This document shows, piece after piece, positions 1 to 64,000 of a DNA stretch of 64,000 nt. The stretch is from positions 32,001-96,000 of the forward strand of contig CAYWJO010000004.1 in the NCBI GenBank assembly GCA_964458565.1. The letters run 5' to 3'. This DNA comes from an uncultured archaeon. GTDB lineage: Archaea; Asgardarchaeota; Thorarchaeia; Thorarchaeales; Thorarchaeaceae. The notes beneath the pieces were generated by a model. It was not told where the DNA came from. It made no database searches and worked only from the letters and a program-made list of their open reading frames with translations. The translations under genes were made by a program, and so were the position numbers. The stretch's first letter is position 1. Every line of letters starts with the position of its first letter.

Positions 1-1052
1 TCAATTCTTCTTGACCCTCTCCAGATATCTGGCACTCCCGCTTCAATGTAAATTGTAGTATTTATTGGAGGAAGATATAGTATTTCTGGCACACCACCAA
101 GCACTACATCAAGTGAATAGAGGTCTGATAAATTGCCAATATCAATTGAATATATTGGCATTACAGGGTCACAAGTGAATGATATTTCAATAACGGGGAG
201 TCTGAATTGCCATATCACCGCTTCATTTACATTAAGGGTCAAATTGGCAGTTAATCGGATTTCACTTAGGCCAAGGTGAGGTCCCCAGTACACCGTACCA
301 TTATATTGTCCTGGATTAACATAGATAGTATCCATTGATCTTATTGGTGTGAGAACTGGAGCGGAATGGTTACTTCCAGTCTTTCCAAGATGCATAAGCG
401 GTTGAACTCTTAAGTCGTTCATGTACTCATTTTCATAAAGACTATCTCCGTCAGACGATTGGATATCGATTGTTACGGGACACAATGGTTGTTGGGATGT
501 AGCATAGACAACAATTCTCTCAACAATAACTGATACTGCATCAACATTTGTAGACAATGTTATTGTCCCTACCTGTAACCATCCAGTTGTTTGACTACGA
601 ACCAAATCTAGAGGGGCCATTAATGAATAAGTTGAAAATTCTCCCGCAACAGCCTCGACCCTTGAGCTGTTTGCTGAATTACGTACTCTGACATTGAAAG
701 TAACATTCGTTGCTCCACTAGTCATCCCCAATGTCACATTTACTCTCAGGGTATCGTAATCATAAATCGGAACAAAGAACGAGTAAGCTCCCAAACGCTG
801 AGGAGATACATTGAGCACCATAGCTTCATTAGAACTTGAATACGCCAACTTATCGATTTTTTGCATGGCCGTTGTGTCGGTCACCAATGAACCCAGGTTT
901 GCTTCTGTTACTGTTGTGTCTTCATATGCTGGCAGTGAAGTCGAAAATACAATCAGACTAACAACAAGCACCAGTGCCATGACATCCAATATTCTTCCTA
1001 CACTGAGGAAATCTCTTATGCTTCTTCTCTGACGCATCATCCCTGTGACCAT
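1..1052 (-). CDS. Secreted/membrane-anchored hypothetical protein, 5' part (runs off the window)
   Basis: Not in the ORF track. Manual translation of both ends is open and in the same frame: from ATG 1052 (or 1040) MVTGMMRQRRSIRDFLSVGRILDVMALVLVVSLIVFSTSLP..., a basic N-terminus plus hydrophobic segment and then beta-rich sequence, to ...PINTTIYIEAGVPDIWRGSRRI at the window edge. Confidence 0.75.
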   Translation of the reverse strand, partial: MVTGMMRQRRSIRDFLSVGRILDVMALVLVVSLIVFSTSLPAYEDTTVTEANLGSLVTDTTAMQKIDKLAYSSSNEAMVLNVSPQRLGAYSFFVPIYDYDTLRVNVTLGMTSGATNVTFNVRVRNSANSSRVEAVAGEFSTYSLMAPLDLVRSQTTGWLQVGTITLSTNVDAVSVIVERIVVYATSQQPLCPVTIDIQSSDGDSLYENEYMNDLRVQPLMHLGKTGSNHSAPVLTPIRSMDTIYVNPGQYNGTVYWGPHLGLSEIRLTANLTLNVNEAVIWQFRLPVIEISFTCDPVMPIYSIDIGNLSDLYSLDVVLGGVPEILYLPPINTTIYIEAGVPDIWRGSRRI

Positions 1053-1380
1053 CCTATTCGGGAAACCGCCTTGATTTAAGAGTTGTCCACCGACTTTTTC
1101 ATATTTAATCGTTATATCTAATGTTTCCTATTCATGCTTGTTTGTATTTTTTCGCCCTTTTCTCAAGGTGTTAAAGTACCTTCTTAGCTATTTGTTTTAG
1201 CAAAATCACTTCGTACAGTTCCTAAGACAGTGATTGTCCAATAATCTGGTATGATCTACAATATTTGCTGAATCGTCAACCTTAAGACCCTGTGAATGAG
1301 ACACCCCGTCTAGATTCAATATCAATGGATGCTGCTCAAGATCGCAATCATGACAGTTTCCGAATGGAGGATTAAACAAA

Positions 1381-2547
1381 ATGGTAAGAAAAGTTGCTGT
1401 AGTAGCCGGTGGTCACAGTAAGTTTGGTAAACGATACGATGCTACTATGAGAGAACTTTCTGCAGAGGCTTACAAGCCAATCTATGATGAAGGAATCACT
1501 CAAGACAGGATTGATGCAACTGTCCTTTCCTATGCTGCTTCACAGTTTACCGGTCAAGGTGCTGGTTCTGCATTGATTGCAGATTATATCGGTCTTCCCG
1601 ATAAACCACACCTACGAGTAGAGTCTGCTTGCACTACCGGTACTGCCTCATTGAGAGCCGCATGGGGGATGGTAGCTGCTGGGCTTTATGACGTGATGCT
1701 TGTATTGGGTGTTGAACAGATGAATCGAGTATCTTCCGCAACCGCGACAGAATATATGTCTCGGGCTGGAGATATGCGTTGGGAATATCCATATGGAATT
1801 TCATTTCCCGCCTTCTATGCATTGATGGCTTCAAGGTATATGTACGAATATAACATGCCTCATGATATCTTAGCTAAGATTGCAGTAAAATCTCATCACT
1901 ATGGTGCTCAAAATCCGAAAGCGCATCTTCCAAGAGAGGTCTCTTTCGAGGAAGCAAACAACGCAGTTCCAATCGCTCGACCCTTGAATTTATACGATTG
2001 TAGTCTTATCACAGATGGTGCTGCTGCAGTTGTCATTGCGGCTGAGGAACGAGTTAGCGAATTCACTGATCGACCTATGTGGATTAGAGGCATAGGTGCT
2101 GGAGCCTCTGAAATGAAGATTCAGGATCGTACGACTCTGACTTCGATTTCAGGTGCAAAATCCGCCGCAAAAGCTGCTTACAAGATGGCTGGTTTAGGTC
2201 CTGAAGATATGAATATGGCCGAAGTCCACGATTGCTTTACAATTGCTGAATTGATCGCATATGAGGACCTCGGATTCGCTGAACCAGGAAAAGGTCGTGA
2301 AATTGTAGAAAACAAGGAGAACTATCACACAGGGCGCATACCAGTCAATTGCGATGGTGGGTTGAAGAGCAAGGGGCATCCACTAGGAGCAACTGGTGTA
2401 TCAATGACTTATGAAATTATGAAACAGATGAGGGGCGAAGCTGAGAACGCATCACGACAGATTAAAGATGTCCAATATGGTCTTGCTCACAATGTCGGTC
2501 AATCCGGTCAATTTGTGAACATCTTTATCTTTGAAAGGGGATGGTAA
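1381..2547 (+). CDS. Thiolase family protein (archaeal/SCP2-type acetyl-CoA acyltransferase)
   Basis: ESACTTG catalytic Cys, EVHDCF, GHPLGATG and C-terminal HNVG motifs; GGAGG RBS upstream. Confidence 0.93.
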   Translation: MVRKVAVVAGGHSKFGKRYDATMRELSAEAYKPIYDEGITQDRIDATVLSYAASQFTGQGAGSALIADYIGLPDKPHLRVESACTTGTASLRAAWGMVAAGLYDVMLVLGVEQMNRVSSATATEYMSRAGDMRWEYPYGISFPAFYALMASRYMYEYNMPHDILAKIAVKSHHYGAQNPKAHLPREVSFEEANNAVPIARPLNLYDCSLITDGAAAVVIAAEERVSEFTDRPMWIRGIGAGASEMKIQDRTTLTSISGAKSAAKAAYKMAGLGPEDMNMAEVHDCFTIAELIAYEDLGFAEPGKGREIVENKENYHTGRIPVNCDGGLKSKGHPLGATGVSMTYEIMKQMRGEAENASRQIKDVQYGLAHNVGQSGQFVNIFIFERGW

Positions 2548-2549
2548 TC

Positions 2550-2966
2550 ATGGCAGAACAAAAAGAACTCTATCTAGGATACACAACTGATAAAGCAATT
2601 ACTCCATGGTTTCAGAAATTCTTAGAAGCTCTGGATCAAGAGAAATTACTGAAGTCTGTCTGTACTAAATGCAACGCTGAGGCTCTCCCCCCCAGACAGT
2701 ACTGTCAAAAATGCTTGTCAGAGACTGAATTTGCTGAATTCACAGAACGTGAAGCAATTATGCATTCGTACGTAGTGGTTGATTTTGCTCCGGAAACGCT
2801 CTCTTCAAAAGCACCGTATGTTGTAGCAATTGGGGAATTTCCGTCTGGTAAACGAATCACTGCGCACATTACGAATCTTATGAGCCAACCCGAGGTTGGA
2901 ATGAGCCTCAAGTTAGCCTTTGACAAGATTGATGATAAACACATCACATACAAATGGTTAGTATGA
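2550..2966 (+). CDS. DUF35 (Zn-ribbon + OB-fold) acyl-CoA-binding partner of the thiolase
   Basis: CxxC...PPR.xCxxC, then APYVVAIGEF OB-fold; directly follows the thiolase. Confidence 0.9.
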   Translation: MAEQKELYLGYTTDKAITPWFQKFLEALDQEKLLKSVCTKCNAEALPPRQYCQKCLSETEFAEFTEREAIMHSYVVVDFAPETLSSKAPYVVAIGEFPSGKRITAHITNLMSQPEVGMSLKLAFDKIDDKHITYKWLV

Positions 2967-2996
2967 GGGGTTTCATCCCCTCCATTTTCTTCTTTT
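2965..2996 (+). terminator. Hairpin + U-rich terminator after thiolase/DUF35
   Basis: GAGGGG-tttcat-CCCCTC followed by a T-rich tract, between convergent genes. Confidence 0.55.
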
Positions 2997-4275
2997 ATAC
3001 CATGTAGTATGAAATATGGCTTTCTTTTTTAGGAAATAAAGTTTCAAAAAGCGTTCTTAGTGAAAGACGCACAAGAAAATCAATTTGATACTCATTAATC
3101 TCTTCTCTACTGTATTGACCAAGAACCATTCTAACAAAGTCTTCTTTTGAAGATCTGATATCACTGTATTCTTGACCATCTTGGAAACCGATATTCTTGA
3201 TTGACCTGATTTTCCCACTTACAAATTCGATGGAGATGCACTCTCTATAAGTATTGATATTGATTATCCGATTCAATCTGGAATACATTGTATTCTTGAT
3301 ACGCTTCTCAAGTACCAGACGTATTTGCTTGAGAAATCTAGTTAAGTCTGGAATTTTAATTTGATATTTCCACCAAGGCTGAAACACTCCTTGCAGGTCA
3401 CGAGCCAATTTGAGGAGATTATTGTGCTTCGGACCAATAATCCGTACCTGATTGACTCCAAGATTGGTTGCCTTCTCTTTCAGGTGATAGAGTGTTGTCA
3501 TAACTGCGTCAAAAACAGAGATGCTGTTTTCAGATACTACCAGTGTAGACCTCTGTGGGTCTTTCTTTGGGTTTCCTTCAATCCATGTTCTAAAATAACC
3601 TTCAATATTTCCATCCCTCTCAACAATACAGGTTTGAAATTCTCTATCATACTCCTTTCTGAATTTCTCCTGTAATTCCCAAATTGATTCTGTCCGTTTG
3701 GTAGATAGAAGCAGATCGCGATGTTCAAGGTTGTAAAGCTCCATCAATTCATCAATATCATTTGATTTCGCTTCTCGGATTTCTCTTAAATTAACTCCTT
3801 CAGGTTTTGAAGGAATCTGTCCTAATCTTAGAAAAACACATGGCTCCATTGGAATTACAAAGTCATAACCAAATTGACGGTAGAAATATGGTATACCCTG
3901 TATTGTGGATATGTGATATTTTCCTCTATCCAGCATCTCTTCAAAATACGAATTGAGAATACGCACTAATCCTTTTTGACGGTATTCTTCAAGGGTTCCT
4001 ACCCATCCCATTTCCAAGTTTTTGATTGGGATGTGTTCATACATCCATATACTTGGAATCGCATTTATTGAAGAAACGATTTTCCCACTGTCTAAATCTC
4101 TAATGAAGAGATTGTGGTTTCTTTCAAATCCTGGTAGGTTCTCAATCATCCGTCTTAATTCTTCAGGATCATCATCTTGATGTACAGTTTTATTGAATCT
4201 CAGAAGGTCTTCCAAGTCCTCATCTGTTTCAACTGTCCCAAATTCAAATCCTTTTGGCATCTCTAGCATCATCAA
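2995..4275 (-). CDS. GNAT N-acetyltransferase, Eis-like (tandem GNAT + SCP2-like C-terminus)
   Basis: VGTLEEYRQKGL acetyl-CoA motif, GIPYFYRQFGY motif, Eis-like length. Confidence 0.8.
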   Translation of the reverse strand: MMMLEMPKGFEFGTVETDEDLEDLLRFNKTVHQDDDPEELRRMIENLPGFERNHNLFIRDLDSGKIVSSINAIPSIWMYEHIPIKNLEMGWVGTLEEYRQKGLVRILNSYFEEMLDRGKYHISTIQGIPYFYRQFGYDFVIPMEPCVFLRLGQIPSKPEGVNLREIREAKSNDIDELMELYNLEHRDLLLSTKRTESIWELQEKFRKEYDREFQTCIVERDGNIEGYFRTWIEGNPKKDPQRSTLVVSENSISVFDAVMTTLYHLKEKATNLGVNQVRIIGPKHNNLLKLARDLQGVFQPWWKYQIKIPDLTRFLKQIRLVLEKRIKNTMYSRLNRIININTYRECISIEFVSGKIRSIKNIGFQDGQEYSDIRSSKEDFVRMVLGQYSREEINEYQIDFLVRLSLRTLFETLFPKKESHISYYMV

Positions 4276-4339
4276 TGCTCCAACTCAAAGCCTTTCCTCA
4301 TCCTTATGAAGAAATTCATTAAAAAATTCATCATGAACT

Positions 4340-4660
4340 TTATGTTAGTGATGCTGATTCTAGAACACCCGCCCACAATTTGTATAATGCAACCTGTTTC
4401 AGAGTTTCATTGTACACTTGAGCTGCTCTCCTATGGTCTGATTCATCCAGTTCTTTCAGAGCTCTATCAATTAGCTCTTCGACATCTCTGATGCGACGTT
4501 TACCCTCATTTTCTTTATATCCAATAAAGGTGATATCTCGCTCCGATTCCCATGCCTTCAGGAATAGCTCCTGTTCTTCCGTTAAAATACTTGATTCAAA
4601 TGATGATACAAGTGACCTCTTCATTGAATGGAGCGATTTCCTCCAAACATCCACGTTCAT
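4340..4660 (-). CDS. Hypothetical helical protein
   Basis: 106-aa ORF with protein-like composition filling the gap; no recognised motif. Confidence 0.6.
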   Translation of the reverse strand: MNVDVWRKSLHSMKRSLVSSFESSILTEEQELFLKAWESERDITFIGYKENEGKRRIRDVEELIDRALKELDESDHRRAAQVYNETLKQVALYKLWAGVLESASLT

Positions 4661-4800
4661 AGGTTCGTTTTACAACAATACCTCTTTTAATTTCTTACGC
4701 TTCTTTGAATATTCTATGATTATATGATATTTTTAGAGCAAGCCGAACGATTCTTTAAGTCCTTGATTTTGATGAATCTCAGATTCCGGAGTTGGATAAA

Positions 4801-5586
4801 ATGTCACAAGATGATGTTCTATACGAAATTACTGATAGTGTTGCTACAATCGCAATAAATCGACCTGACAAACTTAATGCACTCAACGTTACTGTAGTGA
4901 ATGCTCTTCAGGGCTTCATGAAACGAGCTGAGCATGATAACACAGTCCGCGTAGTGATACTTACAGGAACCGGTGAAAAGGCGTTTGCAGCTGGAGCAGA
5001 TATCACTGAATTTCAAAACAAGGATTCAAAGGGTGTTCGGCCTCTCTCTGAGAATGGTCAAGAATTCTGCAAGTTTATGGAATCAATGAGTAAACCAGTC
5101 ATTGCAGCTATCAATGGATTTGCACTTGGTGGTGGCTGCGAAATCGCGATGGCTTGTGATATCCGCTATGCATCTTCAAATGCAAAGTTTGGACAACCTG
5201 AAATCAATCTTGGTATAATTCCTGGTTTTGGAGGGACTGTCCGACTTCCTAGGTTGGTCGGACTTGGGAAAGCTAAGGAGCTTATTTATTCCGGGAATAT
5301 GATAGATGCTGAAGAGGCTCTTAAACTTGGATTAGTTGACCATGTGTTTGAGAGTGTTGAAGCTTTGAGGGACGGTGTTTTGAAGTTTGCATCAAAGCTA
5401 GCTACAAAGCCAGGGATTGCAATCAAATTAGCAAAGAAATCGTTGAATGCTTCGTGGTCTTTGCCGCTTAAGGAAAATCTTGAATTAGAAGTTGATGTTT
5501 TCTGTGAAACATTTGATACTGAAGATAAAGACATAGGTGTTGAAGCCTTCCTGAGTAAGAGCAAACCTGAATTCAAGCACAGATAG
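4801..5586 (+). CDS. Enoyl-CoA hydratase/crotonase
   Basis: NRPDKLNAL, AFAAGADI, GFALGGGCE and FGQPEINLGIIPGFGGT motifs. Confidence 0.95.
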   Translation: MSQDDVLYEITDSVATIAINRPDKLNALNVTVVNALQGFMKRAEHDNTVRVVILTGTGEKAFAAGADITEFQNKDSKGVRPLSENGQEFCKFMESMSKPVIAAINGFALGGGCEIAMACDIRYASSNAKFGQPEINLGIIPGFGGTVRLPRLVGLGKAKELIYSGNMIDAEEALKLGLVDHVFESVEALRDGVLKFASKLATKPGIAIKLAKKSLNASWSLPLKENLELEVDVFCETFDTEDKDIGVEAFLSKSKPEFKHR

Positions 5587-5610
5587 TAATAGGAATGGCG
5601 GGTAATCCTG

Positions 5611-6543
5611 CTATTCTGTTACTTTATATTTTCCATGTTCTTCATTTACAACACCATTCTGTTGTAATTGTTCAAGATGTTTCTCTAGCATGAACTCCTC
5701 AAAAATGAGATATACATTGAATGGGATCTTTGGGTATATTGTTGGTAATTGTGCTAATTTCTTTACTGTATCATAACCATCCTTAATATTCTGAAGAATC
5801 CGATTTTCTCTCTCATCGAACACATTGAGATAGGTTTGAAGCCTATTTTGGATGTTCTCCTTCACCGGATTAAGTAGATGACTACTTATGATGCAATCCG
5901 GATTCAACTCCATCGCAACTTCTATTGATCTCTTGAAATACCAGATGTCGCTCACTGCATTTCCATACCACGGACCGAAACGTGTTAGGTCTATGTCAAC
6001 AAGAAAGAGTGTATCCATTCCATTGATTCCGAATCCAGTATGGTCGATTGTATGTCCAGGAAGATGAATTGGGATTAGCTCGATATCACCACACTCAATG
6101 GGTATCCCGTCTTTGAAATTCGAATCTACATGATAATCTGCAACAATATGCTTCACCCAGTTTTCAAGAAGTGCTTTCCAATCCGAATAGTATTCAGAGC
6201 TAGCTACCCCATAATATTCAACCATTCCATCGAACGAACGAATTCCCTTTTCTGAAAGATGATTACACATAATCTCGCATTGAGAAATCTTTCTGATTTC
6301 TTCAGCATGGCCTTTATGGTCTATGTGAAAATGGGAAAGGATTGTTCTATCTATATCTGTTAACGTGTAACCAAGATCTCGTAGAGTCGTCTTGATGTTT
6401 GCAAGACTGGATCCGGCATCAACGAGAGTTAGAATTTCATCATCAATAAGAAGTGAATTGGCCTCAGGAAATCGCGATTTGTTTTCACCGCGTATTAGAT
6501 GTACATTCGGTTCAACTTCAATATGCGCTTCGTAGTCTGACAT
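5611..6543 (-). CDS. Metallo-beta-lactamase-fold hydrolase with C-terminal wHTH-like region
   Basis: LVDAG, SHFHIDH (HxHxDH), PGHT and SSH motifs. Confidence 0.88.
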   Translation of the reverse strand: MSDYEAHIEVEPNVHLIRGENKSRFPEANSLLIDDEILTLVDAGSSLANIKTTLRDLGYTLTDIDRTILSHFHIDHKGHAEEIRKISQCEIMCNHLSEKGIRSFDGMVEYYGVASSEYYSDWKALLENWVKHIVADYHVDSNFKDGIPIECGDIELIPIHLPGHTIDHTGFGINGMDTLFLVDIDLTRFGPWYGNAVSDIWYFKRSIEVAMELNPDCIISSHLLNPVKENIQNRLQTYLNVFDERENRILQNIKDGYDTVKKLAQLPTIYPKIPFNVYLIFEEFMLEKHLEQLQQNGVVNEEHGKYKVTE

Positions 6544-6647
6544 CGACTTGTCTTTTACATTATATCAGATAACTTTCTCTGTGCGTACAATTCATTAAGT
6601 GCGTTGTACAATCATCTTACATTCAAGAGAACCAGCTGGTTAGAATC

Positions 6648-8093
6648 ATGAGTCAACGTGTCTTTGCTGTTTTCGATATAGGTACAACTGGTACAAGGTC
6701 TGCACTAGTGGATGAAGAAGGACGAGTTCTGTCAATCGAATACGAGGAATATCCTCAGAAACCTCGAGAACTTGAAACTCACGAGCAACTTGCTGAAACC
6801 TATTGGAGAACTTCTGTGAACACAATGCAACGTGCAATTTCTGATTTCTCTCCTGGGGCTTCAGGGATTGTCGGAGTAGTCGTTTCAACAACTCGTGATT
6901 GTATAACTCCTGTTGATAAAGTCGGAACCCCCTTAGCACCAACTGTGACGTGGGTTGACAACAGATCATCCCCTCGAGCGAAAGCGATGGCGGAGGATAT
7001 AGGTCCTCGGAAGAGCGTCAACAAGCTGATGTGGTTTCAAGACAATCGCGCAAAATTGTTCAATACTGCATCTAAATTCATACATCTTGATGCTTTCATT
7101 AATAATCGTCTTTGTGGAGCCATGGTGAGTGAACCTACAAATGCTCGCTTTGGACCAATTGACCATGAAACATTGAAATGGTCTGAAGAACTTTGCAAGC
7201 AAACAGGAATCCCCATAGACAAACTAGCTGATATTGTTGAACCTGGTAAACTTATTGGAGAGATATCCAGCGATGCTGCAAAAGCAACTGGGCTTCAAAA
7301 AGGAACTGCTGTTATAATGGGTGCGGGTGACCAACAATGTGCAGCGTTAGGAACAGGTACAATCCGTTCTGGTGTTGTCAAAGCTACAACTGGTACAGGC
7401 ACTTTTGTTATCACTCACACAGATGAATACATCGAAGAACCCTATGTCATGTTCTCAAATCCTGCGGCAATTCCGGGAAAATGGATTCTTGAAGGAGTCA
7501 TTCCTGGTACTGGTCTAGCTTACAAATGGTATCGCGACAATTATTTTGAAGCAGAAAAGGGGAGGGACAAGAATGTGTATGAAATAATGGAATCTGCTGC
7601 ATCATCAGTTCCTACAGGAAGTGATGGTCTCGTTGTATTTCCTTTTATGGCATATAACAAAGGTATATTCTACAACCTCGGATTCAGTCATTCTCGAGCT
7701 CATATTGCACGAGCGATTATGGAATCTAACGGATATGGCATTAACATGTACCTGCAGATGCAAGAAGGGATGTTAGACATTGAATTTGAAGAGTTACGAA
7801 TTGATGGTGGTGGAGCAAACTCTCCTCTCTGGAGGCAAATCATGGCTGATTGCACTGGCAAGACTGTAGTTCTACCTAAATGTCGTGATTCTACTGTCAT
7901 AGGTGCGGCTATCCTTGGTACTGTAGGAACTGGAGTTTATGGAACCTATCAAGAAGCTGTCGAGAATATGTTCTCTGTTGAGGAAAGAAGAGACCCAATA
8001 CCTGAGAATGTACGTGTATATGAGCGGCAATACAGTGTATTTAACAAGATGATGATTTCTGAGATGGCAGAGCTACTCGAACTGACGTCATAG
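6648..8093 (+). CDS. FGGY-family carbohydrate kinase (glycerol/xylulose kinase-like)
   Basis: DIGTTGTRS, WVDNRS, GAGDQQ, TTGTG and DGGGANS motifs. Confidence 0.92.
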   Translation: MSQRVFAVFDIGTTGTRSALVDEEGRVLSIEYEEYPQKPRELETHEQLAETYWRTSVNTMQRAISDFSPGASGIVGVVVSTTRDCITPVDKVGTPLAPTVTWVDNRSSPRAKAMAEDIGPRKSVNKLMWFQDNRAKLFNTASKFIHLDAFINNRLCGAMVSEPTNARFGPIDHETLKWSEELCKQTGIPIDKLADIVEPGKLIGEISSDAAKATGLQKGTAVIMGAGDQQCAALGTGTIRSGVVKATTGTGTFVITHTDEYIEEPYVMFSNPAAIPGKWILEGVIPGTGLAYKWYRDNYFEAEKGRDKNVYEIMESAASSVPTGSDGLVVFPFMAYNKGIFYNLGFSHSRAHIARAIMESNGYGINMYLQMQEGMLDIEFEELRIDGGGANSPLWRQIMADCTGKTVVLPKCRDSTVIGAAILGTVGTGVYGTYQEAVENMFSVEERRDPIPENVRVYERQYSVFNKMMISEMAELLELTS

Positions 8094-8187
8094 ATACATA
8101 TGCTCTTCCGAAATCCTTCTATTGCTGAATAGATTTCGTCAAACCAACCAATTATTAGATCATAATCATCAAGGAGAATTTCCAATC

Positions 8188-9846
8188 TTGACAAATGATG
8201 AATTCGACGTTGTAGTGATTGGTGGTGGCAGTACAGGTACCGCCGTAGCTCGTGACTGTGCAATGCGAGGTCTAAAAACACTACTTCTCGAGCGAGATGA
8301 TATTGCTTCTGCCACAGTTGGAACATGTGCAGGTATGATAAGTTCAGGATTCAAGTATTACAACGAACCCGAGATACTGGATTTGTGTTCTCAGGAAGTT
8401 GTGTACCTCCGACATATTGCTAAACACATAGTGATGAAAACTCCCAACTTGTTTCCTATATTTGATTTAGGTGAATTTTCTTCCACCGGAAGCGGAAAAG
8501 GTGTTGAAGAATACGCCAAGAGGGTGGAAACTAGAGGTGTGCCTCCGTTTCTTTTCTTAACGCCTGAAGATTCACTTGAATTAGAACCTGCAATAAATGG
8601 TGATATTATTGGCTCTGGTTATATTGAAGAGTTTTTCATAGACCCATTCAGTCTCTGTATACTTCAAGCAAAGGATGCAATGAGCTATAATGCGGAAATT
8701 CGAACATATTCCGAAGTCGTCGATATAGAAACAAGCAATGGGGAAATTATGAAAGTGGTTTACTATGATAGACGTTCAGAAGAAATTAAGTACGCAAGAG
8801 CCAAAACAGTGGTTAATGCAGCAGGACCTTGGGCAGATAAAATTGCTGGACTTACTGGGATTAAGCTAGAACTTCGCCACAACAAAGGCGCTCACATCAT
8901 TCTTGATAGAAGAGTTGTTAATGTTGGGATAGTAACTAGAGCTGTTGACCGAAGATGGGTTTATATGTATCCCCATGAAAATACGACTCTCATCGGAACA
9001 ACTGCTCTGGATACTTGGGAGGACCCAGATACCCTGGTGGCGACACACGATGAAATCGAATACTTGCTTAAGAGTTTTGAATGGGTAATACCTTCTGTAA
9101 GAGATGCTCGGATTATTCGGACGATGGCTGGTGTGAGACCGATGGTCCCAATCTGGAAGGTGCCTGAGGGTGAAGTTACAAGGGGTTATGAAATAATCGA
9201 TCATGAATCTGAAGGGGTTTCAGGTTTCTTTAGCTTTGTAGGTGGTAAACTGGTAATGTGCCGGGATATGGCTGAAGCTATAACAAATCTGGTTTGTCAA
9301 AAAATTGGGAACACATCAAAATGCGAGACTCATTCAAAGCCACTTCCGGGAATGGAAGAAGATGTAGATATCATTGCCCTTTCAAAAGAATATGGCATAG
9401 CTCAACACACACTTGAACGAATGAGGGCACGTCGTGGTACTAAGATGATTGAGATATTAGAAATGACTAGAGACCACCCTGAATGGAAATCAACAATTTG
9501 CACTTGCGAACCAGTTATAGAAGCAGAGATTCGGCATACTATTCGTCACGAATTCCCTCAGACACTGAATGATATTAGACGGCGAGTACGATTAGGGACT
9601 GGACCTTGTCAAGGTACTTTTTGCACTTACAAAGCAGCAGCTATTCTGAATGACGAGCTGGATCTTAGTGGAGATGATTATGAGATAGACATCATGGATT
9701 TCTTATCAGAACGCTGGAAGGGTAAACGTCCACCATTTAGACGCGATCAGCTCATCCAAGAGGAGCTGACACAGGGTATGTATGCTTGCGTTGGGAATCT
9801 TGACAGATCAACCGTTGACTACCAATCTAAACCCTGGGAGGAGTGA
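8188..9846 (+). CDS. glpA: Anaerobic glycerol-3-phosphate dehydrogenase subunit A-like
   Basis: IGGGSTG FAD motif, VNAAGPWAD, AGVRP, GGKL, and a C-terminal BFD-like 2Fe-2S region (CTCE...GPCQGTFC); probable TTG start at 8188 after AGGAG. Confidence 0.9.
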   Translation: MTNDEFDVVVIGGGSTGTAVARDCAMRGLKTLLLERDDIASATVGTCAGMISSGFKYYNEPEILDLCSQEVVYLRHIAKHIVMKTPNLFPIFDLGEFSSTGSGKGVEEYAKRVETRGVPPFLFLTPEDSLELEPAINGDIIGSGYIEEFFIDPFSLCILQAKDAMSYNAEIRTYSEVVDIETSNGEIMKVVYYDRRSEEIKYARAKTVVNAAGPWADKIAGLTGIKLELRHNKGAHIILDRRVVNVGIVTRAVDRRWVYMYPHENTTLIGTTALDTWEDPDTLVATHDEIEYLLKSFEWVIPSVRDARIIRTMAGVRPMVPIWKVPEGEVTRGYEIIDHESEGVSGFFSFVGGKLVMCRDMAEAITNLVCQKIGNTSKCETHSKPLPGMEEDVDIIALSKEYGIAQHTLERMRARRGTKMIEILEMTRDHPEWKSTICTCEPVIEAEIRHTIRHEFPQTLNDIRRRVRLGTGPCQGTFCTYKAAAILNDELDLSGDDYEIDIMDFLSERWKGKRPPFRRDQLIQEELTQGMYACVGNLDRSTVDYQSKPWEE

Positions 9847-11216
9847 AAAAAATGGATTTGGATACAGATGTCCTGATAATCGGTGGTGGCATGGCTGGTT
9901 TAGTTGCTGGAATAATTGCTAACGAAACTGGTCTTAAGACAGTTCTTATCAGAAAAGGACAGAGTGCGACATCCTACTCTTCAGGTGCAATTGACATCAT
10001 TGGATATCTCCCTGAGAGTAGTGAATCGTTTGCTTCTCCTTCACGTGGATTGGAGGCTGTCATGAGTCTATATCCCTTCCATCCTTATGGATTACTTGGT
10101 TTCACAGAATCCAAATCTGATCGGAATCTTGACCAAGCTATTACTAAAGTCAAAAATACAATAGATTGGATCAAGAAACACTTTGAGAATACTCCGGCTT
10201 CTCTAGTAGGTGATTTCTCCGAGAACTTGAATCCAATTACAGTTCTTGGAACTACAAAACCAACGTGTCTTATACAGGAAACGATGTGCCCTCCAAACCT
10301 CAATGACGATGATGTTTTACTATTTGCTGGCATCCGAGGACATCCAGATTTCAATGCAACAACTGCTGCAAATACATTTCTTGACCATCAGAGTAGATAT
10401 GGACTTCCTCCAAATAGAGTTGTAAGCTGTGATATTGACCTCACCCCTTTTGGAAAGGCTTACAATATCTCCTCAATAGAGATAGCTCGCCACCTCGACC
10501 ATGCTGGCTCAATAGAGGACCTGATTGTTCCTCTTAGCGATTATGTTAGTAGGAGTGAGGCGACTGCTATCGCTCTACCACCAATACTAGGTTTACGGAA
10601 ATCGAAGACGAATCGAGACCTTCTTGAACAAGCCTTCGGTATGAGCGTCTTTGAGCTACTTTCCCTTCCACCATCTATTCCAGGTCTTAGATTGCAGAAT
10701 TCACTTGAGGATATTTACAAATCTACAGGTGGTTCATTATTGGTTGGTCATGAAGCCGTATCGTTCTCTCATGATGACATGCGAATCAAATCAGTCACAG
10801 CGAAAACACCAATGCGTGAAGTAACCATCAAATTAGAATCGATTGTTTTAGCTACCGGGAAATTCATCGGTGGTGGACTTCAGTCAGCATCTGTCGGTTT
10901 GAAGGAATCAGTATTCAATCTCATGACTGTTAACAGCATTTTCCAATCCGCAAAGGAATTACGTCCTGATCGGTCAACAAACATTAGAGCCCTTCCTGAG
11001 GATGGCCATGATATCTTTAGTATTGGCTTAAGCGTTGATCCACAGTTCAGGCCAGTAAAAAATGATGGCCATCAATTTGCTGACAACCTATTTTGTGCTG
11101 GGTCTCTGTTAGCTAGCTACAATTATGCAGCTGAAAAGAGTGGACTAGGAGTTGCTCTTGTTACGGGACTTGAAGCAGGGAAGAATGCTGCTAACGCTGT
11201 TAGGATGGTGAAATAG
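9843..11216 (+). CDS. glpB: Anaerobic glycerol-3-phosphate dehydrogenase subunit B
   Basis: IIGGGMAG, SSGAID, LPPSIPGLRL, LATGKFIGGGL and SGLGVALVTG motifs; directly after glpA. Confidence 0.9.
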   Translation: MKKMDLDTDVLIIGGGMAGLVAGIIANETGLKTVLIRKGQSATSYSSGAIDIIGYLPESSESFASPSRGLEAVMSLYPFHPYGLLGFTESKSDRNLDQAITKVKNTIDWIKKHFENTPASLVGDFSENLNPITVLGTTKPTCLIQETMCPPNLNDDDVLLFAGIRGHPDFNATTAANTFLDHQSRYGLPPNRVVSCDIDLTPFGKAYNISSIEIARHLDHAGSIEDLIVPLSDYVSRSEATAIALPPILGLRKSKTNRDLLEQAFGMSVFELLSLPPSIPGLRLQNSLEDIYKSTGGSLLVGHEAVSFSHDDMRIKSVTAKTPMREVTIKLESIVLATGKFIGGGLQSASVGLKESVFNLMTVNSIFQSAKELRPDRSTNIRALPEDGHDIFSIGLSVDPQFRPVKNDGHQFADNLFCAGSLLASYNYAAEKSGLGVALVTGLEAGKNAANAVRMVK

Positions 11217-12455
11217 ATGGACGAGCAGGAATCTTTTGAATACGCAAAGCAGACCTTGAAGGTGGAGAAGATCACACCATATAGTAATGAGGATTTCAAA
11301 ATTGTCCAATCGGTTCAAAAATGTATCAACTGTGGCATTTGCCTCAGCCATTGCCCGGTTGTGGGCGCCGTTGGCATTAATCGATTCTCCGGACCTAGAA
11401 GTATTGCTGTTGAACTCAGTCGTTCCCCACCTGAGTTCTGGACTACATCAGATACAATTTACCTATGTACAGGATGTGGTACATGTCGTGAGGTATGCCC
11501 ACAAAATGTAAACGTGCCAGAGATTGTCAATATAGTAAGAGCCAGAATCATGGACCATAGACCTGATCTAGTTCCCAAAGGCCTTCACGTTGTTCATGAG
11601 GTGATTTCAGAACATAAACTGGCTTTCGAACCATGGGATGATATCGAAGAGAAACGCGAGAGTCGAGATATGCGTCTTGAACACTATGACCTTCCTCATA
11701 TCGAAGACCGGATTGTTGATGATGCAGACGTTTTATTTTATCCCGGTTGTCAAGCAGAAGAACGCGCTCAGGAGGTACGAGAGGCTGCGAAACTCATTCT
11801 TGACCACTTCAATGTCAATTATACTCTATTGAATGAAATGAGTTGTTGTGGCTTACCATCCAAGCTTCTTGGTGATAATAGTTCTTTTAGAGAATTAGGG
11901 TCCATAATCACAGAGAAGGTTAAAAAATCCGGAATCAAAATTCTAGTCACTACTTGCGCAGGTTGCACATCAAATCTTAATGAAGTATCCGAACAAGAAG
12001 AATGGGGTATACCGGTTTATCATCTACTAGAGTTTCTTGAAAACGAAATCGGGTTGGATAAATTCAAAGAGAATCTGAAACCTGTTGATAAACGAATCAC
12101 AACAAAGATTGCAGTTCATGATCCCTGTCATCTGATTCGCCATACAGCACGAGAGATTCATGATATTATGTTGAAAATCCTCGCTATCTTACCCGATGTT
12201 GAATATGTACCAACTGGGGTTACTGATTCATGCTGTGGTGGAGGTGGAATGGTTTCTTACCATGCAAAGGATGTTTCCGATGCAGTTGTTGAAGAAAATC
12301 TTGTTGGAATAAATAACACAGATGCCGAACGGCTTGTTGCACCATGTCCATTATGTACAGCACAGCTTGAGAACTCCCTTTACCGAAGTGGCTCTTCAAT
12401 CGAAGTCGATGATCTTACAGTATTCATCGCTCAACGACTAAAACTCAAGAGGTGA
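11217..12455 (+). CDS. glpC: GlpC/HdrD-like Fe-S subunit (2x 4Fe-4S + two CCG domains)
   Basis: Two CxxCxxCxxxCP motifs, SCCG and CCGGGG motifs; third gene of glpABC. Confidence 0.82.
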   Translation: MDEQESFEYAKQTLKVEKITPYSNEDFKIVQSVQKCINCGICLSHCPVVGAVGINRFSGPRSIAVELSRSPPEFWTTSDTIYLCTGCGTCREVCPQNVNVPEIVNIVRARIMDHRPDLVPKGLHVVHEVISEHKLAFEPWDDIEEKRESRDMRLEHYDLPHIEDRIVDDADVLFYPGCQAEERAQEVREAAKLILDHFNVNYTLLNEMSCCGLPSKLLGDNSSFRELGSIITEKVKKSGIKILVTTCAGCTSNLNEVSEQEEWGIPVYHLLEFLENEIGLDKFKENLKPVDKRITTKIAVHDPCHLIRHTAREIHDIMLKILAILPDVEYVPTGVTDSCCGGGGMVSYHAKDVSDAVVEENLVGINNTDAERLVAPCPLCTAQLENSLYRSGSSIEVDDLTVFIAQRLKLKR

Positions 12456-12464
12456 GTATCAATT

Positions 12465-13889
12465 TTGGATTCCAAGAAAAAGAGAGAGATTGCTGAACTC
12501 ATGGGGGAAATAGTAGGGTCCGAAAATGTTTCTATTCATGAAACCGACATGGTACTTAACTCAGTTGACGCATGGCCACTAAGTGAAGCAAAAATCCGCG
12601 CAGGTGAGATGCTTCCACTTGCTGATATTGTAGTATTTCCTAATTCTACTGAAGAAGTGTCTGAAATTCTAAAAATAGCTAACAAACACAAAATACCCCT
12701 AGTTCCAGTTGGAGGTGGGGCTGGTACTTGTGGAGGGACTCTTCCCATATATGGTGGGATACAGCTTGATTTGAAAAGAATGGATAAAATTCTCGAGATC
12801 GATCACGAATCCCTTACAGTAAGAGCGCAAGCTGGAATTATTGGAATTGATCTTGACGAAGATGTGTTGAGACACGGGTATATCACCGGACACACTCCAA
12901 CCTCTCTCAGAGCATCGAATCTGGGTGGATTCATTGCCACTCGTTCAGGTGGTTCAATGTCTTCCTTGTATGGAAAAATAGAGGATCTAACACTTGGTTT
13001 GCAGGTGGTTCTCCCAAATGGAACTATCATTGAATTGAAAGCTGTTCCCAGACATTCAGTTGGTCCAGATTTGAAACAGCTCTTCATCGGCTCTGAGGGG
13101 ACTCTTGGAATTATTACTGAGGCAACTCTGAGACTTTTCAAAATTCCTGAGAAGCGGTCATTTAGGAGCATGTGCTTCAAGGATGTAAAGAGTGGTCTAG
13201 CTGCGATAAGAGAGATTTTTCATTCCAGTATTAATCCTTCTATAGTTCGTCTCTATGATTCTGAAGACACAGCGATGGCAATGTCAAACCATTTTGATAT
13301 TGATGAGGGTGACTGTATGCTACTCTTGGCTTTTGATGGACGAAAGGATGAAGTTGATTTAGATGAACGTGATTCCTCAGAAATCTGTCTGAAGCATGGT
13401 GCTAGAGATTACGGAGAAGGACCATCCGAGAGGTGGTGGAATCATCGATATGATATGTACTATCCTACAAAATACACAACCGCAGGTTTCTCAATTGGAG
13501 ATACGATTGATATTGTAGCTACCTACGACAAGCTTGAGAATGTATATTGGGCAATGAAGGAGGCTATGGAGGCTCATGATGTGGTTGTGATGTCGCATTT
13601 CTCGCATATGTATCCAAATGGTGGAAGCATCTACATGATTTTCTTCTTATCAGCGCCTGATGCTGAAAGTGCTTGGGAGAAATACAAACTTGTTTGGGAT
13701 GATGGAATATCTGCCTGTCACAGAGAAGGAGGTATAATGAGCCATCAACATGGTGTAGGATTATCACGATCTAATTACAATGAAGGTGAATGGGGTCCTG
13801 CATTTGATGTTCTTCGCCAAATCAAAAGGATGTTGGATCCCAATGGGATTATGAATCCTGGAAAAATGGGTTTCGGAGGCGAGTTTTAA
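12465..13889 (+). CDS. FAD-binding oxidoreductase, alkyl-dihydroxyacetone-phosphate synthase (AGPS)-like
   Basis: VPVGGGAG, GHTPTS...LGGFIATRSGG..S..YGKIED, GPDLKQLFIGSEGTLGIITEA, SHFSHMY, GGIMSHQHGVG and LDPNGIMNPGK motifs. Confidence 0.85.
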   Translation: MDSKKKREIAELMGEIVGSENVSIHETDMVLNSVDAWPLSEAKIRAGEMLPLADIVVFPNSTEEVSEILKIANKHKIPLVPVGGGAGTCGGTLPIYGGIQLDLKRMDKILEIDHESLTVRAQAGIIGIDLDEDVLRHGYITGHTPTSLRASNLGGFIATRSGGSMSSLYGKIEDLTLGLQVVLPNGTIIELKAVPRHSVGPDLKQLFIGSEGTLGIITEATLRLFKIPEKRSFRSMCFKDVKSGLAAIREIFHSSINPSIVRLYDSEDTAMAMSNHFDIDEGDCMLLLAFDGRKDEVDLDERDSSEICLKHGARDYGEGPSERWWNHRYDMYYPTKYTTAGFSIGDTIDIVATYDKLENVYWAMKEAMEAHDVVVMSHFSHMYPNGGSIYMIFFLSAPDAESAWEKYKLVWDDGISACHREGGIMSHQHGVGLSRSNYNEGEWGPAFDVLRQIKRMLDPNGIMNPGKMGFGGEF

Positions 13890-15001
13890 TGGATACTGAT
13901 GTGATTGCTGGTCATGTCAGAATGTGTGCAGCATGTCCTAAAATGTGTAGACATGTCTGTCCAACTTTTTTTGCATGGAAATCTGATTCACCAACTCCTC
14001 ACAGTCGTGCTTTACTTATCCATCAAGATATTATTGGTACAAGAAATCTTGACGAAAGAGCAATTGAGGTCATCTATCAATGTTTGGAGTGCAGTCACTG
14101 TCTTACTTGGTGTAAACCAGAAATCGACATTGCTGAGATTGTTGAGCAGAAACGAACCGAATTGGTGAAAGAAGGTCGTTATCCGCGAAAGCTTGAAGAG
14201 ATGAGGAAGAATATTTCTGACTTTCATAACCCTTATGGAGAAAAAGATAACGCACGAATACAATGGAATTCATCCAATGAAAAGGCCAAAGGCAAAAAGG
14301 TGTTTTATTTTGCTGGTTGTACAGCAAGTTACCGCGAACAAACTATTGCAAAGGAAACCGTATCCTCTCTTGGAAACCTTGGGTTTCAAGTAGTAGTTGA
14401 TGAGACGGAACAATGCTGTGGATCTCCATTATTCAGAACCGGTTTTACTGATGACGCTCTTAGGAAGGCTGAATTTAATACCAGACTTCTCAATGAAACA
14501 GATTGCGAATCGATTATTGTGACTTGTCCTGGTTGTTATCGTGCGTTAACACGTGACTATCCAAAACACGGTCTAGAAATCAACAAACCCATTCAACATA
14601 TCAGTGAATTTTTGTCAGAGCGACTTGAATCACTTCCAGCCAAGCAAATGCAGGGCTCCTTCACATATCATGATCCTTGTCATCTTGGACGACATTTAGG
14701 TGTTTATGATGCTCCTCGATCTGTGCTAAATCGGATATTTGTTGCTGACTTGATTGAGATGGAACGTCACGGTGACAATGCAACTTGCTGTGGTAATGGG
14801 GCTGGCCTACGTACACTATTTAGTGAGCAAGCTCATGAGATTGGGGCAGAACGAGTAAAACAAGCTCTTAGAACTGGGGCTGATTATCTGATAACTGCAT
14901 GCCCCTTCTGCAAGAATATGTTGGACTCTGAATCTGATGGACAGATAACAGTTTTAGATTTATCAGAAATTATAGGTCTTGCAATGAGGAGTAAGGATTA
15001 G
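13889..15001 (+). CDS. CCG-domain Fe-S oxidoreductase subunit
   Basis: CAACPKMCRHVCP, CLECSHC, FAGC, CCG, YHDPCHLGR, CCGNG and ACPFC motifs; overlaps the stop codon of the AGPS-like gene. Confidence 0.88.
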   Translation: MDTDVIAGHVRMCAACPKMCRHVCPTFFAWKSDSPTPHSRALLIHQDIIGTRNLDERAIEVIYQCLECSHCLTWCKPEIDIAEIVEQKRTELVKEGRYPRKLEEMRKNISDFHNPYGEKDNARIQWNSSNEKAKGKKVFYFAGCTASYREQTIAKETVSSLGNLGFQVVVDETEQCCGSPLFRTGFTDDALRKAEFNTRLLNETDCESIIVTCPGCYRALTRDYPKHGLEINKPIQHISEFLSERLESLPAKQMQGSFTYHDPCHLGRHLGVYDAPRSVLNRIFVADLIEMERHGDNATCCGNGAGLRTLFSEQAHEIGAERVKQALRTGADYLITACPFCKNMLDSESDGQITVLDLSEIIGLAMRSKD

Positions 15002-15048
15002 AACCATATCCCAAGGTACAATAAAGCTTAAGCAAAAGAGAGGACATA

Positions 15049-16161
15049 ATGAATACTGAAGAGCTTCTCCGGTTAAAGATACGATTACTTACAGAGGGTG
15101 CTAGACTCCCGGAGGGTGAATACTCAGGTCGGAAAGGTGGTGCAGGACCTGTAGGAGCTCGATACTTCTTACTGCCAAATGGCAACCCAGTTGGGATTCC
15201 GATTCGATCCAAAGAGGAAGCTATCAAATACGAATCTAAAGAGATTCAATCGACTGAGAACCCATTAATCTGGTTATATGATGATTCTATAGAACTTGAA
15301 CTCGTTCCTTCTCCAAAATTCTACAAACTGAAGACAAGTGATGGATTTCAATTCTCCCAAATTGCATTACTTCATGGAAAGAATACACTTGCCACGACTG
15401 TGTATCAGCATTGCCGATATTGGGATCAAGGACTTCAATGTAAATTCTGTACGATTCCTCATTCTTTGAGTCAAGGGGCTACTATTCTTGAGAAAACACC
15501 TTCACAGATTATGGAGGTTGTGCAAGCCGCCGAAGAGGAAGGTGTTATAGAGAGTATTTTATTGACTACCGGAACCCCTGATACTGATGATTTGGGAGGT
15601 CAGAGATTTATCGATATTGTGAATGGAATTCGGTCTGTTTCTGAATTACCGATTGCCATACAGATTGAACCGCCTCTCGACAAAGAATGGATAAAACAGA
15701 TTCACGCAACTGGAGTTGATGCTATTGGGATACATATTGAAACATTTGATTCTACGTTAAGAGCTGAGATATGTCCCGGAAAATATGAACATGCTAGCAT
15801 TGAGAATTATATGGAGATTTGGCAGTATGCAGCAGGTCTCTTTAGCAAAGGAAATGTGAGCACTTTCATTTTACATGGTTTAGGTGAAAATCTGAATGAT
15901 ACTCTCTCACTTGTTAATGAACTATCAGAGATTGGAGTCCTCAGTGTTGTTGCACCTCTTCGTCCAGCAACGGGCAGTCAACTTAGTCAATACATTCCTC
16001 CTTACATTGGGCATCTGAATGAGTCGGTACAATTTTACAAAGCGATTGGTGAAATATTGTTCAGACATGATCTAAATCCCGCTTTGACACATGCGGGATG
16101 TCACAGGTGCGGGGGATGTACGCCAATTCAAGAAGCATACGATTGGGCGGCGTCTCAATAG
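15049..16161 (+). CDS. Radical SAM protein, MSMEG_0568/NitD-like family
   Basis: R.GGAGP N-terminal motif, IALLHG..LATTV.Q.C, atypical Cx8Cx2C (CRYWDQGLQCKFC), C-terminal AGCHRCGGC. Confidence 0.82.
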   Translation: MNTEELLRLKIRLLTEGARLPEGEYSGRKGGAGPVGARYFLLPNGNPVGIPIRSKEEAIKYESKEIQSTENPLIWLYDDSIELELVPSPKFYKLKTSDGFQFSQIALLHGKNTLATTVYQHCRYWDQGLQCKFCTIPHSLSQGATILEKTPSQIMEVVQAAEEEGVIESILLTTGTPDTDDLGGQRFIDIVNGIRSVSELPIAIQIEPPLDKEWIKQIHATGVDAIGIHIETFDSTLRAEICPGKYEHASIENYMEIWQYAAGLFSKGNVSTFILHGLGENLNDTLSLVNELSEIGVLSVVAPLRPATGSQLSQYIPPYIGHLNESVQFYKAIGEILFRHDLNPALTHAGCHRCGGCTPIQEAYDWAASQ

Positions 16162-16213
16162 ACAATATGCAGAAGTTTTTCAGGTAGGAATGTTCGCACA
16201 TGAGTGATATTCC

Positions 16214-16702
16214 ATGGCTGAGCTTCCGGCTGAAGAAATTAGGATCATCGAATTCAATGAAGATGATGCAGAAGAAATATCCGCACTTTTTAAACAGGTC
16301 TGGTTGCTGGCTGAGGAATATCCTAAGAAATGGCGAGAGTCCAGAATATATACTCCTGAACAAATCATCACTGATATGCGAAATGGGTATCACTATTTTG
16401 GTGCACGACTCCAAGGACAAATTGTAGGTCTCTATAAAGCAATCATTACAGAGAAGGGTCTGTTCGGAGAGCAGCAGACCGTGCATCCAGGCTGCAGAGC
16501 AAGTGGACTTGCATCAGCGATGTACATGCAATTTGCTGAATACGGTCGTAAGAATGGTTGTAAGAGAAATTACTGCAATATATTGGTAGGTCAAGAGGCA
16601 GGTGAAAAGCTCATGAAGCGATTCGCGTTTGCAAAATGGGGTGAGCCATATGAACAAATTGAAGGGATGTTAGTCCAAACATATGAGCGACTACTCGAAT
16701 AA
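16214..16702 (+). CDS. GNAT N-acetyltransferase
   Basis: VHPGCRASGLA motif A; 162 aa. Confidence 0.8.
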   Translation: MAELPAEEIRIIEFNEDDAEEISALFKQVWLLAEEYPKKWRESRIYTPEQIITDMRNGYHYFGARLQGQIVGLYKAIITEKGLFGEQQTVHPGCRASGLASAMYMQFAEYGRKNGCKRNYCNILVGQEAGEKLMKRFAFAKWGEPYEQIEGMLVQTYERLLE

Positions 16703-16777
16703 CAGCTACATTGCGTTGAAGGAAGCTCGTTTTTATATTTCCTATATCTATCTTTGCTAGTATCTGGTGATTTTCCA

Positions 16778-19645
16778 ATGCTCCGGTCCAGTAAATACGA
16801 AGGAAGCTCCGTATGGCCTCTTCAATATGCATTGCACTCGATATGGAGTAATTCCCTGAAGAGTATCGGTGTGATTCTTATACTGGCATCAGGGGTTTCT
16901 ATAGCTCCTGCAGTTATGACATGGACCGCGACAGGAATTAGAATAGCCTTGGATGATTACATTGATGACTCAATCTACCAAATGGGCGTTCGCGTGAAAT
17001 CTCTAAATGATCCCACCGCATTGCAGGCTCTTAGTGAGATTGAACATGTTTGTGAGAGAAATCCATGGATTGGAAATTATACGCGTATTCTGACCACAGC
17101 GTGTCTTGTTGATGGACATCTGAATCCAACAATGCAATATTCTTTCAATTTGGATTATTTTTATGGATATGGAATGAAGGATGCTAGTGTAATACTCGCT
17201 GATAATGATATGCTTGAAGATTGGGCTCCCATTTTTGAATGGGAGGGTAAATTCCAAATCAACGAAAATCAGGCTATTGTATCTGAACGATTTGTAGAAA
17301 CACTCTATGGTGTTTCTGGAGTTCTATATGGCATTGGTGATTTGATAAACATCGACATTGTGCTTGGTGCACACGGAGTGTATCCTGATGGAATGGTTGG
17401 AAATCGTCGATACACTATGATGAATCTTACAATAGTGGGGATATACAAAGTTGTGAAAGCCCCTACACTTCTTGGTGATGCTTTACATGGGCTTCAAAGA
17501 CTAATGTTTGACCCCTATAATGAATATACATTCTATGGCCTCTATGATGGTATAATTGTCAATGTGGATAGAGTATCACAAGAAGTGAAGGATGAAATCA
17601 AAACAAGAAGTTTCTTCAGACAGTCGATGATGATTCAAATTGATGGTAATTCACTTATCAATTCTGGAGAAGATAAAGTCGGATCGAATATACGGTTTCT
17701 TATTTCACGATTCAATGAGGAAATCACAGTAAATGCATGGGGTGTTCAGGAAACAGATAATCTTGAGTCTTACATTTCTGTCTATCTTGGTAGTCGTCTC
17801 ATTCTTGCGTTAGGATTACCTACTCTGCTTATTGCCATTTTCCTCGCTGTAAATACATCTGAGAGTAGTGTAACAAGCAGAAAGGGTGAGATGTCATTGC
17901 TACGATCAAAAGGAGCCTCTTATAATCAGATACTCTCAGGATTTATGTGGGAATCAGTTCTTCTTAGTGTAATCGCACTGTTTCTTGGAATCCTACTATC
18001 TACTCCATTAGCTGCTTATATTGGATCAAGTTCAGGTTTTCTCCAGACTGATCCTGAGTCTTTCGATATATTCATTTCAAAACCATTCATTCCGTATCTT
18101 GGATTAATATTGGCAGCTGGGATTTCACTATGTCTCCCTATGACCTATTTGATACACGTTGCACGACTTGTCGAAGTAGGAGAGGTTGGACGTCCCCTCG
18201 AAGATGAGTCTGCTGATGTTGAAGAAGAAACGCGAGGAACTGGGTCTTATGTAGGACTTTTGCTTTCAATGATGTTTATCATTGTAGGACCAATAATTCT
18301 ACCTACTGAATCTGTAGCAACTGTTGGAGCGATATTATTTGCTACCCTCCTTCTCTATGCAGCTTCGTATTTTGGAACCCAAATAACACGTAGGGGTATC
18401 GGTAAGATTGCAAATGATGCAGGATTCACTATGGGTGAAAAGAGTCTTTATCTTGCGAGGAGTTTACAGAAGCGTAAAGGCCAACATCTACCAATATTAA
18501 TTCTATTGACACTTATTCTTACATCTTCAACCATGCTTGTTGTACAATACAATAACTACACTGTTCATCTCAGTAATGAAATGGAGTATTCTATCGGAGC
18601 TGATGTACGAATCGAAACGGATGGTTCTCCCCTATCAATCAACTGGACAGTCTATCAGGTTCCAGGTGTCAAAGAGATAACACCTTTAATGAAATACTAT
18701 CGGATTGTTGCAACCGAACCTATCTACTTCATTGGAATTGATGCACCCGCGTTCTCTCGTATTGCTTATTTCAAAGAAGACAGTTTTAGTTCTGGGGCTG
18801 CAAAAGACGTCCTTGAAATATTAGATCAACAGCAAAATGGAATCGTTATTAGTACTTATCATGCTAATTTATGGAATATGAGTGTTGGAGATACACTCTC
18901 TATATTTGCTGACTTTATCGTTGTTGGCCTGATGGATCATCTTCCCGGTCTGGGTGTTGCAGCTTCTTCTGCTTACCCTGAAAATACACTTCCTCAAGCA
19001 ATGGATACTCAAGTGATTGGAGCTGGTTTCGCAATTGTGAACCTCGAATATCTTATGAATGTAACACATAAGTCTCGAGCTAATCTCTTTCTAGTTGATC
19101 TCTTTCCTCATGCAAATGTATCAAGTACTATCCGCGAATTAAATAACCGTCTGCCATCAGCAAAAGTAAGGTCCCCACTCACTCGAAATTTCTTATTTAC
19201 AGGACTTAGATCTCGTCTTTATTTGCAGGGATTATCTGGACTTCTATCAATCACATTTGTTATATCAACAGGAATGGGTATCTTTGCCGTTCTTACAATG
19301 TTGAGTTCATCTGTGGATTCTCGAAAAAACGAGTATGCCATTTTAAGAGCAATCGGTACTACAAGGGATGATATCACTAGATTAGTACTTGGGGAATTTC
19401 TTTCTATCGTTCTTGCAGTAGTATTCTTGAGTATGGCTCTGGGTATCTTCTTTGGAGGATTCCTGAGCAGTATGGCCTTCAATCTATCCCCATATATCCC
19501 AATTCTAAATCAGTCATTAAGTATTCCCTATAGTGTTCTTGGTGTACTTCTGCTGATTCAGGGTGCACTAATGGCTCTTGCGTGTTTAGTACCAGCAAGA
19601 TTGGCAAATAAGACAGACCCAGCCATTCAACTCAGGAATCTCTAG
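16778..19645 (+). CDS. FtsX/MacB-like ABC permease (two FtsX domains)
   Basis: RKGEMSLLRSKGAS and RKNEYAILRAIGT motifs, IGADVRI, C-terminal PARLANKTDP; ATG 16778 follows GGTGA. Confidence 0.88.
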   Translation: MLRSSKYEGSSVWPLQYALHSIWSNSLKSIGVILILASGVSIAPAVMTWTATGIRIALDDYIDDSIYQMGVRVKSLNDPTALQALSEIEHVCERNPWIGNYTRILTTACLVDGHLNPTMQYSFNLDYFYGYGMKDASVILADNDMLEDWAPIFEWEGKFQINENQAIVSERFVETLYGVSGVLYGIGDLINIDIVLGAHGVYPDGMVGNRRYTMMNLTIVGIYKVVKAPTLLGDALHGLQRLMFDPYNEYTFYGLYDGIIVNVDRVSQEVKDEIKTRSFFRQSMMIQIDGNSLINSGEDKVGSNIRFLISRFNEEITVNAWGVQETDNLESYISVYLGSRLILALGLPTLLIAIFLAVNTSESSVTSRKGEMSLLRSKGASYNQILSGFMWESVLLSVIALFLGILLSTPLAAYIGSSSGFLQTDPESFDIFISKPFIPYLGLILAAGISLCLPMTYLIHVARLVEVGEVGRPLEDESADVEEETRGTGSYVGLLLSMMFIIVGPIILPTESVATVGAILFATLLLYAASYFGTQITRRGIGKIANDAGFTMGEKSLYLARSLQKRKGQHLPILILLTLILTSSTMLVVQYNNYTVHLSNEMEYSIGADVRIETDGSPLSINWTVYQVPGVKEITPLMKYYRIVATEPIYFIGIDAPAFSRIAYFKEDSFSSGAAKDVLEILDQQQNGIVISTYHANLWNMSVGDTLSIFADFIVVGLMDHLPGLGVAASSAYPENTLPQAMDTQVIGAGFAIVNLEYLMNVTHKSRANLFLVDLFPHANVSSTIRELNNRLPSAKVRSPLTRNFLFTGLRSRLYLQGLSGLLSITFVISTGMGIFAVLTMLSSSVDSRKNEYAILRAIGTTRDDITRLVLGEFLSIVLAVVFLSMALGIFFGGFLSSMAFNLSPYIPILNQSLSIPYSVLGVLLLIQGALMALACLVPARLANKTDPAIQLRNL

Positions 19646-19710
19646 AAAATAACACATCCGAAAGGATATTAGACCACTAATATCGTGCCCCCTCGTGTAG
19701 AGGCAGTATC

Positions 19711-21378
19711 ATGGAGATTTATCCGATTCTAGTTGATGGCGAAGAAATCGATACTGGTACGTATTCGATTTTTCCCGATATGAACAAAGTCATTGCAGAT
19801 CCGGGGCTCGCAATTGCGCTACAATTGAGAGAGGCTTCAAGTGGACAGCAATTTGTCTTCTCCAAACTGCCACAGCTAATAACCTCAAAAACTGCTGAAA
19901 TGAAATATCTACGTGACTACCGAAAATATCATGGAGTACCAAAATATTCCAAGGACGAACTTGATGAAGTTGTTTTTGCGAAGGTAGCCATTTCTCGTGA
20001 GGTCGATATTGAACGTGCAATAGCTGCAGGCAAGAGGGATCATGAGAAACTTTTCAATCCATTCAATCATCCAAAGATGGGACTCACACTTCAGGAACGA
20101 GCGGATGCAATTTTTGAAGCAGGCGAATCACTTAGAAAACGCTGGACTGACCTAAGTGATATATCAGTCAAGGAAGGAATGCCAATAAAGACATTAAAAT
20201 GGGCTTGGGACTTGAAGGCATGGCAAGATTACCGTGCTTCCATTGATGAGTGGGCAAGTCTTCTTGATGTAATAGAAAAACCCGCTGTTGATGGAGGTAA
20301 GAATTACAGATTTCGAGAACCTTATGGAGTTGCCGCCTTATTTCCACCGTATAATGCGCCAATCGCTCTTGGAATCTTCAGCATTACCTCTTCGCTCCTT
20401 GCTGGTAACGCCTCCCTCTTGAAACCCCCTAATAAAGTTCCGCTGAGTATTATTTTCTTTGCTCAAATCTATTTAGAAAAATTCCTTGAGCTGGGACTTC
20501 CTCCGACATTGATCCAAGTATTGACAGGTGGTGGGAAACGGATGATGAATCGATTCATGTCAGATCCGCGTGTTAGTGCTATTGCCTGGTATGGTGATAG
20601 TGATACTGGATTCAATCTTTGGGCAAAAGCAATACAACGACGAATTCAGATGGCACCTGAGCTTGCAGGAAGTGATGCGTTTCTTGTTTGGGGAAATGAT
20701 GTTGATTTAGAAAAAGCTGTTGATTTAATTGTGAGTGGTAGATATCTTGGTAGCGGACAAGCTTGCATGGCTGTGAAGCGATTACTTGTTCAAGAATCCT
20801 TGCATGATGACTTGGTAGAACTAATAGTTGAAGAAGTTGAAAAACTGAAGATGGGTTTGCCATCAGATCCGGAGGTTACTCTACCACCTGTTGGACTTAC
20901 TGCACTATATCTATTGATTGACCAAATCAAAGATGCTTCTTCAAAAGGAGCAAAAATTGAAACTGGCGGTTACAGATGCAATTACCTTTCAGAACCGGAC
21001 TTAGCTGGATTATTCTACAAACCAACAGTATTGACTAATGTTACAACCGATATGCGAATCATGAACGAAGAGGTATTCGCACCTGCACTTCCGATAATGC
21101 CTGTTGAGAGCGTAGATTCTGCATTAAAAATTGCGAATAATTCCCGATTTGGCTTACGTTCGTCTGTCTTTACTACTGATATTAATGTCCGTCGTAGATG
21201 GGTAAAAGAAATTCAAGCTGCTGGTGTTGGAATAGGTGCAGACCACGTTTACTATGATCCCTACATGCCGCATTTAGGCGGATACAAAGATTCTGGCATA
21301 ATTGGTGGAAAATACTTCACCACAATGTTATCAAGAATGAAATATGTACATACAAGCCCAGAATCTGGGATTTTCTAA
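19711..21378 (+). CDS. Aldehyde dehydrogenase family protein
   Basis: REPYGV..F.PYNAP, AGN...KP, catalytic ELAG, GQAC and EEVFAP motifs. Confidence 0.9.
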   Translation: MEIYPILVDGEEIDTGTYSIFPDMNKVIADPGLAIALQLREASSGQQFVFSKLPQLITSKTAEMKYLRDYRKYHGVPKYSKDELDEVVFAKVAISREVDIERAIAAGKRDHEKLFNPFNHPKMGLTLQERADAIFEAGESLRKRWTDLSDISVKEGMPIKTLKWAWDLKAWQDYRASIDEWASLLDVIEKPAVDGGKNYRFREPYGVAALFPPYNAPIALGIFSITSSLLAGNASLLKPPNKVPLSIIFFAQIYLEKFLELGLPPTLIQVLTGGGKRMMNRFMSDPRVSAIAWYGDSDTGFNLWAKAIQRRIQMAPELAGSDAFLVWGNDVDLEKAVDLIVSGRYLGSGQACMAVKRLLVQESLHDDLVELIVEEVEKLKMGLPSDPEVTLPPVGLTALYLLIDQIKDASSKGAKIETGGYRCNYLSEPDLAGLFYKPTVLTNVTTDMRIMNEEVFAPALPIMPVESVDSALKIANNSRFGLRSSVFTTDINVRRRWVKEIQAAGVGIGADHVYYDPYMPHLGGYKDSGIIGGKYFTTMLSRMKYVHTSPESGIF

Positions 21379-21431
21379 AAACGGTTATTGACCCCAACGA
21401 TTAACAAGGTGAATTGAGATAAAATACTATC

Positions 21432-22769
21432 TTGAGATTAAATGAGGTGAATTTCGAATTCACTCTATACAGGCGTGCTCGGGAGGCGACTATCCGTGCA
21501 TTAGAACGATATAGTGCTGAAAATCTCACTATGAGATCCATACTTAGGGATAGTCTCAGTATTGGTCTAACTTCAGATATCAGAAGTACGGTATTCTCAC
21601 TGACTTTAGGCGTTATCAGGTATCTAAATACAATCGATTATTTGTTGACACAATCACAACCTAAACTGATTTCGGTTCTTGACTCACATTCACTTCAACA
21701 ACTTCGTCTTGGTGTTTATGAATCAAAATGGCTTAACATCCCAATTGAAAGAATTAAGTCAGCATACGTAGATGACAAGACCCTCTTTAAGATAGTAGAG
21801 AGAGCAATTGAGGTAAATTTGAAGAACATCATTAAAGACATGCCTAAGATAAATTCAATGAGCCTTCAATATTCGCATCCGACATTTCTTATAGAAACCC
21901 TTCTGGAGAAGATAGGTGAACAAGAAACCGTATCTCTGTTGAAATCAAATAATTCTCCTAGATGTTATTATGCACGTCCCAACTTAATGAAAACGGATGT
22001 AGACTCTCTATCAGCGGAACTTGCATCGCTAGGTATCATTGTAACTCCTGACCCTGATATTGAGAATCTGTTAAAATTGGATGGCTCTTTAGAAGAATTG
22101 GAATCATCTAATCTGTATAATGCTGGAAATCTCGTCCTTCAGGATAAAGGTAGTCTATTAGTAGTTCGGGCTGTTAATCCAAAATCCGGTGAAACAATCT
22201 TTGATGTATGTTCTGCTCCTGGAGGAAAGACACAATATATCTGGGAACTCATGAATAGGGAAGGACGTTTGGTTGCAGGAGATTTCTATCTTAATAGGAT
22301 TCAGGACGCAAAGAAACGACTAGAGAAATTAGGTGAATGGGGGATACAGTGGATTCAGCATGATGGTGCTTCTTCCAGCATAAACGAGGTAAGCAAAATA
22401 CTGATTGATGCACCATGCACTTCAACTGGGATGATAAAGACGCATCCGTCGTTTAAGTGGGCATTAAATAAAGACCGATTAATGACAATGATGACTTTGC
22501 AGAATAAAATCCTTGAAGATATAATAAAGACATATCAGAAGAGCCCTGACACTGAGATAGTTTTTGCTACTTGCTCAGTTCTTCCTCATGAGGGTGAATC
22601 ACAAATAGATTCCATTTTGAAGAAATATCCCATCGAATTAATAGAGCCAGACATTCCGGGCGAAACAGGATATTCAGGTTTTATCTGTTCCTCCAAAGTT
22701 AAACGATTATTTTCTTATAAGCATGAAACGCATGATTTTTTTATTGCTCGTTTTAGAATTAAGAACTAA
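21432..22769 (+). CDS. RsmB/NOP2-type RNA m5C methyltransferase with NusB-like N-terminal domain
   Basis: DVCSAPGGKT, DAPC (motif IV), TCS (motif VI), FFIA; exact start uncertain. Confidence 0.9.
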   Translation: MRLNEVNFEFTLYRRAREATIRALERYSAENLTMRSILRDSLSIGLTSDIRSTVFSLTLGVIRYLNTIDYLLTQSQPKLISVLDSHSLQQLRLGVYESKWLNIPIERIKSAYVDDKTLFKIVERAIEVNLKNIIKDMPKINSMSLQYSHPTFLIETLLEKIGEQETVSLLKSNNSPRCYYARPNLMKTDVDSLSAELASLGIIVTPDPDIENLLKLDGSLEELESSNLYNAGNLVLQDKGSLLVVRAVNPKSGETIFDVCSAPGGKTQYIWELMNREGRLVAGDFYLNRIQDAKKRLEKLGEWGIQWIQHDGASSSINEVSKILIDAPCTSTGMIKTHPSFKWALNKDRLMTMMTLQNKILEDIIKTYQKSPDTEIVFATCSVLPHEGESQIDSILKKYPIELIEPDIPGETGYSGFICSSKVKRLFSYKHETHDFFIARFRIKN

Positions 22770-23700
22770 GTCTTCTCTGAACCGAATCCATCACCCTGCG
22801 TGCGAATTCTCTATCATCTTTGAAGCTCCATGGGATTTTAAAAAACATTACGTTGGCTTTCTGAATATCATCCTCATTGCGCTCAACAAGTGCCCTGAAT
22901 ACAATCTTTGTCCACTGAAAACATGCATCTTCATGAAACTCATGTTGCTTCTCTGAACTTGACACAAATTTCGTAAGATATACCAAGCCTTCCTTCGGTC
23001 TACCCAACATCAATTCTGATAACGCAGCCATGCATGCAAAAGTAATGGCATTAGATGTCATGCCACTATTGGCATAGGTTTCTGCACCTTCTCGATATTC
23101 TCTTGCTTTTTTCTCATATAGACTTCTACCATCAACAATCACAATTTTCGATTCTTCATCCTCTTCTTTCTCAGCCTTTTTGAGTTGAACTCCTCCTAAT
23201 ACAGCGGCTTTCAGTTCAGCTTGCATATCTGCAACATCTGATCCTTCTCTTATCTCCCTCATCTTCTCGATTAGAGATTCTCCTGATTTTACTAGTGCAT
23301 GTTTTATTTCCGGATTTGTTAAGGCTGTATCATTTCTTAGTAATCCAGCCTCATACATACTTCTACCATATCGAAAGAGTTCATATCCCTTATCAAATAG
23401 AGTATTTTCTATTGCAAACTCAATACCCCTGACAATAACCTGTAGCGCGTTATCGGTTTCTTGTAGGTTCTCAAATTGATTTGCTGATTCAGAAACCCAG
23501 AGAAATGCGTCCGTACTATTTTCTTTGATTAGGCTTTGTGCCTTGAAGAGCGCATTATATGCATCAACACACATGACTGCAAGATCCTGTATTGAGCACT
23601 TCGCCTTTACCTCAGCATTCGACAATAAGGTGTTCCTGAGTTTACATCCTGCTCCCTTGGCTGATAACGATAGATACACACAATTGATCTGGGTTTCCAA
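22759..23700 (-). CDS. Hypothetical alpha-helical (TPR-like) protein
   Basis: 313-aa ORF, TTG start after AGGTGA; amphipathic helical repeats. Confidence 0.7.
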   Translation of the reverse strand: METQINCVYLSLSAKGAGCKLRNTLLSNAEVKAKCSIQDLAVMCVDAYNALFKAQSLIKENSTDAFLWVSESANQFENLQETDNALQVIVRGIEFAIENTLFDKGYELFRYGRSMYEAGLLRNDTALTNPEIKHALVKSGESLIEKMREIREGSDVADMQAELKAAVLGGVQLKKAEKEEDEESKIVIVDGRSLYEKKAREYREGAETYANSGMTSNAITFACMAALSELMLGRPKEGLVYLTKFVSSSEKQHEFHEDACFQWTKIVFRALVERNEDDIQKANVMFFKIPWSFKDDREFARRVMDSVQRRLSS

Positions 23701-23818
23701 TGAATAATCACCTAATTGTTTCTTGCTTTTCTGTTGACTTCAAACCCTAAAAAACCATCCTCGTTGTATCGTTATCCTTTTCAACGAATAGTCTTGCTCC
23801 AGATGGGAGGCAATTGAT

Positions 23819-24217
23819 GTGTCTGATGACGATCCTGAGTTGGCAATGTTGCGAAGAAAGAAGATGTCGCAATTCATTACTCGTGAGAAAAAAGCTCAGG
23901 AAACTAGAGAACATCAAGAGAAAGTTGGCGCTGAACGAGCTAAACTACTGAACCGCTTCTTAGAGCCTGAAGCGCTGAAATACCTTGACCATCTCAAAAC
24001 GAATGAGCCCTCGGTAGGAACACGAATTGAAGAAGTCATCCTCTACTTGATTGTTTACCGTGGTCTTCGTCAAGTTATAAAACAACTTGATATTAGGTAC
24101 ATCGAACGCCAAATCAAGGGTGAAGGGCCAACTATAAAAGTACAAAGAGATGGTGAAACTTCCGATTTTGGTTCATACGTTCGGGATGCATTGAAGAAAA
24201 ATCAAGAACAGAACTAG
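23819..24217 (+). CDS. PDCD5/MTH1615-like DNA-binding protein
   Basis: DDPELAMLRRKKM N-terminus and LL..LEPEA..L..L...P pattern. Confidence 0.7.
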   Translation: MSDDDPELAMLRRKKMSQFITREKKAQETREHQEKVGAERAKLLNRFLEPEALKYLDHLKTNEPSVGTRIEEVILYLIVYRGLRQVIKQLDIRYIERQIKGEGPTIKVQRDGETSDFGSYVRDALKKNQEQN

Positions 24218-24225
24218 TAATCAGC

Positions 24226-25113
24226 TTATGTTCGACTCTTCCATTCTCGAATTTTGTATTTCAACTCCTCCTTGTCGCCCTCCTGTTTATTCCAGATTGA
24301 CGAAGTTCTTCGCATTTCAAACATGAGAGAACCTCCACGAGAGAGTTTTTGTTCTAGAATTTCTGCAGCGCTCTCCAATGCACGTGCTACACTCTCTCCT
24401 CCTTCAGTTCTTTCAACTATACTCTCTAATGAATCAAAAATTTGACTCGGTTGAGAGACCTTCCACTCCTCAACAGGTGCTTCGATTACTCGATATTTCT
24501 TTGCTGGAATTACTGTAGTTCCTTCCCTAATTTCTAATTCTCCTTCATTTTGGAGTGATTCGCAGAGAGTAATAGCTTCTGACATATCTGTGACTAGAAT
24601 GGCCGCTATTTCGTCAAGACGAACATGACGTCGTTGTAAAACAAGGCTCAAAATCCGATATTTCGGGTCTCCAATTTCCATCACAATCTCTCTAAGTTTC
24701 TCTGTAGCATCAGGTTCATTGTTGATGACTGCTGAAGCTGCTGCTGATAGAGTTCTCAAATCTCTTTGAAGTGCCTCAATCAATCTTTCCGAATCTACCA
24801 GCTGTTGTTTGAGTGAGTACTCATCTCCACCAGGTTGTTTCCTACTCAAAACTTGTGTCTGTTCAGCTTTCATTGTCTGAACTTCACGACCTACAGAGTC
24901 CAATGCTCCTTTATATTTTTGAATCTCTCCTCTAAGCATTTGTATCTCGCTATCCCGCGAAACAACATCACTTTCTAATGATGCCACACGAGTCTTCAAT
25001 TCATTCGCTCTTCCATAACTACCACTTAATTGTGCTTCAAGTGATTGCATTTTTTGATTTAGTTGGGCAATCTGCATGGTTTTATCGCGAAGTTTTTCAT
25101 TCAAATCTGACAT
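24226..25113 (-). CDS. Coiled-coil protein with winged-helix and helical C-terminal domains
   Basis: Heptad-rich N-terminal half; then DPKYRILSLVLQRRHVRLDEIAAIL...LCESLQNEGELEI, a wHTH pattern; ATG at 25113 avoids overlap with tatD. Confidence 0.7.
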   Translation of the reverse strand: MSDLNEKLRDKTMQIAQLNQKMQSLEAQLSGSYGRANELKTRVASLESDVVSRDSEIQMLRGEIQKYKGALDSVGREVQTMKAEQTQVLSRKQPGGDEYSLKQQLVDSERLIEALQRDLRTLSAAASAVINNEPDATEKLREIVMEIGDPKYRILSLVLQRRHVRLDEIAAILVTDMSEAITLCESLQNEGELEIREGTTVIPAKKYRVIEAPVEEWKVSQPSQIFDSLESIVERTEGGESVARALESAAEILEQKLSRGGSLMFEMRRTSSIWNKQEGDKEELKYKIREWKSRT

Positions 25114-25193
25114 AATACAACCCAGCAGGTGTAGTCCTAAGTCTAGAGTTAAAAAGGAAATCTCGGGTGAGCTCCTCACAGGATGAATCTTAC

Positions 25194-25946
25194 ATGGAAT
25201 TGTTTGATGCCCACACACATATCGATATGAAGCATTATCAAAATGATCGAGAACGAGTCATAGGTCGTGCTAAGGATGCTGGTGTGATTGGTATGGTGAC
25301 CTCATCGATTGGTGTAGGATCATTTAGAAGAACCCTGGGCATTGTCGAGAAACATAAGAACTATATCTATCAAACTGCAGGCTGCAGCGTATCCCAATTG
25401 AAATCTGATGAAGCTGATTCTATCATCCAGCTTACACGTAAATATTCTACAAAAATTGTTGCTGTTGGTGAAGTTGGGCTTGACTATCATTGGATTAAAG
25501 ACTATGCAGGACGCACAGCCCAAGAACCGCTCTTCTTGAAATTCATTGAACTGGCATCGGAACTTGAGCTACCTCTTGTTATTCATTCACGGAAAGCAGA
25601 GAAGGACGCAACAGACCTCCTTGAGAAACATTTCAGTGGAAGTGTTCTCATGCATTGTTATGATGGTGATTCTTCTGTCACCAATCGGATAATATCCAAT
25701 GGCTGGTCAATTACTCTTCCTGCTAATTTTAATCGATATAGAAACAGAATTGAAGCTGCTAAAACTGTGCCTCTTGAACAGATCCTTCTAGAAACAGATG
25801 GTCCCTATCTCTCACCCATTGAAGGACGCAATGAGCCATCCAATGTAAAATATGGGTGTAAATCTCTTTCCGACTTGCTAGAAATTGATGTTGATGATGT
25901 GGCATCTCAGACTACAGCTAATGCGAAAAAATTCTATGGAATTTGA
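25194..25946 (+). CDS. tatD: TatD family DNase
   Basis: DAHTH, GEVGLDY, PLVIHSR, HCY and LLETDGPYL motifs. Confidence 0.93.
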   Translation: MELFDAHTHIDMKHYQNDRERVIGRAKDAGVIGMVTSSIGVGSFRRTLGIVEKHKNYIYQTAGCSVSQLKSDEADSIIQLTRKYSTKIVAVGEVGLDYHWIKDYAGRTAQEPLFLKFIELASELELPLVIHSRKAEKDATDLLEKHFSGSVLMHCYDGDSSVTNRIISNGWSITLPANFNRYRNRIEAAKTVPLEQILLETDGPYLSPIEGRNEPSNVKYGCKSLSDLLEIDVDDVASQTTANAKKFYGI

Positions 25947-25947
25947 T

Positions 25948-26139
25948 TTACTCTACCATTTCTGGGTGCAGTACATCTGTAATTGACCCTCTACTATCAA
26001 GATTAACGTAGAAATAATGATCCTTGTGCGTTATTTTAGTGCTTATTGGAAATCTCTTGGCACTTTTTACTATCTTTGATGCAACCTCGATTGGAGTAAT
26101 CTCCTCACACACCGGGCATCTTACTAATTTCTTAACCAT
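25948..26139 (-). CDS. Small putative Zn-binding protein
   Basis: CPVC...HKDH.FYVNLD pattern; tightly packed between its neighbours. Confidence 0.65.
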   Translation of the reverse strand: MVKKLVRCPVCEEITPIEVASKIVKSAKRFPISTKITHKDHYFYVNLDSRGSITDVLHPEMVE

Positions 26140-26151
26140 GATTCAGTCCCC

Positions 26152-26565
26152 CTAAGATGGCTTTGCTACTTTTGAGTCCTCACTCAATATCATTCTTGCA
26201 CTATACTCTTTTGGCTCTTTCAATGCATTTGTAAATAGTGTGATTATCTCATCAGCTGAAAATGAATCTAAAACATCATTATCGGTTCCAACAATACGAA
26301 GGTTTTCATATACGCCTGATTCTGCAAGGATTCGAAATTTCTGGTTATTGCGCTGGAATGTGAGAACAAGAAAATCCGCAAAATCTTTGAACTCATCTTT
26401 TGGGCCTCGCATTTTTCCGTTCATTCGTTCTACGAGATTCTGTCCAATTATATTTTCAAGTAGATAAGCGCGAATTATCTGATTACCAACTTTTCTTCTT
26501 ATATCTAAAAACTCATGTACTGTATTATCAGAGAGGGTTAATTTCCAAGTTTTTGTCTTTGTCAC
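26152..26565 (-). CDS. Hypothetical protein
   Basis: 137-aa ORF, co-oriented and 12 nt upstream of the small Zn protein. Confidence 0.65.
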   Translation of the reverse strand: MTKTKTWKLTLSDNTVHEFLDIRRKVGNQIIRAYLLENIIGQNLVERMNGKMRGPKDEFKDFADFLVLTFQRNNQKFRILAESGVYENLRIVGTDNDVLDSFSADEIITLFTNALKEPKEYSARMILSEDSKVAKPS

Positions 26566-26732
26566 TTCATCATCAGCTCAGACTTCACTGTACCATGCGA
26601 TTTAATATGGACTTATTTGTTTTATAGAGCTTCTTTGTGGGTCTTACCAATTTTTCGTACACGGAATAGCTTTATTTGTTAGGATGCCTATCCACCGATA
26701 AGACTGATTCAACTACTGGTGGTTAGAATACG

Positions 26733-27419
26733 ATGTTGCAAACAGTAGACATGGCTATTCGTGAAGTTCATATTGGATTGTGGTTTCTAGTCGTAGGATA
26801 TTATTTCTATATCTTCATATTCCTTTTCTTCTACAGATGGCGTAAGACGCATAATCCATTTCAGCTTGCAATGTCTCTGTTCTTTCTATTATTAGCTATC
26901 GGTAGAGTGTTTTATTTCGTGAACGATTACTATGCTGAGTTTCTAGGTATGGACCCTACAATGAATATTGGTTTGCAGGGTGGCGCCTTCTTCCAATGGA
27001 TGGCTCTGGCTCTGCTTTCTGCAACTGCCGGATTCATGATTTTTGGAAAGAGATGGGCGGAAATTGCTTTTGCTGTACCAGCTATAGGGATTGCCGTAAT
27101 TCTAGCTCTATTTCCTCTTGATGAAGCACTTCGTCAGATTATCACTGGTGGTGCTGGGGCGATTTATGCGCTGTTCATACCATTACTATTCTGGTATCTT
27201 GCTTGGCAATCTGGAGGAATATTACGGGAATCGAATTTTATACTTGGTCTCGGTTTCTTCGTACTCTTTGCTGGTCGTTTGATTCATTCAGCTCGTAATG
27301 AACTTGCCACATTCTTCTTTGGGGGATCAATTACGATACCTGGTATACTCGCTCCTGGTTTAATCGTAGTCGCTCTTATACTGATCGCAGCAGGGAATGA
27401 ACGAGCACAATCGCAATAG
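26733..27419 (+). CDS. Polytopic (about 7 TM) membrane protein
   Basis: About seven hydrophobic segments with short loops. Confidence 0.75.
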   Translation: MLQTVDMAIREVHIGLWFLVVGYYFYIFIFLFFYRWRKTHNPFQLAMSLFFLLLAIGRVFYFVNDYYAEFLGMDPTMNIGLQGGAFFQWMALALLSATAGFMIFGKRWAEIAFAVPAIGIAVILALFPLDEALRQIITGGAGAIYALFIPLLFWYLAWQSGGILRESNFILGLGFFVLFAGRLIHSARNELATFFFGGSITIPGILAPGLIVVALILIAAGNERAQSQ

Positions 27420-27486
27420 ATTGACCAAGTTAAAATCAGATGAAATCAAGAAGTAGTGAGATATAGGAAAAAGGAAATGCTCGAAG

Positions 27487-28101
27487 TTATTCTCCTATTT
27501 CCTTCCATTCAAGCATCTTCAGGTCTTCAAGGGTGTGGATTGCTTTCTGTACGTCTTTCATTTTGAATCCTAATTGATCAGCAATGTCTAAAGAAGTTAA
27601 TTTTCCCTTGCACATTTGAGCGACATCATAGGTTTCTTGTGTTAACTGTCCAAGACGTACAAGCATTGGAGATACCTTTCCTTTTAAAATTGGAACAATT
27701 GTTTTCAATTCTGAAGCTTTTCCATTTTTTGTAATGTCATCAAGCAGAGGACGAAACTTATCAAATGGTTCAAGATTACCATCCCAGCTATCAAGTATAT
27801 TTTCGTACATTCCAACAAATGCATTGTTGACTTCAGCTAGAACTGCCATTGCAGCATTCCCATCATCGGTCTTATCAACTGATGCAGCAACGATCACGTT
27901 CTCTTTGAGAGAGAGGCATATGTCAAAGACGCCGAAGTCAATTACATGAACTCGATTTCCTTCACTTAACTCTCTACCAAACTGAATGAGTGCTGTAAGG
28001 AACCCACTGATTAAATTCGGGTCCATCTCGGCCTCTCCATATTTCCTATCGAGTACACAAAGGCCACTGTCGGCAATGAGAATGTAGATGGCTTGAATCA
28101 A
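27487..28101 (-). CDS. Longin-like domain + C-terminal winged helix protein
   Basis: IYIL..DSGLC...Y....DPNLISGFLTALIQFGREL longin pattern; C-terminal CKGKLTSLDIADQLG....VQKAIHTLEDLKMLEW wHTH. Confidence 0.75.
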   Translation of the reverse strand: MIQAIYILIADSGLCVLDRKYGEAEMDPNLISGFLTALIQFGRELSEGNRVHVIDFGVFDICLSLKENVIVAASVDKTDDGNAAMAVLAEVNNAFVGMYENILDSWDGNLEPFDKFRPLLDDITKNGKASELKTIVPILKGKVSPMLVRLGQLTQETYDVAQMCKGKLTSLDIADQLGFKMKDVQKAIHTLEDLKMLEWKEIGE

Positions 28102-28231
28102 CGTACATATCTCCGTCAGGACTACTTAAACGAATTAAACCTTCAAGCTTTATATCACTTCTCGTTTCATACTCAACCTTTTATCGAGTGCTTTATCAGG
28201 TATTTGCACACTTGTGAATTTGGTGAGATGA

Positions 28232-28930
28232 TTGGATACTGCAAAGGATGCTAGAATTTTAGTGTTAGAAGATGCTCTCCGACGTTTAAATGAAGTAGTA
28301 AATAATAGGAAACTAAAATTTCATATTGAGTATTCAAAACTAGGACAAGCACTCAAGGTTGCTGGTTCTTTAATCTACGAGGTGAAATACAGTTATCAGT
28401 CAGCTGAGCAACTCGCAGATTCGGAGGCAACCAAGAACCTGGTTGAAGCTATCTCAGACTTCGAATCATTATTTGAACAATCTTTTACTTCGTCAGCTTT
28501 TTCCCCAAAGACCCTAAATGATAAACTCGTCCTGGCTGAAGTCAGATACTCTCTCCGGATTGTTAGGAGATTTCCAGAGAAACTTCGCCATTTTGATGAT
28601 GACCCTGCGTATGCAATCGACGTTCTCGCTGTAGAAGTAACGCAAATACAACCTGTGAAAGATTCAGATAAGCTCACTGAATGTAGATGTACAGATGGAT
28701 CCAGGATTTGGCCAATCGTCACAAACATTCAAAATATCAAACAGGGAACGAAGCTCGTATGCGGTGTACTTCCTCCTGTAGAAATGATGGGTGTAATAAG
28801 CGAAGCTATGTTCTTGGGAGGCGAATTACTTGCTGATTCGGTTGATTTAGGACTTCTAGATGCCATTCCCGCATCTGCAATGAATCAAGCTAGAGCACAA
28901 GTTCTAGAAATCACGAAGAGGATGACCTAG
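28232..28930 (+). CDS. tRNA-binding OB-fold protein (Trbp111/MetRS-C-like) with helical N-domain
   Basis: DTAKD.R N-terminus; IVTN...LPP..MMGVISEAMFLG C-terminal domain. Confidence 0.8.
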   Translation: MDTAKDARILVLEDALRRLNEVVNNRKLKFHIEYSKLGQALKVAGSLIYEVKYSYQSAEQLADSEATKNLVEAISDFESLFEQSFTSSAFSPKTLNDKLVLAEVRYSLRIVRRFPEKLRHFDDDPAYAIDVLAVEVTQIQPVKDSDKLTECRCTDGSRIWPIVTNIQNIKQGTKLVCGVLPPVEMMGVISEAMFLGGELLADSVDLGLLDAIPASAMNQARAQVLEITKRMT

Positions 28931-29269
28931 ATGGATCTGAATGATATACAGGAAGCCTTCAAGCTGTTCTTGAGAGAACGCAATTGGAATAAATTCTCGG
29001 CTTCTCAGGTCTTCACTCATCTTGTAGAAGAGTTAGGGGAAATTTCCAGACATATATCCATAGAAGAAGGATACAAGATTGTAGGTATTGGACATGAGGA
29101 TTTGTCTAAAGAGGAGTTACCAAGAGAGTTCGCTCAGGCATTCAATCTCTTTTTGCAATTAGCCATCCATTTTGATATTGAATTGGAAACAAGCTTTTTA
29201 GAAGAACTTGAACGAATGCGAGTGAGATTTCCGGCTGAGAAATGGCGTGAAGCTCTGAAAGATAAATGA
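28931..29269 (+). CDS. MazG-like nucleotide pyrophosphohydrolase
   Basis: HLVEELGEI...E.A pattern of all-alpha NTP pyrophosphatases. Confidence 0.82.
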   Translation: MDLNDIQEAFKLFLRERNWNKFSASQVFTHLVEELGEISRHISIEEGYKIVGIGHEDLSKEELPREFAQAFNLFLQLAIHFDIELETSFLEELERMRVRFPAEKWREALKDK

Positions 29270-29293
29270 ATTGAATCTCTCTTTTTTTAATTC

Positions 29294-29740
29294 CTAGCTC
29301 ATTCTTTTTCTTGCTTCGAGTGCTTTCTTAGCCATATCCTCTAGGTCCTTTGTGGCTGCTAATAGGCCTAGCGCTTTGTTTTGCACTACTTGAATGTTTG
29401 ATTCCTTTGCCCATTGTGCAAGACCTGTCACCAATGGTCCTAATGCAGTTCTAGCCGCTTCAACTGTACCAACAGCTTTCCCCAGGAGTTCAACAGCAAA
29501 CTCTTTCTCCTTTCCAGATTCAGCAACACGAAGCCATACTAACGCATGAATCATATAAAGTGCATCAAGCATCAGTGTGGGTGATTTCGGGTTTTCTTGC
29601 ACCTTTTTCAGAAGTCGTTCTTGTCTGCTCTCGAAAACTTCCTTGAAATAACCAAATGCTTTCTTATCATTACCCTTGTCAAGTTCAATAATCCCTTTCT
29701 GTAGCTTCTCGTCGCTTTCAGACACCGCGGCACTCTCCAA
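29294..29740 (-). CDS. Hypothetical helical protein
   Basis: 148-aa helical ORF; no motif recognised. Confidence 0.6.
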   Translation of the reverse strand: MESAAVSESDEKLQKGIIELDKGNDKKAFGYFKEVFESRQERLLKKVQENPKSPTLMLDALYMIHALVWLRVAESGKEKEFAVELLGKAVGTVEAARTALGPLVTGLAQWAKESNIQVVQNKALGLLAATKDLEDMAKKALEARKRMS

Positions 29741-29898
29741 TGTTATATTTTCTCTATCGTGATGATATGCAGAGATACTTATGAGTTTCTACTTTAGTAT
29801 ACTAAAGTCAATGTGTTACATAACATCATTGGTTCAGAAGGTTTAATACTCTCCCGATTTTGCATATCTCTCATTCAATCTGCTTGGGGTGTCTAATA

Positions 29899-31491
29899 AT
29901 GACTAAGACCACTTTTACATTTCAAGAACTAAAGAGAACCAATCATCAAGAAATTAAAGAAATGCAGGAGCGCAAATTCAGAGCCTTTATTCGTTATCAG
30001 GTGTGGCCAAATCATGCTTACTACAGGCGATTATTCAAGGAGAACAATATAGACCCCTTTAACATTACAAAAATTGAGGATTGGGCGAAATACAATATTC
30101 CGCTCGTTAGGAAGATAGATTACAAAGACCACCTAACTGAATTTGTTTTAAACCCATCCCAGGTAGATGGTGCTGATAGGCCTCCAGCTGAAATAATGAC
30201 CAACATGATGAAATATTCTAAAGAATCAGGTAATTCTGAGCAATACAAATTCATTCGAAATAATGGGGCTAAAGTCAAACTAAAGATTGGTGCATCCGCA
30301 GCAACAGAACGTTTGAAGGAGCGATTGACGTATAATTACTCTCCTCTTCAGTTTTGGTTGAGCTCAGGCCGGTCATCTGGTTTACCTTCACCAGTATTTC
30401 TTACAAGATATGATAATGAGCTATTGGAGAAGAATAGTGTAAAGTGTGGTCAACTTGCAGTTGATCCATTTATTGAAAGTGACTGGGAAGTATCAAGTAT
30501 GAATCTCTTCCCATATGCTCCTCATTTAGGTTGGCATGCAGTCAATGTTGGGCTCAAACAACTAAGTAAATTCTATACAGCTACAAGTGCAGGAGGTGCA
30601 ATACCGACTGAAAAATTAGTTGAACTTGCAAAGGCTTTCAAAGTTAATGCTTTTGCAGGAATGCCTAGTTACATGAGAAATCGCTTCTTTAGGGAAATGC
30701 GAGAAGCTGATTATGAGGCTCCTGAGAAAGTAGTTGTACTATTGGCTGGTGAAAAGATCTATCCACGTGTTGCTGATGATATTCGTGAGATTCTATTCGA
30801 GAAAGGATCTAAAGAAGTTCAGCTTGTCGGTGGTTATGCCTCTTCTGAAAGCAAGGTATCATTTGCGGTTCAGTGTAAGTATGAAGGTCCATACCATAAT
30901 CTCTCTCCACTAATGATGAGTTGGGAGTTTGTCAAATTCAATTCTGACGGAACTTACGATTTTTGTGATGAAGATGAAGAGGGTCATGTAACTCTTTTCC
31001 ATCTAGATAGTTGCGGTACTATTTTTGAAGGATTTCTCCTTGGAGATGTTGCCCAACGTCATGAAGCTGGTAAGTGTCCACACTGCGGAATGGATGGACT
31101 CTTCTTCTGGGATGTTGGAAGAACAAATGACGCTCTAGCACAAATGGAAATCATGGGATTGAGTGAAAAGAAAATTAAAGGTTCTACTGTGAATCTCTCA
31201 GCTTTGAGAACTGACCTGCTTGCTTTAGGAGAAATTGAAGAAGTACAAATAGAGGTGGCAAAGGAAGATATGAAAGATCCATATAGTATGGATGTTCTCA
31301 ATCTCCATGTGGCACCAAAGGGGTCTCCAGATGGAAATTATGCGTCCCTCATTCTTGAGATTCAGAGGATAACCAAGAATAGTACCGAAGTTACTCCCTA
31401 CGTATTCATCATTGGTTTTGAAGAACTTCTTGATAAAGCGGGTGGTATGAAATTCATGGAAGTATCTGATGTCAGACCAAAGCCTGCATAA
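29899..31491 (+). CDS. Phenylacetate-CoA ligase (PaaK)-like adenylate-forming enzyme
   Basis: YYRRLF, SSGRSSGLP P-loop, G.PSY, AGE, GGYASSE, GD and IKGSTV motifs. Confidence 0.8.
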   Translation: MTKTTFTFQELKRTNHQEIKEMQERKFRAFIRYQVWPNHAYYRRLFKENNIDPFNITKIEDWAKYNIPLVRKIDYKDHLTEFVLNPSQVDGADRPPAEIMTNMMKYSKESGNSEQYKFIRNNGAKVKLKIGASAATERLKERLTYNYSPLQFWLSSGRSSGLPSPVFLTRYDNELLEKNSVKCGQLAVDPFIESDWEVSSMNLFPYAPHLGWHAVNVGLKQLSKFYTATSAGGAIPTEKLVELAKAFKVNAFAGMPSYMRNRFFREMREADYEAPEKVVVLLAGEKIYPRVADDIREILFEKGSKEVQLVGGYASSESKVSFAVQCKYEGPYHNLSPLMMSWEFVKFNSDGTYDFCDEDEEGHVTLFHLDSCGTIFEGFLLGDVAQRHEAGKCPHCGMDGLFFWDVGRTNDALAQMEIMGLSEKKIKGSTVNLSALRTDLLALGEIEEVQIEVAKEDMKDPYSMDVLNLHVAPKGSPDGNYASLILEIQRITKNSTEVTPYVFIIGFEELLDKAGGMKFMEVSDVRPKPA

Positions 31492-31518
31492 GGGTAAGAA
31501 TTCAGTATCGTGACATAG

Positions 31519-32394
31519 GTGAAAGAAATGGCAATGGAAGAGGCTACGCAATCCACAGATGATGGTATGCTATATCGTTCTGGTGCGATTGAATTACTCG
31601 GTAGGTCCTTGACAGTCTGGTATCGTGGACTATCAAGATTCATAATACTATTTGGACTTGGAATGATGTCTCTATCTTTTGTGATTAGTGCATTACTTTC
31701 GTATATTTTTCTTAATCCCGAACTAATATATTTCACAAGTTTTGACGGATTCGGATTTGTATTGAGAATTCCTGCTTATTCAGATTTGATTATCTTCAAT
31801 GTAATTGTGCTTTTATTCTCAACAGTCATCATGGGTATTATTGAAGCCCCCACAACAAAATTCACCCTTGATTTATACGAACAGAATACTCCTGAAGTTG
31901 ACAAAGCAATTGTCGAATCGAAGCCCAAAATAGGCGCTTTCATTCGTTTTCGATTGATTGTTATCCTTATAGAACTTGCATTTATACTCCCCATTCTATT
32001 CATCCTTCTTTTTGGTTATAGTATAGGGGACTTGAACCTGATTATAACTGGGGAAACAATGTCTCTAATGCTTGTCTTCATTGTCGGATATATTCATGTG
32101 CGATTCATTCCAGCTGCTCCTATTATCCTACGAGAAAATCTTTCCATTAGAGATGCAATTCAGCGTTGTTTCGATCTCACTAGCGGTCAGTTCATGCATA
32201 TTGCAATCGGATTTCTAGGTTTGGTTTTCTTTGAATTCATGATATTCTTCTTCATTGTGAATATCTTCTCGATATTTGGAACCAGCTATATTGCTATTCT
32301 TCTTCCATTCAATGTTTCTTTGCTTCTCTTCGCTGTACTACGACCGATATTTAGTGTAGTTGTATATAGGGATTTACTCTCTAGAGTAAAATGA
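31519..32394 (+). CDS. Membrane protein (GDPD membrane-anchor-like)
   Basis: About six TM segments; AIQRCFDLTSG.F and C-terminal YRDL patterns. Confidence 0.7.
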   Translation: MKEMAMEEATQSTDDGMLYRSGAIELLGRSLTVWYRGLSRFIILFGLGMMSLSFVISALLSYIFLNPELIYFTSFDGFGFVLRIPAYSDLIIFNVIVLLFSTVIMGIIEAPTTKFTLDLYEQNTPEVDKAIVESKPKIGAFIRFRLIVILIELAFILPILFILLFGYSIGDLNLIITGETMSLMLVFIVGYIHVRFIPAAPIILRENLSIRDAIQRCFDLTSGQFMHIAIGFLGLVFFEFMIFFFIVNIFSIFGTSYIAILLPFNVSLLLFAVLRPIFSVVVYRDLLSRVK

Positions 32395-32432
32395 AAAGAA
32401 ATGAAAGGTGCCTGACCTGTTTCCTGGCACCT
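32388..32432 (-). terminator. Hairpin + U-tract terminator of the 32439-33770 gene
   Basis: AGGTGCC (32406-12)/GGCACCT (32426-32) inverted repeat, with an A-rich tract on the plus strand. Confidence 0.5.
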
Positions 32433-32438
32433 CTCCAT

Positions 32439-33770
32439 TCATTTGAGTCCATGTTTCTTAAGGAATTCACCTAATACATCATCAAGGTTAGGTCGTCCAA
32501 TCTCCTGCAAATCATATCTGACTCGTATACTTGGTTTTTTAATATCAATAAGACGTGCAAGATCAATAGGTGTACCAATCACAACAGCATCGACATCTGC
32601 ATTATTGATTGTTTCTTCAAGTTCTTTCATCTGTTTCTTGCCATATCCCATCGCTGGAAGAACATCCTCTAGGTGGTAATATTTCTCAAATGTAACCTCG
32701 ATACTACCAACAGCATAAGGTCTTGGGTCCACTATTATTGCACCCGCTTTTCGTGCGGCTATGTAACCTGCACCATAAGGCATACCACCATGAGTAACGG
32801 TTGGTCCATCTTCAACAACGATAACTCTCTTTCCTCTAATTGTGTTCATTTTCTCAATTCCCAGAGGTGAAGCAGCATCGATAATCGTTGCAGATGGGTT
32901 AGCCTCCATGATGTTCTCACGAACCATCTCCACATCCTCATAGTCCGCAGTATCAATCTTGTTGATAATAACCACATCTGCCATTCTTAGATTTGTTTCA
33001 CCAGGATAGTAGGATATTTCATGACCTGGTCTGTGCGGATCTGTGATGACAATGAGCAAATCCGGTCTATAAAATGGAAAATCGTTGTTTCCACCATCCC
33101 ATGTGATTATATCTGCTTCCTGTTCCGCTTGCTCTAATATTCTACCATAATCAACACCCGCATAGAGGATAACCCCCATGTTGATCATCGGTTCGTATTC
33201 CTCTCTCTCTTCAATGGTGCACTTGTATTTGTCCATATCTTCAAGGGTAGCATATCTTTGAGCAATCTGAGTAGTTAAATCTGGGTCATATGGCATCGGA
33301 TGCCTAATATTTACTGGTTTCAGTCCCATTTTTACCAGAATTTCGTTGACGCGTCGGGATGTTTGGCTCTTACCGCATCCGGTTCTCACAGCACAAACTG
33401 CAATCACTGGTTTGTTGCTTTTTATCATTGTAGTATCAGGACCCATCAAACGAATGTCAGGACCTATTGAATTGACCCATGCAATTTTACCTCCTACTGT
33501 GTCGTAGGAAAGGTCTGAGTATGCTAGTATGCATTGCTCAACTCCAAACTTTTCTACTAATTCAGGTAATCTCTCTTCAGGGTAGATCTTTATTCCATCA
33601 GGGTACAGCTTACCTGAGAGTTCAGGTGGGTACATCCTATCCTCAATACCAGGAATTTGCTCAGCTGTAAAAGCAACGACCTCATAGTCTTCATTATCTC
33701 TAAAGTATGTATTGAAGTTATGAAAATCTCTGCCAGCAGCTCCCATTATGATTACTTTCTTACGAGTCAT
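32439..33770 (-). CDS. COG2403 P-loop protein (cyclic-2,3-diphosphoglycerate-synthetase-related; probable arginine synthetase ArcE type)
   Basis: GAAGRDFHNFN N-terminus, AVRTGCGKS P-loop, RHPMPY, TIEEREEYE, WDGGNND, EDGPT.THGGM and LPAMGY motifs. Confidence 0.85.
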   Translation of the reverse strand: MTRKKVIIMGAAGRDFHNFNTYFRDNEDYEVVAFTAEQIPGIEDRMYPPELSGKLYPDGIKIYPEERLPELVEKFGVEQCILAYSDLSYDTVGGKIAWVNSIGPDIRLMGPDTTMIKSNKPVIAVCAVRTGCGKSQTSRRVNEILVKMGLKPVNIRHPMPYDPDLTTQIAQRYATLEDMDKYKCTIEEREEYEPMINMGVILYAGVDYGRILEQAEQEADIITWDGGNNDFPFYRPDLLIVITDPHRPGHEISYYPGETNLRMADVVIINKIDTADYEDVEMVRENIMEANPSATIIDAASPLGIEKMNTIRGKRVIVVEDGPTVTHGGMPYGAGYIAARKAGAIIVDPRPYAVGSIEVTFEKYYHLEDVLPAMGYGKKQMKELEETINNADVDAVVIGTPIDLARLIDIKKPSIRVRYDLQEIGRPNLDDVLGEFLKKHGLK

Positions 33771-34028
33771 TTACATATCCTGTCCTACTCAATGGATTTT
33801 GACATCACACACTGCCCCAATGAGGCACGATATAAAATGGTCGGTACGAACAGTCCGAATTCAATTGTTCGATTTTAAGAAAAAGTCTCCAAATAATGTT
33901 AATTCGCGTTATCTGATTCCTTTATCGAAAAATCGCAATGCAACACAAACATCTAAATAGGACCTATACGTATTGAAAGGAGATGCGCCTAACACAGGTC
34001 ATCTGTAGCGCTATGCTGGGGTGCTCAA

Positions 34029-34580
34029 GTGAAACTGGTCAAACTTGCCGGGGAGGCTATTCGTCTATTACGTGAGAGTGGGTCTGAAGGAATTCGCAGT
34101 GACGAACTCGCAGAAGCACTAGGAACACCAAAGCGAAGAGTCTATGATATTATTGCTATTCTGAGAGCACTAGGGAATATTCGCACAACACGACGGTATA
34201 ATGGTACCACGATATCCTGGATTGACCGATTCAGAAACTTCGTTCCTAAGGATAGTTATGATGATATAAAACAACAACTCGAAACAGAACGAGAGACCAG
34301 AAAAGGATTGCAGGTGCAAGTTGTTGAATTAAAAGAGCAGCTTAGAGTCACCAGACTAAAAATTCGTCGTGATGTTGAAGCAATTGAAACAATGGAAAAA
34401 ACTGAATTCAACACCTGCCAAATAAAAGTGCGTCCTCTATCAAGAAATGGATTCAAACGAGTGAAGGACTCCGGTATGGAAGTCATTATCGAAACAACCG
34501 AACCTGGTATGATTGTTGATCCAACTGAAGAGGAGATTGATGAGACGGAGGATTTGTTGAAAAGCATCCAAAGGCTATAG
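34029..34580 (+). CDS. E2F/DP-like winged-helix transcription factor with coiled coil
   Basis: KRRVYDII recognition helix, LG.I and ISW, followed by a heptad coiled coil and a beta-rich, acidic C-terminus. Confidence 0.72.
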   Translation: MKLVKLAGEAIRLLRESGSEGIRSDELAEALGTPKRRVYDIIAILRALGNIRTTRRYNGTTISWIDRFRNFVPKDSYDDIKQQLETERETRKGLQVQVVELKEQLRVTRLKIRRDVEAIETMEKTEFNTCQIKVRPLSRNGFKRVKDSGMEVIIETTEPGMIVDPTEEEIDETEDLLKSIQRL

Positions 34581-34587
34581 CAGTCTT

Positions 34588-34974
34588 CTAAACCTTTTTC
34601 CGAATTATAACTTTACTACCTCTTCTAATATCTGAGAGTGTATCTAATTCTTCACAGCTTACCACCTTGCCAATGATATTCACTTGACTAAATGTCTGCA
34701 TATCTTGTACATAGATACACAAGGAATCCCCCAGGGGCATATATGCTATATCTCCTTTTTTCACCTTGTTAGTTGGTTTGAGATTTCCTCGATTAATACC
34801 AAGAGTAATCTTCATTTCACCTCGAAGAAAGGCGGACCTACCTACAATAGGTAATACTGCTTTGATATCTTCCACAATCATTGGTCCTAGAACTCTATCA
34901 AGCACAGCTTCTAGCATCAGAGCCCCATCAAAATCTAGTACAAGTGGTACATCACTCTCAAGCATTTCACTCAC
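34588..34974 (-). CDS. Cyclophilin-like fold protein (DUF369/TM1367-like)
   Basis: P..V..I...LP, V.KGDIAY.PLG..LCI and VNIIGKV patterns. Confidence 0.75.
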   Translation of the reverse strand: MSEMLESDVPLVLDFDGALMLEAVLDRVLGPMIVEDIKAVLPIVGRSAFLRGEMKITLGINRGNLKPTNKVKKGDIAYMPLGDSLCIYVQDMQTFSQVNIIGKVVSCEELDTLSDIRRGSKVIIRKKV

Positions 34975-35092
34975 AAGAAATCAAATAACATTCACCCACT
35001 TATGTTCTATGTTGAATCTTCGGCAAAACCTTAACTGTACTCAAACTGCTTCATATCATAAGTAAGACCGTTTCTTAAAGGGTGCATTTGAT

Positions 35093-36223
35093 TTGATGGA
35101 TAAGCTTGATGTTGCATTTGTTGTTGATACAACAGGATCTATGAAGGACGATATCAATGCGGTTAGGGATTCACTATTCGAAATTGTTAGTCAAATCACC
35201 GCGAAAACTATAGGGCTGTCAATCCGTTTTGGAATTGTATCGTATAGAGATCATCCTCCTCAGGATCGTACGTATGTAACAAGGACTTTTGATTTCACAG
35301 AAGACATCAAACGAGTGCACAAGGAAATAAGTCATCTAAATCCCTCTGAAGGTGGGGATACTCCTGAAGCTGTTGCTGATGCACTTCATGATGCCCGTGA
35401 AGAAATGTCTTGGGGACCAGATGCATACAAAGTCCTTCTACTGGTAGGAGATGCTCCACCTCATGGCCGACAATATTGTCGATTGGAGGATGATTATTTT
35501 CCTAATGGTTGTCCAAAAGGATTTGATCCTATTCAAGAATTGCAGGAGCTTAAGAGCGAACATGGGGGTACAGTTTTCATCTTTGTTTGCGGATGCAATC
35601 CACTCGTGGAGGAATCTTTTAGAAGAATTGCATCTTCGGTAGAAGATGGGAGATACTATTCACTTTTAGAGGCACATGAATTACCTACGGCGATATTAGA
35701 GATTCTGAAAGGTGTAGGTGATTTAATTGAGTTAGATCGTAAGGTCCTCCAATACTACACGAAACAAGATGGATTATTCAGTGTACCTGAAGGGGCCGAT
35801 GAATTAGGCATAACGGTGCGAGATATGAAAACCTCAATATCACGACTTATTGAAATGGAGCGTATTCCCAGATGGCCACGCGGCCGTCCTCTATCCTCCG
35901 ACAATAACGACTTGAAGGCTGCTCTGGGGGAGATTCCTGATGCTCTAATAGCTGGAAAAGCTGTTAATTATCGCATCAAGATTCGAAATGAAGGTCAAAT
36001 CACTGCCAATGTTCGTGTCCTTGTTTCATTGATTTCTTCGGATGGGATTTCCGAGGTCATAAACGAATTACATGAAATAGCACCAGATAGTTCGCAAACA
36101 CTGTCCCTTCGCCTTATTCCTATGGTTGATACACCAGGTCGTGCAAGTATCAGAGTTGAAGTACTATATGGATCAAAGACAATAGAATCTCAAATCTATG
36201 AAACAAGAATATTCACATCTTAG
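35093..36223 (+). CDS. vWA-domain protein with C-terminal wHTH and Ig-like domains
   Basis: DTTGSM MIDAS, YRDHPPQD, GGDTPEA and GDAPPHG motifs; then an HTH-like segment (GADELGITVRDMKTSISRL) and a beta-sandwich. Confidence 0.85.
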   Translation: MMDKLDVAFVVDTTGSMKDDINAVRDSLFEIVSQITAKTIGLSIRFGIVSYRDHPPQDRTYVTRTFDFTEDIKRVHKEISHLNPSEGGDTPEAVADALHDAREEMSWGPDAYKVLLLVGDAPPHGRQYCRLEDDYFPNGCPKGFDPIQELQELKSEHGGTVFIFVCGCNPLVEESFRRIASSVEDGRYYSLLEAHELPTAILEILKGVGDLIELDRKVLQYYTKQDGLFSVPEGADELGITVRDMKTSISRLIEMERIPRWPRGRPLSSDNNDLKAALGEIPDALIAGKAVNYRIKIRNEGQITANVRVLVSLISSDGISEVINELHEIAPDSSQTLSLRLIPMVDTPGRASIRVEVLYGSKTIESQIYETRIFTS

Positions 36224-36229
36224 ATCATA

Positions 36230-38875
36230 TTATTTCTGCTCAACTGATGTTGGGATTAATGATTCTATCGCGCTTACTAGGTATCCCAGAAATTGAAAAT
36301 GGAAATATCTCTCAAGTGAATAGATTCTACTTCTAATACTCCTATGTAGATTTTTATATTCATCTACATTAAATTCAGAGCCGATTCCGAATACATCCAA
36401 TGCATATCTTTCATGGTTTCCAATCGCACGAAGATACCCTTCCATCTCTTCAGAACTCTCAATTCCTCCATCTGAAAAAAGCAATATCAAGGTGGGACGC
36501 TCAGCACCCAGATCCTCAAGGTATTCAGCAATTGCCCGGTATGCATTAGATTCATTCTCTTTTTCTAAATCACCTTTTGTTGTGTCAAGAAGTGTATAGA
36601 CAAGAGATGTTAATACTTCGTCTGAAGAAATATCATTGTCAAAATCTATAAAATTCTGTACTTCGTTTCCCTTTTGAACTGAAAATTTTGAAAGGTTGTC
36701 TCCATTTAAAACCAAGCCTAATTTGCCTTCCGTCCTATTCATCATCACAAAATTGAGAATAAGTAGAACATTAATAATCGCACATTGTCGTCTTGTTATT
36801 GTTTTGTCCAATGAATCAATGAATCTGCTAATCTCTGGCACAATTTCAGAGATACTATCTAATGATTCTGTAAGTGAACTAAAATCATCGATGGTGATAT
36901 CCGTGTTGTCTAAATTCCGGCCCATCGAAATACAAAGGATGATGTTGAAATCCCGCAGGGATTGAGCTGGTCTAATTTGGATAGTACCAGTGATTATCCC
37001 CACCTCTCCTAAACCTAATTCTGGTGTTGATGAACTAATTACACATTTCATTTCTGGATCATGTTCAAGAGGACGTACAGCACTATTCCTACCAATATAC
37101 AAATTTTGTAAGAACTCCTGAATTTCAGACCTATGCAGATGCAGATATGAGATGATTTCAAATCCCGATCTAAGTGGTATCTGTTCAAAGGAGAAAACCG
37201 ACTGCTCTAATCGTGTGACTTCCGAATCATATTTGACCAAGTCCACCTGTTTGTCAACAAGGTCGAACGCATGTGCATCCTTTTTGGAAACCAAGACGCT
37301 TTTCTTTATACATGATGAATTCGTGTTGATATTACCTGCGCACCATTGACCAGATTCTGGATTCATTGCTAATACTAAGTCGTCTTCTATTAGCCCTGTC
37401 GCTCTGAGGTCCTCTGGACAAATTTGCAATGTGTTTCTCCTAATCTCCTCAGGTACAACAGCGAAATGAAGTGCTGAGACAATATCTTGCGCTTCTTTTA
37501 CTTGTAGTATTTTCAATAATTCTTGAGTATAAGCTGATAGATGCGATGGTGAGTCAAATGTATGTCCTGAGGTTGTTGTTGCAGCTTTAATCAGCGTGGT
37601 CATTACTTCAGATGTTCTCGATATTAATGAATCAGTAAATGTGCGACGCCATCCAGTTAACCTCAGTGTTTGGTCTCGATCAATATAAAGAGCAGTTGAA
37701 ATTAATGACTTTGACTTATTATCTTGAAGTGTTACAATGAGACTATTCAAATCAATGTAATCATCATCTGTTGCAATTAAATGATCACATGAAACAATAT
37801 GCTTGATATTCTGTGATGCGAGTACCTGTAGTATTCTTTGAAAATCTCCTAATGCAGAGCGACCTAAATTACCCTCAGCTGTAACTGATATATCATTTTC
37901 AATATAATGCATTGAATTAGGTCTTATCGGCAATCTTCGCAGAATGTTCGTACCTAGAATGCGTTGTATATCTTGAGGTCTAGCATTTAATTTTCGACTC
38001 AGTAAGTAGCTAAGTACTTCAGATATACTATTTCCCATTGCTGTATTGGGATATCCGGATGCAAAAACAATTCTTGTTGACCATTCATCACCTTGTGTTC
38101 GTTTGAGATAGTTGATAAGAGTTGAAAGAGACGATAGAGTACTTCCAGAAGTTAACACTCGACTATTTGGGATATCGACTAGTTTTACTATATCGTTCCC
38201 CCAAGACCGATGATCCGTTGTGGATAGGAATAATTCTGGTGAAGGGAGTCCTCCGTCTTTCACAGAGATTAACCAAGAAAGAAGGATATCAAGATCATCT
38301 CGGGATTCCAAATTTACAAATATGGGATATTTCGATTGAATGTGATTTATGAGATAGCTTCGCATGGTACTATCCATTAAATTTTCGAGATCACGCGAAT
38401 CACATGAACATGCCCAACCTGGTTTTGATATTGCGTCCAATCGCATATCTTGAACATGGTAAAATCTTGGTGAGTGAGGTGGACACATCGCCCATTCATA
38501 AGCCAAGTTTATATTATTCTGACGCTGTGATTTTGGTAATAGTGTGGTTCCGATGTTGAATAGTGGGTGGGTAAGGTAATAATCAATGAACCATCCAATA
38601 TCCAAAGCATTTGACAGAGTTCTATAGATATCTCCTAGAATAGGTGGTTTCTTGAGGTATTCATACGCCCGTCTGGGTATATATCTGAATGCGGTAGCGT
38701 ATGTACCAACGTAATCGAAAAGGCGATTTTCAACTCTATTGATATACATCAAGAGCTTCTCAGGACCAAACGACCTAGTTTGGTCCCCAATATGAATCTC
38801 ACCAAGGTTGACAACTGCATCAATTAAAACGAACCTTCTGATATCTCCAGTTTCTGAATCCTCGGCGACCAACAT
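36230..38875 (-). CDS. Fusion of degenerate amidohydrolase + CDC48-N-like double-psi barrel + degenerate vWA
   Basis: Visible paralogy to both 38996-40498 and 40545-41834; metal ligands lost (DAVVN, FASGY, CISMG). Confidence 0.72.
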   Translation of the reverse strand: MLVAEDSETGDIRRFVLIDAVVNLGEIHIGDQTRSFGPEKLLMYINRVENRLFDYVGTYATAFRYIPRRAYEYLKKPPILGDIYRTLSNALDIGWFIDYYLTHPLFNIGTTLLPKSQRQNNINLAYEWAMCPPHSPRFYHVQDMRLDAISKPGWACSCDSRDLENLMDSTMRSYLINHIQSKYPIFVNLESRDDLDILLSWLISVKDGGLPSPELFLSTTDHRSWGNDIVKLVDIPNSRVLTSGSTLSSLSTLINYLKRTQGDEWSTRIVFASGYPNTAMGNSISEVLSYLLSRKLNARPQDIQRILGTNILRRLPIRPNSMHYIENDISVTAEGNLGRSALGDFQRILQVLASQNIKHIVSCDHLIATDDDYIDLNSLIVTLQDNKSKSLISTALYIDRDQTLRLTGWRRTFTDSLISRTSEVMTTLIKAATTTSGHTFDSPSHLSAYTQELLKILQVKEAQDIVSALHFAVVPEEIRRNTLQICPEDLRATGLIEDDLVLAMNPESGQWCAGNINTNSSCIKKSVLVSKKDAHAFDLVDKQVDLVKYDSEVTRLEQSVFSFEQIPLRSGFEIISYLHLHRSEIQEFLQNLYIGRNSAVRPLEHDPEMKCVISSSTPELGLGEVGIITGTIQIRPAQSLRDFNIILCISMGRNLDNTDITIDDFSSLTESLDSISEIVPEISRFIDSLDKTITRRQCAIINVLLILNFVMMNRTEGKLGLVLNGDNLSKFSVQKGNEVQNFIDFDNDISSDEVLTSLVYTLLDTTKGDLEKENESNAYRAIAEYLEDLGAERPTLILLFSDGGIESSEEMEGYLRAIGNHERYALDVFGIGSEFNVDEYKNLHRSIRSRIYSLERYFHFQFLGYLVSAIESLIPTSVEQK

Positions 38876-38995
38876 GATGGATTGCTCAATATTGATTTTT
38901 CTTGTATGAATATATGCCTGATGCGCATGTTATAACTTATTTTGAGGAAAGTTTTTTGGCAAATATACTCTCATATTTTCTTGGAGCACATCTGG

Positions 38996-40498
38996 ATGTT
39001 GATTATAGAGGCCGTGGTGGATCAACCTGAGCATGGGATTAAGAAAGGTGATCGATTCCGGTTGTACATTGTTGATGCGCATCACCATATGGGTAGAGAA
39101 GGAACTCATCGTAATACTCCAATAGGAGCATATGATTTCTATACACTTCTATGGTTTGAATTAAAGAAAATGTCTCAGCACTTGCTTGAGAATGAAGAAT
39201 TATTATTCGAACCTGTTTCAATTAAGCCGCCAAAGCTTCCGACGAAATTATTCAGCTCTAGGAAATCTTGGAGAAAAATGAACCACGGATGGATGGTTGA
39301 TCGTACTATTGTTTTTCCTTATTCTGATGATTATGCAAAATCCAAAATAGATGAAGTTGCGTTCAAGGTTTCTAATGATAAGATTGCAGGATGGACAACT
39401 CGTGCTCCCCATTCTTCGCGATTGATTGGATTCTTAAGATTGGATCCTTCTGATGGGAAAACATTTGGTCTGGATATATTAGAAGATGAAATCGATAGGT
39501 GCGTGGATTATCTTGGACTTCGGGGAATAAAACTCCATCCAATATCTCAACTCTTCATTGATGATATTGCTAGTCCTTCGATGCGAACAATATTTCATAA
39601 GGCTGGTACTCATTCTCTCCCCATAATAATTGATACGAGGAATATTCGTACAGTCTTGAAGTTAAAATCCCTCATCGATACAATGGATTCAGTCAAAGAC
39701 ATGGTTGTGCCAAAAATCATACTTGCTCATGCAGGAATGAGTCCTTCAGATACGCGTCTATATGAATCTCTATGTAATCCCAATATTTATTGTGAAACGT
39801 CTTCTATTCACGGTCTTGATGTCCCTCTTCTATTTGATATGGCACAAAAAAATATTGGTTCCAACTGGTCCGAAAAGATTCTATTTGGGACTGACTATTC
39901 ATTTCTGTCGACTCAGGCAAATGAGGTGATTCTCCATCTTCTATCCCGTAATTTTAATGGTACTCTCTCTGATATTCAAAGCATACTTGGCGGTAATGCG
40001 ATGAAACTTGTACAGACACCATATAGAAGAAAATCCGCCTCTGAAATTTCCTCTCTGCGAATAACTTGTACAAGAAGCCCATCAAAAACAAGACATCTAC
40101 TTGAAAACGAGATTGTAAAATCCATTGGTAATGGAGATTTGGATTTACAAAGCATTGATTTGATGGTCCCTGGAGGCGAGAAGTGGCCCCAGCTTCAGCC
40201 TCTATTCTCCGGGGGTTTTAATGGGATTCATTTCAGATCTTACCTTTTAAGTTTAAAATCCACAAATGACATACTTTTGCACCTCTGGATTCGCGAAAGC
40301 CCTCGACAATTCCTTTCATGTGCAATTCTAAGTCTCGATGAAATAGAGTTGATGTCTGAAGGTGCATTTTCACCACAACGGCTGAATTCAATTCTAATTG
40401 ATTCTATTTTGGATACATCTGAAATTGTGGAATCTCCTCAAATTCTGGTAAGGAGAATACAGGAACACATTTTGAAAAGCACTCCCAATAAGTCTTAA
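38996..40498 (+). CDS. Amidohydrolase-2 family metal-dependent hydrolase with C-terminal extension
   Basis: DAHHH, GIKLHP, ILAHAG, ILFGTDY and ILGGNA motifs. Confidence 0.85.
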   Translation: MLIIEAVVDQPEHGIKKGDRFRLYIVDAHHHMGREGTHRNTPIGAYDFYTLLWFELKKMSQHLLENEELLFEPVSIKPPKLPTKLFSSRKSWRKMNHGWMVDRTIVFPYSDDYAKSKIDEVAFKVSNDKIAGWTTRAPHSSRLIGFLRLDPSDGKTFGLDILEDEIDRCVDYLGLRGIKLHPISQLFIDDIASPSMRTIFHKAGTHSLPIIIDTRNIRTVLKLKSLIDTMDSVKDMVVPKIILAHAGMSPSDTRLYESLCNPNIYCETSSIHGLDVPLLFDMAQKNIGSNWSEKILFGTDYSFLSTQANEVILHLLSRNFNGTLSDIQSILGGNAMKLVQTPYRRKSASEISSLRITCTRSPSKTRHLLENEIVKSIGNGDLDLQSIDLMVPGGEKWPQLQPLFSGGFNGIHFRSYLLSLKSTNDILLHLWIRESPRQFLSCAILSLDEIELMSEGAFSPQRLNSILIDSILDTSEIVESPQILVRRIQEHILKSTPNKS

Positions 40499-40544
40499 AA
40501 CCGCTCAGATGTAATGTCATTGTAGTAGAACAGGAGGCAGTGCA

Positions 40545-41834
40545 ATTACATCGAAATTATCTCTGGAAATTATTGATGGTGGAGACCTCAAGGGATTTGT
40601 TCATCTCAATCACGAGAAAGCAGAACAATTAGGCGCTGAGTTTGGTTCGATTGTTGTCTTTGAGGACCCGCAATCTGCGTTTTGGGGTGCTGGTGAAGTG
40701 CGTACAAATAATGAGGTGTCTGATGATAAAATCATGATAGATTCTCTTGTTTTAGAAGCATCACTCCTTATGGATGGAGATCAAGTAGAAGTTTCGTTAT
40801 ACGATGAGGATATGATTGCACTGGAATATGTTGAATTTGGGCTAAAGCCATTAACGGAGGAAGCAAACACAGAGGATTTGGTCACACGCGCTGCTGAGGA
40901 GGTTGAGAATCTGGAACGCCTTATTGGTGGTCGTTTGGTTTATCCAGGCATGTCTTTCAATTGGCCTGCCTTACAAGCAAAGGTGGAAATTATCAAGACG
41001 CGTCCCCATTTGACTGGAAAGAATTTCGCGAAGTTAGCTTTTGAGGCACTAAAGGAGAGAACTGGATACGAATTCAAGACCGTTGGGATTGCGACCCCAT
41101 TTAACGCAGTTCTATGTATTGATACAAGTGGATCGATGAAGACGACAGATGTTCCTGTAAAGGATATTGCTCACGCTCGTGAAGGGCTCAAAGACCTTGC
41201 AGGAGATAATCCTGAAGTACAGGAATTTCTTGATAGGTTCAAAGAGGGATCCAGAGTCAGTCGTGCTGAGGCTGCTGCAATGGCTGTCCTACTCTATCTA
41301 GCAGAGAAAGTTGGACGTGGATATGGAGAGAAAGTTGCCATAGTAACTTTCGAGAAAGATGTTAGTATAATGACTTTCATGAATACGGTTTCGGGACAAG
41401 TTCAACCATTTGTAGAGTGCACAGGGCGAGACAAATCCCTTGGTCTTCAGATTGTGAGTACTCATGTTGTCGATAAGGTTGAGGAAGGTGGTACTCTAAC
41501 GGATATGGGTAATGCGTTGAGCAAAGCAAGGGATGTGATCCAAGAATTCGGGGACTCTACTAAACCAACTATGCTCATTCTTCTTACTGATGGTATGACC
41601 ACTTCTGGTCCACCTCCATTGAAGGTTCTTAAGGAGCGATATAGCGACCTTAAGCATCTTGTAGTTTATTGTATTGGTCTTGGAGAACGTAGCGAGATTG
41701 ATGAAGAATTAATGCTGGCTCTATCACAACATGGTAATGGCACTTATCGTCATGTCGACAATATGAGAGATCTCTTAGAGTGGTATGGTCGCCTCGCTAC
41801 AGAATTTGCTGTTGTTATCAAGGGATCCGAATGA
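40545..41834 (+). CDS. CDC48-N-like double-psi barrel + vWA protein (probable ATT start)
   Basis: Frame is open 51 codons upstream of the GTG at 40698, back to ATT 40545, which lies 7 nt after GGAGG; intact DTSGS...T...TDG MIDAS. Confidence 0.8.
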   Translation: MTSKLSLEIIDGGDLKGFVHLNHEKAEQLGAEFGSIVVFEDPQSAFWGAGEVRTNNEVSDDKIMIDSLVLEASLLMDGDQVEVSLYDEDMIALEYVEFGLKPLTEEANTEDLVTRAAEEVENLERLIGGRLVYPGMSFNWPALQAKVEIIKTRPHLTGKNFAKLAFEALKERTGYEFKTVGIATPFNAVLCIDTSGSMKTTDVPVKDIAHAREGLKDLAGDNPEVQEFLDRFKEGSRVSRAEAAAMAVLLYLAEKVGRGYGEKVAIVTFEKDVSIMTFMNTVSGQVQPFVECTGRDKSLGLQIVSTHVVDKVEEGGTLTDMGNALSKARDVIQEFGDSTKPTMLILLTDGMTTSGPPPLKVLKERYSDLKHLVVYCIGLGERSEIDEELMLALSQHGNGTYRHVDNMRDLLEWYGRLATEFAVVIKGSE

Positions 41835-41841
41835 TTTCTAA

Positions 41842-43149
41842 TCACTCATGCTCTAGAGCTTGGGCAAGACCCTTCAGAGTATCCTCATCCATTTCCTCAA
41901 GCTGATCCTGGGGCATACTATCTAGCATATCTTTAGGAATTGCTATCATTATCTTCGCTTTTGATTCCCCGAATTTCTGAGTCAGGTCTTTAAATCGTTC
42001 CTCTTCTTCCGGTGTACGTGATTCTTTTTCCTTCAAACTATCTTCGAGAATTTCTACTAATTCGGATTTCTTCATCGATTCCAATTTTGAATCCGAATAA
42101 TTCTCCTTAACGTGTAAGGGAAGTTCATCAATAATCTCAGATTTAGTCATGCTTTTGTATTCAGACCCACCTGTTGCAGCAGCCTCTTCATCTTCATCAG
42201 ATGAAGCGGCAATAAGCGCTTCCAAATCTTCTTCGGAAAGAGTATCAAGTGTTCCCGCCGGGAGGGATTCCTTGATGTCCTTAGGTATTTTTGCTATTAA
42301 TTCCTCACGAGATATTTTCTTTACCTTGCGGACACGAGTAACTTTTCTTACCTTAACCTTCTTCTTCTTCTCTTTTTCCTTATCAAATGATGAAAGCAAT
42401 GAATCAACAAGTTCCCTTGCAGTTTCAGGTGTGAGTCTTTTCAAATCTTCAGGTGGTAATGAATCTAATATATCATCGGGCAGTTCGTCAAGTATTGCTT
42501 CCACTTCTGCGGATTTTACTACAGAAGCTTCTGCATCTTTTGCGCGATCTTTCTCTAACTGTGCTCTATATTCGTCTTCTTTTTCTTCAAGAAGTATGGA
42601 TCCTGACTCCATCTCCTCTACAATAGACATGTCATAGTCGATATTAAAATCACGGTCTCGCCAATTGATGAAGTGATCAATACCTAGAGATGTCAGCTTT
42701 ATGGATGCTAGATATTCCCTTATCTCTTCTTCTCCCATATCCTCGAAGTTGTTTACGATTACAGACACTTTCTCTCTTGGAATCCGTGCCCAGATTGGAC
42801 CATGCAGCAATTTTGACAACCCAGCCGCACAATGCGAACGAACCCATGGATTAGAATCATGGAGTCCACGAATCATAGTCGGTATAGTTTTAGGTTGCTT
42901 GTACCATGCCAAAACTTGTGCTGCAGCAATTCGAACTTCTGCTTCCTCATCGTCAATTACATCGACAACATTGTCTACAATCGTAGGATCATTCAGGTCG
43001 ATTGCAGCTATTAGAGCACGAGCTCTCACAACATCAGAGGTGTCTGTGAAAGCTTTCTCGAGTGCCTTTCTTACTCTCTTGTCCTTTCTTGCCTGTATTC
43101 CTACTTCTTCCATTTCATATTCAAGCAATAGCCTTCTTGTTTCCGACAA
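41842..43149 (-). CDS. HEAT-repeat protein with four acidic C-terminal repeats
   Basis: DTSDVVRARA, DEEAEVRIAAA and DSNPWVRSHCA HEAT repeats; (I/L)..(L/I)P repeats in the C-terminal half. Confidence 0.82.
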   Translation of the reverse strand: MSETRRLLLEYEMEEVGIQARKDKRVRKALEKAFTDTSDVVRARALIAAIDLNDPTIVDNVVDVIDDEEAEVRIAAAQVLAWYKQPKTIPTMIRGLHDSNPWVRSHCAAGLSKLLHGPIWARIPREKVSVIVNNFEDMGEEEIREYLASIKLTSLGIDHFINWRDRDFNIDYDMSIVEEMESGSILLEEKEDEYRAQLEKDRAKDAEASVVKSAEVEAILDELPDDILDSLPPEDLKRLTPETARELVDSLLSSFDKEKEKKKKVKVRKVTRVRKVKKISREELIAKIPKDIKESLPAGTLDTLSEEDLEALIAASSDEDEEAAATGGSEYKSMTKSEIIDELPLHVKENYSDSKLESMKKSELVEILEDSLKEKESRTPEEEERFKDLTQKFGESKAKIMIAIPKDMLDSMPQDQLEEMDEDTLKGLAQALEHE

Positions 43150-43336
43150 GAGGAGTCCTCCGAAGCGACTAATTTCATTACTTCATGAAGAGTTGACTGG
43201 TGGCGTTTCAGCTCTTCTTTTCTATTTCAGAATATTGAAGTCCTATACTTAAATGAGTTGGCTCTACGTATATGGTTTTTGTGTCTATGTCACTTACCAC
43301 ATCAAATTTAGGAAGGTATGTTTTCAATCCTTTTGA

Positions 43337-44152
43337 ATGCACATGATTAATGATAAAGACTACCTGCGGATTCTGCTATTTTCTCTCATTATGTTTCTAA
43401 TTACTCTAGGAGCACTAGTACTCCCGATAATTGCTGGCCCTGATGCTGAGGGTTTAATCTCTACGCTCATGTTTTTTCTAACCTTCATACTTTTTTGGGT
43501 AACTGTAGCAATTTTCCTTTCCTGGGAAGGTAAAGGTGAATCCATCGAGAAATTGGGACTTGAATGGGATAACAAAACTATTCCCCATATCATGATTGGT
43601 GCTATTGTAGGCATCTTAGCTAGTGGTCTTGTTTTCATATTTGCAGCCTTTTTTGGCGGTGACCTTCGACCCGTTGCAGAAATTACAGGTGACTTAATCG
43701 TGGCTGAGGTAATAATCACAGCACCTGTTGCATTTTTCGAAGAATTGACATATCGCGGCTATTTAATGACTAGAATGGAGGGTCTATTTGGAAAAGAGTT
43801 GGCTATCGTATCAAGTGCAATTATTTTTTCATTGCTTCATTTTGCATGGTGGACCAGATTATCAGGATCTGAATTATACTTGATTCTCATTTTTACTTTC
43901 AATATGTTCCTCGGTGGAGTTGTCTTGGGTTATGGGTATTACCTTTCTGGAAGAAAACTCTGGGTTCCAATCGCATTTCATTTCACATGGAATATTATTG
44001 CATACATCCTCTTTCCTTCTTTCACTAGAGACCCTGTCACAAATCCCGGGATATTTCAGATAGAATGGGGGGTTACAACAATTCCAGGGTTCCTGTTTGG
44101 ATTATCCCTTTTTTATCTACTACTAAATGAAATTAAACGTAGAAAAAAATGA
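43337..44152 (+). CDS. CPBP/Abi (type II CAAX) intramembrane metalloprotease
   Basis: EELTYRG, FSLLH and H..WN motifs. Confidence 0.9.
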   Translation: MHMINDKDYLRILLFSLIMFLITLGALVLPIIAGPDAEGLISTLMFFLTFILFWVTVAIFLSWEGKGESIEKLGLEWDNKTIPHIMIGAIVGILASGLVFIFAAFFGGDLRPVAEITGDLIVAEVIITAPVAFFEELTYRGYLMTRMEGLFGKELAIVSSAIIFSLLHFAWWTRLSGSELYLILIFTFNMFLGGVVLGYGYYLSGRKLWVPIAFHFTWNIIAYILFPSFTRDPVTNPGIFQIEWGVTTIPGFLFGLSLFYLLLNEIKRRKK

Positions 44153-44181
44153 ATGGTCGGAATTCTTCTGACCTATTCAAT

Positions 44182-44907
44182 TCACTGTGATGGGGACTCA
44201 TCACCTGAGGAAACATAGCTGGCATCTTCCTTGGTGACAATCATAGTGAGTCCTGTTATCCCGATTATTGACACGGTTTCTCCTTTAGATATGGGTGGTC
44301 CTGATGTCTTTGCCCACCATATCTCTGCACCCACTTTGATCTTTCCTTTTGGATCGATGTCAGTAAGCGCCACAAGATCACTCATTTTGCCATATTGATA
44401 TTCCGGCCATTTCTCGTAGTCACGCAGGAATGCAAAGTATATACCCATGAGACAGAGAATAGATCCCGCCATGATGTATATTGGTAATCTTCCTGAGGGA
44501 TCAATTAAGACTGCAAGAAATATTGCAATCCCATAAAATGGAAAGAGCTTCAACGATACTTTTGCATCAATAAAGCCGCCTTCTATGACTCCACCACCAC
44601 CAGTGAATATGGCAAACATCATGTAGAGGATTCCACCAATTATGATGATTAACCACCATTGATTATTGATGTCCCACCCAGTCAACCAAATCTGAAATAC
44701 GAAAAGAATGACTACCAAGGGAACAACTACTTGAGCCATCGCTTTCCCTGTTGCAGGCTCTACTGTGAGAACCAACAGAGTAAGTACGATTGACATTAGT
44801 ATGAGTCCGAATAATGGGTCGACAAGGAAGTAAGTCATGCTGACACTTAGAACTGATAGCATTAGCATGACTACAACAATCTTTATCCAAGCATCCAATC
44901 CAAGCAC
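44182..44907 (-). CDS. NfeD-family membrane protein
   Basis: TM N-terminus + PKGKIKVGAEIWWA...I.KGE.V OB domain; downstream of the stomatin gene. Confidence 0.85.
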   Translation of the reverse strand: MLGLDAWIKIVVVMLMLSVLSVSMTYFLVDPLFGLILMSIVLTLLVLTVEPATGKAMAQVVVPLVVILFVFQIWLTGWDINNQWWLIIIIGGILYMMFAIFTGGGGVIEGGFIDAKVSLKLFPFYGIAIFLAVLIDPSGRLPIYIMAGSILCLMGIYFAFLRDYEKWPEYQYGKMSDLVALTDIDPKGKIKVGAEIWWAKTSGPPISKGETVSIIGITGLTMIVTKEDASYVSSGDESPSQ

Positions 44908-44928
44908 CTCAAATCAAAAGAGTATGTA

Positions 44929-45765
44929 TCAATCCTCCACAGTACCCTTATCCTTGGGCAATCGTAGTCCTCCAGTTCCAACTGACATTGCTGCTGCTGT
45001 TCCTGCAGTTACTCCTACTTCAGGTATGTTTGTAGGTACCATGATGATTAGATTCGCGTTCTTGGATATCTCTTGCATAATGTTCCATGTTCTGAGAACG
45101 AACCCAACTGAAGATTTCTCATACATCTTCGCTGCTTTGAGCATGTTTTCAGCAGCTTCGAGCTCAGCTGTAGCTAGTGTGATTCTTGCTCGGCGCTCTC
45201 TCTCTGCTTGAGCTTCACGACTCATTGCATCTTGAAGTGCTGCTGGAATCACAACATCTCGTATCTCTACAGATGTGACTTTGACACCCCAATGTTCTGT
45301 CTTTTCGTCAATTAATTCTTGCAGGTGACCTGCAATTTGATCACGCTCAGATAGTAGCTGATCAAGTGTTACTTTACCTGTGGTTTCTCTCAATGTTGTC
45401 TGTGCTGCAAGTTCCACTGCTACCGCATAACGTTCTACTGTCAGGATTGCTTTCTCTACATCTATAATGCGGAAATACATGACAGCGTCTACAACAACGG
45501 GTACATTATCCTTAGTCAATGACCTCTCTGTCTTGAACGCGTATGTCAGAAGCCTGAGGGAAACTTTCATAGCTATTTTATCTAGCAGTGGAAATACCCA
45601 CACGATTCCAGGTCCCTTAATATTGCGGAATTTTCCCAATCTTAGTATTGCAATTCTCTCCCATTCCTTGAGAACTTTGATTCCTGATGCTACAAACATG
45701 AGGATAAATATCGCAATGAATGTGATGAGAAGCATAATCATAAATCCTAAATCAAACGTTTGCAA
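44929..45765 (-). CDS. SPFH/stomatin (slipin) family protein
   Basis: RLGK...GPG, TKDNV...DAV, AQTTLR, WGVKV..VEIRD and AQAERERRA motifs. Confidence 0.93.
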   Translation of the reverse strand: MQTFDLGFMIMLLITFIAIFILMFVASGIKVLKEWERIAILRLGKFRNIKGPGIVWVFPLLDKIAMKVSLRLLTYAFKTERSLTKDNVPVVVDAVMYFRIIDVEKAILTVERYAVAVELAAQTTLRETTGKVTLDQLLSERDQIAGHLQELIDEKTEHWGVKVTSVEIRDVVIPAALQDAMSREAQAERERRARITLATAELEAAENMLKAAKMYEKSSVGFVLRTWNIMQEISKNANLIIMVPTNIPEVGVTAGTAAAMSVGTGGLRLPKDKGTVED

Positions 45766-45913
45766 TTCTTATTTACTCCTCGCACTCACACGTTTCTCTA
45801 CGCGTGGTAAACGGTACAACTGTCCGTTTCTGTATGTATATCTACCTGAATGGTATATGAAGCTTCGTCTCTAATTATTGACGACCAAGTTGTTCAGTTT
45901 TTTCCTTACTAGC

Positions 45914-46879
45914 TTATGTATCTTCCATATCAAGAAGTAGCTCCTCTCTCTGAGCTGAACTGAATGGCATGGATGGAAGCGGAAATACATTCAGGATGGT
46001 TCGACTTATGGCAACTAGCAGTCCGGTAGTGAATATTGACGCTACTGTTCTCTCTATTGGATACAGAAACATGACTGCTGACCACCACCCCCAAATCGTG
46101 TTAACATCTAATCCAAAGGTGTAAAATAAATAGTAAACTCCAATTGCAGATCCTAAAGCTTGGTCAACCATAACCGCAAGGAATGCCAATATCCAAAATG
46201 CAAACAAGCTTTCAGCAAACAAATTCGAAAGAAGCATTCCTAGAATGATTAATACGAGAACACCACCTCCAAAGAGGATTATCGCTAATAGATGAAAGTC
46301 AGGTAAATAGAATAACCCGAATCCTGAAATTAGCAGCAAAGTGGGTACCAGAAGCAGGAATTTGTTTGGATTCTCAAGTTTTCTGAATATTATTTTTCCT
46401 GACTTAAAATTCAGATAATCTAAGAATTTAGTTGAAATCATTGGTACAGCAATGATCAATGCTAATACTAACCCGAAAAGGTGGAACCAAAGAAAACCAA
46501 TTCCAAGTATTCCGATTGGACTAAGAATGTATAATACAACCGCCATGAGGTAAATAACCAATACTCCTATTGGTTTACGAATACGAATAAATCCTGCCGC
46601 GAGCGCTCCAGCAGCTGTTGCTATAGGTGTGAATAGGCCGAGGACCATTAGTTCTGCATTAGCAAACATTGCAACATAGGAACCAATAAGGACTGAAATT
46701 GTACCTACGATTGGTCCTAAAAGGAAACCTGAAACTGCAGCGCTTACCATTCCTAGGGAAATGATCCCTCCTGTTCCAGCTGCAGGAACTGCTGGTATCA
46801 TTGTAAGAGTAAAATGAAGTGCAGCAAACATACTCGTTAATGCAATTCTATATGATGGGGAATCAATTTCATAGGTCAT
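45914..46879 (-). CDS. ECF transporter S-component-like membrane protein (extended)
   Basis: IALTSMFAAL N-terminal AxxxA-type helix, GFLLGP..G motif, multiple TM segments. Confidence 0.65.
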   Translation of the reverse strand: MTYEIDSPSYRIALTSMFAALHFTLTMIPAVPAAGTGGIISLGMVSAAVSGFLLGPIVGTISVLIGSYVAMFANAELMVLGLFTPIATAAGALAAGFIRIRKPIGVLVIYLMAVVLYILSPIGILGIGFLWFHLFGLVLALIIAVPMISTKFLDYLNFKSGKIIFRKLENPNKFLLLVPTLLLISGFGLFYLPDFHLLAIILFGGGVLVLIILGMLLSNLFAESLFAFWILAFLAVMVDQALGSAIGVYYLFYTFGLDVNTIWGWWSAVMFLYPIERTVASIFTTGLLVAISRTILNVFPLPSMPFSSAQREELLLDMEDT

Positions 46880-46899
46880 CTACTACCCTCCGATTGTAG

Positions 46900-46918
46900 T
46901 GTAGTATAGTAAACTACA
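46900..46918. promoter_or_regulatory. Palindromic candidate operator between the divergent ECF-S gene and wHTH regulator
   Basis: TGTAGTAT-AGT-AAACTACA (7 of 8 positions complementary). Confidence 0.45.
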
Positions 46919-46984
46919 TAGGTAAGTATGTACATAGAGTCGACAAGAAAACAACTATTTGAACCTAACGGGAGCAAGTAAAAG

Positions 46985-48298
46985 ATGAAAAAACCCGTCG
47001 AACTCTGGCCCTATCTTCTTTTCCTGCCTATTGATATGGAGAAAAGAAACAAATTCATCAGGTCTATTTTGTCTTCAAAGGTTGCATCATCTATTTTCTC
47101 GAGCTTTGGAACCGAAGGCCGAGTACTTCAGAGAGACCTAGTTGAGGAACTTCCACATTCAAATAAGACCATAATCTCGTTTCTAGAAAAATTACGAAAA
47201 TATGGCCTTATCATTTCAGGTTCAGAGGTCTCTGGGGGAAAACGTGTTGTTGTTCATGAGTTAACGAAGACTGGGTGGGAATTTTCAAGATTCTTTTTCG
47301 AGGGACTGCCTTCAGATATTGGAGATTTGACTACATCTCTTTTGGAGGAATACTTGCTACGCCTCGTAATGCTGCATCGTGAGCAACAGCTTCCTGATAC
47401 GATGGTTTTTGACGCCTTTACTAGAGCTCGAACAAAGGCATTCATCCATAACTCTCCCAAATACAACAAATCAGATGTGACAATTATTGCACCCATTATT
47501 GTTGATACAATCCTGAAATGTAGAGATTTTCCATCTCCTGGTGAAACTGTTGAATACCAACCTTTGATGCGTATTCCAAGAGGAACTGGTTTCGATGTAG
47601 CAAAACAAATTGCAGACCATCAGGTTCGTGTCGCATATATCAGTGAGGTCGGTAATGATCAAAAGGGATGGAATGCTCTTTCAGAGCTAATACGACAAAA
47701 TGTAGACGTCACAGGTGTTAAAATATCTGAGACCTTACATACCCCTGAATCATTCACCCTTACGAATGAGAAAGACGAGAGAAAGCTAATTGACCGTAGT
47801 GAAAAAATAGCTTTCAATATCCATTCGCCCTCAGACGTTCCATGGAGTACCTTAGAGTCCACAAGGGTGGTTTTTCTTGATGATATCTCTCCTGAGGTTG
47901 GGATTACAATTGCTGTATTTTCACGGTCAAGGGGCATACCTGTTGTGATCAGTTGTCCACCACTATGTACTAAAGATCGATTTGAAGATTATATTCCATT
48001 TCTCTCCCAAGTAGATGTAATCCTAATGTCCAATGAATCATGGAGTGCGATCAAGAAAGTGATGGATAATAATCCTGTAAAACAGATGCGTCTTCATACT
48101 CAAGCTAGCATAATTGCCAGAGTTACAAAAAGAAGCTATAAACTCTATCTACCTGAAAAGGGAATCACAAGTCAGACATCCAATCAAAGTAATGACATTA
48201 CGACGAAATATATCTCGGGATTTCTGAAAGGTATGTTACAGGCATATAGCATTCAAGAGGCTCACAATATGGGCTTGGAGTATGAAGAATCAAGCTAG
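46985..48298 (+). CDS. wHTH transcriptional regulator fused to a degenerate PfkB/ribokinase domain
   Basis: N-terminal wHTH (LVEEL..SNKTII..LEKL...GLI...LT..G); PfkB motifs FPSPGE, VGND..G and N..E present, GAGD motif absent. Confidence 0.8.
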   Translation: MKKPVELWPYLLFLPIDMEKRNKFIRSILSSKVASSIFSSFGTEGRVLQRDLVEELPHSNKTIISFLEKLRKYGLIISGSEVSGGKRVVVHELTKTGWEFSRFFFEGLPSDIGDLTTSLLEEYLLRLVMLHREQQLPDTMVFDAFTRARTKAFIHNSPKYNKSDVTIIAPIIVDTILKCRDFPSPGETVEYQPLMRIPRGTGFDVAKQIADHQVRVAYISEVGNDQKGWNALSELIRQNVDVTGVKISETLHTPESFTLTNEKDERKLIDRSEKIAFNIHSPSDVPWSTLESTRVVFLDDISPEVGITIAVFSRSRGIPVVISCPPLCTKDRFEDYIPFLSQVDVILMSNESWSAIKKVMDNNPVKQMRLHTQASIIARVTKRSYKLYLPEKGITSQTSNQSNDITTKYISGFLKGMLQAYSIQEAHNMGLEYEESS

Positions 48299-49287
48299 TT
48301 ACTTGATGAGGCTAGTATCCAGAAAAACAATCCACCTAGAATCCAAACAAAGAGACCTGCTCCCAGTACAACTCCAAGAGTAGCTCCCATTCCGGAAGAG
48401 CCTAAGTTTACATGCATATTACTAAATTTCTTGAAACCACCAATATACTTGGTTTCATATTCGCAGTGAAACTCCTTCTCTGTTACCGCTCCACATATCT
48501 CACAGACGAATTTGTTTTGAACCATCGCACCAATTAGGCTGTCCAGATTGCAACCAATGAATGCAGTAAGAATGCCTAGAGGAATGATGAATGCTAGATG
48601 CTCCAATCCCCCTGTAACCGCCAAGTTGATTGGGATTGATCCCGGAGCAACAATTGCAAAAAACACTGCAATGAATCCTAGACCTATTCCAGCTCCTACA
48701 GCTGCAAGCTCACCAAGGAGAGATACTGCACCAATTGTCCCTCGTGGAACTCTTCTTCTCAGATTCGTTATCAATCTGGGTTTGCTTTTACTGAAAACTC
48801 CAATCTCGCTTGCTAGTGTATCTGCAGTAGTCGTAGCGACTGCCCCTATGAATCCACCAAACATCCAATATGGTAACGTGCTGGTACCATTAGCGATAAC
48901 ATCAATTCCAAGCGCTGAGTATTGGGCACCCCAAGGTGCAAATCCAGTTAGCCACATTCCGATTGAAAAGAACATCGGAATCAGTCCACTAGCCATTACA
49001 TTTCTCCAGGATCTCTTGCCCTTACTTTCTTGTGCAAGTCCCTGCTTTGCTTTTGCCTTATACTTGAATTTTGTAGCAATACCCGCACTAGTAAAGAAGA
49101 ATAACAGAAGAACGAATGCTGCAGGACCTCCTGTGTACCATGTCGTAAATCCAATTATGAACGCACCAATCAAACCTGAAATGTCAACAAATCCTATTTT
49201 GTAAACTAGAAAACCAATCATGCACATCATCAATAACCCTGAAACTACAGGGTGGTCTAGTATTGTTATCATTTCACACACATCCAT
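48295..49287 (-). CDS. DUF92/TMEM19 family membrane protein
   Basis: R.W.NV.A.G, ADT.ASEIG, PRLIT...V.RGT.GAVS..G and DS.IGA..Q motifs, plus CxxC. Confidence 0.9.
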   Translation of the reverse strand: MDVCEMITILDHPVVSGLLMMCMIGFLVYKIGFVDISGLIGAFIIGFTTWYTGGPAAFVLLLFFFTSAGIATKFKYKAKAKQGLAQESKGKRSWRNVMASGLIPMFFSIGMWLTGFAPWGAQYSALGIDVIANGTSTLPYWMFGGFIGAVATTTADTLASEIGVFSKSKPRLITNLRRRVPRGTIGAVSLLGELAAVGAGIGLGFIAVFFAIVAPGSIPINLAVTGGLEHLAFIIPLGILTAFIGCNLDSLIGAMVQNKFVCEICGAVTEKEFHCEYETKYIGGFKKFSNMHVNLGSSGMGATLGVVLGAGLFVWILGGLFFWILASSSN

Positions 49288-49566
49288 GTATCATTACCTG
49301 CACAGCAGGTGCAATCACTGTAATCGGTGTTCTATCATCATATAATAACTGATATTTTGATTGTCTATTAGTTTATGAGGCGCGTTTTTTGACCTATTAT
49401 ACCTTTGCTCTTGGTCTTATATACTGTCGAAGGTTGAATGCGTCAATGCCGAAGTTGCGCAAAATATGCATAGTTTAATAGGCTCTTATTGGACAAAATA
49501 AGGATTTTTAGGTTCGATTTAAGATACTTTCCTGATTATAGCTCTTTAATGGTTCTAAAAAAAGCT

Positions 49567-52500
49567 CTAATAGACAGTAAACTTCGAAGGAGTGTATTCA
49601 ATTGCGCGACTTGGCAAAGGTTGGTTCATATGTAGTATCCTAACTTCCAAATAGTATCCAGTAACAACATCAATTGGGGGCGTGATCCATTGACTATTGA
49701 CTATGATCTCGCCATTATCGTCCAAGATCAGTGGATGGATAAATTCCTTGACGATATCTTTTTTTGAAAGAATTCGGATGGATACTTCGAGATTATCAAG
49801 ATTTTTAATGTCACTCTTAATCTTGGTTTCTATATCAATCATAGTTACTCGTTGAATAAACCCGGACAATCTTTCCCCTTTTCTATCCCTGAGTGCTGTT
49901 TCGACCCAAAATCTTGGACCTTCAAGCGCTTTTATTTTCATTTTATGAGTGTGCTCAATTTCTCTACCAGCGACTTTCAACTTTACATTGACATAGGCAG
50001 TACTCATCTCAATACTTAGAGGAATTTTAATTGTAATTGGAACAAGCTTTTGCTCAATGCTCTCTAACTCGAGTGGTTTGTTATAGACTAGTTGCTTCCC
50101 AAGTCTTGAATCAAACACAACCTCAAGTATCCCTTCAATTATTCCCTTACTTGTATTTTCTAATTGAATGATAGAGTTAATAACCTCGTTCGGATTCGCG
50201 AATCTGGGTACTCCGAGAATTTGGATATCAACTGGCAAACCCTTGCTCCCTTTATCAATCGAGATATCAACTGTCTTTTCATCAACAATACGACCATCGT
50301 AGATTAATACAGCAAGCAATTTTACATAATCGCTTGGTGTTTCAAAATCAGGTATCTGAAGCGGTCCGAAAGAAACGGATAGGTCTCTACTTGATTTCAA
50401 TCTCTGTTCAGTTAGCATTTTCCTTTGATTATCGGGTCCTATAATGTAAATTCGAATTGACGCCTTCCCACTATCATTAGCACTTCTTCTTATCCTCAAC
50501 CATCCTCGAAAGCTCTCACCAATTTGGACAATTCCTGGAGCTCTGAGGGATTCGATCCTCAGTACAACAGGTCGCGTATCTATTCGTATATGTTCAGATT
50601 CAACAATCGAGATTGAACTTTCATTATCACTCATCTCAGCTTGGATGACTCCAGATATCAGATCCTGTGTAAATGGTATGCTCCACTGAAAACCGAATTC
50701 TTCATTTATCAGGTTCGTAACATGAATCTGAGTTATGTCGTGGAAATCACCATCATCATTCTTGAACCGTATTCTTAGAATGGTGTCCTCCAGATCCATT
50801 CTATCCCTGTTTACTATCGAAATGCGTCCGTGGATTGCTTCTCCCGGTACTTTTCTCTTTGGCATCTCAATATCCAGTTTTAGTGAAGGTCCGCGATGTG
50901 AATAACCTACATAGAACGGCTTTGACGCAATATTCAAAATTTGCTGACCTGTGATATCTTGAAGTACTAGATGCAGATAACATCGTGCAACTCCCTCCTC
51001 ATTCTTATGTGGGATAACGAGCTTTGGGTACTGCTCTTGATTAAAGATAATGAGTTCTCCACTCTCCAATGTAAACTCTTTGGAAACCTGAACGAGTACT
51101 TTTTCTTGTTTTGGTGCAACTACTGAAATGATTGTCTTCAATTCGGTATCCGATGGATAATTTGTTTCAATCTCTCCGGAGAATTGAAGAGTAGAGATGC
51201 CATCAGCAAACTGTGTGGTGCTTGCTGTTCTGATTCCTGCCTTAATCCAGTAAGTTCTGATTGTTTCTGAGAGGTTGATTTGTCGACCTGCAATATCTGC
51301 AATTGCTAGTATGTTGTACGCAGTCTCAGGTCCTTCGGTTGGGAACGATACTCTTACTTCTTCAATTTCACCTACTTCTAACTCAGTAAGAGTGATTACG
51401 TCGTTTTGCACCCGCATTCGATTCGAGTTTTCAACATTGTATCGGATAACAAGATCTGTGATTACTCGATCAGATACATTTTGTAAAGTAATTGCGAATG
51501 AGGCTTTCTGACCAGCGAATATGAACTCCCCTTCAGGAATTATCTCTATCGCTAAGCCTTTCCACCATGAAAGCCAAGTTGGGAGATTGGGTCTCCCTCC
51601 AAGGGGATCAAATAACCAATTTGTGCAGCATTCTCTAGTAATGCCATAAAGACTTCTAAGCAGCACGACCATGTTCATATCAGATTCAGCATAAACTTTT
51701 AACTGGATATCTGCACCAGTCGTTTTTGGTTCAACAAATTCACTACCAAAAATCGAAGTCAATAGCGGTTGCATGAATGGATTCTCTGCAAGACCTAATT
51801 CCTCAAATTCATCTCTGATAATTCTAAGCATTGATATGATTCCGTCTGAAAGAAATCTATTCTTCTTATTGGAAATTGTACCATCATCGTTGATAGTGGA
51901 GTTGTAGAAACCTACGAACTCGCTCTCTGATGATGTGCTGGGTTTGAATGGTGCCCACAAACCTGCAGACACCGCAGATTCTCTATTGGTTGCAAGGCTA
52001 CCTGCACCAACATCCGGTATCCTCTCCCCATTTTCAATCATCCTTTTCGCTTTCAATGCAAGTGACTGGAGCAATAAGGCTAATCCAATCCGTCTCGGAA
52101 TTGAGAGTTGTGTATCAAAAACTCTGACCTCTATTGTCCCATAATCTGTGAATGGATAGATATCTACCATTCTAGCAAAACTTCGATTTACATGCTTGGA
52201 GAAATATTCTCTATCAGCATTGATCATAAACGGTATGAACTCGAATTCACTCGTTGGGCCCATTTGTGTTGTGTTCTTTAACAATCTAATAGAACGCTTA
52301 CATTTTGGTGCTCTAAGGTTGCCTTGCTCATCAATAATAACATTATCAGTCGGGATTTTATTTTCAAACGGTGAATTTACTGAAAGTGCAATAAGATGCG
52401 GAATAAAATTCCGAAACATGTTATACACACCAAGTCGAACTTCAATGTCAACATCGGGTCCAAGGATATGATGATGTTCTCCAAATGATAGATTCTTCAC

Positions 52501-52980
52501 GTATTCCTGTGTAGGATTCAAACCTGTTGAAACTAAAATTACACGCTCATCTTTTGGCAACGATTCCTGTGAGATTGCCAAAAGGGTTTGAATCCACCAT
52601 GCTAGTTCTTCAAGTGTTGTGCATGGTGGTGTGGCAATCTCTAATATCCACGTAAGACTTGTGACATTGGGATCATGTCCAATGAGTGTATATTCTTTAT
52701 AATTTCCCTGAGGGTCTTCATAATTTGCTATGATTCTGGACCCACGTTCACCTTCTTCAGTTTGTGCCGTGAACTTGCACTTGTTCGCTACTGATTTTAT
52801 CTTCGTTGAACGGATTCGTTGGTCAAGAAGTCCTTTTGCTCTTGAAATTAATTTATCGAAGATATCAACTACTTCTTCTCCTCTAATCCAGCTACCATCT
52901 TTTCGTATTAGTTGTAGTTCTGCCTCTATACCATGTGCAAAATGTAGAACCGTTTCTGCGTCATTGTCTATAGAGGTCAT
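49567..52980 (-). CDS. GCS2/YbdK-type carboxylate-amine ligase fused to multiple Ig-like beta-sandwich domains
   Basis: GIEAELQ, LEIATPP, FGEHHHI, ALSVNSPF and GTIEVRVFD motifs in the N-terminal ~330 aa; the remainder is beta-strand repeats. Confidence 0.8.
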   Translation of the reverse strand: MTSIDNDAETVLHFAHGIEAELQLIRKDGSWIRGEEVVDIFDKLISRAKGLLDQRIRSTKIKSVANKCKFTAQTEEGERGSRIIANYEDPQGNYKEYTLIGHDPNVTSLTWILEIATPPCTTLEELAWWIQTLLAISQESLPKDERVILVSTGLNPTQEYVKNLSFGEHHHILGPDVDIEVRLGVYNMFRNFIPHLIALSVNSPFENKIPTDNVIIDEQGNLRAPKCKRSIRLLKNTTQMGPTSEFEFIPFMINADREYFSKHVNRSFARMVDIYPFTDYGTIEVRVFDTQLSIPRRIGLALLLQSLALKAKRMIENGERIPDVGAGSLATNRESAVSAGLWAPFKPSTSSESEFVGFYNSTINDDGTISNKKNRFLSDGIISMLRIIRDEFEELGLAENPFMQPLLTSIFGSEFVEPKTTGADIQLKVYAESDMNMVVLLRSLYGITRECCTNWLFDPLGGRPNLPTWLSWWKGLAIEIIPEGEFIFAGQKASFAITLQNVSDRVITDLVIRYNVENSNRMRVQNDVITLTELEVGEIEEVRVSFPTEGPETAYNILAIADIAGRQINLSETIRTYWIKAGIRTASTTQFADGISTLQFSGEIETNYPSDTELKTIISVVAPKQEKVLVQVSKEFTLESGELIIFNQEQYPKLVIPHKNEEGVARCYLHLVLQDITGQQILNIASKPFYVGYSHRGPSLKLDIEMPKRKVPGEAIHGRISIVNRDRMDLEDTILRIRFKNDDGDFHDITQIHVTNLINEEFGFQWSIPFTQDLISGVIQAEMSDNESSISIVESEHIRIDTRPVVLRIESLRAPGIVQIGESFRGWLRIRRSANDSGKASIRIYIIGPDNQRKMLTEQRLKSSRDLSVSFGPLQIPDFETPSDYVKLLAVLIYDGRIVDEKTVDISIDKGSKGLPVDIQILGVPRFANPNEVINSIIQLENTSKGIIEGILEVVFDSRLGKQLVYNKPLELESIEQKLVPITIKIPLSIEMSTAYVNVKLKVAGREIEHTHKMKIKALEGPRFWVETALRDRKGERLSGFIQRVTMIDIETKIKSDIKNLDNLEVSIRILSKKDIVKEFIHPLILDDNGEIIVNSQWITPPIDVVTGYYLEVRILHMNQPLPSRAIEYTPSKFTVY

Positions 52981-53075
52981 GATCTCACATCTGATGAAGG
53001 CATTCTGCGTTCAATTACTTTCGGGTGTTCCTCAAAACAAATTGGACCGGATTAGTTATTATCTTTGCTTGGGTC

Positions 53076-53516
53076 TCAGGATTCAGATACTAATTCAAAT
53101 ATCTCCTTGACCTTTTCACTGAGTTCCTTCATTCTGTACCAGACTGATTCTCGACCCTTGCGTTCAGCTAATAGGTCAATTAGTATATTATAATCGAAAT
53201 CTATAATGTCCTTCAAAAGAATCAATGCTCGCTCATCCTCGAAATATGAGTCATCAACTCTTCCATCACGAATTCTCTTTGCTAGTGGTTCCAGAGATCT
53301 TTTAGCTGAGTCAAGTTTAACCAATGCAGATCGATACTTATCTTTCTCATCAGACATAGCATATCCTCCGACTAATGGTGTCATACCTGCTCCTACTGAC
53401 CCCATCCCAATCGAATCAAGTGCATCCATTGCATCATTGAAATGTTCATACGCATCTGACAGACACGTTTTGATTGCCTTGACAACTCTTGGCCTATCGC
53501 TATAATCTGACAACAT
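53076..53516 (-). CDS. Hypothetical helical protein
   Basis: 146-aa ORF preceded by a GAGGTGA RBS. Confidence 0.7.
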   Translation of the reverse strand: MLSDYSDRPRVVKAIKTCLSDAYEHFNDAMDALDSIGMGSVGAGMTPLVGGYAMSDEKDKYRSALVKLDSAKRSLEPLAKRIRDGRVDDSYFEDERALILLKDIIDFDYNILIDLLAERKGRESVWYRMKELSEKVKEIFELVSES

Positions 53517-53530
53517 ATCACCTCATTGTG

Positions 53531-53577
53531 AGAAAGAATATTAAGAAACAGAAAGTGTCGGGTGTAGACCCCGACAC
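53531..53577 (-). terminator. Hairpin terminator after oppF
   Basis: GTGTCGGG/CCCGACAC 8-bp stem (53555-53577), with an A-rich tract on the plus strand. Confidence 0.6.
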
Positions 53578-53596
53578 AAATCGTTCGGTTATTGTT

Positions 53597-54652
53597 TTAT
53601 AGGGGTCCATCGCCCAGTTCGCCTGCAAAGTGACAGGCCACCACATGATCATTATCCATATCCCTATCCTCTGGAATCTCTCTAACACAGATTTCCTGTG
53701 CGTATGGGCATCTCGGGTGAAATCTGCAACCTGGTGGAACATTAATTGGACTTGGTGGTTCGCCCTTTAGTGATTCAACTCGTTTCTTCACCGTTGGATC
53801 ACCAGATGGTACTGCAGATATCAATGCTCGAGTATAGGGGTGCAATGGATTGAATGCAACCTCATGCGCGGGTCCAATCTCCATAATCTTACCAAGATAC
53901 ATGATTCCGATTCTATCGGCGATGTATGTAGCGATAGCAAGGTCGTGAGTAATGAACAGATAAGTGAGTCCTAGCTCTTCACGTAGCTGAAGCAACAAGT
54001 TAAGAATCTCTGCACGAATTGATACATCGAGCATTGAAACTGGCTCATCGGCAACCATGAATTCCGGATGCAATATGAGTGCTCTGGCTACTGATATACG
54101 CTGGCGTTGACCACCTGAGAGTTCATGTGGATAACGATCGATGTAATCCCCTGCAGGTGTAATTGCTACACTCTCAAGTGCCTCAAGAACACGTTTTCTT
54201 CTCTGACTTGGTGTTAATGGAAGTTTATGAACCGTCAGCGGTTCTGCAACAATACTGAAAATACTCTGTTTCGGATTGAGGGATTCGTATGGATCCTGAA
54301 AGGTAATCTGCATTTTCTTACGTAATTCTTTCATCTCTTGTCTGTCCAAAGTAGATAGGTCCTGTCCCGCGTACACAACCTGACCATCAGTTGGTAATTC
54401 AAGATATAGAACACATCGACCTGTTGTAGTCTTCCCGCATCCAGATTCGCCTGCAAGTACTAACACTTCACCTTTCTTGATATCGAAGCTCACTCCATCA
54501 ACTGCTCTCACGAAAAGTTCTTGTTTGTAGAGTAGCGATGATAGGAAGCCAGTGTTTACAGGAAACCACTTTCTCATATTGCGGACCTGAATAAGTGCAT
54601 CACCTTCAGTAACTGTTGATTGTGCGATTACACCTCTATCGTCAATTGTCAT
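53597..54652 (-). CDS. oppF: Oligopeptide/dipeptide ABC transporter ATP-binding protein
   Basis: GESGCGKT, FQDPY.SLNP, LSGGQRQR, DEPVSMLD, HPYT and GCRFHPRC motifs. Confidence 0.93.
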   Translation of the reverse strand: MTIDDRGVIAQSTVTEGDALIQVRNMRKWFPVNTGFLSSLLYKQELFVRAVDGVSFDIKKGEVLVLAGESGCGKTTTGRCVLYLELPTDGQVVYAGQDLSTLDRQEMKELRKKMQITFQDPYESLNPKQSIFSIVAEPLTVHKLPLTPSQRRKRVLEALESVAITPAGDYIDRYPHELSGGQRQRISVARALILHPEFMVADEPVSMLDVSIRAEILNLLLQLREELGLTYLFITHDLAIATYIADRIGIMYLGKIMEIGPAHEVAFNPLHPYTRALISAVPSGDPTVKKRVESLKGEPPSPINVPPGCRFHPRCPYAQEICVREIPEDRDMDNDHVVACHFAGELGDGPL

Positions 54653-54664
54653 TTCTTCGCCTCC

Positions 54665-55654
54665 TTACTCCAAATCCACTGTTAGCTCGCCTCTGAGTTT
54701 CTCGGCGAAGTGACATGCTACCCATCTGTCTGGCTCAATCTCGTCGAATGATGGTTCTTCTCTGGAACAGATATCTTGAGCGTATGGACATCTCGGATGG
54801 AATCTGCACCCTGTAGGTGGCTCAATCAAGTCAGGTGGTGAACCGGGGATTGAGGTAAGTTTTTTCTTTTCAGCTTTCACCATGCTTGGGATTGCTCCTA
54901 CAAGTCCTGCTGCATACGGGTGAATTGGTTCTTTGAATACAGATACTACATCCGCAAGCTCTGCAATACGACCCGCATACATGATTGCCGTCTTATCGCA
55001 TGTTTCTGCAATAACACTCAAGTCGTGAGTAATCAAAATCAGCGACAGACCCAAGTCTTTCTGAAGTTTTTGCATTAGCTTCAGTATTTGGGCCTGAATT
55101 GTAACATCCAGGGCAGTTGTTGGCTCGTCTGCAATAACCAAGTCTGGATTACAGGCAAGAGCCATGGCAATCATTGCACGTTGGCGCATTCCACCAGAGA
55201 ACTCATGGGGGTAGTTATGAATACGACCTGGATCAAGACCAACCATTTCGAAGAGTTTAGCGCATCTATCCAGTGCTTCTTCCTCTGTCACGTTTTCGTG
55301 CATAAGAATAGCTTCTGCAATTTGCTCGCCGATTTCAAAGACCGGATTGAGCGCATTCATCGCACCTTGAAAGACAATTGCAACATTCTTCCATCGAATA
55401 TCACGCATCTCTTTCGCACTCTTCCTAATCAAGTCGTCACCCTTGAAGTAGACGTTTCCACCTACTATATTTGCTGCGGGGGGCAAAAGTTGCATTATTG
55501 AGTATGCAAGACTACTCTTTCCACAACCACTTTCTCCGGCTAGACCGACTGATTCTCCTGATTCAAGTTGGAGGGACACATTATCCACGGCTTTGACCAA
55601 GCCTTTCATTGTCTGGTAATACATGCGCAGATTTCTAATATCAAGCAATGGCAT
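54665..55654 (-). CDS. oppD: Oligopeptide/dipeptide ABC transporter ATP-binding protein
   Basis: [26 protein letters not shown] and DEPTTALD motifs; start placed at ATG 55654 (MPLLDIRNL). Confidence 0.93.
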
Positions 55655-55873
55655 GTTTCTTTTCTCCGCGGGAGCTATAAGATGGATTTGGTTTCTTAAC
55701 AACCATTCCAAGCGAGGCTTGCCCCTTGGTTGGCTTAAATATGTTGCTTTCAGCTCAATGAACAAAATGGGTTTTTCATTAATTGTATATCCGGCAATTG
55801 GGAACTGCAAGTGTTGCCATGCCTAGTGCGAAACTAGTAAAAGGCACTACCCTCATATCTGCTATGTGTAACT

Positions 55874-56188
55874 ATGACAGTTCGTGCCTTTCCTCGTACT
55901 CGGGATTCTCCTCAAAAGAAGATACTTTTGATTCCGGTTATCTTGATTTTTGGCGGCTTGATTATGATGTATATTCCATATCTAGGATTCATTGGAGCCA
56001 TTGTATCTCTGACAGGAGCTCTTAGTGTGTTTCTTGTTGGAATGGTCTATGCAGATTTATGGGCTGCACATAGAAGAACTCGTTCGATAATAAAAGCACG
56101 TGAGGAACGTGGAATCAAAGAGGACGATGATGCTGACGACGATTATGATCCATTTGTTGATGAAATTGGGACCGTAGAAGATGATTGA
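55874..56188 (+). CDS. Small 2-TM membrane protein with acidic tail
   Basis: Two hydrophobic helices, a basic patch, then an Asp-rich C-terminus. Confidence 0.65.
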   Translation: MTVRAFPRTRDSPQKKILLIPVILIFGGLIMMYIPYLGFIGAIVSLTGALSVFLVGMVYADLWAAHRRTRSIIKAREERGIKEDDDADDDYDPFVDEIGTVEDD

Positions 56189-56320
56189 CAAAATATGTAC
56201 AATCAACTTCCCTGAGAGGTAGCTTTTAATATTCAAAAAACCCGGACGGTATTGAATGTGTCAACAAGAGCGGCAAAGAGAAACTTTGAGTTTTGCCGTT
56301 TTCTCATCGGAGGATATTAA

Positions 56321-57961
56321 ATGTCTGAAGAAACCAAACAGGCTGGATGGAAAGACCGCAACTTGTACGTTAGCATCACTGGATTCTGGGGTGAATACAA
56401 GAAACACAGAATCGGACTAATTGGTCTATTCGTACTTATAATGTACTTTGGAATCGCAATCTTTGCTCCTGTAATATCACAAGGAGTAGATCCCTCACCA
56501 ACCAATAAGGTTGCACCACCATTCCTCGCACCTAGCTGGATGGCTGTGTTTGATCCAACCGGTGTCGTGACAGGGGAATTATCCCCCGATCCATATCTTA
56601 ATGTGAATCCTAATGCAACATCAGACCCCGTTCTTTCAAAAATCAACATTGTAAGGAAAAATGGTACTAATACGGATCCATTCGATTATGCGTATGGGGA
56701 TGGCTATGTCAATCTGACCTGGACGCACACTGCTGGAACTGAATATTGGTGGAAACCTGAGCTTGATAATCTGCCGTTGGGTCAGATTCTTCCCAGAACT
56801 GAGCCGCAGGTCAATGATTTCATTATGTTTGAGCAAGAGCTCCCGTGGTTATACCAGACCATGCCTTCTGATGTAAATATGACTTTTGAATTGGGTGTGA
56901 AGCTGAATGGAGATTTCACGAGAACATATGGAGGACTAATGTTCAAGATTTATATATATCTCATTGATTCTGCAGGTAATTGGTGGCAAGTTTATGAATC
57001 AGTTCCACCTTATGAATCACTTGTTGTAAATCGCCGAATTGACCTGAGTGGTTTTGACGTTGTTGAGGGCTGGGAAGGTATAACCGGAAGTAACGAAACA
57101 GGTTCCGATTTTGTCAAAGACCCTGAACCTTGGGTTAAAGTTGGAGTTGTACTCTCACCAACCCGTAACTTTCGTGAGAGACTAAGTCCTAGTAATCCAG
57201 ATGATTTTCCATACCTTGTTTATAATGGAAGTGTAGAAGTCCATGTCACTACTCTGAGTACCATTGCCTATGGTCCTTATTATGGAATTTTAGGCACAAC
57301 AGATAAGGGTGGAGACGCGTGGTCTCAACTTATCTATGGGACTCGTATCTCATTGATTATCGGAATCTTGGCAACTGGGTTGTCCACCGCCGTGGGAGTC
57401 ATTGTAGGGCTCGTAGCGGGATATTTCGGTGGAAAAATAGACGAAGCGCTCATGAGGGTCGTTGACTTCCTGCTTGTCATACCTGGGCTGCCGCTTATGA
57501 TGGTTCTCGCGGCTTTTCTGGGGCCGACAATAGGAAACATCATCCTCGTCATCTCGATTCTGGGATGGACGGGGACATCTCGGTTGATACGGTCACAGGT
57601 GATGGCCGAGAAGAACAAAGCATACGTTGAGAGTGCGAAGGCCATTGGAGCCTCCGATACATACATCATCTTCAGACACATTCTCCCGAATGTGACTCCA
57701 ATCCTGTTCGCAAACATTACCCTGGGTGTCGTCGGAGCCATCCTCTCAGAATCTGGTCTTGCGTTCCTTGGTCTCACTGACCCAAGTGAGCCAAGCTGGG
57801 GCAGAATGCTTGCTGATGCCCAGACCGCTGGTGGATTCAGCAACGGTGCATGGTGGGTCGTAGTCTTTCCAGGACTGATGATCACAGCATTATCTCTATC
57901 ATTCACCTTTATTGGTCATACACTTGACCAAGTACTTAATCCAAGGCTCAGAGAACGTTAA
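56321..57961 (+). CDS. oppC: Oligopeptide ABC permease OppC-type, copy 1, with large extracellular insertion
   Basis: LGT...G.D..SQL..G.RISL, YVESAKAIGAS...I.RHILPN and WG.ML motifs. Confidence 0.92.
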   Translation: MSEETKQAGWKDRNLYVSITGFWGEYKKHRIGLIGLFVLIMYFGIAIFAPVISQGVDPSPTNKVAPPFLAPSWMAVFDPTGVVTGELSPDPYLNVNPNATSDPVLSKINIVRKNGTNTDPFDYAYGDGYVNLTWTHTAGTEYWWKPELDNLPLGQILPRTEPQVNDFIMFEQELPWLYQTMPSDVNMTFELGVKLNGDFTRTYGGLMFKIYIYLIDSAGNWWQVYESVPPYESLVVNRRIDLSGFDVVEGWEGITGSNETGSDFVKDPEPWVKVGVVLSPTRNFRERLSPSNPDDFPYLVYNGSVEVHVTTLSTIAYGPYYGILGTTDKGGDAWSQLIYGTRISLIIGILATGLSTAVGVIVGLVAGYFGGKIDEALMRVVDFLLVIPGLPLMMVLAAFLGPTIGNIILVISILGWTGTSRLIRSQVMAEKNKAYVESAKAIGASDTYIIFRHILPNVTPILFANITLGVVGAILSESGLAFLGLTDPSEPSWGRMLADAQTAGGFSNGAWWVVVFPGLMITALSLSFTFIGHTLDQVLNPRLRER

Positions 57962-57976
57962 ACTCTCTCTGAATGT

Positions 57977-58017
57977 AAGTCTGGGTCCCTCGAGACCCCG
58001 ACTTCTCTTCTTTTTTT
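57977..58017 (+). terminator. Hairpin + U-tract terminator after oppC copy 1
   Basis: AAGTC.GGGTC/GACCC.GACTT stem followed by CTCTTCTTTTTTT. Confidence 0.6.
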
Positions 58018-58294
58018 AAGAATCATTTAATCGAATCCCAGATTTCTGGGTTAGTCTATCACTCGAGATCTATATGAATCATCAGTGTTCCCTCGAATTC
58101 AGAGAGCCTACAATCAGTGACATCGTTTCCACGAGAATCTTGGATATCAACGGGTGTAATTGTATATAGCTGCCACTTTCGTACATAGTAGTACCATGAA
58201 CACTATGTTTATTAATTGCAAAACAACTTACTACCTTGGCTCGCAGTACTTAGTGTCCCTAGGTATTGTATGATAATAACAAGGAGCGTTAAAA

Positions 58295-59375
58295 ATGGGT
58301 CTACGAGAGTACGTTATCAGACGTGGTATCTACATGTTCTTACTTGTAGTTGCTGTAGTCTGTTTCAACTTTTTCCTATTCAGACTTCCGACGCTTGTAC
58401 TTGGTATCAGCCCTGTTGACCTTATGATCAGTGAGGAACTTCGGCGAAACCTCACCCAAGATGCATTGCAGCAGATCTATGTCCAATTCGGTCTTGTTCC
58501 AGACCCAGACATTTTCGACTGGATCTACATGTTCTGGAGATATCTTGTCAACATGTTCACAGGTAACTTTGGACGCTCATTTGTATCCAAGACCCCAGTA
58601 ATGGCTGAGATTGCATCAAGATTACCCAACACACTCTTGTTGATGGGTACATCTTCAATTGTTTCAATCATTATCGGTATCTGGACTGGTGTCAAAGTTG
58701 CTGCTGATCCCGGTTCACGTAAAGACGTTGGTGCAGTTACTGTCGCGTTGTTCATCTATGCACTCCCAATCTTTTGGTTCGGAATGCTATTACTGATGGT
58801 TTTCGCATTCTATATGCGAACGGCGACGGGTGGCTTATTCTACTTCCCGCTTGGTGGAACAATCGATTATGCCCTTTGGGGAATCGCAAAGGAGAGCCCC
58901 TATGGGGCTTTGATGTTGGCCGGTAATATATTGCACCACCTGTTCCTTCCAATGATTACCCTTGGTGTCGGTGGCTATGGTGGTTACTTCTTGTACATGA
59001 GGAACAATCTAAATCCGGATTACATTGCGAATTCGGAAGAGAATAGACGTCATGACAGAAGACTACATACTGACCGCACGAGCAAAGGGATTGGACGAGA
59101 ACCAGGTACTGTACAAGCACGGTCTGAAAAATGCGCTACTACCAATGGTAACAATAATAGCCATGAATTTTGGCTTCCTAATCAATGGAGCGACGCTTAC
59201 AGAAACGGTGTTCAACTGGTACGGGATGGGTCGGTATATATTCACCAGCCTGTTCCAGTTAGACTATCCTGTGGTCCAAGCGATATTTATGGTAATCGCG
59301 ATAACAGCGATACTTGCGAATTTCGTGGCAGACCTTCTGTATGGAGTCCTTGACCCGCGAATCAAGTACGGGTAG
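58295..59375 (+). CDS. oppB: Oligopeptide ABC permease OppB-type, interrupted by a 31-nt insert (candidate intron; otherwise a frameshifted pseudogene)
   Basis: The 5' frame gives G.FG.S, RLPNTL.L, P.FWFG and HL.LP up to MRNNL. The other frame continues IDVMTEDYILTARAKG...H.LKNALLP...ETVF.W.GMG...DYPVVQ...DPRI. Removing 31 nt gives a 349-aa protein. Confidence 0.88.
59013..59043 (+). other. Candidate 31-nt bulge-helix-bulge/loop-type intron in oppB
   Basis: 8-bp internal stem 59014-21/59030-37, AAA bulge 59011-13, short central helix and exon-exon pairing; canonical cut positions restore CTA ATA GAC. Confidence 0.55.
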
Positions 59376-59377
59376 GG

Positions 59378-59431
59378 CCGCATCAGAAATGCGGATGGGA
59401 CTGAAATCCATCCGCTGTTTGTTCTTTTTTT
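59378..59431 (+). terminator. Overlapping hairpins + U-tract after oppB
   Basis: CCGCAT/ATGCGG (59378-94) overlaps GCGGATGG/CCATCCGC (59391-415); a T-rich tract follows. Confidence 0.6.
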
Positions 59432-59748
59432 CATTCCTTTTTACCTTTCAATACAATTCTTATAATTATTAACCACATCCGTCAGTATCGTGTTCACATT
59501 CTTTCACCAATTGTTCGTGATAGGAGGAGAGCGGATGAAATAAAGGTCCACCTACCTCTCGATAATTATTGATTGTTTGCTTGAACCCACACTGTTACAT
59601 TCATTCGCATGTTAGGATATTGACGGTGCAAATTCATTCCTAAGTCAAAATCTTGATAAGTGGAATGCCATTCGCACCGACCACGACTTCGGGATTTGGT
59701 AAACTCACGCTATTTTTCCGAGCTCGTATTTTCGACGAGGAACGAAAG

Positions 59749-61332
59749 ATGTCTGATGAATCCCCACAAATTGACTGGCGCGACTCAAACTGGTACACAT
59801 CAATCGCTGATTTTGTAAGTAAATTTAGACGTCATAGGATGGGACTCATTGGGATAACAATCCTAATTTTTTACATCGTAATCGCGATTGCTGCTCCATT
59901 TATCGTTCCTTACGATCCTTCTCCCGCAAATAAGATTGCACCTCCCTTTCTTGCACCTGCTTGGATGCAAGTCTTTGATCCTCTGGGGGTTGTTACATCA
60001 GAACAAATCGACAATCAATATCTCGAATCATCACCCAACGTTACTATAGTTGGTGCCCATCAAGATAGATTCTCTTCAGTTCATTATCCAAGTTCACAAA
60101 ATAAGAGCCATTTCAATATGACTTGGACGCATGTTGCCGGACAAGAATTGGATTTCCACGAAACACTGGATAATACAGTTCATCCTGATTGTATGGATTT
60201 CATCTATATGACTCATACATTCGAGTGGGGATTTCAAAGCATGCCCAGTGATGTAAACATGACCTTCGATTATGGTGTAACTCGTACTGGTACCTTTGCT
60301 ACTCAAGAATATAGTGGACTTATGTTTAAGGTTTTCATCTATCTGATAGATTCTTCAGGTAACTGGTGGAAAGTCTACGAGTCTTTCCCACCATATTATG
60401 AATTGATCCAAAATAGACGTATTGATTTAAGCTACTTCGATGTAGTCGAAGGTTGGGAGGGTATGACTTCACACCTAAATCAGACCGAAGATCCAACAAA
60501 ACAATTGACAGTTGCTGTCGTTTTATCACCTACGGATAATTTCAGAAAATCTAGAAGTCCTAGCAATCCGATTGACTATCCGATCCTCAATTATACTGGG
60601 TCAGTTACTGTGCAGATAAAACGTTTGAGTATGATTGCATATGGAGATTACTTTGGTATTCTTGGTACCACTGATAAAGGTGCAGATGCATATAGCCAGT
60701 TAATATGGGGAACTCGAATATCATTAACAATTGGAATTCTAGCAACAGGCATCTCAACAGCAGTTGGTGTGGTTGTTGGAATGACCGCAGGATATTTCGG
60801 TGGAAAACTAGACGAGATATTAATGAGGGTTGTTGACTTCCTCCTCGTGATACCAGGACTGCCGCTTATGATGGTCCTTGCGGCCTTCCTAGGGCCGACT
60901 ATAGAAAATATAATTGTGGTCATATCTATACTTGGTTGGACGGGGACGTCTCGTCTGATCCGGTCACAGGTGATGGCTGAAAAGAACAAGGCATACGTCG
61001 AGAGTGCGAAGGCAATTGGAGCCTCCGATACTTACATTATATATCGTCACATTCTCCCTAATGTAACACCAATCTTGTTCGCTGACATAACATTGGGTGT
61101 CGTTGGTGCCATCCTTTCGGAATCTGGTCTTGCGTTCCTTGGTCTTACTGACCCAAGCGAACCAAGCTGGGGTAGAATGCTTGCTGACGCACAGGCCGCT
61201 GGTGGATTCAGCAATGGTGCATGGTGGGTTGTAGTCTTCCCGGGACTGATGATTACTATATTGTCACTCGCTTTCACCTTTGTTGGTCATACGCTTGATC
61301 AAGTACTTAATCCGCGTTTGCGTGAGAGATAG
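59749..61332 (+). CDS. oppC: Oligopeptide ABC permease OppC-type, copy 2, with large extracellular insertion
   Basis: Same motifs as copy 1; start placed at ATG 59749 by alignment to copy 1 and an upstream GAGG. Confidence 0.92.
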   Translation: MSDESPQIDWRDSNWYTSIADFVSKFRRHRMGLIGITILIFYIVIAIAAPFIVPYDPSPANKIAPPFLAPAWMQVFDPLGVVTSEQIDNQYLESSPNVTIVGAHQDRFSSVHYPSSQNKSHFNMTWTHVAGQELDFHETLDNTVHPDCMDFIYMTHTFEWGFQSMPSDVNMTFDYGVTRTGTFATQEYSGLMFKVFIYLIDSSGNWWKVYESFPPYYELIQNRRIDLSYFDVVEGWEGMTSHLNQTEDPTKQLTVAVVLSPTDNFRKSRSPSNPIDYPILNYTGSVTVQIKRLSMIAYGDYFGILGTTDKGADAYSQLIWGTRISLTIGILATGISTAVGVVVGMTAGYFGGKLDEILMRVVDFLLVIPGLPLMMVLAAFLGPTIENIIVVISILGWTGTSRLIRSQVMAEKNKAYVESAKAIGASDTYIIYRHILPNVTPILFADITLGVVGAILSESGLAFLGLTDPSEPSWGRMLADAQAAGGFSNGAWWVVVFPGLMITILSLAFTFVGHTLDQVLNPRLRER

Positions 61333-61504
61333 AGTGTATCCAATAATCCTCAGTCTAAAAAGAAAAGATGGCCGATACAGATTTCGATATAATGGCCATT
61401 TTCCGACATACCTATGTGTATTAATGCCCAGCATAAGGCTTTTATTGACATTTGTGGAACGTCAGCATCAATCCGATTCCGACTCGGAAGGAGATAGAGA
61501 GAAT

Positions 61505-63439
61505 ATGCTTAAAGACCGTCGACGAGTTCTTGCATTAACACTCGTTGCCGCTTTTGCGTTTATGGCAATTTCACCTATATTTGCCACAGCACAATTTACA
61601 GTTCCAGGTGGACTTAAAAATGGTCCATATGTGGACAAAATTGTGTATAACGTAATTGAAGGTGACGACCAGCAGGTCCTCGCTCTACAGAATGACGAGA
61701 TCGATCTTATCGGTGATATGGTCGATCCAACTCACCTAGCCACTTTACAGGCAGCTGAGAATATTGAGGTAGCAAACGTACTCCGAAACGGGTACGGTTA
61801 TGTTACCATTAACACAGCAAAGAACCCATTCAACTACACAGACTTCAGACGAGCAATTGCCTTTGCTCTTGACAAGCAGGCAATCTCAGACGATGCTTGG
61901 GATGGTTTATCAGAACCTCAAGACTCAATGGTAGCTAAAGTCAACCCGTTCACAAGTGAAGGCCTTCTACCTTACACTTACTATGAGGCACAGGTTGCTC
62001 TTGGAAATCAGATGCTGGATGACCTCGGAATGGAAATTGATCCCCTCACAACCTTCAGACTCACACCAAATGGTGATGCATTTGACGTGCTAGTTGAGTG
62101 CGCACAGTCATCCAACATTGCTATTGAAGTTGGTGAGAAGGTTGCTGAAGCACTTCGTGCTCTACACGTTGATGCAGTATCAGAACCAACTGACTTCTAT
62201 GAGTATCTGAACAGGCTCTACTTCCACGGTGACTATGACATCGTATTCCTTGGTTCAAGCTTCACCACCTTTGATGTTGACTGGATTGCCTATGAGTACT
62301 GGTCAGAGTTTGCTGATGAGCCATACTACAACTTCCCCAACTGGCAGAACGCAACCTACGACAGCTGGAGAGACCAACTCCTCCATGCGACTCAGTTTGA
62401 AGATGTCTACGAGGCAGCCTTCAAGATGCAGGAGATATGGGTCCATGCATGTCCAATGATCATCTGTTATGAGAACACTCTCTTGTCAGCCTATAGGACC
62501 GATAAGTTCGAGGGTCTCATTAACAGTGTGATTGATGGTGTACCTGGATGGTGGACAAACTACAAAGTTCACCTCAAGCCAGGTCAGTCTGGTGCTCCTT
62601 GGAGTGGTACATTCCGCTGGAGTAATCCACTCGACCTTGACACCTTCAACTTCATGACGGGCAGCTCTGCGTACACCAATAATGTCCTCATGAATCTCTA
62701 CGACAGTCTCATGACCATTGATTACAATGGTAACGACATATTGTGGTTGGCGGAGAATTATTTCGCTGAAACCCACGCTGATAATCCATCAGTGCCAGAT
62801 GGCTATACCAGATTTACATTCGATATGATTCAGAATGCAACCTGGACTGATGGTACTCCACTGACTGCTGAGGATGTTGCATACTCGCTCAACTATTTCC
62901 GTGATTCGCCAGCTAACCCATACGGTCCTGACCTTTTGGAGATGACTGCAGCGTATGCTCCAACAACATACAGGGTTGTAATAGAATTCAGTACTGAGTC
63001 ATATTGGCATCTACATACTGTTGCATACAAGACCATTATTCCGAAGCACTTCTTCTTGACTATTGGTCTTGATGGATGGAACACTTGGGATCCACAGCCT
63101 CCAACAGAGGGTATGGTCACATCAGGTCCATTCAATGTGTCTGACTACGTTGCTGGTGAGTTCTGTGAAGTGACTTGGAATCCAGACTACTTCTATGGTA
63201 TGGATCGTGATGAGATTTGGCAAACAACAACACCTGGTCCAACCACATCCACATCCACAACCACGACTCCAATTACAACGACTGAGCCTGGAACAACCAC
63301 TGAAACAACCACAACCACTGAAGAACCAACCACTCCTGTAGCACCTGTACAAGACTTCACCATGGCAATTGTTGCCGGTGCAGTTGGTGCGGCAGTTGTG
63401 ATTCTCGTTGGTGGATATGTACTGCTTAGGCAGAAGTAG
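61505..63439 (+). CDS. oppA: Oligopeptide ABC substrate-binding protein (family 5) with Thr-rich linker and C-terminal TM anchor
   Basis: Signal peptide; GPYVDKI, FRRAIAFALD, LYDSL, WTDG.PLTAEDV and SGPF motifs; TTT-rich linker; hydrophobic tail ending RQK. Confidence 0.92.
   Translation: MLKDRRRVLALTLVAAFAFMAISPIFATAQFTVPGGLKNGPYVDKIVYNVIEGDDQQVLALQNDEIDLIGDMVDPTHLATLQAAENIEVANVLRNGYGYVTINTAKNPFNYTDFRRAIAFALDKQAISDDAWDGLSEPQDSMVAKVNPFTSEGLLPYTYYEAQVALGNQMLDDLGMEIDPLTTFRLTPNGDAFDVLVECAQSSNIAIEVGEKVAEALRALHVDAVSEPTDFYEYLNRLYFHGDYDIVFLGSSFTTFDVDWIAYEYWSEFADEPYYNFPNWQNATYDSWRDQLLHATQFEDVYEAAFKMQEIWVHACPMIICYENTLLSAYRTDKFEGLINSVIDGVPGWWTNYKVHLKPGQSGAPWSGTFRWSNPLDLDTFNFMTGSSAYTNNVLMNLYDSLMTIDYNGNDILWLAENYFAETHADNPSVPDGYTRFTFDMIQNATWTDGTPLTAEDVAYSLNYFRDSPANPYGPDLLEMTAAYAPTTYRVVIEFSTESYWHLHTVAYKTIIPKHFFLTIGLDGWNTWDPQPPTEGMVTSGPFNVSDYVAGEFCEVTWNPDYFYGMDRDEIWQTTTPGPTTSTSTTTTPITTTEPGTTTETTTTTEEPTTPVAPVQDFTMAIVAGAVGAAVVILVGGYVLLRQK
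63223..63334 (+). repeat. Low-complexity ACN-codon tract encoding the Thr/Pro/Glu linker
   Basis: TTTPGPTTSTSTTTTPITTTEPGTTTETTTTTEEPTT. Confidence 0.8.
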
Positions 63440-63444
63440 TTTCA

Positions 63445-63482
63445 ATTTGGGGACTAAGTCCCCAAATCCCTTTCTTTTTTTT
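63445..63482 (+). terminator. Perfect inverted repeat + U-tract after oppA
   Basis: ATTTGGGGACT-A-AGTCCCCAAAT followed by TTTCTTTTTTTT. Confidence 0.75.
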
Positions 63483-63579
63483 CAAACTCATTTCAAGACT
63501 AGTTAGTACCGTATTCATTGATTGCGTGTACCTCATTGTCTTTTAATAGATTTACAGGAAAAAGGAAGAAGTGAATTCA

Positions 63580-64000
63580 ATGAAGTTCGACAGAGACCGT
63601 ATAACACTCATCATTATCTCACTACTACCTGTTTTCATTGGTTCCTTATTATCTGCTAGCGTTATTTCATCAACGGCCATTGGAGAGATTATCTCTGACT
63701 CGCGCGCTTTCACTCCAAGTGAGTTGATTATCCAAGCTGTTGTTTCAACGCTGATGGGCGTCTTTGTTGTTCTTTCGTTGTTCTATTTGATGTCCCGAAA
63801 AGGACGTGGCGTCCAGAAAATAGCTGTTGCATTCATTGTTTCTCCAATACTTTACTTGGTTTCATTGTTCCTGGGACAGTCCATACTAATTTTAATTTTC
63901 ACAGGCTCAAATGATGCGTTTCAAGGAATATTGCTTGTAGTATCATTAGGAATTTCTATGTTATCCATCGTATTGATAATGATCGATGCTATTCCTCCAA
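63580..64000 (+). CDS. Polytopic membrane protein, 5' part (runs off the window)
   Basis: Manual translation MKFDRDRITLIIISLLPVFIGSLL... is open to the window end and has four hydrophobic segments. Confidence 0.7.
   Translation, partial: MKFDRDRITLIIISLLPVFIGSLLSASVISSTAIGEIISDSRAFTPSELIIQAVVSTLMGVFVVLSLFYLMSRKGRGVQKIAVAFIVSPILYLVSLFLGQSILILIFTGSNDAFQGILLVVSLGISMLSIVLIMIDAIPP

Follow-up and report, generated by a model that had tools for sequence, protein, structure and literature searches.

The 64,000-nucleotide stretch of DNA analyzed here (the window), from an uncultured Thorarchaeaceae archaeon, contains a six-gene operon in which an atypical FGGY kinase and an anaerobic glycerol-3-phosphate (G3P) dehydrogenase (GlpABC) are combined with an AGPS-like flavoprotein and a second CCG iron-sulfur protein (CCG2). 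On balance, the latter two proteins probably form a two-subunit dehydrogenase that acts on a small phosphorylated glycerol- or DHAP-type substrate. The flavoprotein is most likely an uncharacterized dehydrogenase of glycerol-phosphate metabolism, not an ether-lipid enzyme. The original prediction, which read the same genes as an ether-lipid pathway, found support in its AGPS branch, its non-GlpK kinase and its gene linkage, but not in acyl/alkyl exchange on lipids. No publication that describes the module was found.

Organization and conservation of the operon

Open reading frames of all six consecutive, co-oriented genes were found as predicted, and their family assignments were confirmed (Table 1). 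The genes are tightly coupled. The start of glpB, either a GTG at 9843 that overlaps the glpA stop codon or an ATG at 9852 after a GGAGG box, is overlapped or abutted by that stop codon, and the TAG of glpB is immediately followed by the ATG of glpC. After a gap of 9 nt, glpC is followed by the flavoprotein gene, which shares a TAATG overlap with the CCG2 gene, and GGAGG-like boxes precede the genes.

Table 1. Genes of the operon, with positions in the window.
Gene product	Position	Strand	Domains and profiles
FGGY kinase, atypical, subfamily linked to AGPS-like genes	6648..8093	+	FGGY_N + FGGY_C
GlpA-type FAD subunit, anaerobic glycerol-3-phosphate dehydrogenase	8122..9846	+	DAO + DAO_C + BFD; TIGR03377
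GlpB subunit	9843..11216	+	TIGR03378
GlpC-like Fe-S subunit	11217..12455	+	two ferredoxin-type motifs, CCG x2, Fer4_8
AGPS/YgcU-like VAO-type flavoprotein, 474 aa	12465..13889	+	FAD_binding_4 + FAD-oxidase_C
Second CCG Fe-S protein (CCG2)	13889..15001	+	Fer4_8 + CCG x2

An identical gene order was present in all 13 same-family (Thorarchaeota) genomes examined, in Asgard genomes of other families (G030, G036, and G040; 30–51% protein identity), and in a locus whose record is labeled Thermoproteota (L083). Because of this recurrence, the arrangement is not due to chance. The surrounding DNA had been interpreted as a lipid-catabolic region. Genes for thiolase/DUF35, crotonase, an MBL hydrolase, and an ALDH were indeed confirmed near the operon, but they lie outside its conserved core and are linked to it only within the Thorarchaeota family. 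None of the six operon proteins contains a hydrophobic segment.

GlpA matched TIGR03377 over its full length (411 bits, E = 6e-123), below the equivalog cut-off of 552.8, and its BFD domain (Pfam) is of the [2Fe-2S] type. Since alignments with orthologues begin at residue 27, its true start may lie approximately 20–26 codons downstream of 8122. GlpB exceeded its cut-off (233 versus 174 bits), while GlpC remained below its equivalog cut-off. The top NCBIfam match of both GlpC and CCG2 was TfrB, a thiol:fumarate reductase subunit. The classical glpK plus glpABC/glpD systems of E. coli and haloarchaea likewise combine a kinase with a three-subunit anaerobic G3P dehydrogenase. In comparison with these systems, GlpA and GlpC fall short of their equivalog cut-offs, the kinase differs from GlpK, and two genes, for the flavoprotein and CCG2, are additional.

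An atypical FGGY kinase as candidate feeder of GlpABC

The kinase scored below every NCBIfam cut-off (XylB, 217; LsrK, 210; GntK, 203; GlpK, 145 bits). It retains Arg83, Asp245-Gln246, and GTGTF of GlpK and, in line with the predicted lack of a GlpK signature, carries the motif VVSTTRDC, an Asp in place of Glu84, and a deletion of the Tyr135 loop (approximately 12 residues). Judged from these sequence features, the operon kinase is not a GlpK. Glu84 and the Tyr135 loop are missing from all clade-linked kinases, a loss that, by inference from GlpK, would leave the substrate pocket open where the distal part of glycerol is bound. Kinase orthologues adjoin the flavoprotein gene at all Asgard loci examined except at three Jordarchaeia-type loci, where the upstream contig DNA is too short to judge their presence, and at L015, where no kinase was found in 9 kb of flanking DNA on either side.

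No FGGY kinase passing the GlpK cut-off was found in the genome (93% complete), in agreement with an earlier report (PMC6737245). The operon kinase is therefore the only candidate feeder for GlpABC. A similar arrangement is known from erythritol metabolism in Brucella, where the FGGY kinase EryA feeds the GlpD-like EryB, which oxidizes the phosphorylated polyol to a ketose phosphate resembling DHAP. We know of no VAO-type flavoprotein or CCG protein in that pathway, and isomerases of the EryC/H/I type are absent at the operon.

Assignment of the flavoprotein to the AGPS branch

Among solved structures, the flavoprotein sequence best matched AGPS (EC 2.5.1.26; PDB 2uuu, 213 bits; 4bby, 188 bits), followed by LctD (165 bits). 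AGPS was also its best fold match in Foldseek (TMq 0.90, TMt 0.78), with mLDHD at TMq 0.85 and TMt 0.88. The predicted SHQHGVG motif was confirmed, and equivalents of AGPS residues Arg352/419 and Tyr508/578 and the H-x-H of the HHH loop are retained. In the phylogenetic tree, the flavoprotein fell inside a large clade of prokaryotic sequences (97% support) that also includes E. coli YgcU, with which it shares 34% identity along its full length. Common to the flavoprotein and this clade are the motifs GHxPxS, YGxIED, xRLYD, SHxY...Y, and H(Q/H)HGVG. The clade as a whole retains Arg and Tyr of the AGPS type, and the His loop reads HHH, but H-Q-H in Thorarchaeota.

That the flavoprotein is an ordinary D-lactate- or glycolate-type 2-hydroxyacid dehydrogenase (a GlcD plus GlcF-like pair), that simply lies beside a glycerol operon and is involved in, for example, disposal of D-lactate from a methylglyoxal bypass, appeared very unlikely. 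GlcDEF and CCG-coupled D-lactate dehydrogenases do share its fold, its size, and the combination of a VAO flavoprotein with a CCG subunit, and mLDHD is a strong structural match. However, the score with the GlcD profile TIGR00387 (230 bits) was far below the cut-off of 567.9. Motif alignment showed that the metal-binding motifs HxGDGNxH and GEHG of GlcD are missing, with SHMY...Y and HQH replacing the GlcD-type His-His-Glu motifs. Phylogeny, which the original prediction had named as a check, placed a long, fully supported branch between the clade and GlcD-like sequences, as well as the genome's own GlcD-like paralogues. In addition, the genome (93% complete) yielded no gene with an MGS domain. 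Sequence, fold, and phylogeny thus support placing the flavoprotein, within the VAO/GlcD superfamily, in the branch of AGPS and outside the 2-hydroxyacid dehydrogenases.

We considered it highly improbable that the flavoprotein is a true AGPS with which an Asgard archaeon would synthesize alkyl ether lipids based on G3P. This holds even though AGPS ranks first among solved structures in both sequence and fold comparisons and shares the VAO-type FAD_binding_4 plus FAD-oxidase_C architecture, and even though DHAP could be supplied by the adjacent GlpABC. JGI pipelines also label the flavoprotein alkyldihydroxyacetonephosphate synthase. With 474 aa, as compared to 584–658 aa in AGPS/ADPS, the flavoprotein lacks the AGPS-only N-terminal gating domain and an insertion present in AGPS (between query residues ~272 and 283), and the position of Dictyostelium Arg447 is not conserved. 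An Fe-S partner is present, and the neighbors are a kinase and a G3P dehydrogenase instead of FAR or GNPAT, for which no adjacent gene was found and the genome gave weak, generic NAD_binding_4 matches only. Moreover, eukaryotic AGPS is reportedly of myxobacterial origin, and the pathway is unreported in Archaea (PMC13012113).

Coupling of the flavoprotein to a predicted iron-sulfur partner

Beyond the overlap of their genes, several observations supported the predicted coupling of the flavoprotein and CCG2. In Bacillota (P0148, P0278), both types of protein are parts of one polypeptide. A CCG2-like gene also follows the PfkB-fused clade member. More generally, members of the clade either have a CCG iron-sulfur protein as fusion or coupling partner or are clustered with ETF genes. 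CCG2 contains the invariant Cys set. The predicted flavoprotein–CCG2 complex had an ipSAE of 0.92 (best of three controls, 0.00). It thereby passed a mark that 58 of 80 solved complexes attained, as compared to 2 of 110 mismatched pairs, although these rates apply only roughly here, as alignments of our own were used. Contact agreement across three runs was at least 96%, partner pLDDT was at least 92, and the ferredoxin-like N-terminus of CCG2 docked onto the FAD domain. Since the two proteins also occur as natural fusions and structures of related complexes may be available, passing this mark may indicate no more than likeness.

AGPS performs no net electron transfer (PMC3509576). Coupling of the flavoprotein to a CCG protein, their fusion in some bacteria, and their predicted binding imply that net electron transfer does occur here. 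Together with the missing N-terminal domain and Arg447 equivalent, this argues against the AGPS-type exchange of acyl and alkyl groups on lipids that had been proposed.

A dedicated electron-transfer partner is also a feature of the cluster around E. coli YgcU, which has the same signature motifs as the operon flavoprotein. There, ygcQR and ygcN/ygcO, beside ygcU, presumably encode an ETF/ETF-QO-like partner, in contrast to the CCG protein of the operon. This cluster (ygcNOPQRSUW-yqcE-ygcE) also encodes an FGGY kinase, YgcE, that is 26% identical to the operon kinase and likewise lacks the Tyr135-loop region. It differs from the operon in that glpABC is not adjacent and in the presence of MFS transporters, an SDR, and a GlpP-like regulator.

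FixABCX-type paralogues of E. coli, such as ygcQRNO, serve reductive flavoenzymes. Electrons from G3P might similarly flow from GlpABC through the two CCG proteins to a flavoprotein acting as reductase of a DHAP-derived or other acceptor, which would balance glycerol fermentation in hosts that are fermentative and without an obvious quinone chain. The adjacency of two CCG proteins in one operon, their shared best match to TfrB, and the absence of a membrane anchor are consistent with such a sink. It nevertheless seemed improbable, as bacterial relatives pair with GlpD-like enzymes, which usually pass their electrons to quinone and do not depend on a dedicated sink, and as G031 and G032 combine kinase, flavoprotein, and CCG protein without a neighboring G3P dehydrogenase.

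Genomic context of the clade and nature of the substrate

Members of the clade recur beside FGGY kinases and three different G3P dehydrogenase architectures. GlpABC adjoins them in Thorarchaeota, G030, G036, G040, and Jordarchaeia. GlpD-like and FGGY kinase genes do so in Acidimicrobiia, Ilumatobacteraceae, Anaerolineaceae, Chloroflexota, and, at 5 of 12 loci, Myxococcota, while locus L115 combines a GlpK-subfamily kinase with a GlpD-like gene. A DAO-BFD/Pyr_redox/DUF1667 set is present in G025 and one Bacillota genome. A functional link between the kinase, the G3P dehydrogenase, and the AGPS-like protein is supported by their joint occurrence in Asgard archaea and in several bacterial phyla, including cases in which the G3P dehydrogenase has another architecture. 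The G031 and G032 loci indicate that a serial order, with the flavoprotein acting after GlpABC, is not general. Clade members that carry a fused PfkB sugar kinase or Cof-type HAD phosphatase, and the location of one member inside a DeoR/aldolase/GPI/ROK/sugar-ABC cluster, point to small water-soluble substrates and away from the ether lipids originally proposed.

When generalized to any substituent, the original idea becomes one of salvage of substituted glycerols. The kinase would phosphorylate glycerol that is substituted at 1-O, be it as an alkyl or isoprenyl ether, as an acyl ester, or as a glycoside. From the product, GlpABC would form the 1-substituted DHAP, and the AGPS-like enzyme would then strip the substituent. 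Removal could involve AGPS-type flavin-iminium chemistry with water or, alternatively, oxidation of the substituted carbon, collapse of the resulting hemiacetal, and electron transfer to CCG2, which would constitute O2-independent ether cleavage. We regard this salvage as possible but unlikely, and its restriction to lipid ethers as less probable still. It is consistent with retention of the catalytic Arg, Tyr, and His loop of AGPS, with the wider distal pocket inferred for the clade-linked kinases, and with the persistent G3P-dehydrogenase-type partner, which would make the DHAP-type ketone needed by AGPS chemistry. Hydrolases adjoining the module, an alpha/beta hydrolase encoded after the kinase in G032 and the flanking MBL hydrolase in Thorarchaeota, hint at ester- or ether-substituted substrates. 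The oxidative variant would also explain the Fe-S partner, and VAO is known to cleave 4-(methoxymethyl)phenol oxidatively. Against salvage, the flavoprotein lacks the gating domain and is D-LDH-sized, as reflected by its higher TMt with mLDHD than with AGPS, the operon proteins have no membrane segment, and the fusions and sugar-cluster context favor hydrophilic substrates, at least in relatives. The beta-oxidation-like neighbors are linked within one family only, and a thiolase/DUF35 pair is, we assume, usually the archaeal mevalonate-pathway thiolase. Furthermore, archaeal diether lipids lack the free 2-OH required for oxidation by GlpA. Oxidative release of the substituent from a 1-substituted DHAP is possible, but not favored.

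Proposed role of the operon

Several considerations weigh against the preferred reading of the flavoprotein and CCG2 as a dehydrogenase. Its AGPS-like site makes non-redox covalent flavin chemistry conceivable, and a second dehydrogenase looks redundant next to GlpABC unless the substrates differ. The G031 and G032 loci, with no G3P dehydrogenase alongside, and the adjoining hydrolases, with their hint at substituted substrates, count here as well. In the proposed mechanism, the kinase would phosphorylate glycerol itself or an analogue that is somewhat larger or carries a substituent at position 1, and GlpABC would oxidize the product, an alcohol of the sn-glycerol-3-phosphate type, to a ketone of the DHAP type. 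The flavoprotein with its own CCG subunit would catalyze a further redox reaction, with a net transfer of two electrons, on a small phosphorylated glycerol- or DHAP-type molecule, acting after GlpABC or parallel to it. Its active site would resemble that of AGPS, in which Arg, a Tyr that serves as base, and a loop rich in His lie over flavin N5 and together activate a carbon adjoining a carbonyl or alcohol. Unlike in AGPS, electrons from FAD would then probably reach an acceptor through the CCG protein and its ferredoxin-like domain. The operon as a whole would thus provide this archaeon with a short pathway for oxidizing a polyol of the glycerol type.

Gene content of the operon

Open reading frames and domain assignments bore out the original prediction of six consecutive, co-oriented genes, and the motifs that it had cited for the kinase and the flavoprotein were both found in the sequences. 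The genes are joined at junctions of 0–28 nt or overlap, with SD-like boxes, and the overlap of the flavoprotein and CCG2 (second CCG Fe-S protein) genes lies at TAATG. Domain sets and gene order of GlpABC were canonical. GlpB scored above its equivalog cut-off (233 versus 174 bits), whereas GlpA (411 versus 552.8 bits) and the GlpC-like protein (111 versus 278 bits; best match, TfrB) scored below theirs. None of the six operon proteins contained a membrane-like segment, and neither tRNA genes nor Rfam matches were found within the window.

Features of the operon, its surroundings and selected loci in related genomes
Feature	Coordinates	Strand	Description
Whole operon	window 6648-15001	+	gene order: FGGY kinase, GlpA, GlpB, GlpC-like, flavoprotein, CCG2
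FGGY kinase	window 6648-8093	+	
GlpA	window 8122-9846	+	
GlpB	window 9843-11216	+	
GlpC-like protein	window 11217-12455	+	two ferredoxin motifs, two CCG domains
Flavoprotein	window 12465-13889	+	AGPS/YgcU-like, FAD_binding_4/FAD-oxidase_C, 474 aa
CCG2	window 13889-15001	+	ferredoxin + 2xCCG
Thiolase and DUF35/OB-fold pair	window 1381-2966		thiolase PRK06064, above cut-off
Radical-SAM protein and GNAT acetyltransferase	window 15049-16702		3' of operon
FtsX-type protein	window 16754-19645		963 residues, two FtsX-type permease domains, between GNAT and ALDH
Kinase-glpA spacer with small ORF, sister genome	L020:4172-4681		ORF of 115 aa
Kinase-glpA spacer with small ORF, sister genome	L021:14649-15170		
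ORF upstream of AGPS-like gene, genome G032	L018:10577-12055	-	492 residues
GlpK-subfamily kinase	L115:4880-6373	+	beside HAD-AGPS-like fusion

Conservation among Asgard archaea

Synteny was assessed by tblastn of the window proteins against 20 loci from related genomes. The same six-gene order occurred in 13 of the 13 same-family genomes examined and, at 30–51% identity, in G030, G036 and G040, three genomes that belong to different Asgard families; gene order was identical in L083, a locus from a record labelled Thermoproteota. Jordarchaeia-type loci carried GlpABC and the flavoprotein, on contigs that leave little upstream DNA. The thiolase/DUF35, crotonase, MBL hydrolase, radical-SAM, GNAT and ALDH genes were syntenic only inside the Thorarchaeota family.

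In three related genomes (G031, G025, G032) the kinase directly adjoins the flavoprotein-CCG pair, without GlpABC. Beside this trio, G025 has a DAO-BFD/Pyr_redox_2/DUF1667 set, which we take to be a Thermococcus-type G3P dehydrogenase complex. Because of this adjoining set, a trio lacking any G3P dehydrogenase was dropped as an interpretation of G025, but not of G031 and G032. In G032 an alpha/beta hydrolase gene follows the kinase, and an ORF without a match in Pfam or NCBIfam directly precedes the AGPS-like gene, in the position held elsewhere by GlpABC.

Several features around the operon vary among genomes. The kinase-glpA spacer, 28 nt in the window, measures ~450–550 bp in most sister Thorarchaeota genomes, where it holds a small ORF without a Pfam family (L020, L021 and equivalents). 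The radical-SAM protein is near the MSMEG_0568 family (TIGR04043, 289 bits, just below the cut-off of 303.7), and the radical-SAM/GNAT pair is syntenic in every Thorarchaeota genome examined, though not outside this family in Asgard archaea. Bacteria have the pair as part of a larger, nitrilase-containing cluster; in the window it stands alone. None of the sister genomes examined has the FtsX-type protein between GNAT and ALDH. The window is part of a Thorarchaeota (Asgard) genome; NCBI records give this name for close homologues, and a PF01984 gene of archaeal/eukaryotic type lies near the operon. Archaeal thiolase-DUF35 pairs usually serve acetoacetyl-CoA formation for the mevalonate pathway, not fatty-acid degradation.

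The operon kinase differs from GlpK

The kinase scored under every NCBIfam cut-off and was nearer to XylB, LsrK and GntK than to GlpK (TIGR01311, GlpK equivalog: 145 bits, cut-off 590). Alignment with Thermococcus GlpK and other FGGY kinases showed that Arg83, Asp245-Gln246 and the GTGTF strand are kept. At the Glu84 position, the window kinase has Asp and the other Asgard orthologues Ala, and a loop of ~12 residues bearing Tyr135 is absent, as it is from an Anaerolineaceae kinase and from E. coli YgcE. In E. coli GlpK, Arg83-Glu84, Tyr135 and Asp245 are the residues that bind glycerol. The TIGR01311 score, the Glu84 change and the loop deletion thus agree with the original assignment of the enzyme as a non-GlpK kinase, which probably has a wider pocket than GlpK.

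The genome (93% complete) encodes three other FGGY kinases, one of which passes the XylB cut-off and none a GlpK cut-off, which leaves the operon kinase as the only candidate feeder for GlpABC. The lack of GlpK agrees with Manoharan et al. (2019; PMC6737245).

The flavoprotein belongs to a YgcU-containing clade separate from GlcD

In the flavoprotein, the GlcD metal and substrate motifs (NVFHAGDGNMH and GEHGIG in E. coli) are replaced by SHMYPNGGSIY and SHQHGVG, and its score against TIGR00387 (GlcD) was 230 bits versus a cut-off of 567.9. A maximum-likelihood tree of 87 rows (quick search, SH-aLRT support) placed it inside a 76-row clade (97% support) together with YgcU, bacterial relatives and all fusion forms. 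Between this clade and GlcD, GlcD-like matches and the genome's own four paralogues lies a long, 100%-supported branch; the tree contains no bona fide eukaryotic or Myxococcus AGPS (alkyl-DHAP synthase), and so separates the clade from GlcD without placing AGPS. With regard to GlcD, the phylogenetic comparison proposed with the original prediction therefore had a clear outcome: by tree and motifs, the flavoprotein does not group with 2-hydroxyacid dehydrogenases. The missing GlcD motifs and the separate clade make a D-lactate-type dehydrogenase very improbable. A methylglyoxal bypass, in which the MBL hydrolase would be a glyoxalase II and the flavoprotein a D-lactate dehydrogenase, was rejected because no MGS-domain gene was found in the 93%-complete genome, the MBL hydrolase lacked an NCBIfam match and D-lactate dehydrogenase motifs were absent.

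E. coli YgcU shares 34% identity over its full length and every signature motif with the flavoprotein, in which the clade motifs GHxPxS, YGxIED, PRxxxGPD, xRLYD, SHxY..GxxxY and H(H/Q)HG(V/I)G are all present. In both systems the flavoprotein has an electron-transfer partner of its own and a sugar-type kinase nearby, namely CCG2 and the FGGY enzyme in the window and ETF genes and YgcE in E. coli. The ygcU gene lies in the same cluster as the ETF genes ygcQR and the ETF-QO/FixX-like ygcN/ygcO.

Comparison with AGPS

Among solved structures, the best phmmer relatives of the flavoprotein were AGPS (2uuu, 213 bits; 4bby, 188 bits), with lower scores for LctD (165 bits) and D-lactate dehydrogenases. 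In Foldseek searches with an AlphaFold2 model (pLDDT 92.4), AGPS occupied ranks 1–32 (TMq 0.89–0.91). The model covers ~78% of AGPS (TMt 0.77–0.79), as against 88% of the 455-residue mouse mLDHD (TMt 0.88). Query residue 43 aligns with residue ~128 of Dictyostelium and residue 197 of guinea-pig AGPS, and the AGPS-specific N-terminal domain is thus absent. In AGPS, this extra domain carries a gate-keeping helix, which regulates the channel for the fatty chain (PMC3509576), so that the window protein, unlike AGPS, has no N-terminal gating domain.

[quoted passage not shown] The segments IVRLYD and GGSIYMIF align with the catalytic Arg (R352 in Dictyostelium, R419 in guinea pig) and Tyr (Y508 and Y578, respectively), and both residues are kept in all clade members aligned. 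At the Arg447 position the flavoprotein has Thr, with an adjacent Lys; this position varies across the prokaryotic clade, and the segment around it sits in the CCG2 interface of the complex model. Where AGPS has its HHH loop, the Thorarchaeota protein reads H-Q-H (SHQHGVG); YgcU, the fusion proteins and the remaining Asgard orthologues have HHH. Whereas the partners of AGPS are GNPAT and FAR, the flavoprotein has a CCG Fe-S partner that is genetically coupled, fused in relatives and predicted to form a complex. No FAR or GNPAT gene was found at the locus, and for FAR the genome gave only weak, generic NAD_binding_4 matches. In view of the missing N-terminal domain, the altered Arg447 position and the coupled Fe-S partner, identity with a true AGPS is scarcely credible.

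P0189, a protein cluster representative, and the Myxococcota proteins L128 and L130, sought as true AGPS, matched AGPS structures no more strongly than the window flavoprotein did, at 190–264 bits. Many of the closest database relatives, which include P0121, P0123 and ~35 other cluster representatives, are 750–1000 residues long and consist of an AGPS-like unit and, after it, a second, partial FAD_binding_4 unit, in a GlcD-GlcE-like tandem. In other close relatives an inserted segment separates the FAD domain from the cap domain, as in true AGPS.

CCG2 as putative electron partner

Natural fusions of flavoprotein, Fer4 and CCG occur in Bacillota (P0148 and P0278, representatives from 1.8 billion protein clusters), where the next genes encode a DAO-BFD protein, a Pyr_redox protein and DUF1667. 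A PfkB kinase-fused flavoprotein is followed by a CCG2-like gene. Complex prediction for the flavoprotein and CCG2, with two alignments built in this study (A1, A2), gave an ipSAE of 0.92 in three runs, compared with 0.00 for the best of three controls; the runs agreed in at least 96% of contacts, with a partner pLDDT of at least 92. Of 80 solved complexes, 58 attained the ipSAE mark applied, as did 2 of 110 mismatched pairs; with the alignments built here, these counts apply only roughly. In the predicted interface, CCG2 faces the FAD-binding domain with its N-terminal ferredoxin-like domain, which bears the invariant Cys13/16/20/24. The model supports binding of CCG2 by the flavoprotein, although it may mirror likeness only, since there are natural fusions and perhaps solved structures of related complexes. 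A role of the pair as an electron sink appears improbable.

Glycerol-phosphate context across phyla

Three architectures of G3P-dehydrogenase-type genes recur next to members of the clade: GlpABC in Asgard genomes; GlpD-like genes; and DAO-BFD/Pyr_redox/DUF1667 sets in G025 and Bacillota. A GlpD-like gene and an FGGY kinase accompany the flavoprotein in Acidimicrobiia (L093), Ilumatobacteraceae (L102), Anaerolineaceae (L088) and, among the 12 top Myxococcota loci, L123-L125. Myxococcota loci L126 and L127 have a kinase only and Chloroflexota loci L096/L097 a GlpD-like gene only, while in L115/L116 a HAD-flavoprotein fusion is followed by a GlpK-subfamily kinase and then a GlpD-like gene. The scatter of these contexts over the tree indicates that the association is old or recurrent. 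Clade members are also fused to a PfkB sugar kinase or a Cof-type HAD phosphatase, and one context comprises DeoR/aldolase/GPI/ROK/sugar-ABC genes; the fusions and the sugar-ABC context point to small phosphorylated substrates.

The status of the L115 kinase as a bona fide GlpK was weakened, since it passes the PRK00047 subfamily cut-off, falls 11 bits short of TIGR01311 and has Ala at the Glu84 position (NQRAT). Clade-linked kinases may have a common altered substrate pocket even within the GlpK subfamily.

Proposed function of the module

On balance, we lean slightly towards a putative two-subunit flavin/Fe-S dehydrogenase, composed of the flavoprotein and CCG2, with an AGPS-type active site, which would act on a small phosphorylated, glycerol- or DHAP-type substrate and work with the kinase and the G3P dehydrogenase. 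The persistent company of a G3P dehydrogenase and an active site built round a DHAP moiety favour serial action after GlpABC; in favour of parallel action are the G031 and G032 loci, which have no G3P dehydrogenase next to them.

The original prediction of an anaerobic ether-lipid cleavage pathway proved chemically coherent but is not the favoured reading: salvage by the operon of glycerols with any substituent is unlikely, and lipid ethers specifically are a still less probable substrate. Equally doubtful is an O2-independent route by which 1-O-substituted glycerols, among them monoalkyl or mono-isoprenyl glycerol ethers from lipid debris, would be stripped of their substituents. In such a scheme, the open-pocket kinase would form the 3-phosphate and the G3P dehydrogenase the 1-substituted DHAP. 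The AGPS-like dehydrogenase would then oxidize the ether-bearing carbon to a hemiacetal, with electrons leaving via the CCG protein, and collapse of the hemiacetal would yield the free alcohol and a C3 keto-aldehyde phosphate. The pathway is more coherent if the AGPS-like step is oxidative, since a hemiacetal route would explain the Fe-S partner.

Implications

In the literature searched (ygcU, ygcE/ygcN/ygcQ, Rv2251/glpD1, AGPS-like homologues), no work on what the prokaryotic module does was found. Dehydrogenases that combine a VAO-type flavoprotein with a CCG protein are already known; those that have an AGPS-type active site and are linked to a kinase and a G3P dehydrogenase are uncharacterized. 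The AGPS pathway has not been reported in Archaea (PMC13012113). Automatic pipelines name the Asgard flavoprotein alkyl-DHAP synthase, and environmental lipid studies score BLAST 'Agps homologues', including those of archaeal MAGs, as ether-lipid or plasmalogen capacity (PMC11868695; bioRxiv 10.64898/2026.06.23.733905). The present analysis shows a large prokaryotic branch that has AGPS catalytic residues but is wired to Fe-S/ETF partners, kinases and G3P dehydrogenases; given this wiring, Agps homology matches should not count as ether-lipid capacity or as evidence on the 'lipid divide'.

Besides Asgard archaea, Actinomycetota, Chloroflexota, Myxococcota and Bacillota share this module without an explained function, and E. 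coli K-12 has a modified version of it, the ygc cluster, so that an AGPS-type site with an electron outlet can be probed in a model organism. For Thorarchaeota, whose genomes lack a canonical glycerol kinase, the operon is a candidate route from glycerol-type compounds to central metabolism. Should it cleave ethers, it would represent the anaerobic equivalent of alkylglycerol monooxygenase and would suggest that eukaryotic and myxobacterial AGPS descend from such a catabolic dehydrogenase.

What the first reader, a model, noticed from the sequence alone, without database searches (positions are those of the whole stretch)
34029..34580. E2F/DP-like transcription factor in an archaeon
Seen: KLVKLAGEAIRLLRESGSEGIRSDELAEALGTPKRRVYDIIAILRALGNIRTTRRYNGTTISW, then a ~45-residue coiled coil, a beta-rich segment and an acidic tail. 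Established: eukaryotic E2F/DP DNA-binding domains follow the pattern SL..L...F..LL.......L...A..L....KRRIYDI.NVL...G.I........W with the RRxYD signature, followed by a coiled-coil/marked-box dimerisation region. The signature, the leading L..L.....LL helix, the terminal I.W and the domain order all match. Inference: a prokaryotic, probably homodimeric relative of the eukaryotic cell-cycle regulators. TrmB-type HTHs also contain RVYD, so convergence must be excluded. A TTCGCG core lies upstream at 33903-08, which is only weak evidence for autoregulation.
Basis: partly seen in the sequence, partly recalled or inferred. Interest (0 to 1): 0.85.

Follow-up and report, generated by a model that had tools for sequence, protein, structure and literature searches.

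The report
Known Asgard E2F-like factor, candidate targets
This Thorarchaeota gene encodes a small DNA-binding protein truly related to the eukaryotic cell-cycle factor E2F, a family already published for Asgard archaea; what goes beyond the literature is that it probably pairs with itself and that the classical E2F DNA site is conserved in front of these archaea's thymidylate synthase gene.

Summary
The ORF at 34029-34580 (+) is real. It encodes a 183-aa Thorarchaeota protein whose N-terminal winged helix belongs to the E2F/DP family: Pfam E2F_TDP scores 36.8 bits (cut-off 25.7) and TrmB 15.9 (below 25.6). A profile search of 1.8 billion proteins finds only Asgard relatives and E2F-type proteins.

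This is already published (Eme et al. 2023, Suppl. 4.1.5, whose table lists Thorarchaeia orthologues; de Mendoza & Sebe-Pedros 2019). This scan has also reported it before on other genomes.

Three points go beyond the literature:
- The C-terminal half, published as lacking a dimerisation domain, is a conserved coiled coil plus beta module predicted to homodimerise (0.49 vs 0.00 best control). Homology to the E2F CC-MB domain is only suggestive.
- The canonical palindromic E2F site TTTSGCGCSAAA is conserved upstream of thymidylate synthase/nrdD (GCGC core in 28/30 Thorarchaeota genomes) and of a Thor-specific gene (exact in 23/30). I could not show this outside Thorarchaeota. That this protein binds the site is inferred.
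- A cyclophilin-like gene is a conserved tail-to-tail neighbour in eight Asgard families.

The parts
34029..34580 (+). E2F/DP-family gene, 183 aa, GTG start; conserved full-length across Thorarchaeota and, more distantly, other Asgard classes
34029..34226 (+). Winged-helix DNA-binding domain (residues 1-66), Pfam E2F_TDP
34134..34148 (+). RRVYD motif (residues 36-40) in the recognition helix; R36, R37, Y39 and D40 are invariant
   Evidence: aligned to RRIYD of E2F8 and E2F4
34248..34373 (+). Long helix (residues 74-115), predicted in-register parallel coiled coil in the homodimer
   Evidence: pLDDT up to 96; contacts 84-84, 94-94, 101-101
34395..34526 (+). Beta-rich module (residues 123-166) with the conserved IE(T/A)xxPGxIVDP block; predicted to pair strands between the two subunits
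   Evidence: (contacts 130-155, 132-154, 127-163, 163-163)
34527..34577 (+). Acidic linker and C-terminal helix (residues 167-183)
34588..34974 (-). Cyclophilin-like gene (PF04126, 128 aa), convergent neighbour with stop codons 7 bp apart; the pair is conserved in eight Asgard families
33771..34028 (.). Upstream intergenic region shared with the divergent cobW-like GTPase gene (32439-33770, -). No E2F palindrome (up to 1 mismatch) lies here or anywhere in the window.

Best explanation
The gene encodes the Thorarchaeota orthologue of the published Asgard E2F/DP family. It is a small transcription factor whose N-terminal winged helix carries the E2F-type RRxYD recognition helix. Its C-terminal half (a parallel coiled coil followed by a small beta module shared between the two subunits) makes it a homodimer, so no DP-like partner is needed. 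A symmetric dimer with two identical E2F-type DNA-reading heads should read a symmetric E2F site. The most likely targets in this lineage are the perfectly palindromic sites TTTSGCGCSAAA. These are conserved about 90-170 bp upstream of thymidylate synthase (in the region shared with the divergent thioredoxin-like/anaerobic ribonucleotide reductase genes) and upstream of a Thorarchaeota-specific gene of unknown function. The positions lie well upstream of where a promoter would be expected, which suggests activation more than repression. Shown: family membership of the DNA-binding domain, conservation of the whole architecture, and conservation of the DNA sites. Predicted: homodimerisation. Inferred: that this protein is the factor that binds those sites, and the direction of regulation.
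For: Family: E2F_TDP 36.8 bits against cut-off 25.7, E 3e-9; TrmB 15.9, below 25.6. The family profile against the PDB gives E2F8 1.2e-7, E2F4 1.8e-3 and DP2 0.36, with no other winged-helix family. The profile against 1.84 billion representatives gives 109 hits: Asgard relatives, then E2F proteins carrying PF02319 plus PF16421. Of the 72 distant hits, 57 have the E2F-type RRxYDxxNV motif. Architecture: winged helix, coiled coil and beta module are conserved in sequences named Thor-, Loki-, Baldr- and Jordarchaeia. Dimer: there is a single PF02319 copy in the 3.7-Mb genome. The homodimer prediction for residues 66-183 scores 0.49 against a best control of 0.00. That mark was reached by 20 of 30 proteins solved as pairs and 1 of 23 solved as single chains. 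Contact agreement between runs was at least 44% and partner pLDDT at least 54. Sites: in this genome TTTSGCGCSAAA occurs 3 times in intergenic DNA against 0.08 expected (P 7e-5), and control palindromes occur 0 times. One site, TTTCGCGCCAAA, lies between thyA (PF00303) and trx-nrdD (PF13192, PF13597). It is identical to the mammalian DHFR-promoter E2F site (PMC3205837, PMC2784457). The SGCGCS core lies within 250 bp upstream of thyA in 28 of 30 Thorarchaeota genomes, against a background of 0.045 per 250 bp. Control cores give 0/30, 3/30 and 1/30, and the flanks are not conserved. Orthologues of the Thor-specific gene were fetched by protein similarity: 23 of 30 have an exact palindrome upstream and 27 of 30 are within one mismatch. 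Palindrome against reversed control word: 100 vs 22 in 77 Thorarchaeota genomes; 42 vs 28 in 117 genomes of three families where the gene was not found. In the family without the gene (f9), all 19 palindromes examined lie inside unrelated coding regions.
Against: Nothing links this particular protein to the sites except the resemblance to E2F, so another regulator could bind them. The half-site words TTTSGCGC and TTTSSCGC are not enriched in intergenic DNA (13 vs 10.8 and 24 vs 20.1 expected). Outside Thorarchaeota I found no support. In family f12 the recurrent palindrome lies inside the coding sequence of undecaprenyl-diphosphate synthase. nrdD loci of four other families that have the gene carry no site (0 of 6). 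Families f15, f16 and f19 show no excess of the palindrome. Three fairly complete (91-92%) Thorarchaeota genomes without a detected copy of the gene still keep the sites, although the gene may simply be unassembled. The gene's own promoter has no such site. The dimer prediction may partly reflect memory of solved coiled-coil complexes.
Confidence: 0.6

Rival explanations
1. The whole protein, not just the winged helix, is homologous to typical E2F. [quoted passage not shown]
For: The segments are in the same order. HMMER aligns the Asgard profile to a short E2F (P0136) from query residue 3 to 177, across its PF16421 domain. hhalign of the broad Asgard C-terminal profile against 25 E2F CC-MB domains is collinear over 83 columns (probability 25%, pairwise P 8e-4) and pairs vIIETxePGiIVdP with liAIKAPkGTxLEVPDP. 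Of 350,542 PDB chains, the first Foldseek hit of the confident C-terminal model (pLDDT 86.6) is 2aze_B, the E2F1 CC-MB chain, aligned over 110 columns. The predicted dimer has a parallel coiled coil followed by inter-subunit strand pairing, the general layout of E2F1-DP1.
Confidence: 0.35
2. It is an E2F-family winged-helix protein, but the conserved TTTSGCGCSAAA sites belong to another regulator. This protein would then bind a different motif or act as a general DNA- or chromatin-associated protein.
For: No experiment or co-variation ties the protein to the sites. The site-target link could not be extended to other families that carry the gene. Some Thorarchaeota genomes without a detected copy keep the sites. 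There is no site at its own gene.
Against: The base-contacting RRxYD residues are invariant, and Eme et al. reached the same expectation of similar DNA motifs. The conserved site is exactly the symmetric high-affinity E2F word, which suits a symmetric dimer. In the large family without the gene, the palindromes behave as chance occurrences inside genes.
Confidence: 0.25
3. It is an ordinary archaeal winged-helix regulator (TrmB, MarR or HTH_11 type) whose RRVYD motif is convergent with E2F.
For: HTH_11 also passes its cut-off (28.2 vs 25). Fold searches cannot separate winged-helix families, and the top structural hits are MarR, ArsR and Z-alpha domains. JGI named one orthologue 'TrmB'.
Against: E2F_TDP is the best Pfam hit by 8.6 bits, and TrmB is below its cut-off. 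The PDB and 1.84-billion-protein profile searches return E2F proteins and no TrmB or MarR family. The match covers the whole domain (positions 9-64 of 65), not only the motif.
Confidence: 0.03

Closest known systems
Asgard archaeal E2F/DP homologues (arCOG02749; Eme et al. 2023, Nature 618:992, Suppl. Information 4.1.5 and ESP table; de Mendoza & Sebe-Pedros 2019)
   Same: Same family. The published table lists Thorarchaeota and Thorarchaeia proteins of the same length and architecture, and one equals my hit P0013 (61% identical to this protein). NCBI already names some members 'E2F family transcription factor'.
   Different: Nothing in kind. [quoted passage not shown] Here the C-terminal half is a conserved, predicted self-pairing module, and candidate target sites are identified.
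Typical eukaryotic E2F1-6 (Pfam PF02319 + PF16421)
   Same: Winged helix with the RRxYD recognition helix. A coiled coil directly follows the DNA-binding domain. The conserved candidate site equals the classical E2F site (the DHFR promoter's TTTCGCGCCAAA), and the candidate targets are dNTP-synthesis genes.
   Different: No detectable PF16421. No DP partner (single copy in the genome). No transactivation or pocket-protein-binding tail. 183 aa in all.
Atypical E2F7/E2F8
   Same: They bind DNA without DP by using two E2F-type winged helices on one site. E2F8 is the best PDB sequence match.
   Different: In E2F7/8 the two domains lie in tandem on one chain. Here two chains are predicted to be joined by a coiled coil.
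DP1/DP2
   Same: Same winged-helix family with RRxYD.
   Different: More distant: DP2 scores E 0.36 with the family profile, and no DP-type protein is among the 72 distant hits.
TrmB family archaeal regulators (PF01978)
   Same: Winged helix followed by a coiled-coil-like helix; similar size of DNA-binding domain.
   Different: Scores below its Pfam cut-off (15.9 vs 25.6). NCBIfam TrmB scores 12.4 vs 600. No sugar-binding C-terminal domain.

Membership tests
E2F/DP family (Pfam PF02319 E2F_TDP) | Winged-helix domain scoring above the curated Pfam cut-off | tested here: met
   36.8 bits vs 25.7, residues 7-65 on profile positions 9-64 of 65; 38 bits in the genome scan
E2F/DP family (Pfam PF02319 E2F_TDP) | RRxYD motif in the recognition helix | tested here: met
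   RRVYD at residues 36-40; R, R, Y and D are invariant in 38 and in 16 aligned sequences; aligned to RRIYD of E2F8 and E2F4
E2F/DP family (Pfam PF02319 E2F_TDP) | Nearest relatives outside its own clade are E2F/DP proteins and not other winged-helix families | tested here: met
   Profile search of 1.84 billion representatives; PDB profile search
E2F/DP family (Pfam PF02319 E2F_TDP) | Sequence-specific binding to TTTSSCGC-type sites | not testable with these tools
   Only indirect evidence: conserved TTTSGCGCSAAA sites in Thorarchaeota
Typical E2F (E2F1-6) architecture | CC-MB domain (Pfam PF16421) after the DNA-binding domain | tested here: not met
   No PF16421 hit at E up to 10; the beta part alone is at chance in profile comparison
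Typical E2F (E2F1-6) architecture | Marked-box fold: a beta sandwich built from both subunits after a parallel coiled coil | tested here: inconclusive
Typical E2F (E2F1-6) architecture | Obligate heterodimer with a DP paralogue | tested here: not met
   One PF02319 copy in the genome (93% complete); the homodimer prediction passes its controls
Typical E2F (E2F1-6) architecture | C-terminal transactivation and pocket-protein (Rb) binding region | not tested
   The protein ends 17 residues after the beta module. Eme et al. state that regulator-binding domains are lacking. I did not search the genome for pocket proteins.
Asgard E2F/DP homologues (arCOG02749, Eme et al. 2023) | Orthology with the proteins listed in the published ESP table | tested here: met
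   The table lists Thorarchaeia sequences of the same architecture, and one equals P0013, a 61%-identical full-length hit. This exact sequence is not in the stored (truncated) file.
TrmB family (PF01978 / NF040851) | Score above the curated cut-off | tested here: not met
   PF01978 15.9 vs 25.6; NF040851 12.4 vs 600

The most novel reading that the evidence does not exclude
Two core features of the eukaryotic E2F system would predate eukaryotes. First, the domain architecture (DNA-binding winged helix, then a coiled coil, then a beta dimerisation module ancestral to CC-MB). Second, the regulatory link between an E2F-type factor, its palindromic TTTSGCGCSAAA site and the genes that make DNA precursors (thymidylate synthase, ribonucleotide reductase). 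On this reading the eukaryotic E2F/DP heterodimer arose by duplication of an Asgard homodimer that already switched on nucleotide synthesis for DNA replication.
Probability: 0.3. Interest if true: 0.8.

Novelty: already known. Interest (0 to 1): 0.45.

Why it matters
What has been missing is any idea of what they do. A conserved, textbook E2F site in front of thymidylate synthase and ribonucleotide reductase genes in Thorarchaeota turns 'did E2F control of S-phase genes predate eukaryotes?' into a simple bench test: recombinant protein plus a 12-bp probe. The predicted self-pairing module also gives a concrete model for how the E2F/DP heterodimer could have arisen from a homodimer. Both points are predictions, shown only in one Asgard family, and earlier agents of this scan had already noted them on other genomes.

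Tried and rejected
1. Fold searches with the whole monomer (Foldseek PDB; VIA-align against 48,161 chains) returned only generic winged-helix proteins (MarR, ArsR, Z-alpha, TtgV) and cannot assign a family.

3. Profile comparison of the beta module alone with the E2F marked box is at chance. The earlier 25% hhalign probability comes from the coiled coil.

4. It is not conserved in 13 orthologous upstream regions, and no palindrome within one mismatch lies anywhere in the window.

5. Half-site enrichment (TTTSGCGC, TTTSSCGC) is not above the Markov expectation.

6. Phyletic coupling of the cyclophilin-like family with E2F is rejected. PF04126 is in 215 of 301 genomes, including families without E2F. 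Only the adjacency is conserved.

7. Cross-family extension of the DNA site failed.
   - The f12 recurrent palindrome turned out to be coding sequence of UppS.
   - nrdD loci gave 0 of 6 in E2F-positive families and 0 of 5 in E2F-negative families.
   - thyA is patchy outside Thorarchaeota: four f9 and two f19/f16 loci have no site, but their upstream DNA has only 19-37% G+C.

8. Comparison with the DP dimerisation domain was not possible, because no DP protein was among the hits.

10. A winged-helix phylogeny was not built. The domain is about 65 residues long, and the profile searches already answer the TrmB question.

11. The function of the Thor-specific target gene c0 is unknown: no hit in Pfam, NCBIfam or PDB sequences, and only unnamed Atlas clusters.

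Full report
**Observation**

AlphaFold2 with a 38-sequence alignment gives a confident winged helix (residues 1-66), a single 42-residue helix (74-115) and a weaker beta region. Modelling residues 66-183 alone with a broader 39-sequence alignment raises confidence to a mean pLDDT of 86.6. That model has a helix at 74-115, four strands between 133 and 164, and a terminal helix at 172-182.

**Organism and family**

The closest relatives are proteins named Thorarchaeota. Eighty-six clusters align over the full length at 46-78% identity, and all carry PF02319. The window is part of a 3.7-Mb, 93%-complete genome with a single copy of the domain.

- Pfam: E2F_TDP is the best hit and passes its curated cut-off (36.8 vs 25.7 bits). 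HTH_11 just passes (28.2 vs 25). TrmB does not (15.9 vs 25.6). NCBIfam's TrmB model scores 12.4 against a cut-off of 600.
- PDB: a profile of the family finds E2F8 (1.2e-7), E2F4 (1.8e-3) and DP2 (0.36) as the only winged-helix chains.
- Exhaustive profile search of 1.84 billion representatives: 109 proteins. About 37 are Asgard relatives (names include Loki-, Baldr-, Jord- and Thorarchaeia). The rest are E2F-type proteins; those I scanned carry E2F_TDP, nearly all together with E2F_CC-MB, and one is a bird E2F2. Of the 72 distant hits, 57 carry the E2F-type RRxYDxxNV motif and none is DP-type.

In a sample of 301 genomes of the phylum, 124 have the domain. The window's own family has it in 68 of 76 genomes, and three large families have it in none (0/68, 0/28, 0/21).

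**Prior knowledge**

I verified that this is published.

- Eme et al. 2023 (PMC10307638), Supplementary Information 4.1.5, reports E2F/DP homologues in most Asgard groups with conserved base-contact residues. It cites de Mendoza & Sebe-Pedros 2019 for the first mention. [quoted passage not shown]
- Their table lists Thorarchaeota orthologues of the same architecture. One equals my hit P0013.
- A 2024 review repeats the point (PMC7617429).
- NCBI names some members 'E2F family transcription factor'.
- Earlier agents of this scan reported the same family on other genomes.

**The C-terminal half**

The layout of winged helix, coiled coil and beta module, with a conserved IE(T/A)xxPGxIVxP block, is kept across distant Asgard members.

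A homodimer prediction for residues 66-183 scored 0.49 against a best control of 0.00. That mark was reached by 20 of 30 proteins solved as pairs and by 1 of 23 solved as single chains. Contact agreement between runs was at least 44%, and partner pLDDT at least 54. The contacts describe an in-register parallel coiled coil (84-84, 94-94, 101-101) followed by strand pairing between subunits (130-155, 132-154, 163-163). This supports, but does not show, self-pairing, and it may owe something to remembered coiled-coil complexes.

Whether the module is homologous to the E2F/DP CC-MB domain remains open.

- In favour: the segments are collinear. HMMER aligns the profile across the CC-MB of a short E2F. 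hhalign gives 25% probability over 83 columns. The first Foldseek hit among 350,542 chains is the E2F1 CC-MB chain 2aze_B.

**DNA sites**

In the whole genome, half-site words are not enriched. The full palindrome TTTSGCGCSAAA occurs three times in intergenic DNA against 0.08 expected (P 7e-5), and palindromes with other cores do not occur at all.

*First site.* TTTCGCGCCAAA lies between a thymidylate synthase gene (106 bp away) and a divergent thioredoxin-like gene followed by anaerobic ribonucleotide reductase. This 12-mer is the E2F site of the mammalian DHFR promoter (PMC3205837, PMC2784457). In 30 Thorarchaeota genomes whose ThyA is 62-69% identical, the SGCGCS core lies 87-240 bp upstream of thyA in 28. 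The background is 0.045 per 250 bp. Control cores give 0/30, 3/30 and 1/30. The consensus is TTTGGCGCGRAA and the flanks are not conserved.

*Second site.* TTTGGCGCCAAA precedes a Thorarchaeota-specific 260-aa gene with no recognisable family. I fetched its orthologues (40-52% identical) by protein similarity, so the sample was not chosen for the site. Of 30, 23 have an exact palindrome upstream, 27 are within one mismatch and 29 within two.

*Phylum-wide counts of the palindrome against the same word read backwards (tallied):*

| Group | E2F-like gene | Genomes | Palindrome | Control word |
|---|---|---|---|---|
| f1 (Thorarchaeota) | present | 77 | 100 | 22 |
| f9 + f5 + f22 | not found | 117 | 42 | 28 |

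In the largest family without the gene (f9), all 19 palindromes I examined lie inside unrelated coding regions.

**Limits of the site evidence**

I could not extend it beyond Thorarchaeota.

- The recurrent palindrome of family f12 is coding sequence of undecaprenyl-diphosphate synthase.
- nrdD loci of other families with the gene have no site (0 of 6).
- Families f15, f16 and f19 show no excess.
- thyA is patchy outside Thorarchaeota.

That this protein binds the sites rests on the invariant RRxYD residues, the symmetric predicted dimer and the identity of the site with the E2F consensus.

**Neighbourhood**

The gene's downstream neighbour is a 128-aa cyclophilin-like protein (PF04126) on the opposite strand, with stop codons 7 bp apart.

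In 21 loci of 12 kb from nine GTDB families, this tail-to-tail pair is present in 17, while the other neighbours change. Comparing the coordinates shows the pair in every listed genome of families f1, f8, f15, f16, f19, f21 and f30. Together with f6, that makes eight families. Where a genome has two PF04126 genes, the divergent one lies beside the E2F-like gene.

In families f3 and f12 the convergent neighbour is a PDCD5-like dsDNA-binding protein instead. PF04126 also occurs in families without the E2F-like gene, so only the adjacency is conserved.

**Verdict**

Three things go beyond the literature: a predicted self-pairing C-terminal module, conserved canonical E2F sites before thymidylate synthase/ribonucleotide reductase and one lineage-specific gene in Thorarchaeota, and a conserved cyclophilin-like neighbour. 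All three are predictions or inferences. All three agree with what earlier agents of this scan saw on other genomes, and I re-derived them here on this genome.

Noticed in passing
window 34588-34974 (-): A cyclophilin-like PF04126 gene lies tail-to-tail with the E2F-like gene (7 bp between stop codons). The pair is conserved in eight Asgard families. In genomes with two PF04126 copies, the divergent copy is the neighbour. It may be a functional partner, but this is untested.
   Followed up: partly
own genome contig C56:8125-8907 (-), locus L038:1026-1808; site at L038:1971-1982: A Thorarchaeota-specific 260-aa protein of no known family carries the best-conserved E2F-type palindrome upstream (exact in 23 of 30 genomes). 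About 50 bp downstream of the palindrome lies a second conserved inverted repeat, CATAC-N(6-9)-GTATG, which I cannot explain.
   Followed up: partly
own genome contig C11:14334-14345, locus L041:2035-2046: A third exact palindrome (TTTGGCGCGAAA) lies between convergent genes just past the 3' end of a TrmO-like gene. The same gene neighbourhood (clusters c6, c7, c8) recurs with the site in two other Thorarchaeota genomes (L085, L098). No obvious target gene.
   Followed up: no
own genome contigs C25:21404 and C3:138395 (loci L183, L182): Two-mismatch versions of the site lie between a PAC4-like gene and an XPD/Rad3-type helicase gene, and 15 bp before an ESCRT-II (EAP30/Vps36)-like 778-aa gene. 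Too degenerate to interpret.
   Followed up: no
loci L031, L034, L035 (families f12 and f3): In these families the convergent neighbour of the E2F-like gene is a PDCD5-like dsDNA-binding protein (PF01984) instead of the cyclophilin-like gene.
   Followed up: no
genomes G044, G048, G053, G058, G061, G148, G181, G235, G250: Some Asgard genomes have two PF02319 matches. Family f14 has short open frames of 120-144 aa (L032: 121 aa) that appear to lack the C-terminal module. These could be paralogue pairs relevant to the origin of E2F/DP heterodimers.
   Followed up: no
locus L014:3780-4538 (metagenome contig, 5175 bp): A 252-aa E2F with both E2F_TDP and E2F_CC-MB lies on a compact, apparently intron-free contig next to a PIP5K gene. 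It is the E2F that aligns furthest along the Asgard profile (query residues 3-177). Its origin (small eukaryote, giant virus or archaeon) is unknown.
   Followed up: no
window 35093-36223 (+), 36230-38875 (-), 40698-41834 (+): Two von Willebrand factor A-domain proteins and an 881-aa protein without Pfam hits lie downstream. The VWA gene and the large gene are conserved next to the pair in most Thorarchaeota loci (clusters c4 and c2).
   Followed up: no
loci L144-L152 (family f12): An Asgard small-GTPase cluster (an Arf/Ras-like GTPase with three Roadblock/LC7 genes) sits directly upstream of undecaprenyl-diphosphate synthase. The UppS N-terminal coding sequence contains TTTGGCGCCAAA as codons for L-W-R-Q-I, a trap for motif counts.
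   Followed up: yes

What the first reader, a model, noticed from the sequence alone, without database searches (positions are those of the whole stretch)
58987..59061. Candidate splicing-endonuclease-type (BHB/BHL) intron inside the protein-coding gene oppB
Seen in sequence: oppB is otherwise intact but shifts frame within the conserved motif MRNNL|IDVMTEDY because of a 31-nt insert. The insert is structured. TCCGGATT (59014-21) pairs with AATTCGGA (59030-37; one G-U) around an 8-nt loop. A 3-nt AAA bulge (59011-13) precedes it, then a central helix TCT (59008-10)/AGA (59038-40) plus an A-G apposition. AAT (59042-44) sits in the opposite bulge/loop position, and the exons pair with each other (CTTC.TGT.CATGA 58987-59000 with TCATGACAGAAG 59050-61). 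Established: archaeal tRNA-splicing endonuclease (EndA) cuts after the second nucleotide of each bulge, some EndA types accept relaxed bulge-helix-loop motifs, and short introns of this type occur in crenarchaeal cbf5 mRNA. Applying that rule gives cuts at 59012/59013 and 59043/59044. This removes exactly 31 nt and restores AAT CTA ATA GAC GTC ATG (349-aa OppB). Inference: a spliced mRNA intron in a transporter gene of an Asgard-like archaeon, possibly controlling the only oppB of this locus. Caveat: the motif is relaxed (3 Watson-Crick pairs in the central helix; the second bulge opens into an internal loop).
Basis: partly seen in the sequence, partly recalled or inferred. Interest (0 to 1): 0.92.

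Follow-up and report, generated by a model that had tools for sequence, protein, structure and literature searches.

The report
tRNA-type mini-intron splitting Asgard oppB
The peptide-transporter gene oppB of a Thorarchaeota (Asgard) archaeon is thrown out of frame by a 31-base hairpin insert. It has the size, shape and cut points of tRNA-type introns that also split four conserved genes in this genome, so its mRNA is probably cut and rejoined by the tRNA-splicing enzymes, but no RNA data could be checked.

Summary
oppB (window 58295-59375, +) carries exactly 31 extra bases (59013-59043). Removing them joins Pfam profile positions 74 and 76 and restores MRNNL|IDVMTEDY. No other orthologous copy has the insert: 19 + 98 loci and eight proteins 91-96% identical in exon 1.

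The insert is an 8-bp hairpin, one base after a 3-nt AAA bulge and a 3-bp + A·G helix. This is a relaxed HBh'/BHL splicing-endonuclease motif on a long exon-exon stem. The cut rule, checked on the organism's own tRNA-Thr, gives the frame-restoring excision.

A comparison with about 1,700 ORFs of a complete relative found five 30-31-nt inserts in conserved genes: oppB, EF-1alpha (two), ahcY and actin. All share this architecture and rule. EF-1alpha intron 1 is as lineage-specific and as relaxed as oppB's.

Exon 2 shows no decay (110/110 identical to close relatives). The genome encodes two EndA paralogues and RtcB.

Best reading: a young EndA/RtcB-spliced mRNA intron (about 0.7). Main rival: a very recent unspliced insertion. 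Regulation by splicing is unsupported. Earlier notes of this scan report the same kind of intron in other genes of this genome.

The parts
58295..59012 (+). oppB exon 1 (239 codons plus the first base of codon 240)
   Evidence: ORF and translation. Pfam BPD_transp_1 profile positions 2-74. 79-85% identical to orthologues.
59013..59043 (+). 31-nt insert, the proposed EndA-type mini-intron (equivalent registers 59011-41 and 59012-42)
   Evidence: Absent from 19 + 98 orthologous loci and from 8 close relatives at protein level. Unique in the genome and in 85 family genomes.
59044..59375 (+). oppB exon 2 (last two bases of codon 240, then 109 codons and the TAG stop)
   Evidence: Pfam profile positions 76-183. 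110/110 identical to P0126, P0127 and P0123. One private change at 89 conserved columns.
59007..59010 (+). 5' strand of central helix H (AUCU, exon)
   Evidence: Pairs with 59038-59041 (AGAG): 3 Watson-Crick pairs plus A·G.
59011..59013 (+). bulge B1 (AAA); predicted 5' cut after 59012
   Evidence: Unpaired 3-nt bulge in the MFE and in the constrained fold. The cut rule was checked on tRNA-Thr(GGU) of this genome.
59014..59037 (+). intron hairpin h' (8 bp including one G-U, 8-nt loop; possible extra C-G pair leaving an AUUGC loop)
   Evidence: Pair probability 0.93.
59038..59041 (+). 3' strand of helix H (AGAG, intron)
   Evidence: The BHB register is 1.1 kcal/mol above the MFE.
59042..59044 (+). 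position of bulge B2 (AAU), open into an internal loop; predicted 3' cut after 59043
   Evidence: No adjacent outer helix (h = 0). The loop is closed by G59002-C59048 and the distal stem.
58980..59002 (+). 5' strand of the distal exon-exon stem
   Evidence: MFE fold. Duplex energy -19.1 kcal/mol, rank 1 of 84 orthologues.
59048..59066 (+). 3' strand of the distal exon-exon stem
59391..59415 (+). terminator-like hairpin with a T-rich tail just after the oppB stop
   Evidence: consensus scan only.
56321..57961 (+). oppC paralogue 1, intact (locus context)
   Evidence: Pfam OppC_N + BPD_transp_1.
59749..61332 (+). oppC paralogue 2, intact (locus context)
   Evidence: Pfam OppC_N + BPD_transp_1.
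61505..63439 (+). oppA-type solute-binding protein, intact (locus context)
   Evidence: Pfam SBP_bac_5.
53597..55810 (-). oppD/oppF-type ATPase pair, divergently oriented, intact (locus context)
   Evidence: Pfam ABC_tran + oligo_HPY in both.

Best explanation
The 31 bases at 59013-59043 are a young, lineage-specific intron of the archaeal tRNA type inside the oppB coding sequence.

Proposed mechanism (inferred):
1. In the pre-mRNA, a long exon-exon stem (58980-59002 with 59048-59066) holds the insert out as a hairpin.
2. The hairpin (h', 8 bp), the 3-nt bulge AAA and the short helix AUCU/AGAG form a relaxed HBh'/bulge-helix-loop motif.
3. The two-subunit splicing endonuclease EndA cuts after the second base of each bulge position (59012|59013 and 59043|59044).
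4. RtcB joins the exons, giving ...AAT CTA ATA GAC... and a normal 349-aa permease.

Shown here: the insert, its exact borders, its structure, its agreement with the cut rule, the presence of the enzymes, four sister inserts in conserved genes, and the absence of decay downstream.

Inferred: that cutting and joining occur on this mRNA. Removal is most likely constitutive. The intron is probably a tolerated passenger rather than a regulator.
For: 1. Exact 31-nt insert defined by homology.

2. The cut rule predicts that excision.
- The rule was verified on this genome's tRNA-Thr(GGU). There it yields anticodon loop UUGGUAA.
- It also reproduces orthologue-like junctions in actin (FQK|MW), EF-1alpha intron 2 (DFI|KNM), EF-1alpha intron 1 and ahcY (HPSEVMD).

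3. Census.
- About 1,700 ORFs of a complete relative (G025, 2.8 Mb held) were compared with this genome.
- The only 30-31-nt inserts in conserved genes are oppB, ahcY, EF-1alpha (two) and actin.
- Of the other ten split alignments, three lie at short N runs. The other seven differ by 1-5 nt, or by 225 nt in one case, and were not resolved.

4. All five inserts sit on a long exon-exon stem. Their BHB-constrained folds lie 0-3.3 kcal/mol above the MFE (oppB 1.1; the canonical tRNA-Thr 5.1).

5. EF-1alpha intron 1 also has no adjacent outer helix. It is likewise unique among 86 family genomes. No second EF-1alpha locus above 28% identity was found.

6. Structural nulls: P = 2e-5 (shuffled insert) and 0.03 (hairpin kept).

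7. No decay of exon 2.
- 110/110 identical to relatives whose exon 1 is 92-95% identical.
- 1 private change at 89 conserved columns, equal to the median of 84 sequences.
- dN 0.03-0.06 with saturated dS.
- oppC, oppC', oppA and oppD/F are intact.

8. Enzymes.
- A 187-aa EndA matches crenarchaeal tRNA-splicing endonuclease chains over its full length (3p1z_B, 1.4e-45). I take these chains to be the catalytic alpha subunits (own knowledge).
- A second 212-aa paralogue is present.
- RtcB scores 589 bits.
- PMC5829648 reports that Asgard archaea have (alpha-beta)2 EndA with the L1 loop, and that only this type and the epsilon2 type cut relaxed motifs.

9. The 352-aa product that needs the insert is on record from NCBI, JGI/IMG and Logan on 2 contigs. 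A one-off assembly error is therefore unlikely.
Against:
- The intron is found in this MAG only, so there is no conservation or covariation.
- oppB is probably dispensable (four distant paralogues), so an unspliced insertion could survive.
- The motif is the weakest of the five. Helix H has 3 pairs plus A·G, and the 3' site lies in a 4 x 6 internal loop.
- The nearest-neighbour model prefers a register shifted by 2 nt (about 80% against about 12%).
- No donor sequence was found in the genome or the family.
- A search for short protein fragments carrying the spliced junction with this organism's own residues found none.
Confidence: 0.7

Rival explanations
1. Very recent insertion that is not, or only poorly, spliced. 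A mini-intron-like hairpin landed in a dispensable transporter gene and inactivated it. oppB would then be a fresh pseudogene giving a 352-aa protein with a nonsense tail.
For: - Unique to this MAG. All close relatives are uninterrupted.
- It is the weakest motif of the five.
- Four other oppB-like paralogues exist.
- A preprint on Asgard tRNA introns places 71 of 129 high-confidence gains on terminal branches (10.64898/2026.10.13.758758). Failed arrivals are therefore plausible.
Against: - Exon 2 is 110/110 identical to relatives, while exon 1 has 13 changes against the same proteins.
- By my rough estimate, neutral drift over more than about a tenth of that branch would have left several changes. 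Inactivation would have to be very recent.
- The rest of the transporter locus is intact.
- The equally young and equally relaxed EF-1alpha intron 1 sits in the only EF-1alpha locus found and so must be removed.
- The geometry fits the cut rule (P = 0.03 even with the hairpin given).
Confidence: 0.2
2. Assembly or sequencing artefact, or a minority allele fixed in the consensus by chance.
For: - The genome is a 93-contig MAG.
- Another contig (C45) shows an unresolved scaffold gap with duplicated flanks.
- Reads could not be inspected.
Against: - The exact 352-aa product that depends on the insert is recorded from NCBI, JGI/IMG and Logan on two contigs.
- An artefact would not be expected to build an 8-bp hairpin in the splicing register.
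- Sister inserts exist, one of them shared with another genus.
Confidence: 0.04
3. Translational recoding instead of RNA splicing. Either ribosomes read the insert and shift +1, giving a 10-residue insertion, or they bypass the 31 nt.
For: - The insert has no stop in the incoming frame.
- A hairpin is present.
- The unspliced frame stays open for 102 codons.
Against: - No matched take-off and landing codons. CTA or AAT before the insert has no in-register partner at 59040-59045 (read directly).
- No stop or known +1 shift site.
- A 10-residue insertion would fall inside a motif that has no indel in 84 orthologues.
- The in-frame sister inserts carry stop codons (actin TAA, EF-1alpha TGA), so this genome must remove such inserts at the RNA level.
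Confidence: 0.02
4. Regulated or alternative splicing. Both the spliced 349-aa permease and the unspliced 352-aa form are made, and the ratio tunes transporter assembly.
For: - The unspliced frame is open to within 22 nt of the normal stop. Only 1 of 83 orthologues is open that far.
- P = 0.0004 under genome-wide synonymous resampling.
- The relaxed motif could make cleavage inefficient.
Against: - Measured against orthologues the signal is weak. Four of 83 have one stop or fewer in that frame, and the Fisher test of exon 1 against exon 2 gives p = 0.13.
- Exon 2 is poor in T-ending codons overall (T3 0.14).
- The alternative tail is hydrophilic and low in complexity (read).
- The other frameshifting sister introns do not keep the unspliced frame open.
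Confidence: 0.04

Closest known systems
BHB intron in the cbf5 pre-mRNA of Crenarchaeota (Watanabe 2002; Yoshinari 2006; Yokobori 2009, PMC2738675)
   Same: - A short intron (16-44 bp there, 31 nt here) inside a coding sequence.
- The cleavage motif is often relaxed.
- The host has a hetero-oligomeric splicing endonuclease.
- Gain and loss are patchy.
- Gene callers mis-annotate it as a frameshift.
   Different: - cbf5 splicing is shown experimentally and the intron is shared by many genera at one site.
- The oppB intron is in a different phylum (Asgard) and in a transporter gene.
- It is unique to one MAG and untested at the RNA level.
Canonical and relaxed tRNA introns of Asgard archaea (PMC5829648; preprint 10.64898/2026.10.13.758758) and this genome's own tRNA-Thr(GGU) intron
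   Same: - Same size class (29-34 nt in several tRNAs here).
- Same hairpin design and the same cut rule.
- Repeated recent gains with no identified donor.
   Different: - The exon half of the motif is mRNA rather than an anticodon arm.
- The outer helix is replaced by a distal exon-exon stem across an internal loop.
30-31-nt inserts in EF-1alpha (two), ahcY and actin of the same genome
   Same: Same length and the same H-bulge-hairpin design. All sit on an exon-exon stem and follow the same cut rule. The apical loop is similar: AUUGC here, AUUUC, AUUUC and AUUCC there.
   Different: - EF-1alpha, ahcY and the main actin have no second close copy in this assembly, so their removal is close to obligatory. 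oppB is not in that position.
- The actin intron is shared with another genus. oppB's is not.
- oppB has the weakest central helix.
BHB intron in the 5' UTR of HVO_1309 mRNA, Haloferax volcanii (PMC7714728)
   Same: An mRNA substrate of the archaeal splicing endonuclease outside tRNA and rRNA.
   Different: That intron lies in an untranslated leader and its cleavage is confirmed in vivo and in vitro. It is not needed to restore a reading frame.
HAC1/XBP1 unconventional mRNA splicing in eukaryotes (IRE1 cleavage; ligation by the tRNA ligase Trl1 in yeast and by RtcB in metazoa). Own knowledge; PMC5829648 cites a paper on RtcB in HAC1 splicing.
   Same: It works alike: protein-only excision of a short frame-changing intron from hairpin loops in an mRNA, followed by ligation by a tRNA ligase.
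   Different: The endonuclease (IRE1) and the stem-loop motif are different. That splicing is regulated by stress. There is no membership relation.

Membership tests
Archaeal splicing-endonuclease (BHB/BHL) intron | [quoted passage not shown] | tested here: inconclusive
   The strict form is not met: H has 3 pairs plus A·G, B2 opens into a 4 x 6 internal loop, and h = 0. The relaxed HBh' form is met: H, a true 3-nt bulge and an 8-bp h'.
Archaeal splicing-endonuclease (BHB/BHL) intron | Cuts after the second base of each bulge remove exactly the intervening sequence and give a functional product | tested here: met
   Cuts at 59012|13 and 59043|44 remove 31 nt. Pfam profile positions 74 and 76 then abut, and the junction equals that of 117 orthologous loci. 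The rule was validated on tRNA-Thr of this genome.
Archaeal splicing-endonuclease (BHB/BHL) intron | Host encodes an EndA able to cut relaxed motifs ((alpha-beta)2 or epsilon2 type) and an RtcB-type ligase | tested here: met
   Two EndA paralogues are present, one matching crenarchaeal tRNA-splicing endonuclease chains at 1.4e-45. RtcB scores 589 bits. PMC5829648 covers Asgard EndA type and specificity. The substrate range of this particular enzyme was not measured.
Archaeal splicing-endonuclease (BHB/BHL) intron | Spliced RNA junction, or excised or circular intron, observed | not testable with these tools
A protein-fragment search found no junction-bearing fragment of this organism.
Archaeal splicing-endonuclease (BHB/BHL) intron | Same-site intron in relatives with structure-preserving changes | tested here: not met
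   Absent from 19 + 98 orthologous loci, from 8 close proteins and from 85 family genomes. This is not a defining feature of young introns. EF-1alpha intron 1 behaves the same way.
Pseudogene by insertion | Relaxed selection or further lesions downstream of the break, or decay of partner genes | tested here: not met
   Exon 2 is 110/110 identical to relatives. It has 1 private change at 89 conserved columns. The neighbouring opp genes are intact. A very recent event cannot be excluded.
Programmed ribosomal frameshift or translational bypass | Slippery or shift-prone site, or matched take-off and landing codons flanking the gap | tested here: not met
   None was found by direct reading of 59000-59050. 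There is no Rfam match in 58200-59700.

The most novel reading that the evidence does not exclude
This Thorarchaeote is undergoing a burst of gains of about 30-nt EndA-type introns in protein-coding genes. At least five were found, against none in about 1,700 comparable ORFs of a complete relative. The oppB intron would be the youngest, caught in a non-essential gene. New introns would persist where the mRNA already forms an exon-exon stem that presents the insert to the enzyme. That would make an Asgard archaeon the first prokaryote known to depend on protein-catalysed splicing of several mRNAs. It would also offer a natural system for watching intron gain in coding sequence.
Probability: 0.55. 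Interest if true: 0.85.

Novelty: new member of a known kind. Interest (0 to 1): 0.66.

Why it matters
In the papers I could search, splicing by the tRNA endonuclease inside an archaeal coding sequence is confirmed for only one gene, cbf5 of Crenarchaeota (PMC2738675, PMC7714728).

If the oppB insert is spliced, three things follow:
- mRNA splicing of this type extends to Asgard archaea and to an ordinary metabolic gene.
- Such introns are still being gained in coding sequence.
- Automatic annotation of these genomes miscalls working genes as frameshifted. Here it gives a 352-aa product with a false tail.

The finding also yields a testable rule: introns lodge at the tip of pre-existing exon-exon stems. 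The oppB stem ranks 1 of 84 orthologues in stability but is already strong in intron-less relatives.

This intron type is not related to spliceosomal introns. Its bearing on eukaryote origins is therefore indirect.

Tried and rejected
- **Read evidence.** The look-up of sequencing runs and the look-up of encoding contigs were closed, so no DNA or RNA reads could be laid.
- **Genome-wide BHB plus ORF-merging scan**. It recovered the oppB, ahcY and EF-1alpha intron 2 inserts. It was swamped by ordinary gene junctions and showed no clear peak at 30-31 nt, so I dropped it as a census.
- **Orthologue-based census.** I replaced the scan with this approach by fetching 2.8 Mb of relative G025.
- **Candidate 31-nt insert in G025.** The single candidate proved to be a normal gene junction.
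- **In-frame 11-residue insertion at C4:80954 (window about 48954, - strand).** It is an ordinary indel in a variable loop.
- **Donor search.** No look-alike was found in the genome or in 85 family genomes at 3 or fewer mismatches in 29 nt.
- **Covariation analysis.** Impossible, because no other copy of the intron exists.
- **Rfam.** No match.
- **Metagenome and genome contig scans**. They returned no same-species DNA; the best hits were 88% identical or less.
- **Search for a short protein fragment with the spliced junction and this organism's own residues.** None found.
- **Literature searches for Asgard or Thorarchaeota mRNA introns.** Nothing found.
Full report
**What is in the sequence**

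- oppB starts at 58295. After codon 239 (MRNNL) its frame changes.
- ORF 58295-59353 continues in the wrong frame for 113 codons (11 from the insert, then 102 in exon 2). ORF 59025-59375 holds the true C-terminus, IDVMTEDYILTARAKGL....
- Pfam BPD_transp_1 covers exon 1 up to profile position 74 and exon 2 from position 76.
- In 19 orthologues from other genera of the family the two parts abut without a gap. The same holds in 98 further orthologous loci from metagenomes and species-representative genomes.
- The extra DNA is therefore exactly 31 nt, with three equivalent registers because AA flanks both ends.

**Organism and locus**

- The nearest records are Thorarchaeota/Promethearchaeota MAGs.
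- The assembly is 3.73 Mb in 93 contigs with 40.9% G+C.
- The locus is a complete Opp/Dpp-type transporter, and every part other than oppB is intact. It comprises divergent oppD/oppF, then oppC, oppB, a second oppC and oppA.
- oppB is the only B-type permease of the locus. Four paralogues at 29-34% identity lie elsewhere in the genome.

**Structure**

- Bases 58980-59068 fold to -27.3 kcal/mol (z = -4.97).
- The fold has a long exon-exon stem, then an internal loop, a 3-bp helix, a 3-nt AAA bulge and an 8-bp hairpin.
- In the splicing register, AUCU (59007-10) faces AGAG (59038-41). This gives three Watson-Crick pairs and one A·G.
- B1 is AAA (59011-13).
- B2 (AAU, 59042-44) has no adjacent outer helix. 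It opens into a 4 x 6 internal loop closed by G59002-C59048 and the distal stem.
- In the nomenclature quoted in PMC5829648 this is a relaxed HBh'/bulge-helix-loop motif.
- That register lies 1.1 kcal/mol above the MFE and has about 12% ensemble probability. A register shifted by 2 nt has about 80%.
- The same measure gives 1.8, 2.2, 3.3 and 0 kcal/mol for the four sister inserts, and 5.1 for the organism's canonical tRNA-Thr intron. oppB is therefore not an outlier.

**The cut rule**

- I checked the rule on tRNA-Thr(GGU) on contig C7. That intron has a 5-bp anticodon stem, a 4-bp H, bulges UAA and UUA and a 9-bp hairpin of 30 nt.
- Cutting after the second base of each bulge gives the 7-nt loop UUGGUAA.
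- Applied to oppB, the rule removes 59013-59043 and yields AAT CTA ATA GAC, which is N-L-I-D.
- A shuffled insert reaches this geometry in a product-preserving register with P = 2e-5. With the hairpin kept but placed at random, P = 0.03.

**Is this a class of inserts?**

- Earlier notes of this scan named similar inserts in EF-1alpha, ahcY, actin and 16S rRNA of the same genome. I treated them as leads and tested them.
- I fetched 2.8 Mb of a complete relative (G025). I compared its 4,434 ORFs with this genome by tblastn; 1,688 had a hit of at least 50% identity.
- The only 30-31-nt inserts in conserved genes were:
  - oppB (31 nt)
  - ahcY (31 nt)
  - EF-1alpha intron 1 (31 nt)
  - EF-1alpha intron 2 (30 nt, in-frame TGA)
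  - actin (30 nt, in-frame TAA)
- Of the other ten split alignments, three lie at short N runs. The other seven differ by 1-5 nt, or by 225 nt in one case, and were not resolved.
- All five inserts obey the cut rule and give orthologue-like junctions. All five sit on a long exon-exon stem.
- Apical loops are alike: AUUGC in oppB if C59023-G59029 pair, AUUUC twice in EF-1alpha and AUUCC in actin.
- The reverse comparison found no such insert in G025. Its one candidate is an ordinary gene junction.

**The closest parallel: EF-1alpha intron 1**

- Like oppB's insert it is 31 nt, frameshifting and without an adjacent outer helix. It is also absent from 85 other family genomes.
- It lies in the only EF-1alpha locus found; the next hit is 28% identical.
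- A cell cannot do without EF-1alpha (established knowledge). Such young, relaxed inserts must therefore be removed from mRNA in this organism (inference).
- The actin intron is older. Another genus carries it with one change that turns a G·U pair into G-C.

**Is oppB decaying?**

- A protein search found a cluster of eight uninterrupted 336-358-aa relatives (five of full length, 349 aa). Their exon 1 is 91-96% identical to this organism's.
- Exon 2 of this organism is 110/110 identical to three of them. Exon 1 differs at 13 positions from the two full-length ones among these.
- Among 84 orthologues, exon 2 has one private change at 89 conserved columns, which equals the median.
- dN is 0.03-0.06 with saturated dS, as between intact orthologues.
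- If the insert inactivated the gene, it did so very recently.

**Enzymes**

- The genome has two EndA paralogues.
  - The 187-aa one matches crenarchaeal tRNA-splicing endonuclease chains over its full length (3p1z_B, 1.4e-45). I take these chains to be the catalytic alpha subunits (own knowledge).
  - The 212-aa one is more divergent.
- RtcB is present.
- PMC5829648 reports that Asgard archaea carry the (alpha-beta)2 type with the L1 loop. [quoted passage not shown]

**Artefact?**

- The 352-aa read-through product, which exists only with the insert, is on record from NCBI, JGI/IMG and Logan on two contigs.

**Where the intron sits**

- The exon-exon duplex of this oppB is the most stable of 84 orthologues: -19.1 kcal/mol against a mean of -10.65 (sd 3.3).
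- The nearest intron-less relatives already reach -17.9 and -17.2 kcal/mol.
- The site was therefore predisposed, and the insert sits in what would be the apical loop of that stem. The sequences are related, so the rank is not an independent statistic.

**Comparison with what is published**

- cbf5 introns are 16-44 bp, often have relaxed motifs and are tied to hetero-oligomeric EndA (PMC2738675).
- A 2020 study still lists cbf5 as the only coding-sequence case and adds a 5'-UTR intron in Haloferax (PMC7714728).
- A 2026 preprint documents many recent tRNA-intron gains in Asgard archaea with no known route of arrival. It does not mention mRNA (10.64898/2026.10.13.758758).
- My searches found no paper on Asgard mRNA introns.

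**Verdict**

- The most likely reading, at about 0.7, is a young EndA/RtcB-spliced intron. It would be a new member of the cbf5-type kind in a new phylum and a new gene.
- The main rival, at about 0.2, is a very recent unspliced insertion.
- Regulation by splicing is not supported.
- One oddity remains. The unspliced frame stays open for 102 codons. This is so in 1 of 83 orthologues and has P = 0.0004 under genome-wide codon resampling, but it is only about a 5% outlier against the orthologues' stop counts.

Noticed in passing
window 59044-59353 (+), frame of ORF 58295-59353: The frame in which an unspliced oppB mRNA would be read stays open for 102 codons through exon 2.
- Only 1 of 83 orthologues does this; their median first stop is at codon 4.
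- P = 0.0004 under synonymous resampling with genome-wide codon usage.
- Exon 2 is poor in T-ending codons (T3 0.14 against 0.30 in exon 1).
- Against the orthologues' stop counts it is only about a 5% outlier.
   Followed up: partly
G000 contig C45:20257-20290 and 20424-20456 (outside the window): EF-1alpha carries a 31-nt frameshifting hairpin insert and a 30-nt insert with an in-frame TGA. Both obey the BHB cut rule. Intron 1 has no adjacent outer helix and is unique among 86 family genomes.
   Followed up: yes
G000 contig C1, - strand, 109608-109635; locus L339 (G013:C24:27574-27601): The main actin gene has a 30-nt canonical BHB insert (H 4/4, 9-bp hairpin, in-frame TAA) just before MWVSRKEF. 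Another genus carries the same intron with one change that converts a G·U pair to G-C.
   Followed up: partly
G000 contig C1:187507-187540 (+): ahcY (S-adenosylhomocysteine hydrolase) has a 31-nt frameshifting BHB-type insert inside the GHPSEVMD motif. The complete relative G025 lacks it.
   Followed up: partly
G000 contig C45, about 20575-20675: A run of N inside EF-1alpha is flanked by the same roughly 55-nt sequence on both sides. This is an unresolved scaffold join, not biology. Short N runs also explain three apparent frameshifts on C2 and C12.
   Followed up: partly
G000 genome-wide (aragorn): Aragorn found 32 tRNA genes, most of them interrupted, with several introns of 29-34 nt. Only four or five show a strict hBHBh' motif with simple rules, so relaxed motifs are probably common in this organism's own tRNAs.
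   Followed up: partly
window 56321-57961 and 59749-61332 (+): Both OppC paralogues are 527-546 aa. About 300 extra residues lie between the OppC_N transmembrane segment and the permease domain. The oppC-oppB-oppC order is conserved in G025.
   Followed up: no
window 63200-63439 (+), C-terminus of the oppA-type protein: The solute-binding protein ends in a Thr/Pro-rich linker followed by a hydrophobic segment. This looks like a membrane anchor.
   Followed up: no
window 59391-59415 (+): A 9-bp G+C-rich hairpin with a T-rich tail lies 16 nt after the oppB stop. About 330-370 nt of non-coding DNA flank oppB on each side, so the gene may be its own transcription unit.
   Followed up: no
G000 contig C39, - strand (ORF at 24486-25197 on the reverse-complement strand) against L262:14848-15571 (-): Two adjacent genes of G025, a small Cys-rich protein and a cupin-like protein, are read as one open frame in this genome (...HIVEEEWMNDY...). 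This may be a fusion or a lost stop codon.
   Followed up: partly
window 49567-52980 (-): A 1,137-aa ORF has no Pfam match at E <= 0.001.
   Followed up: no
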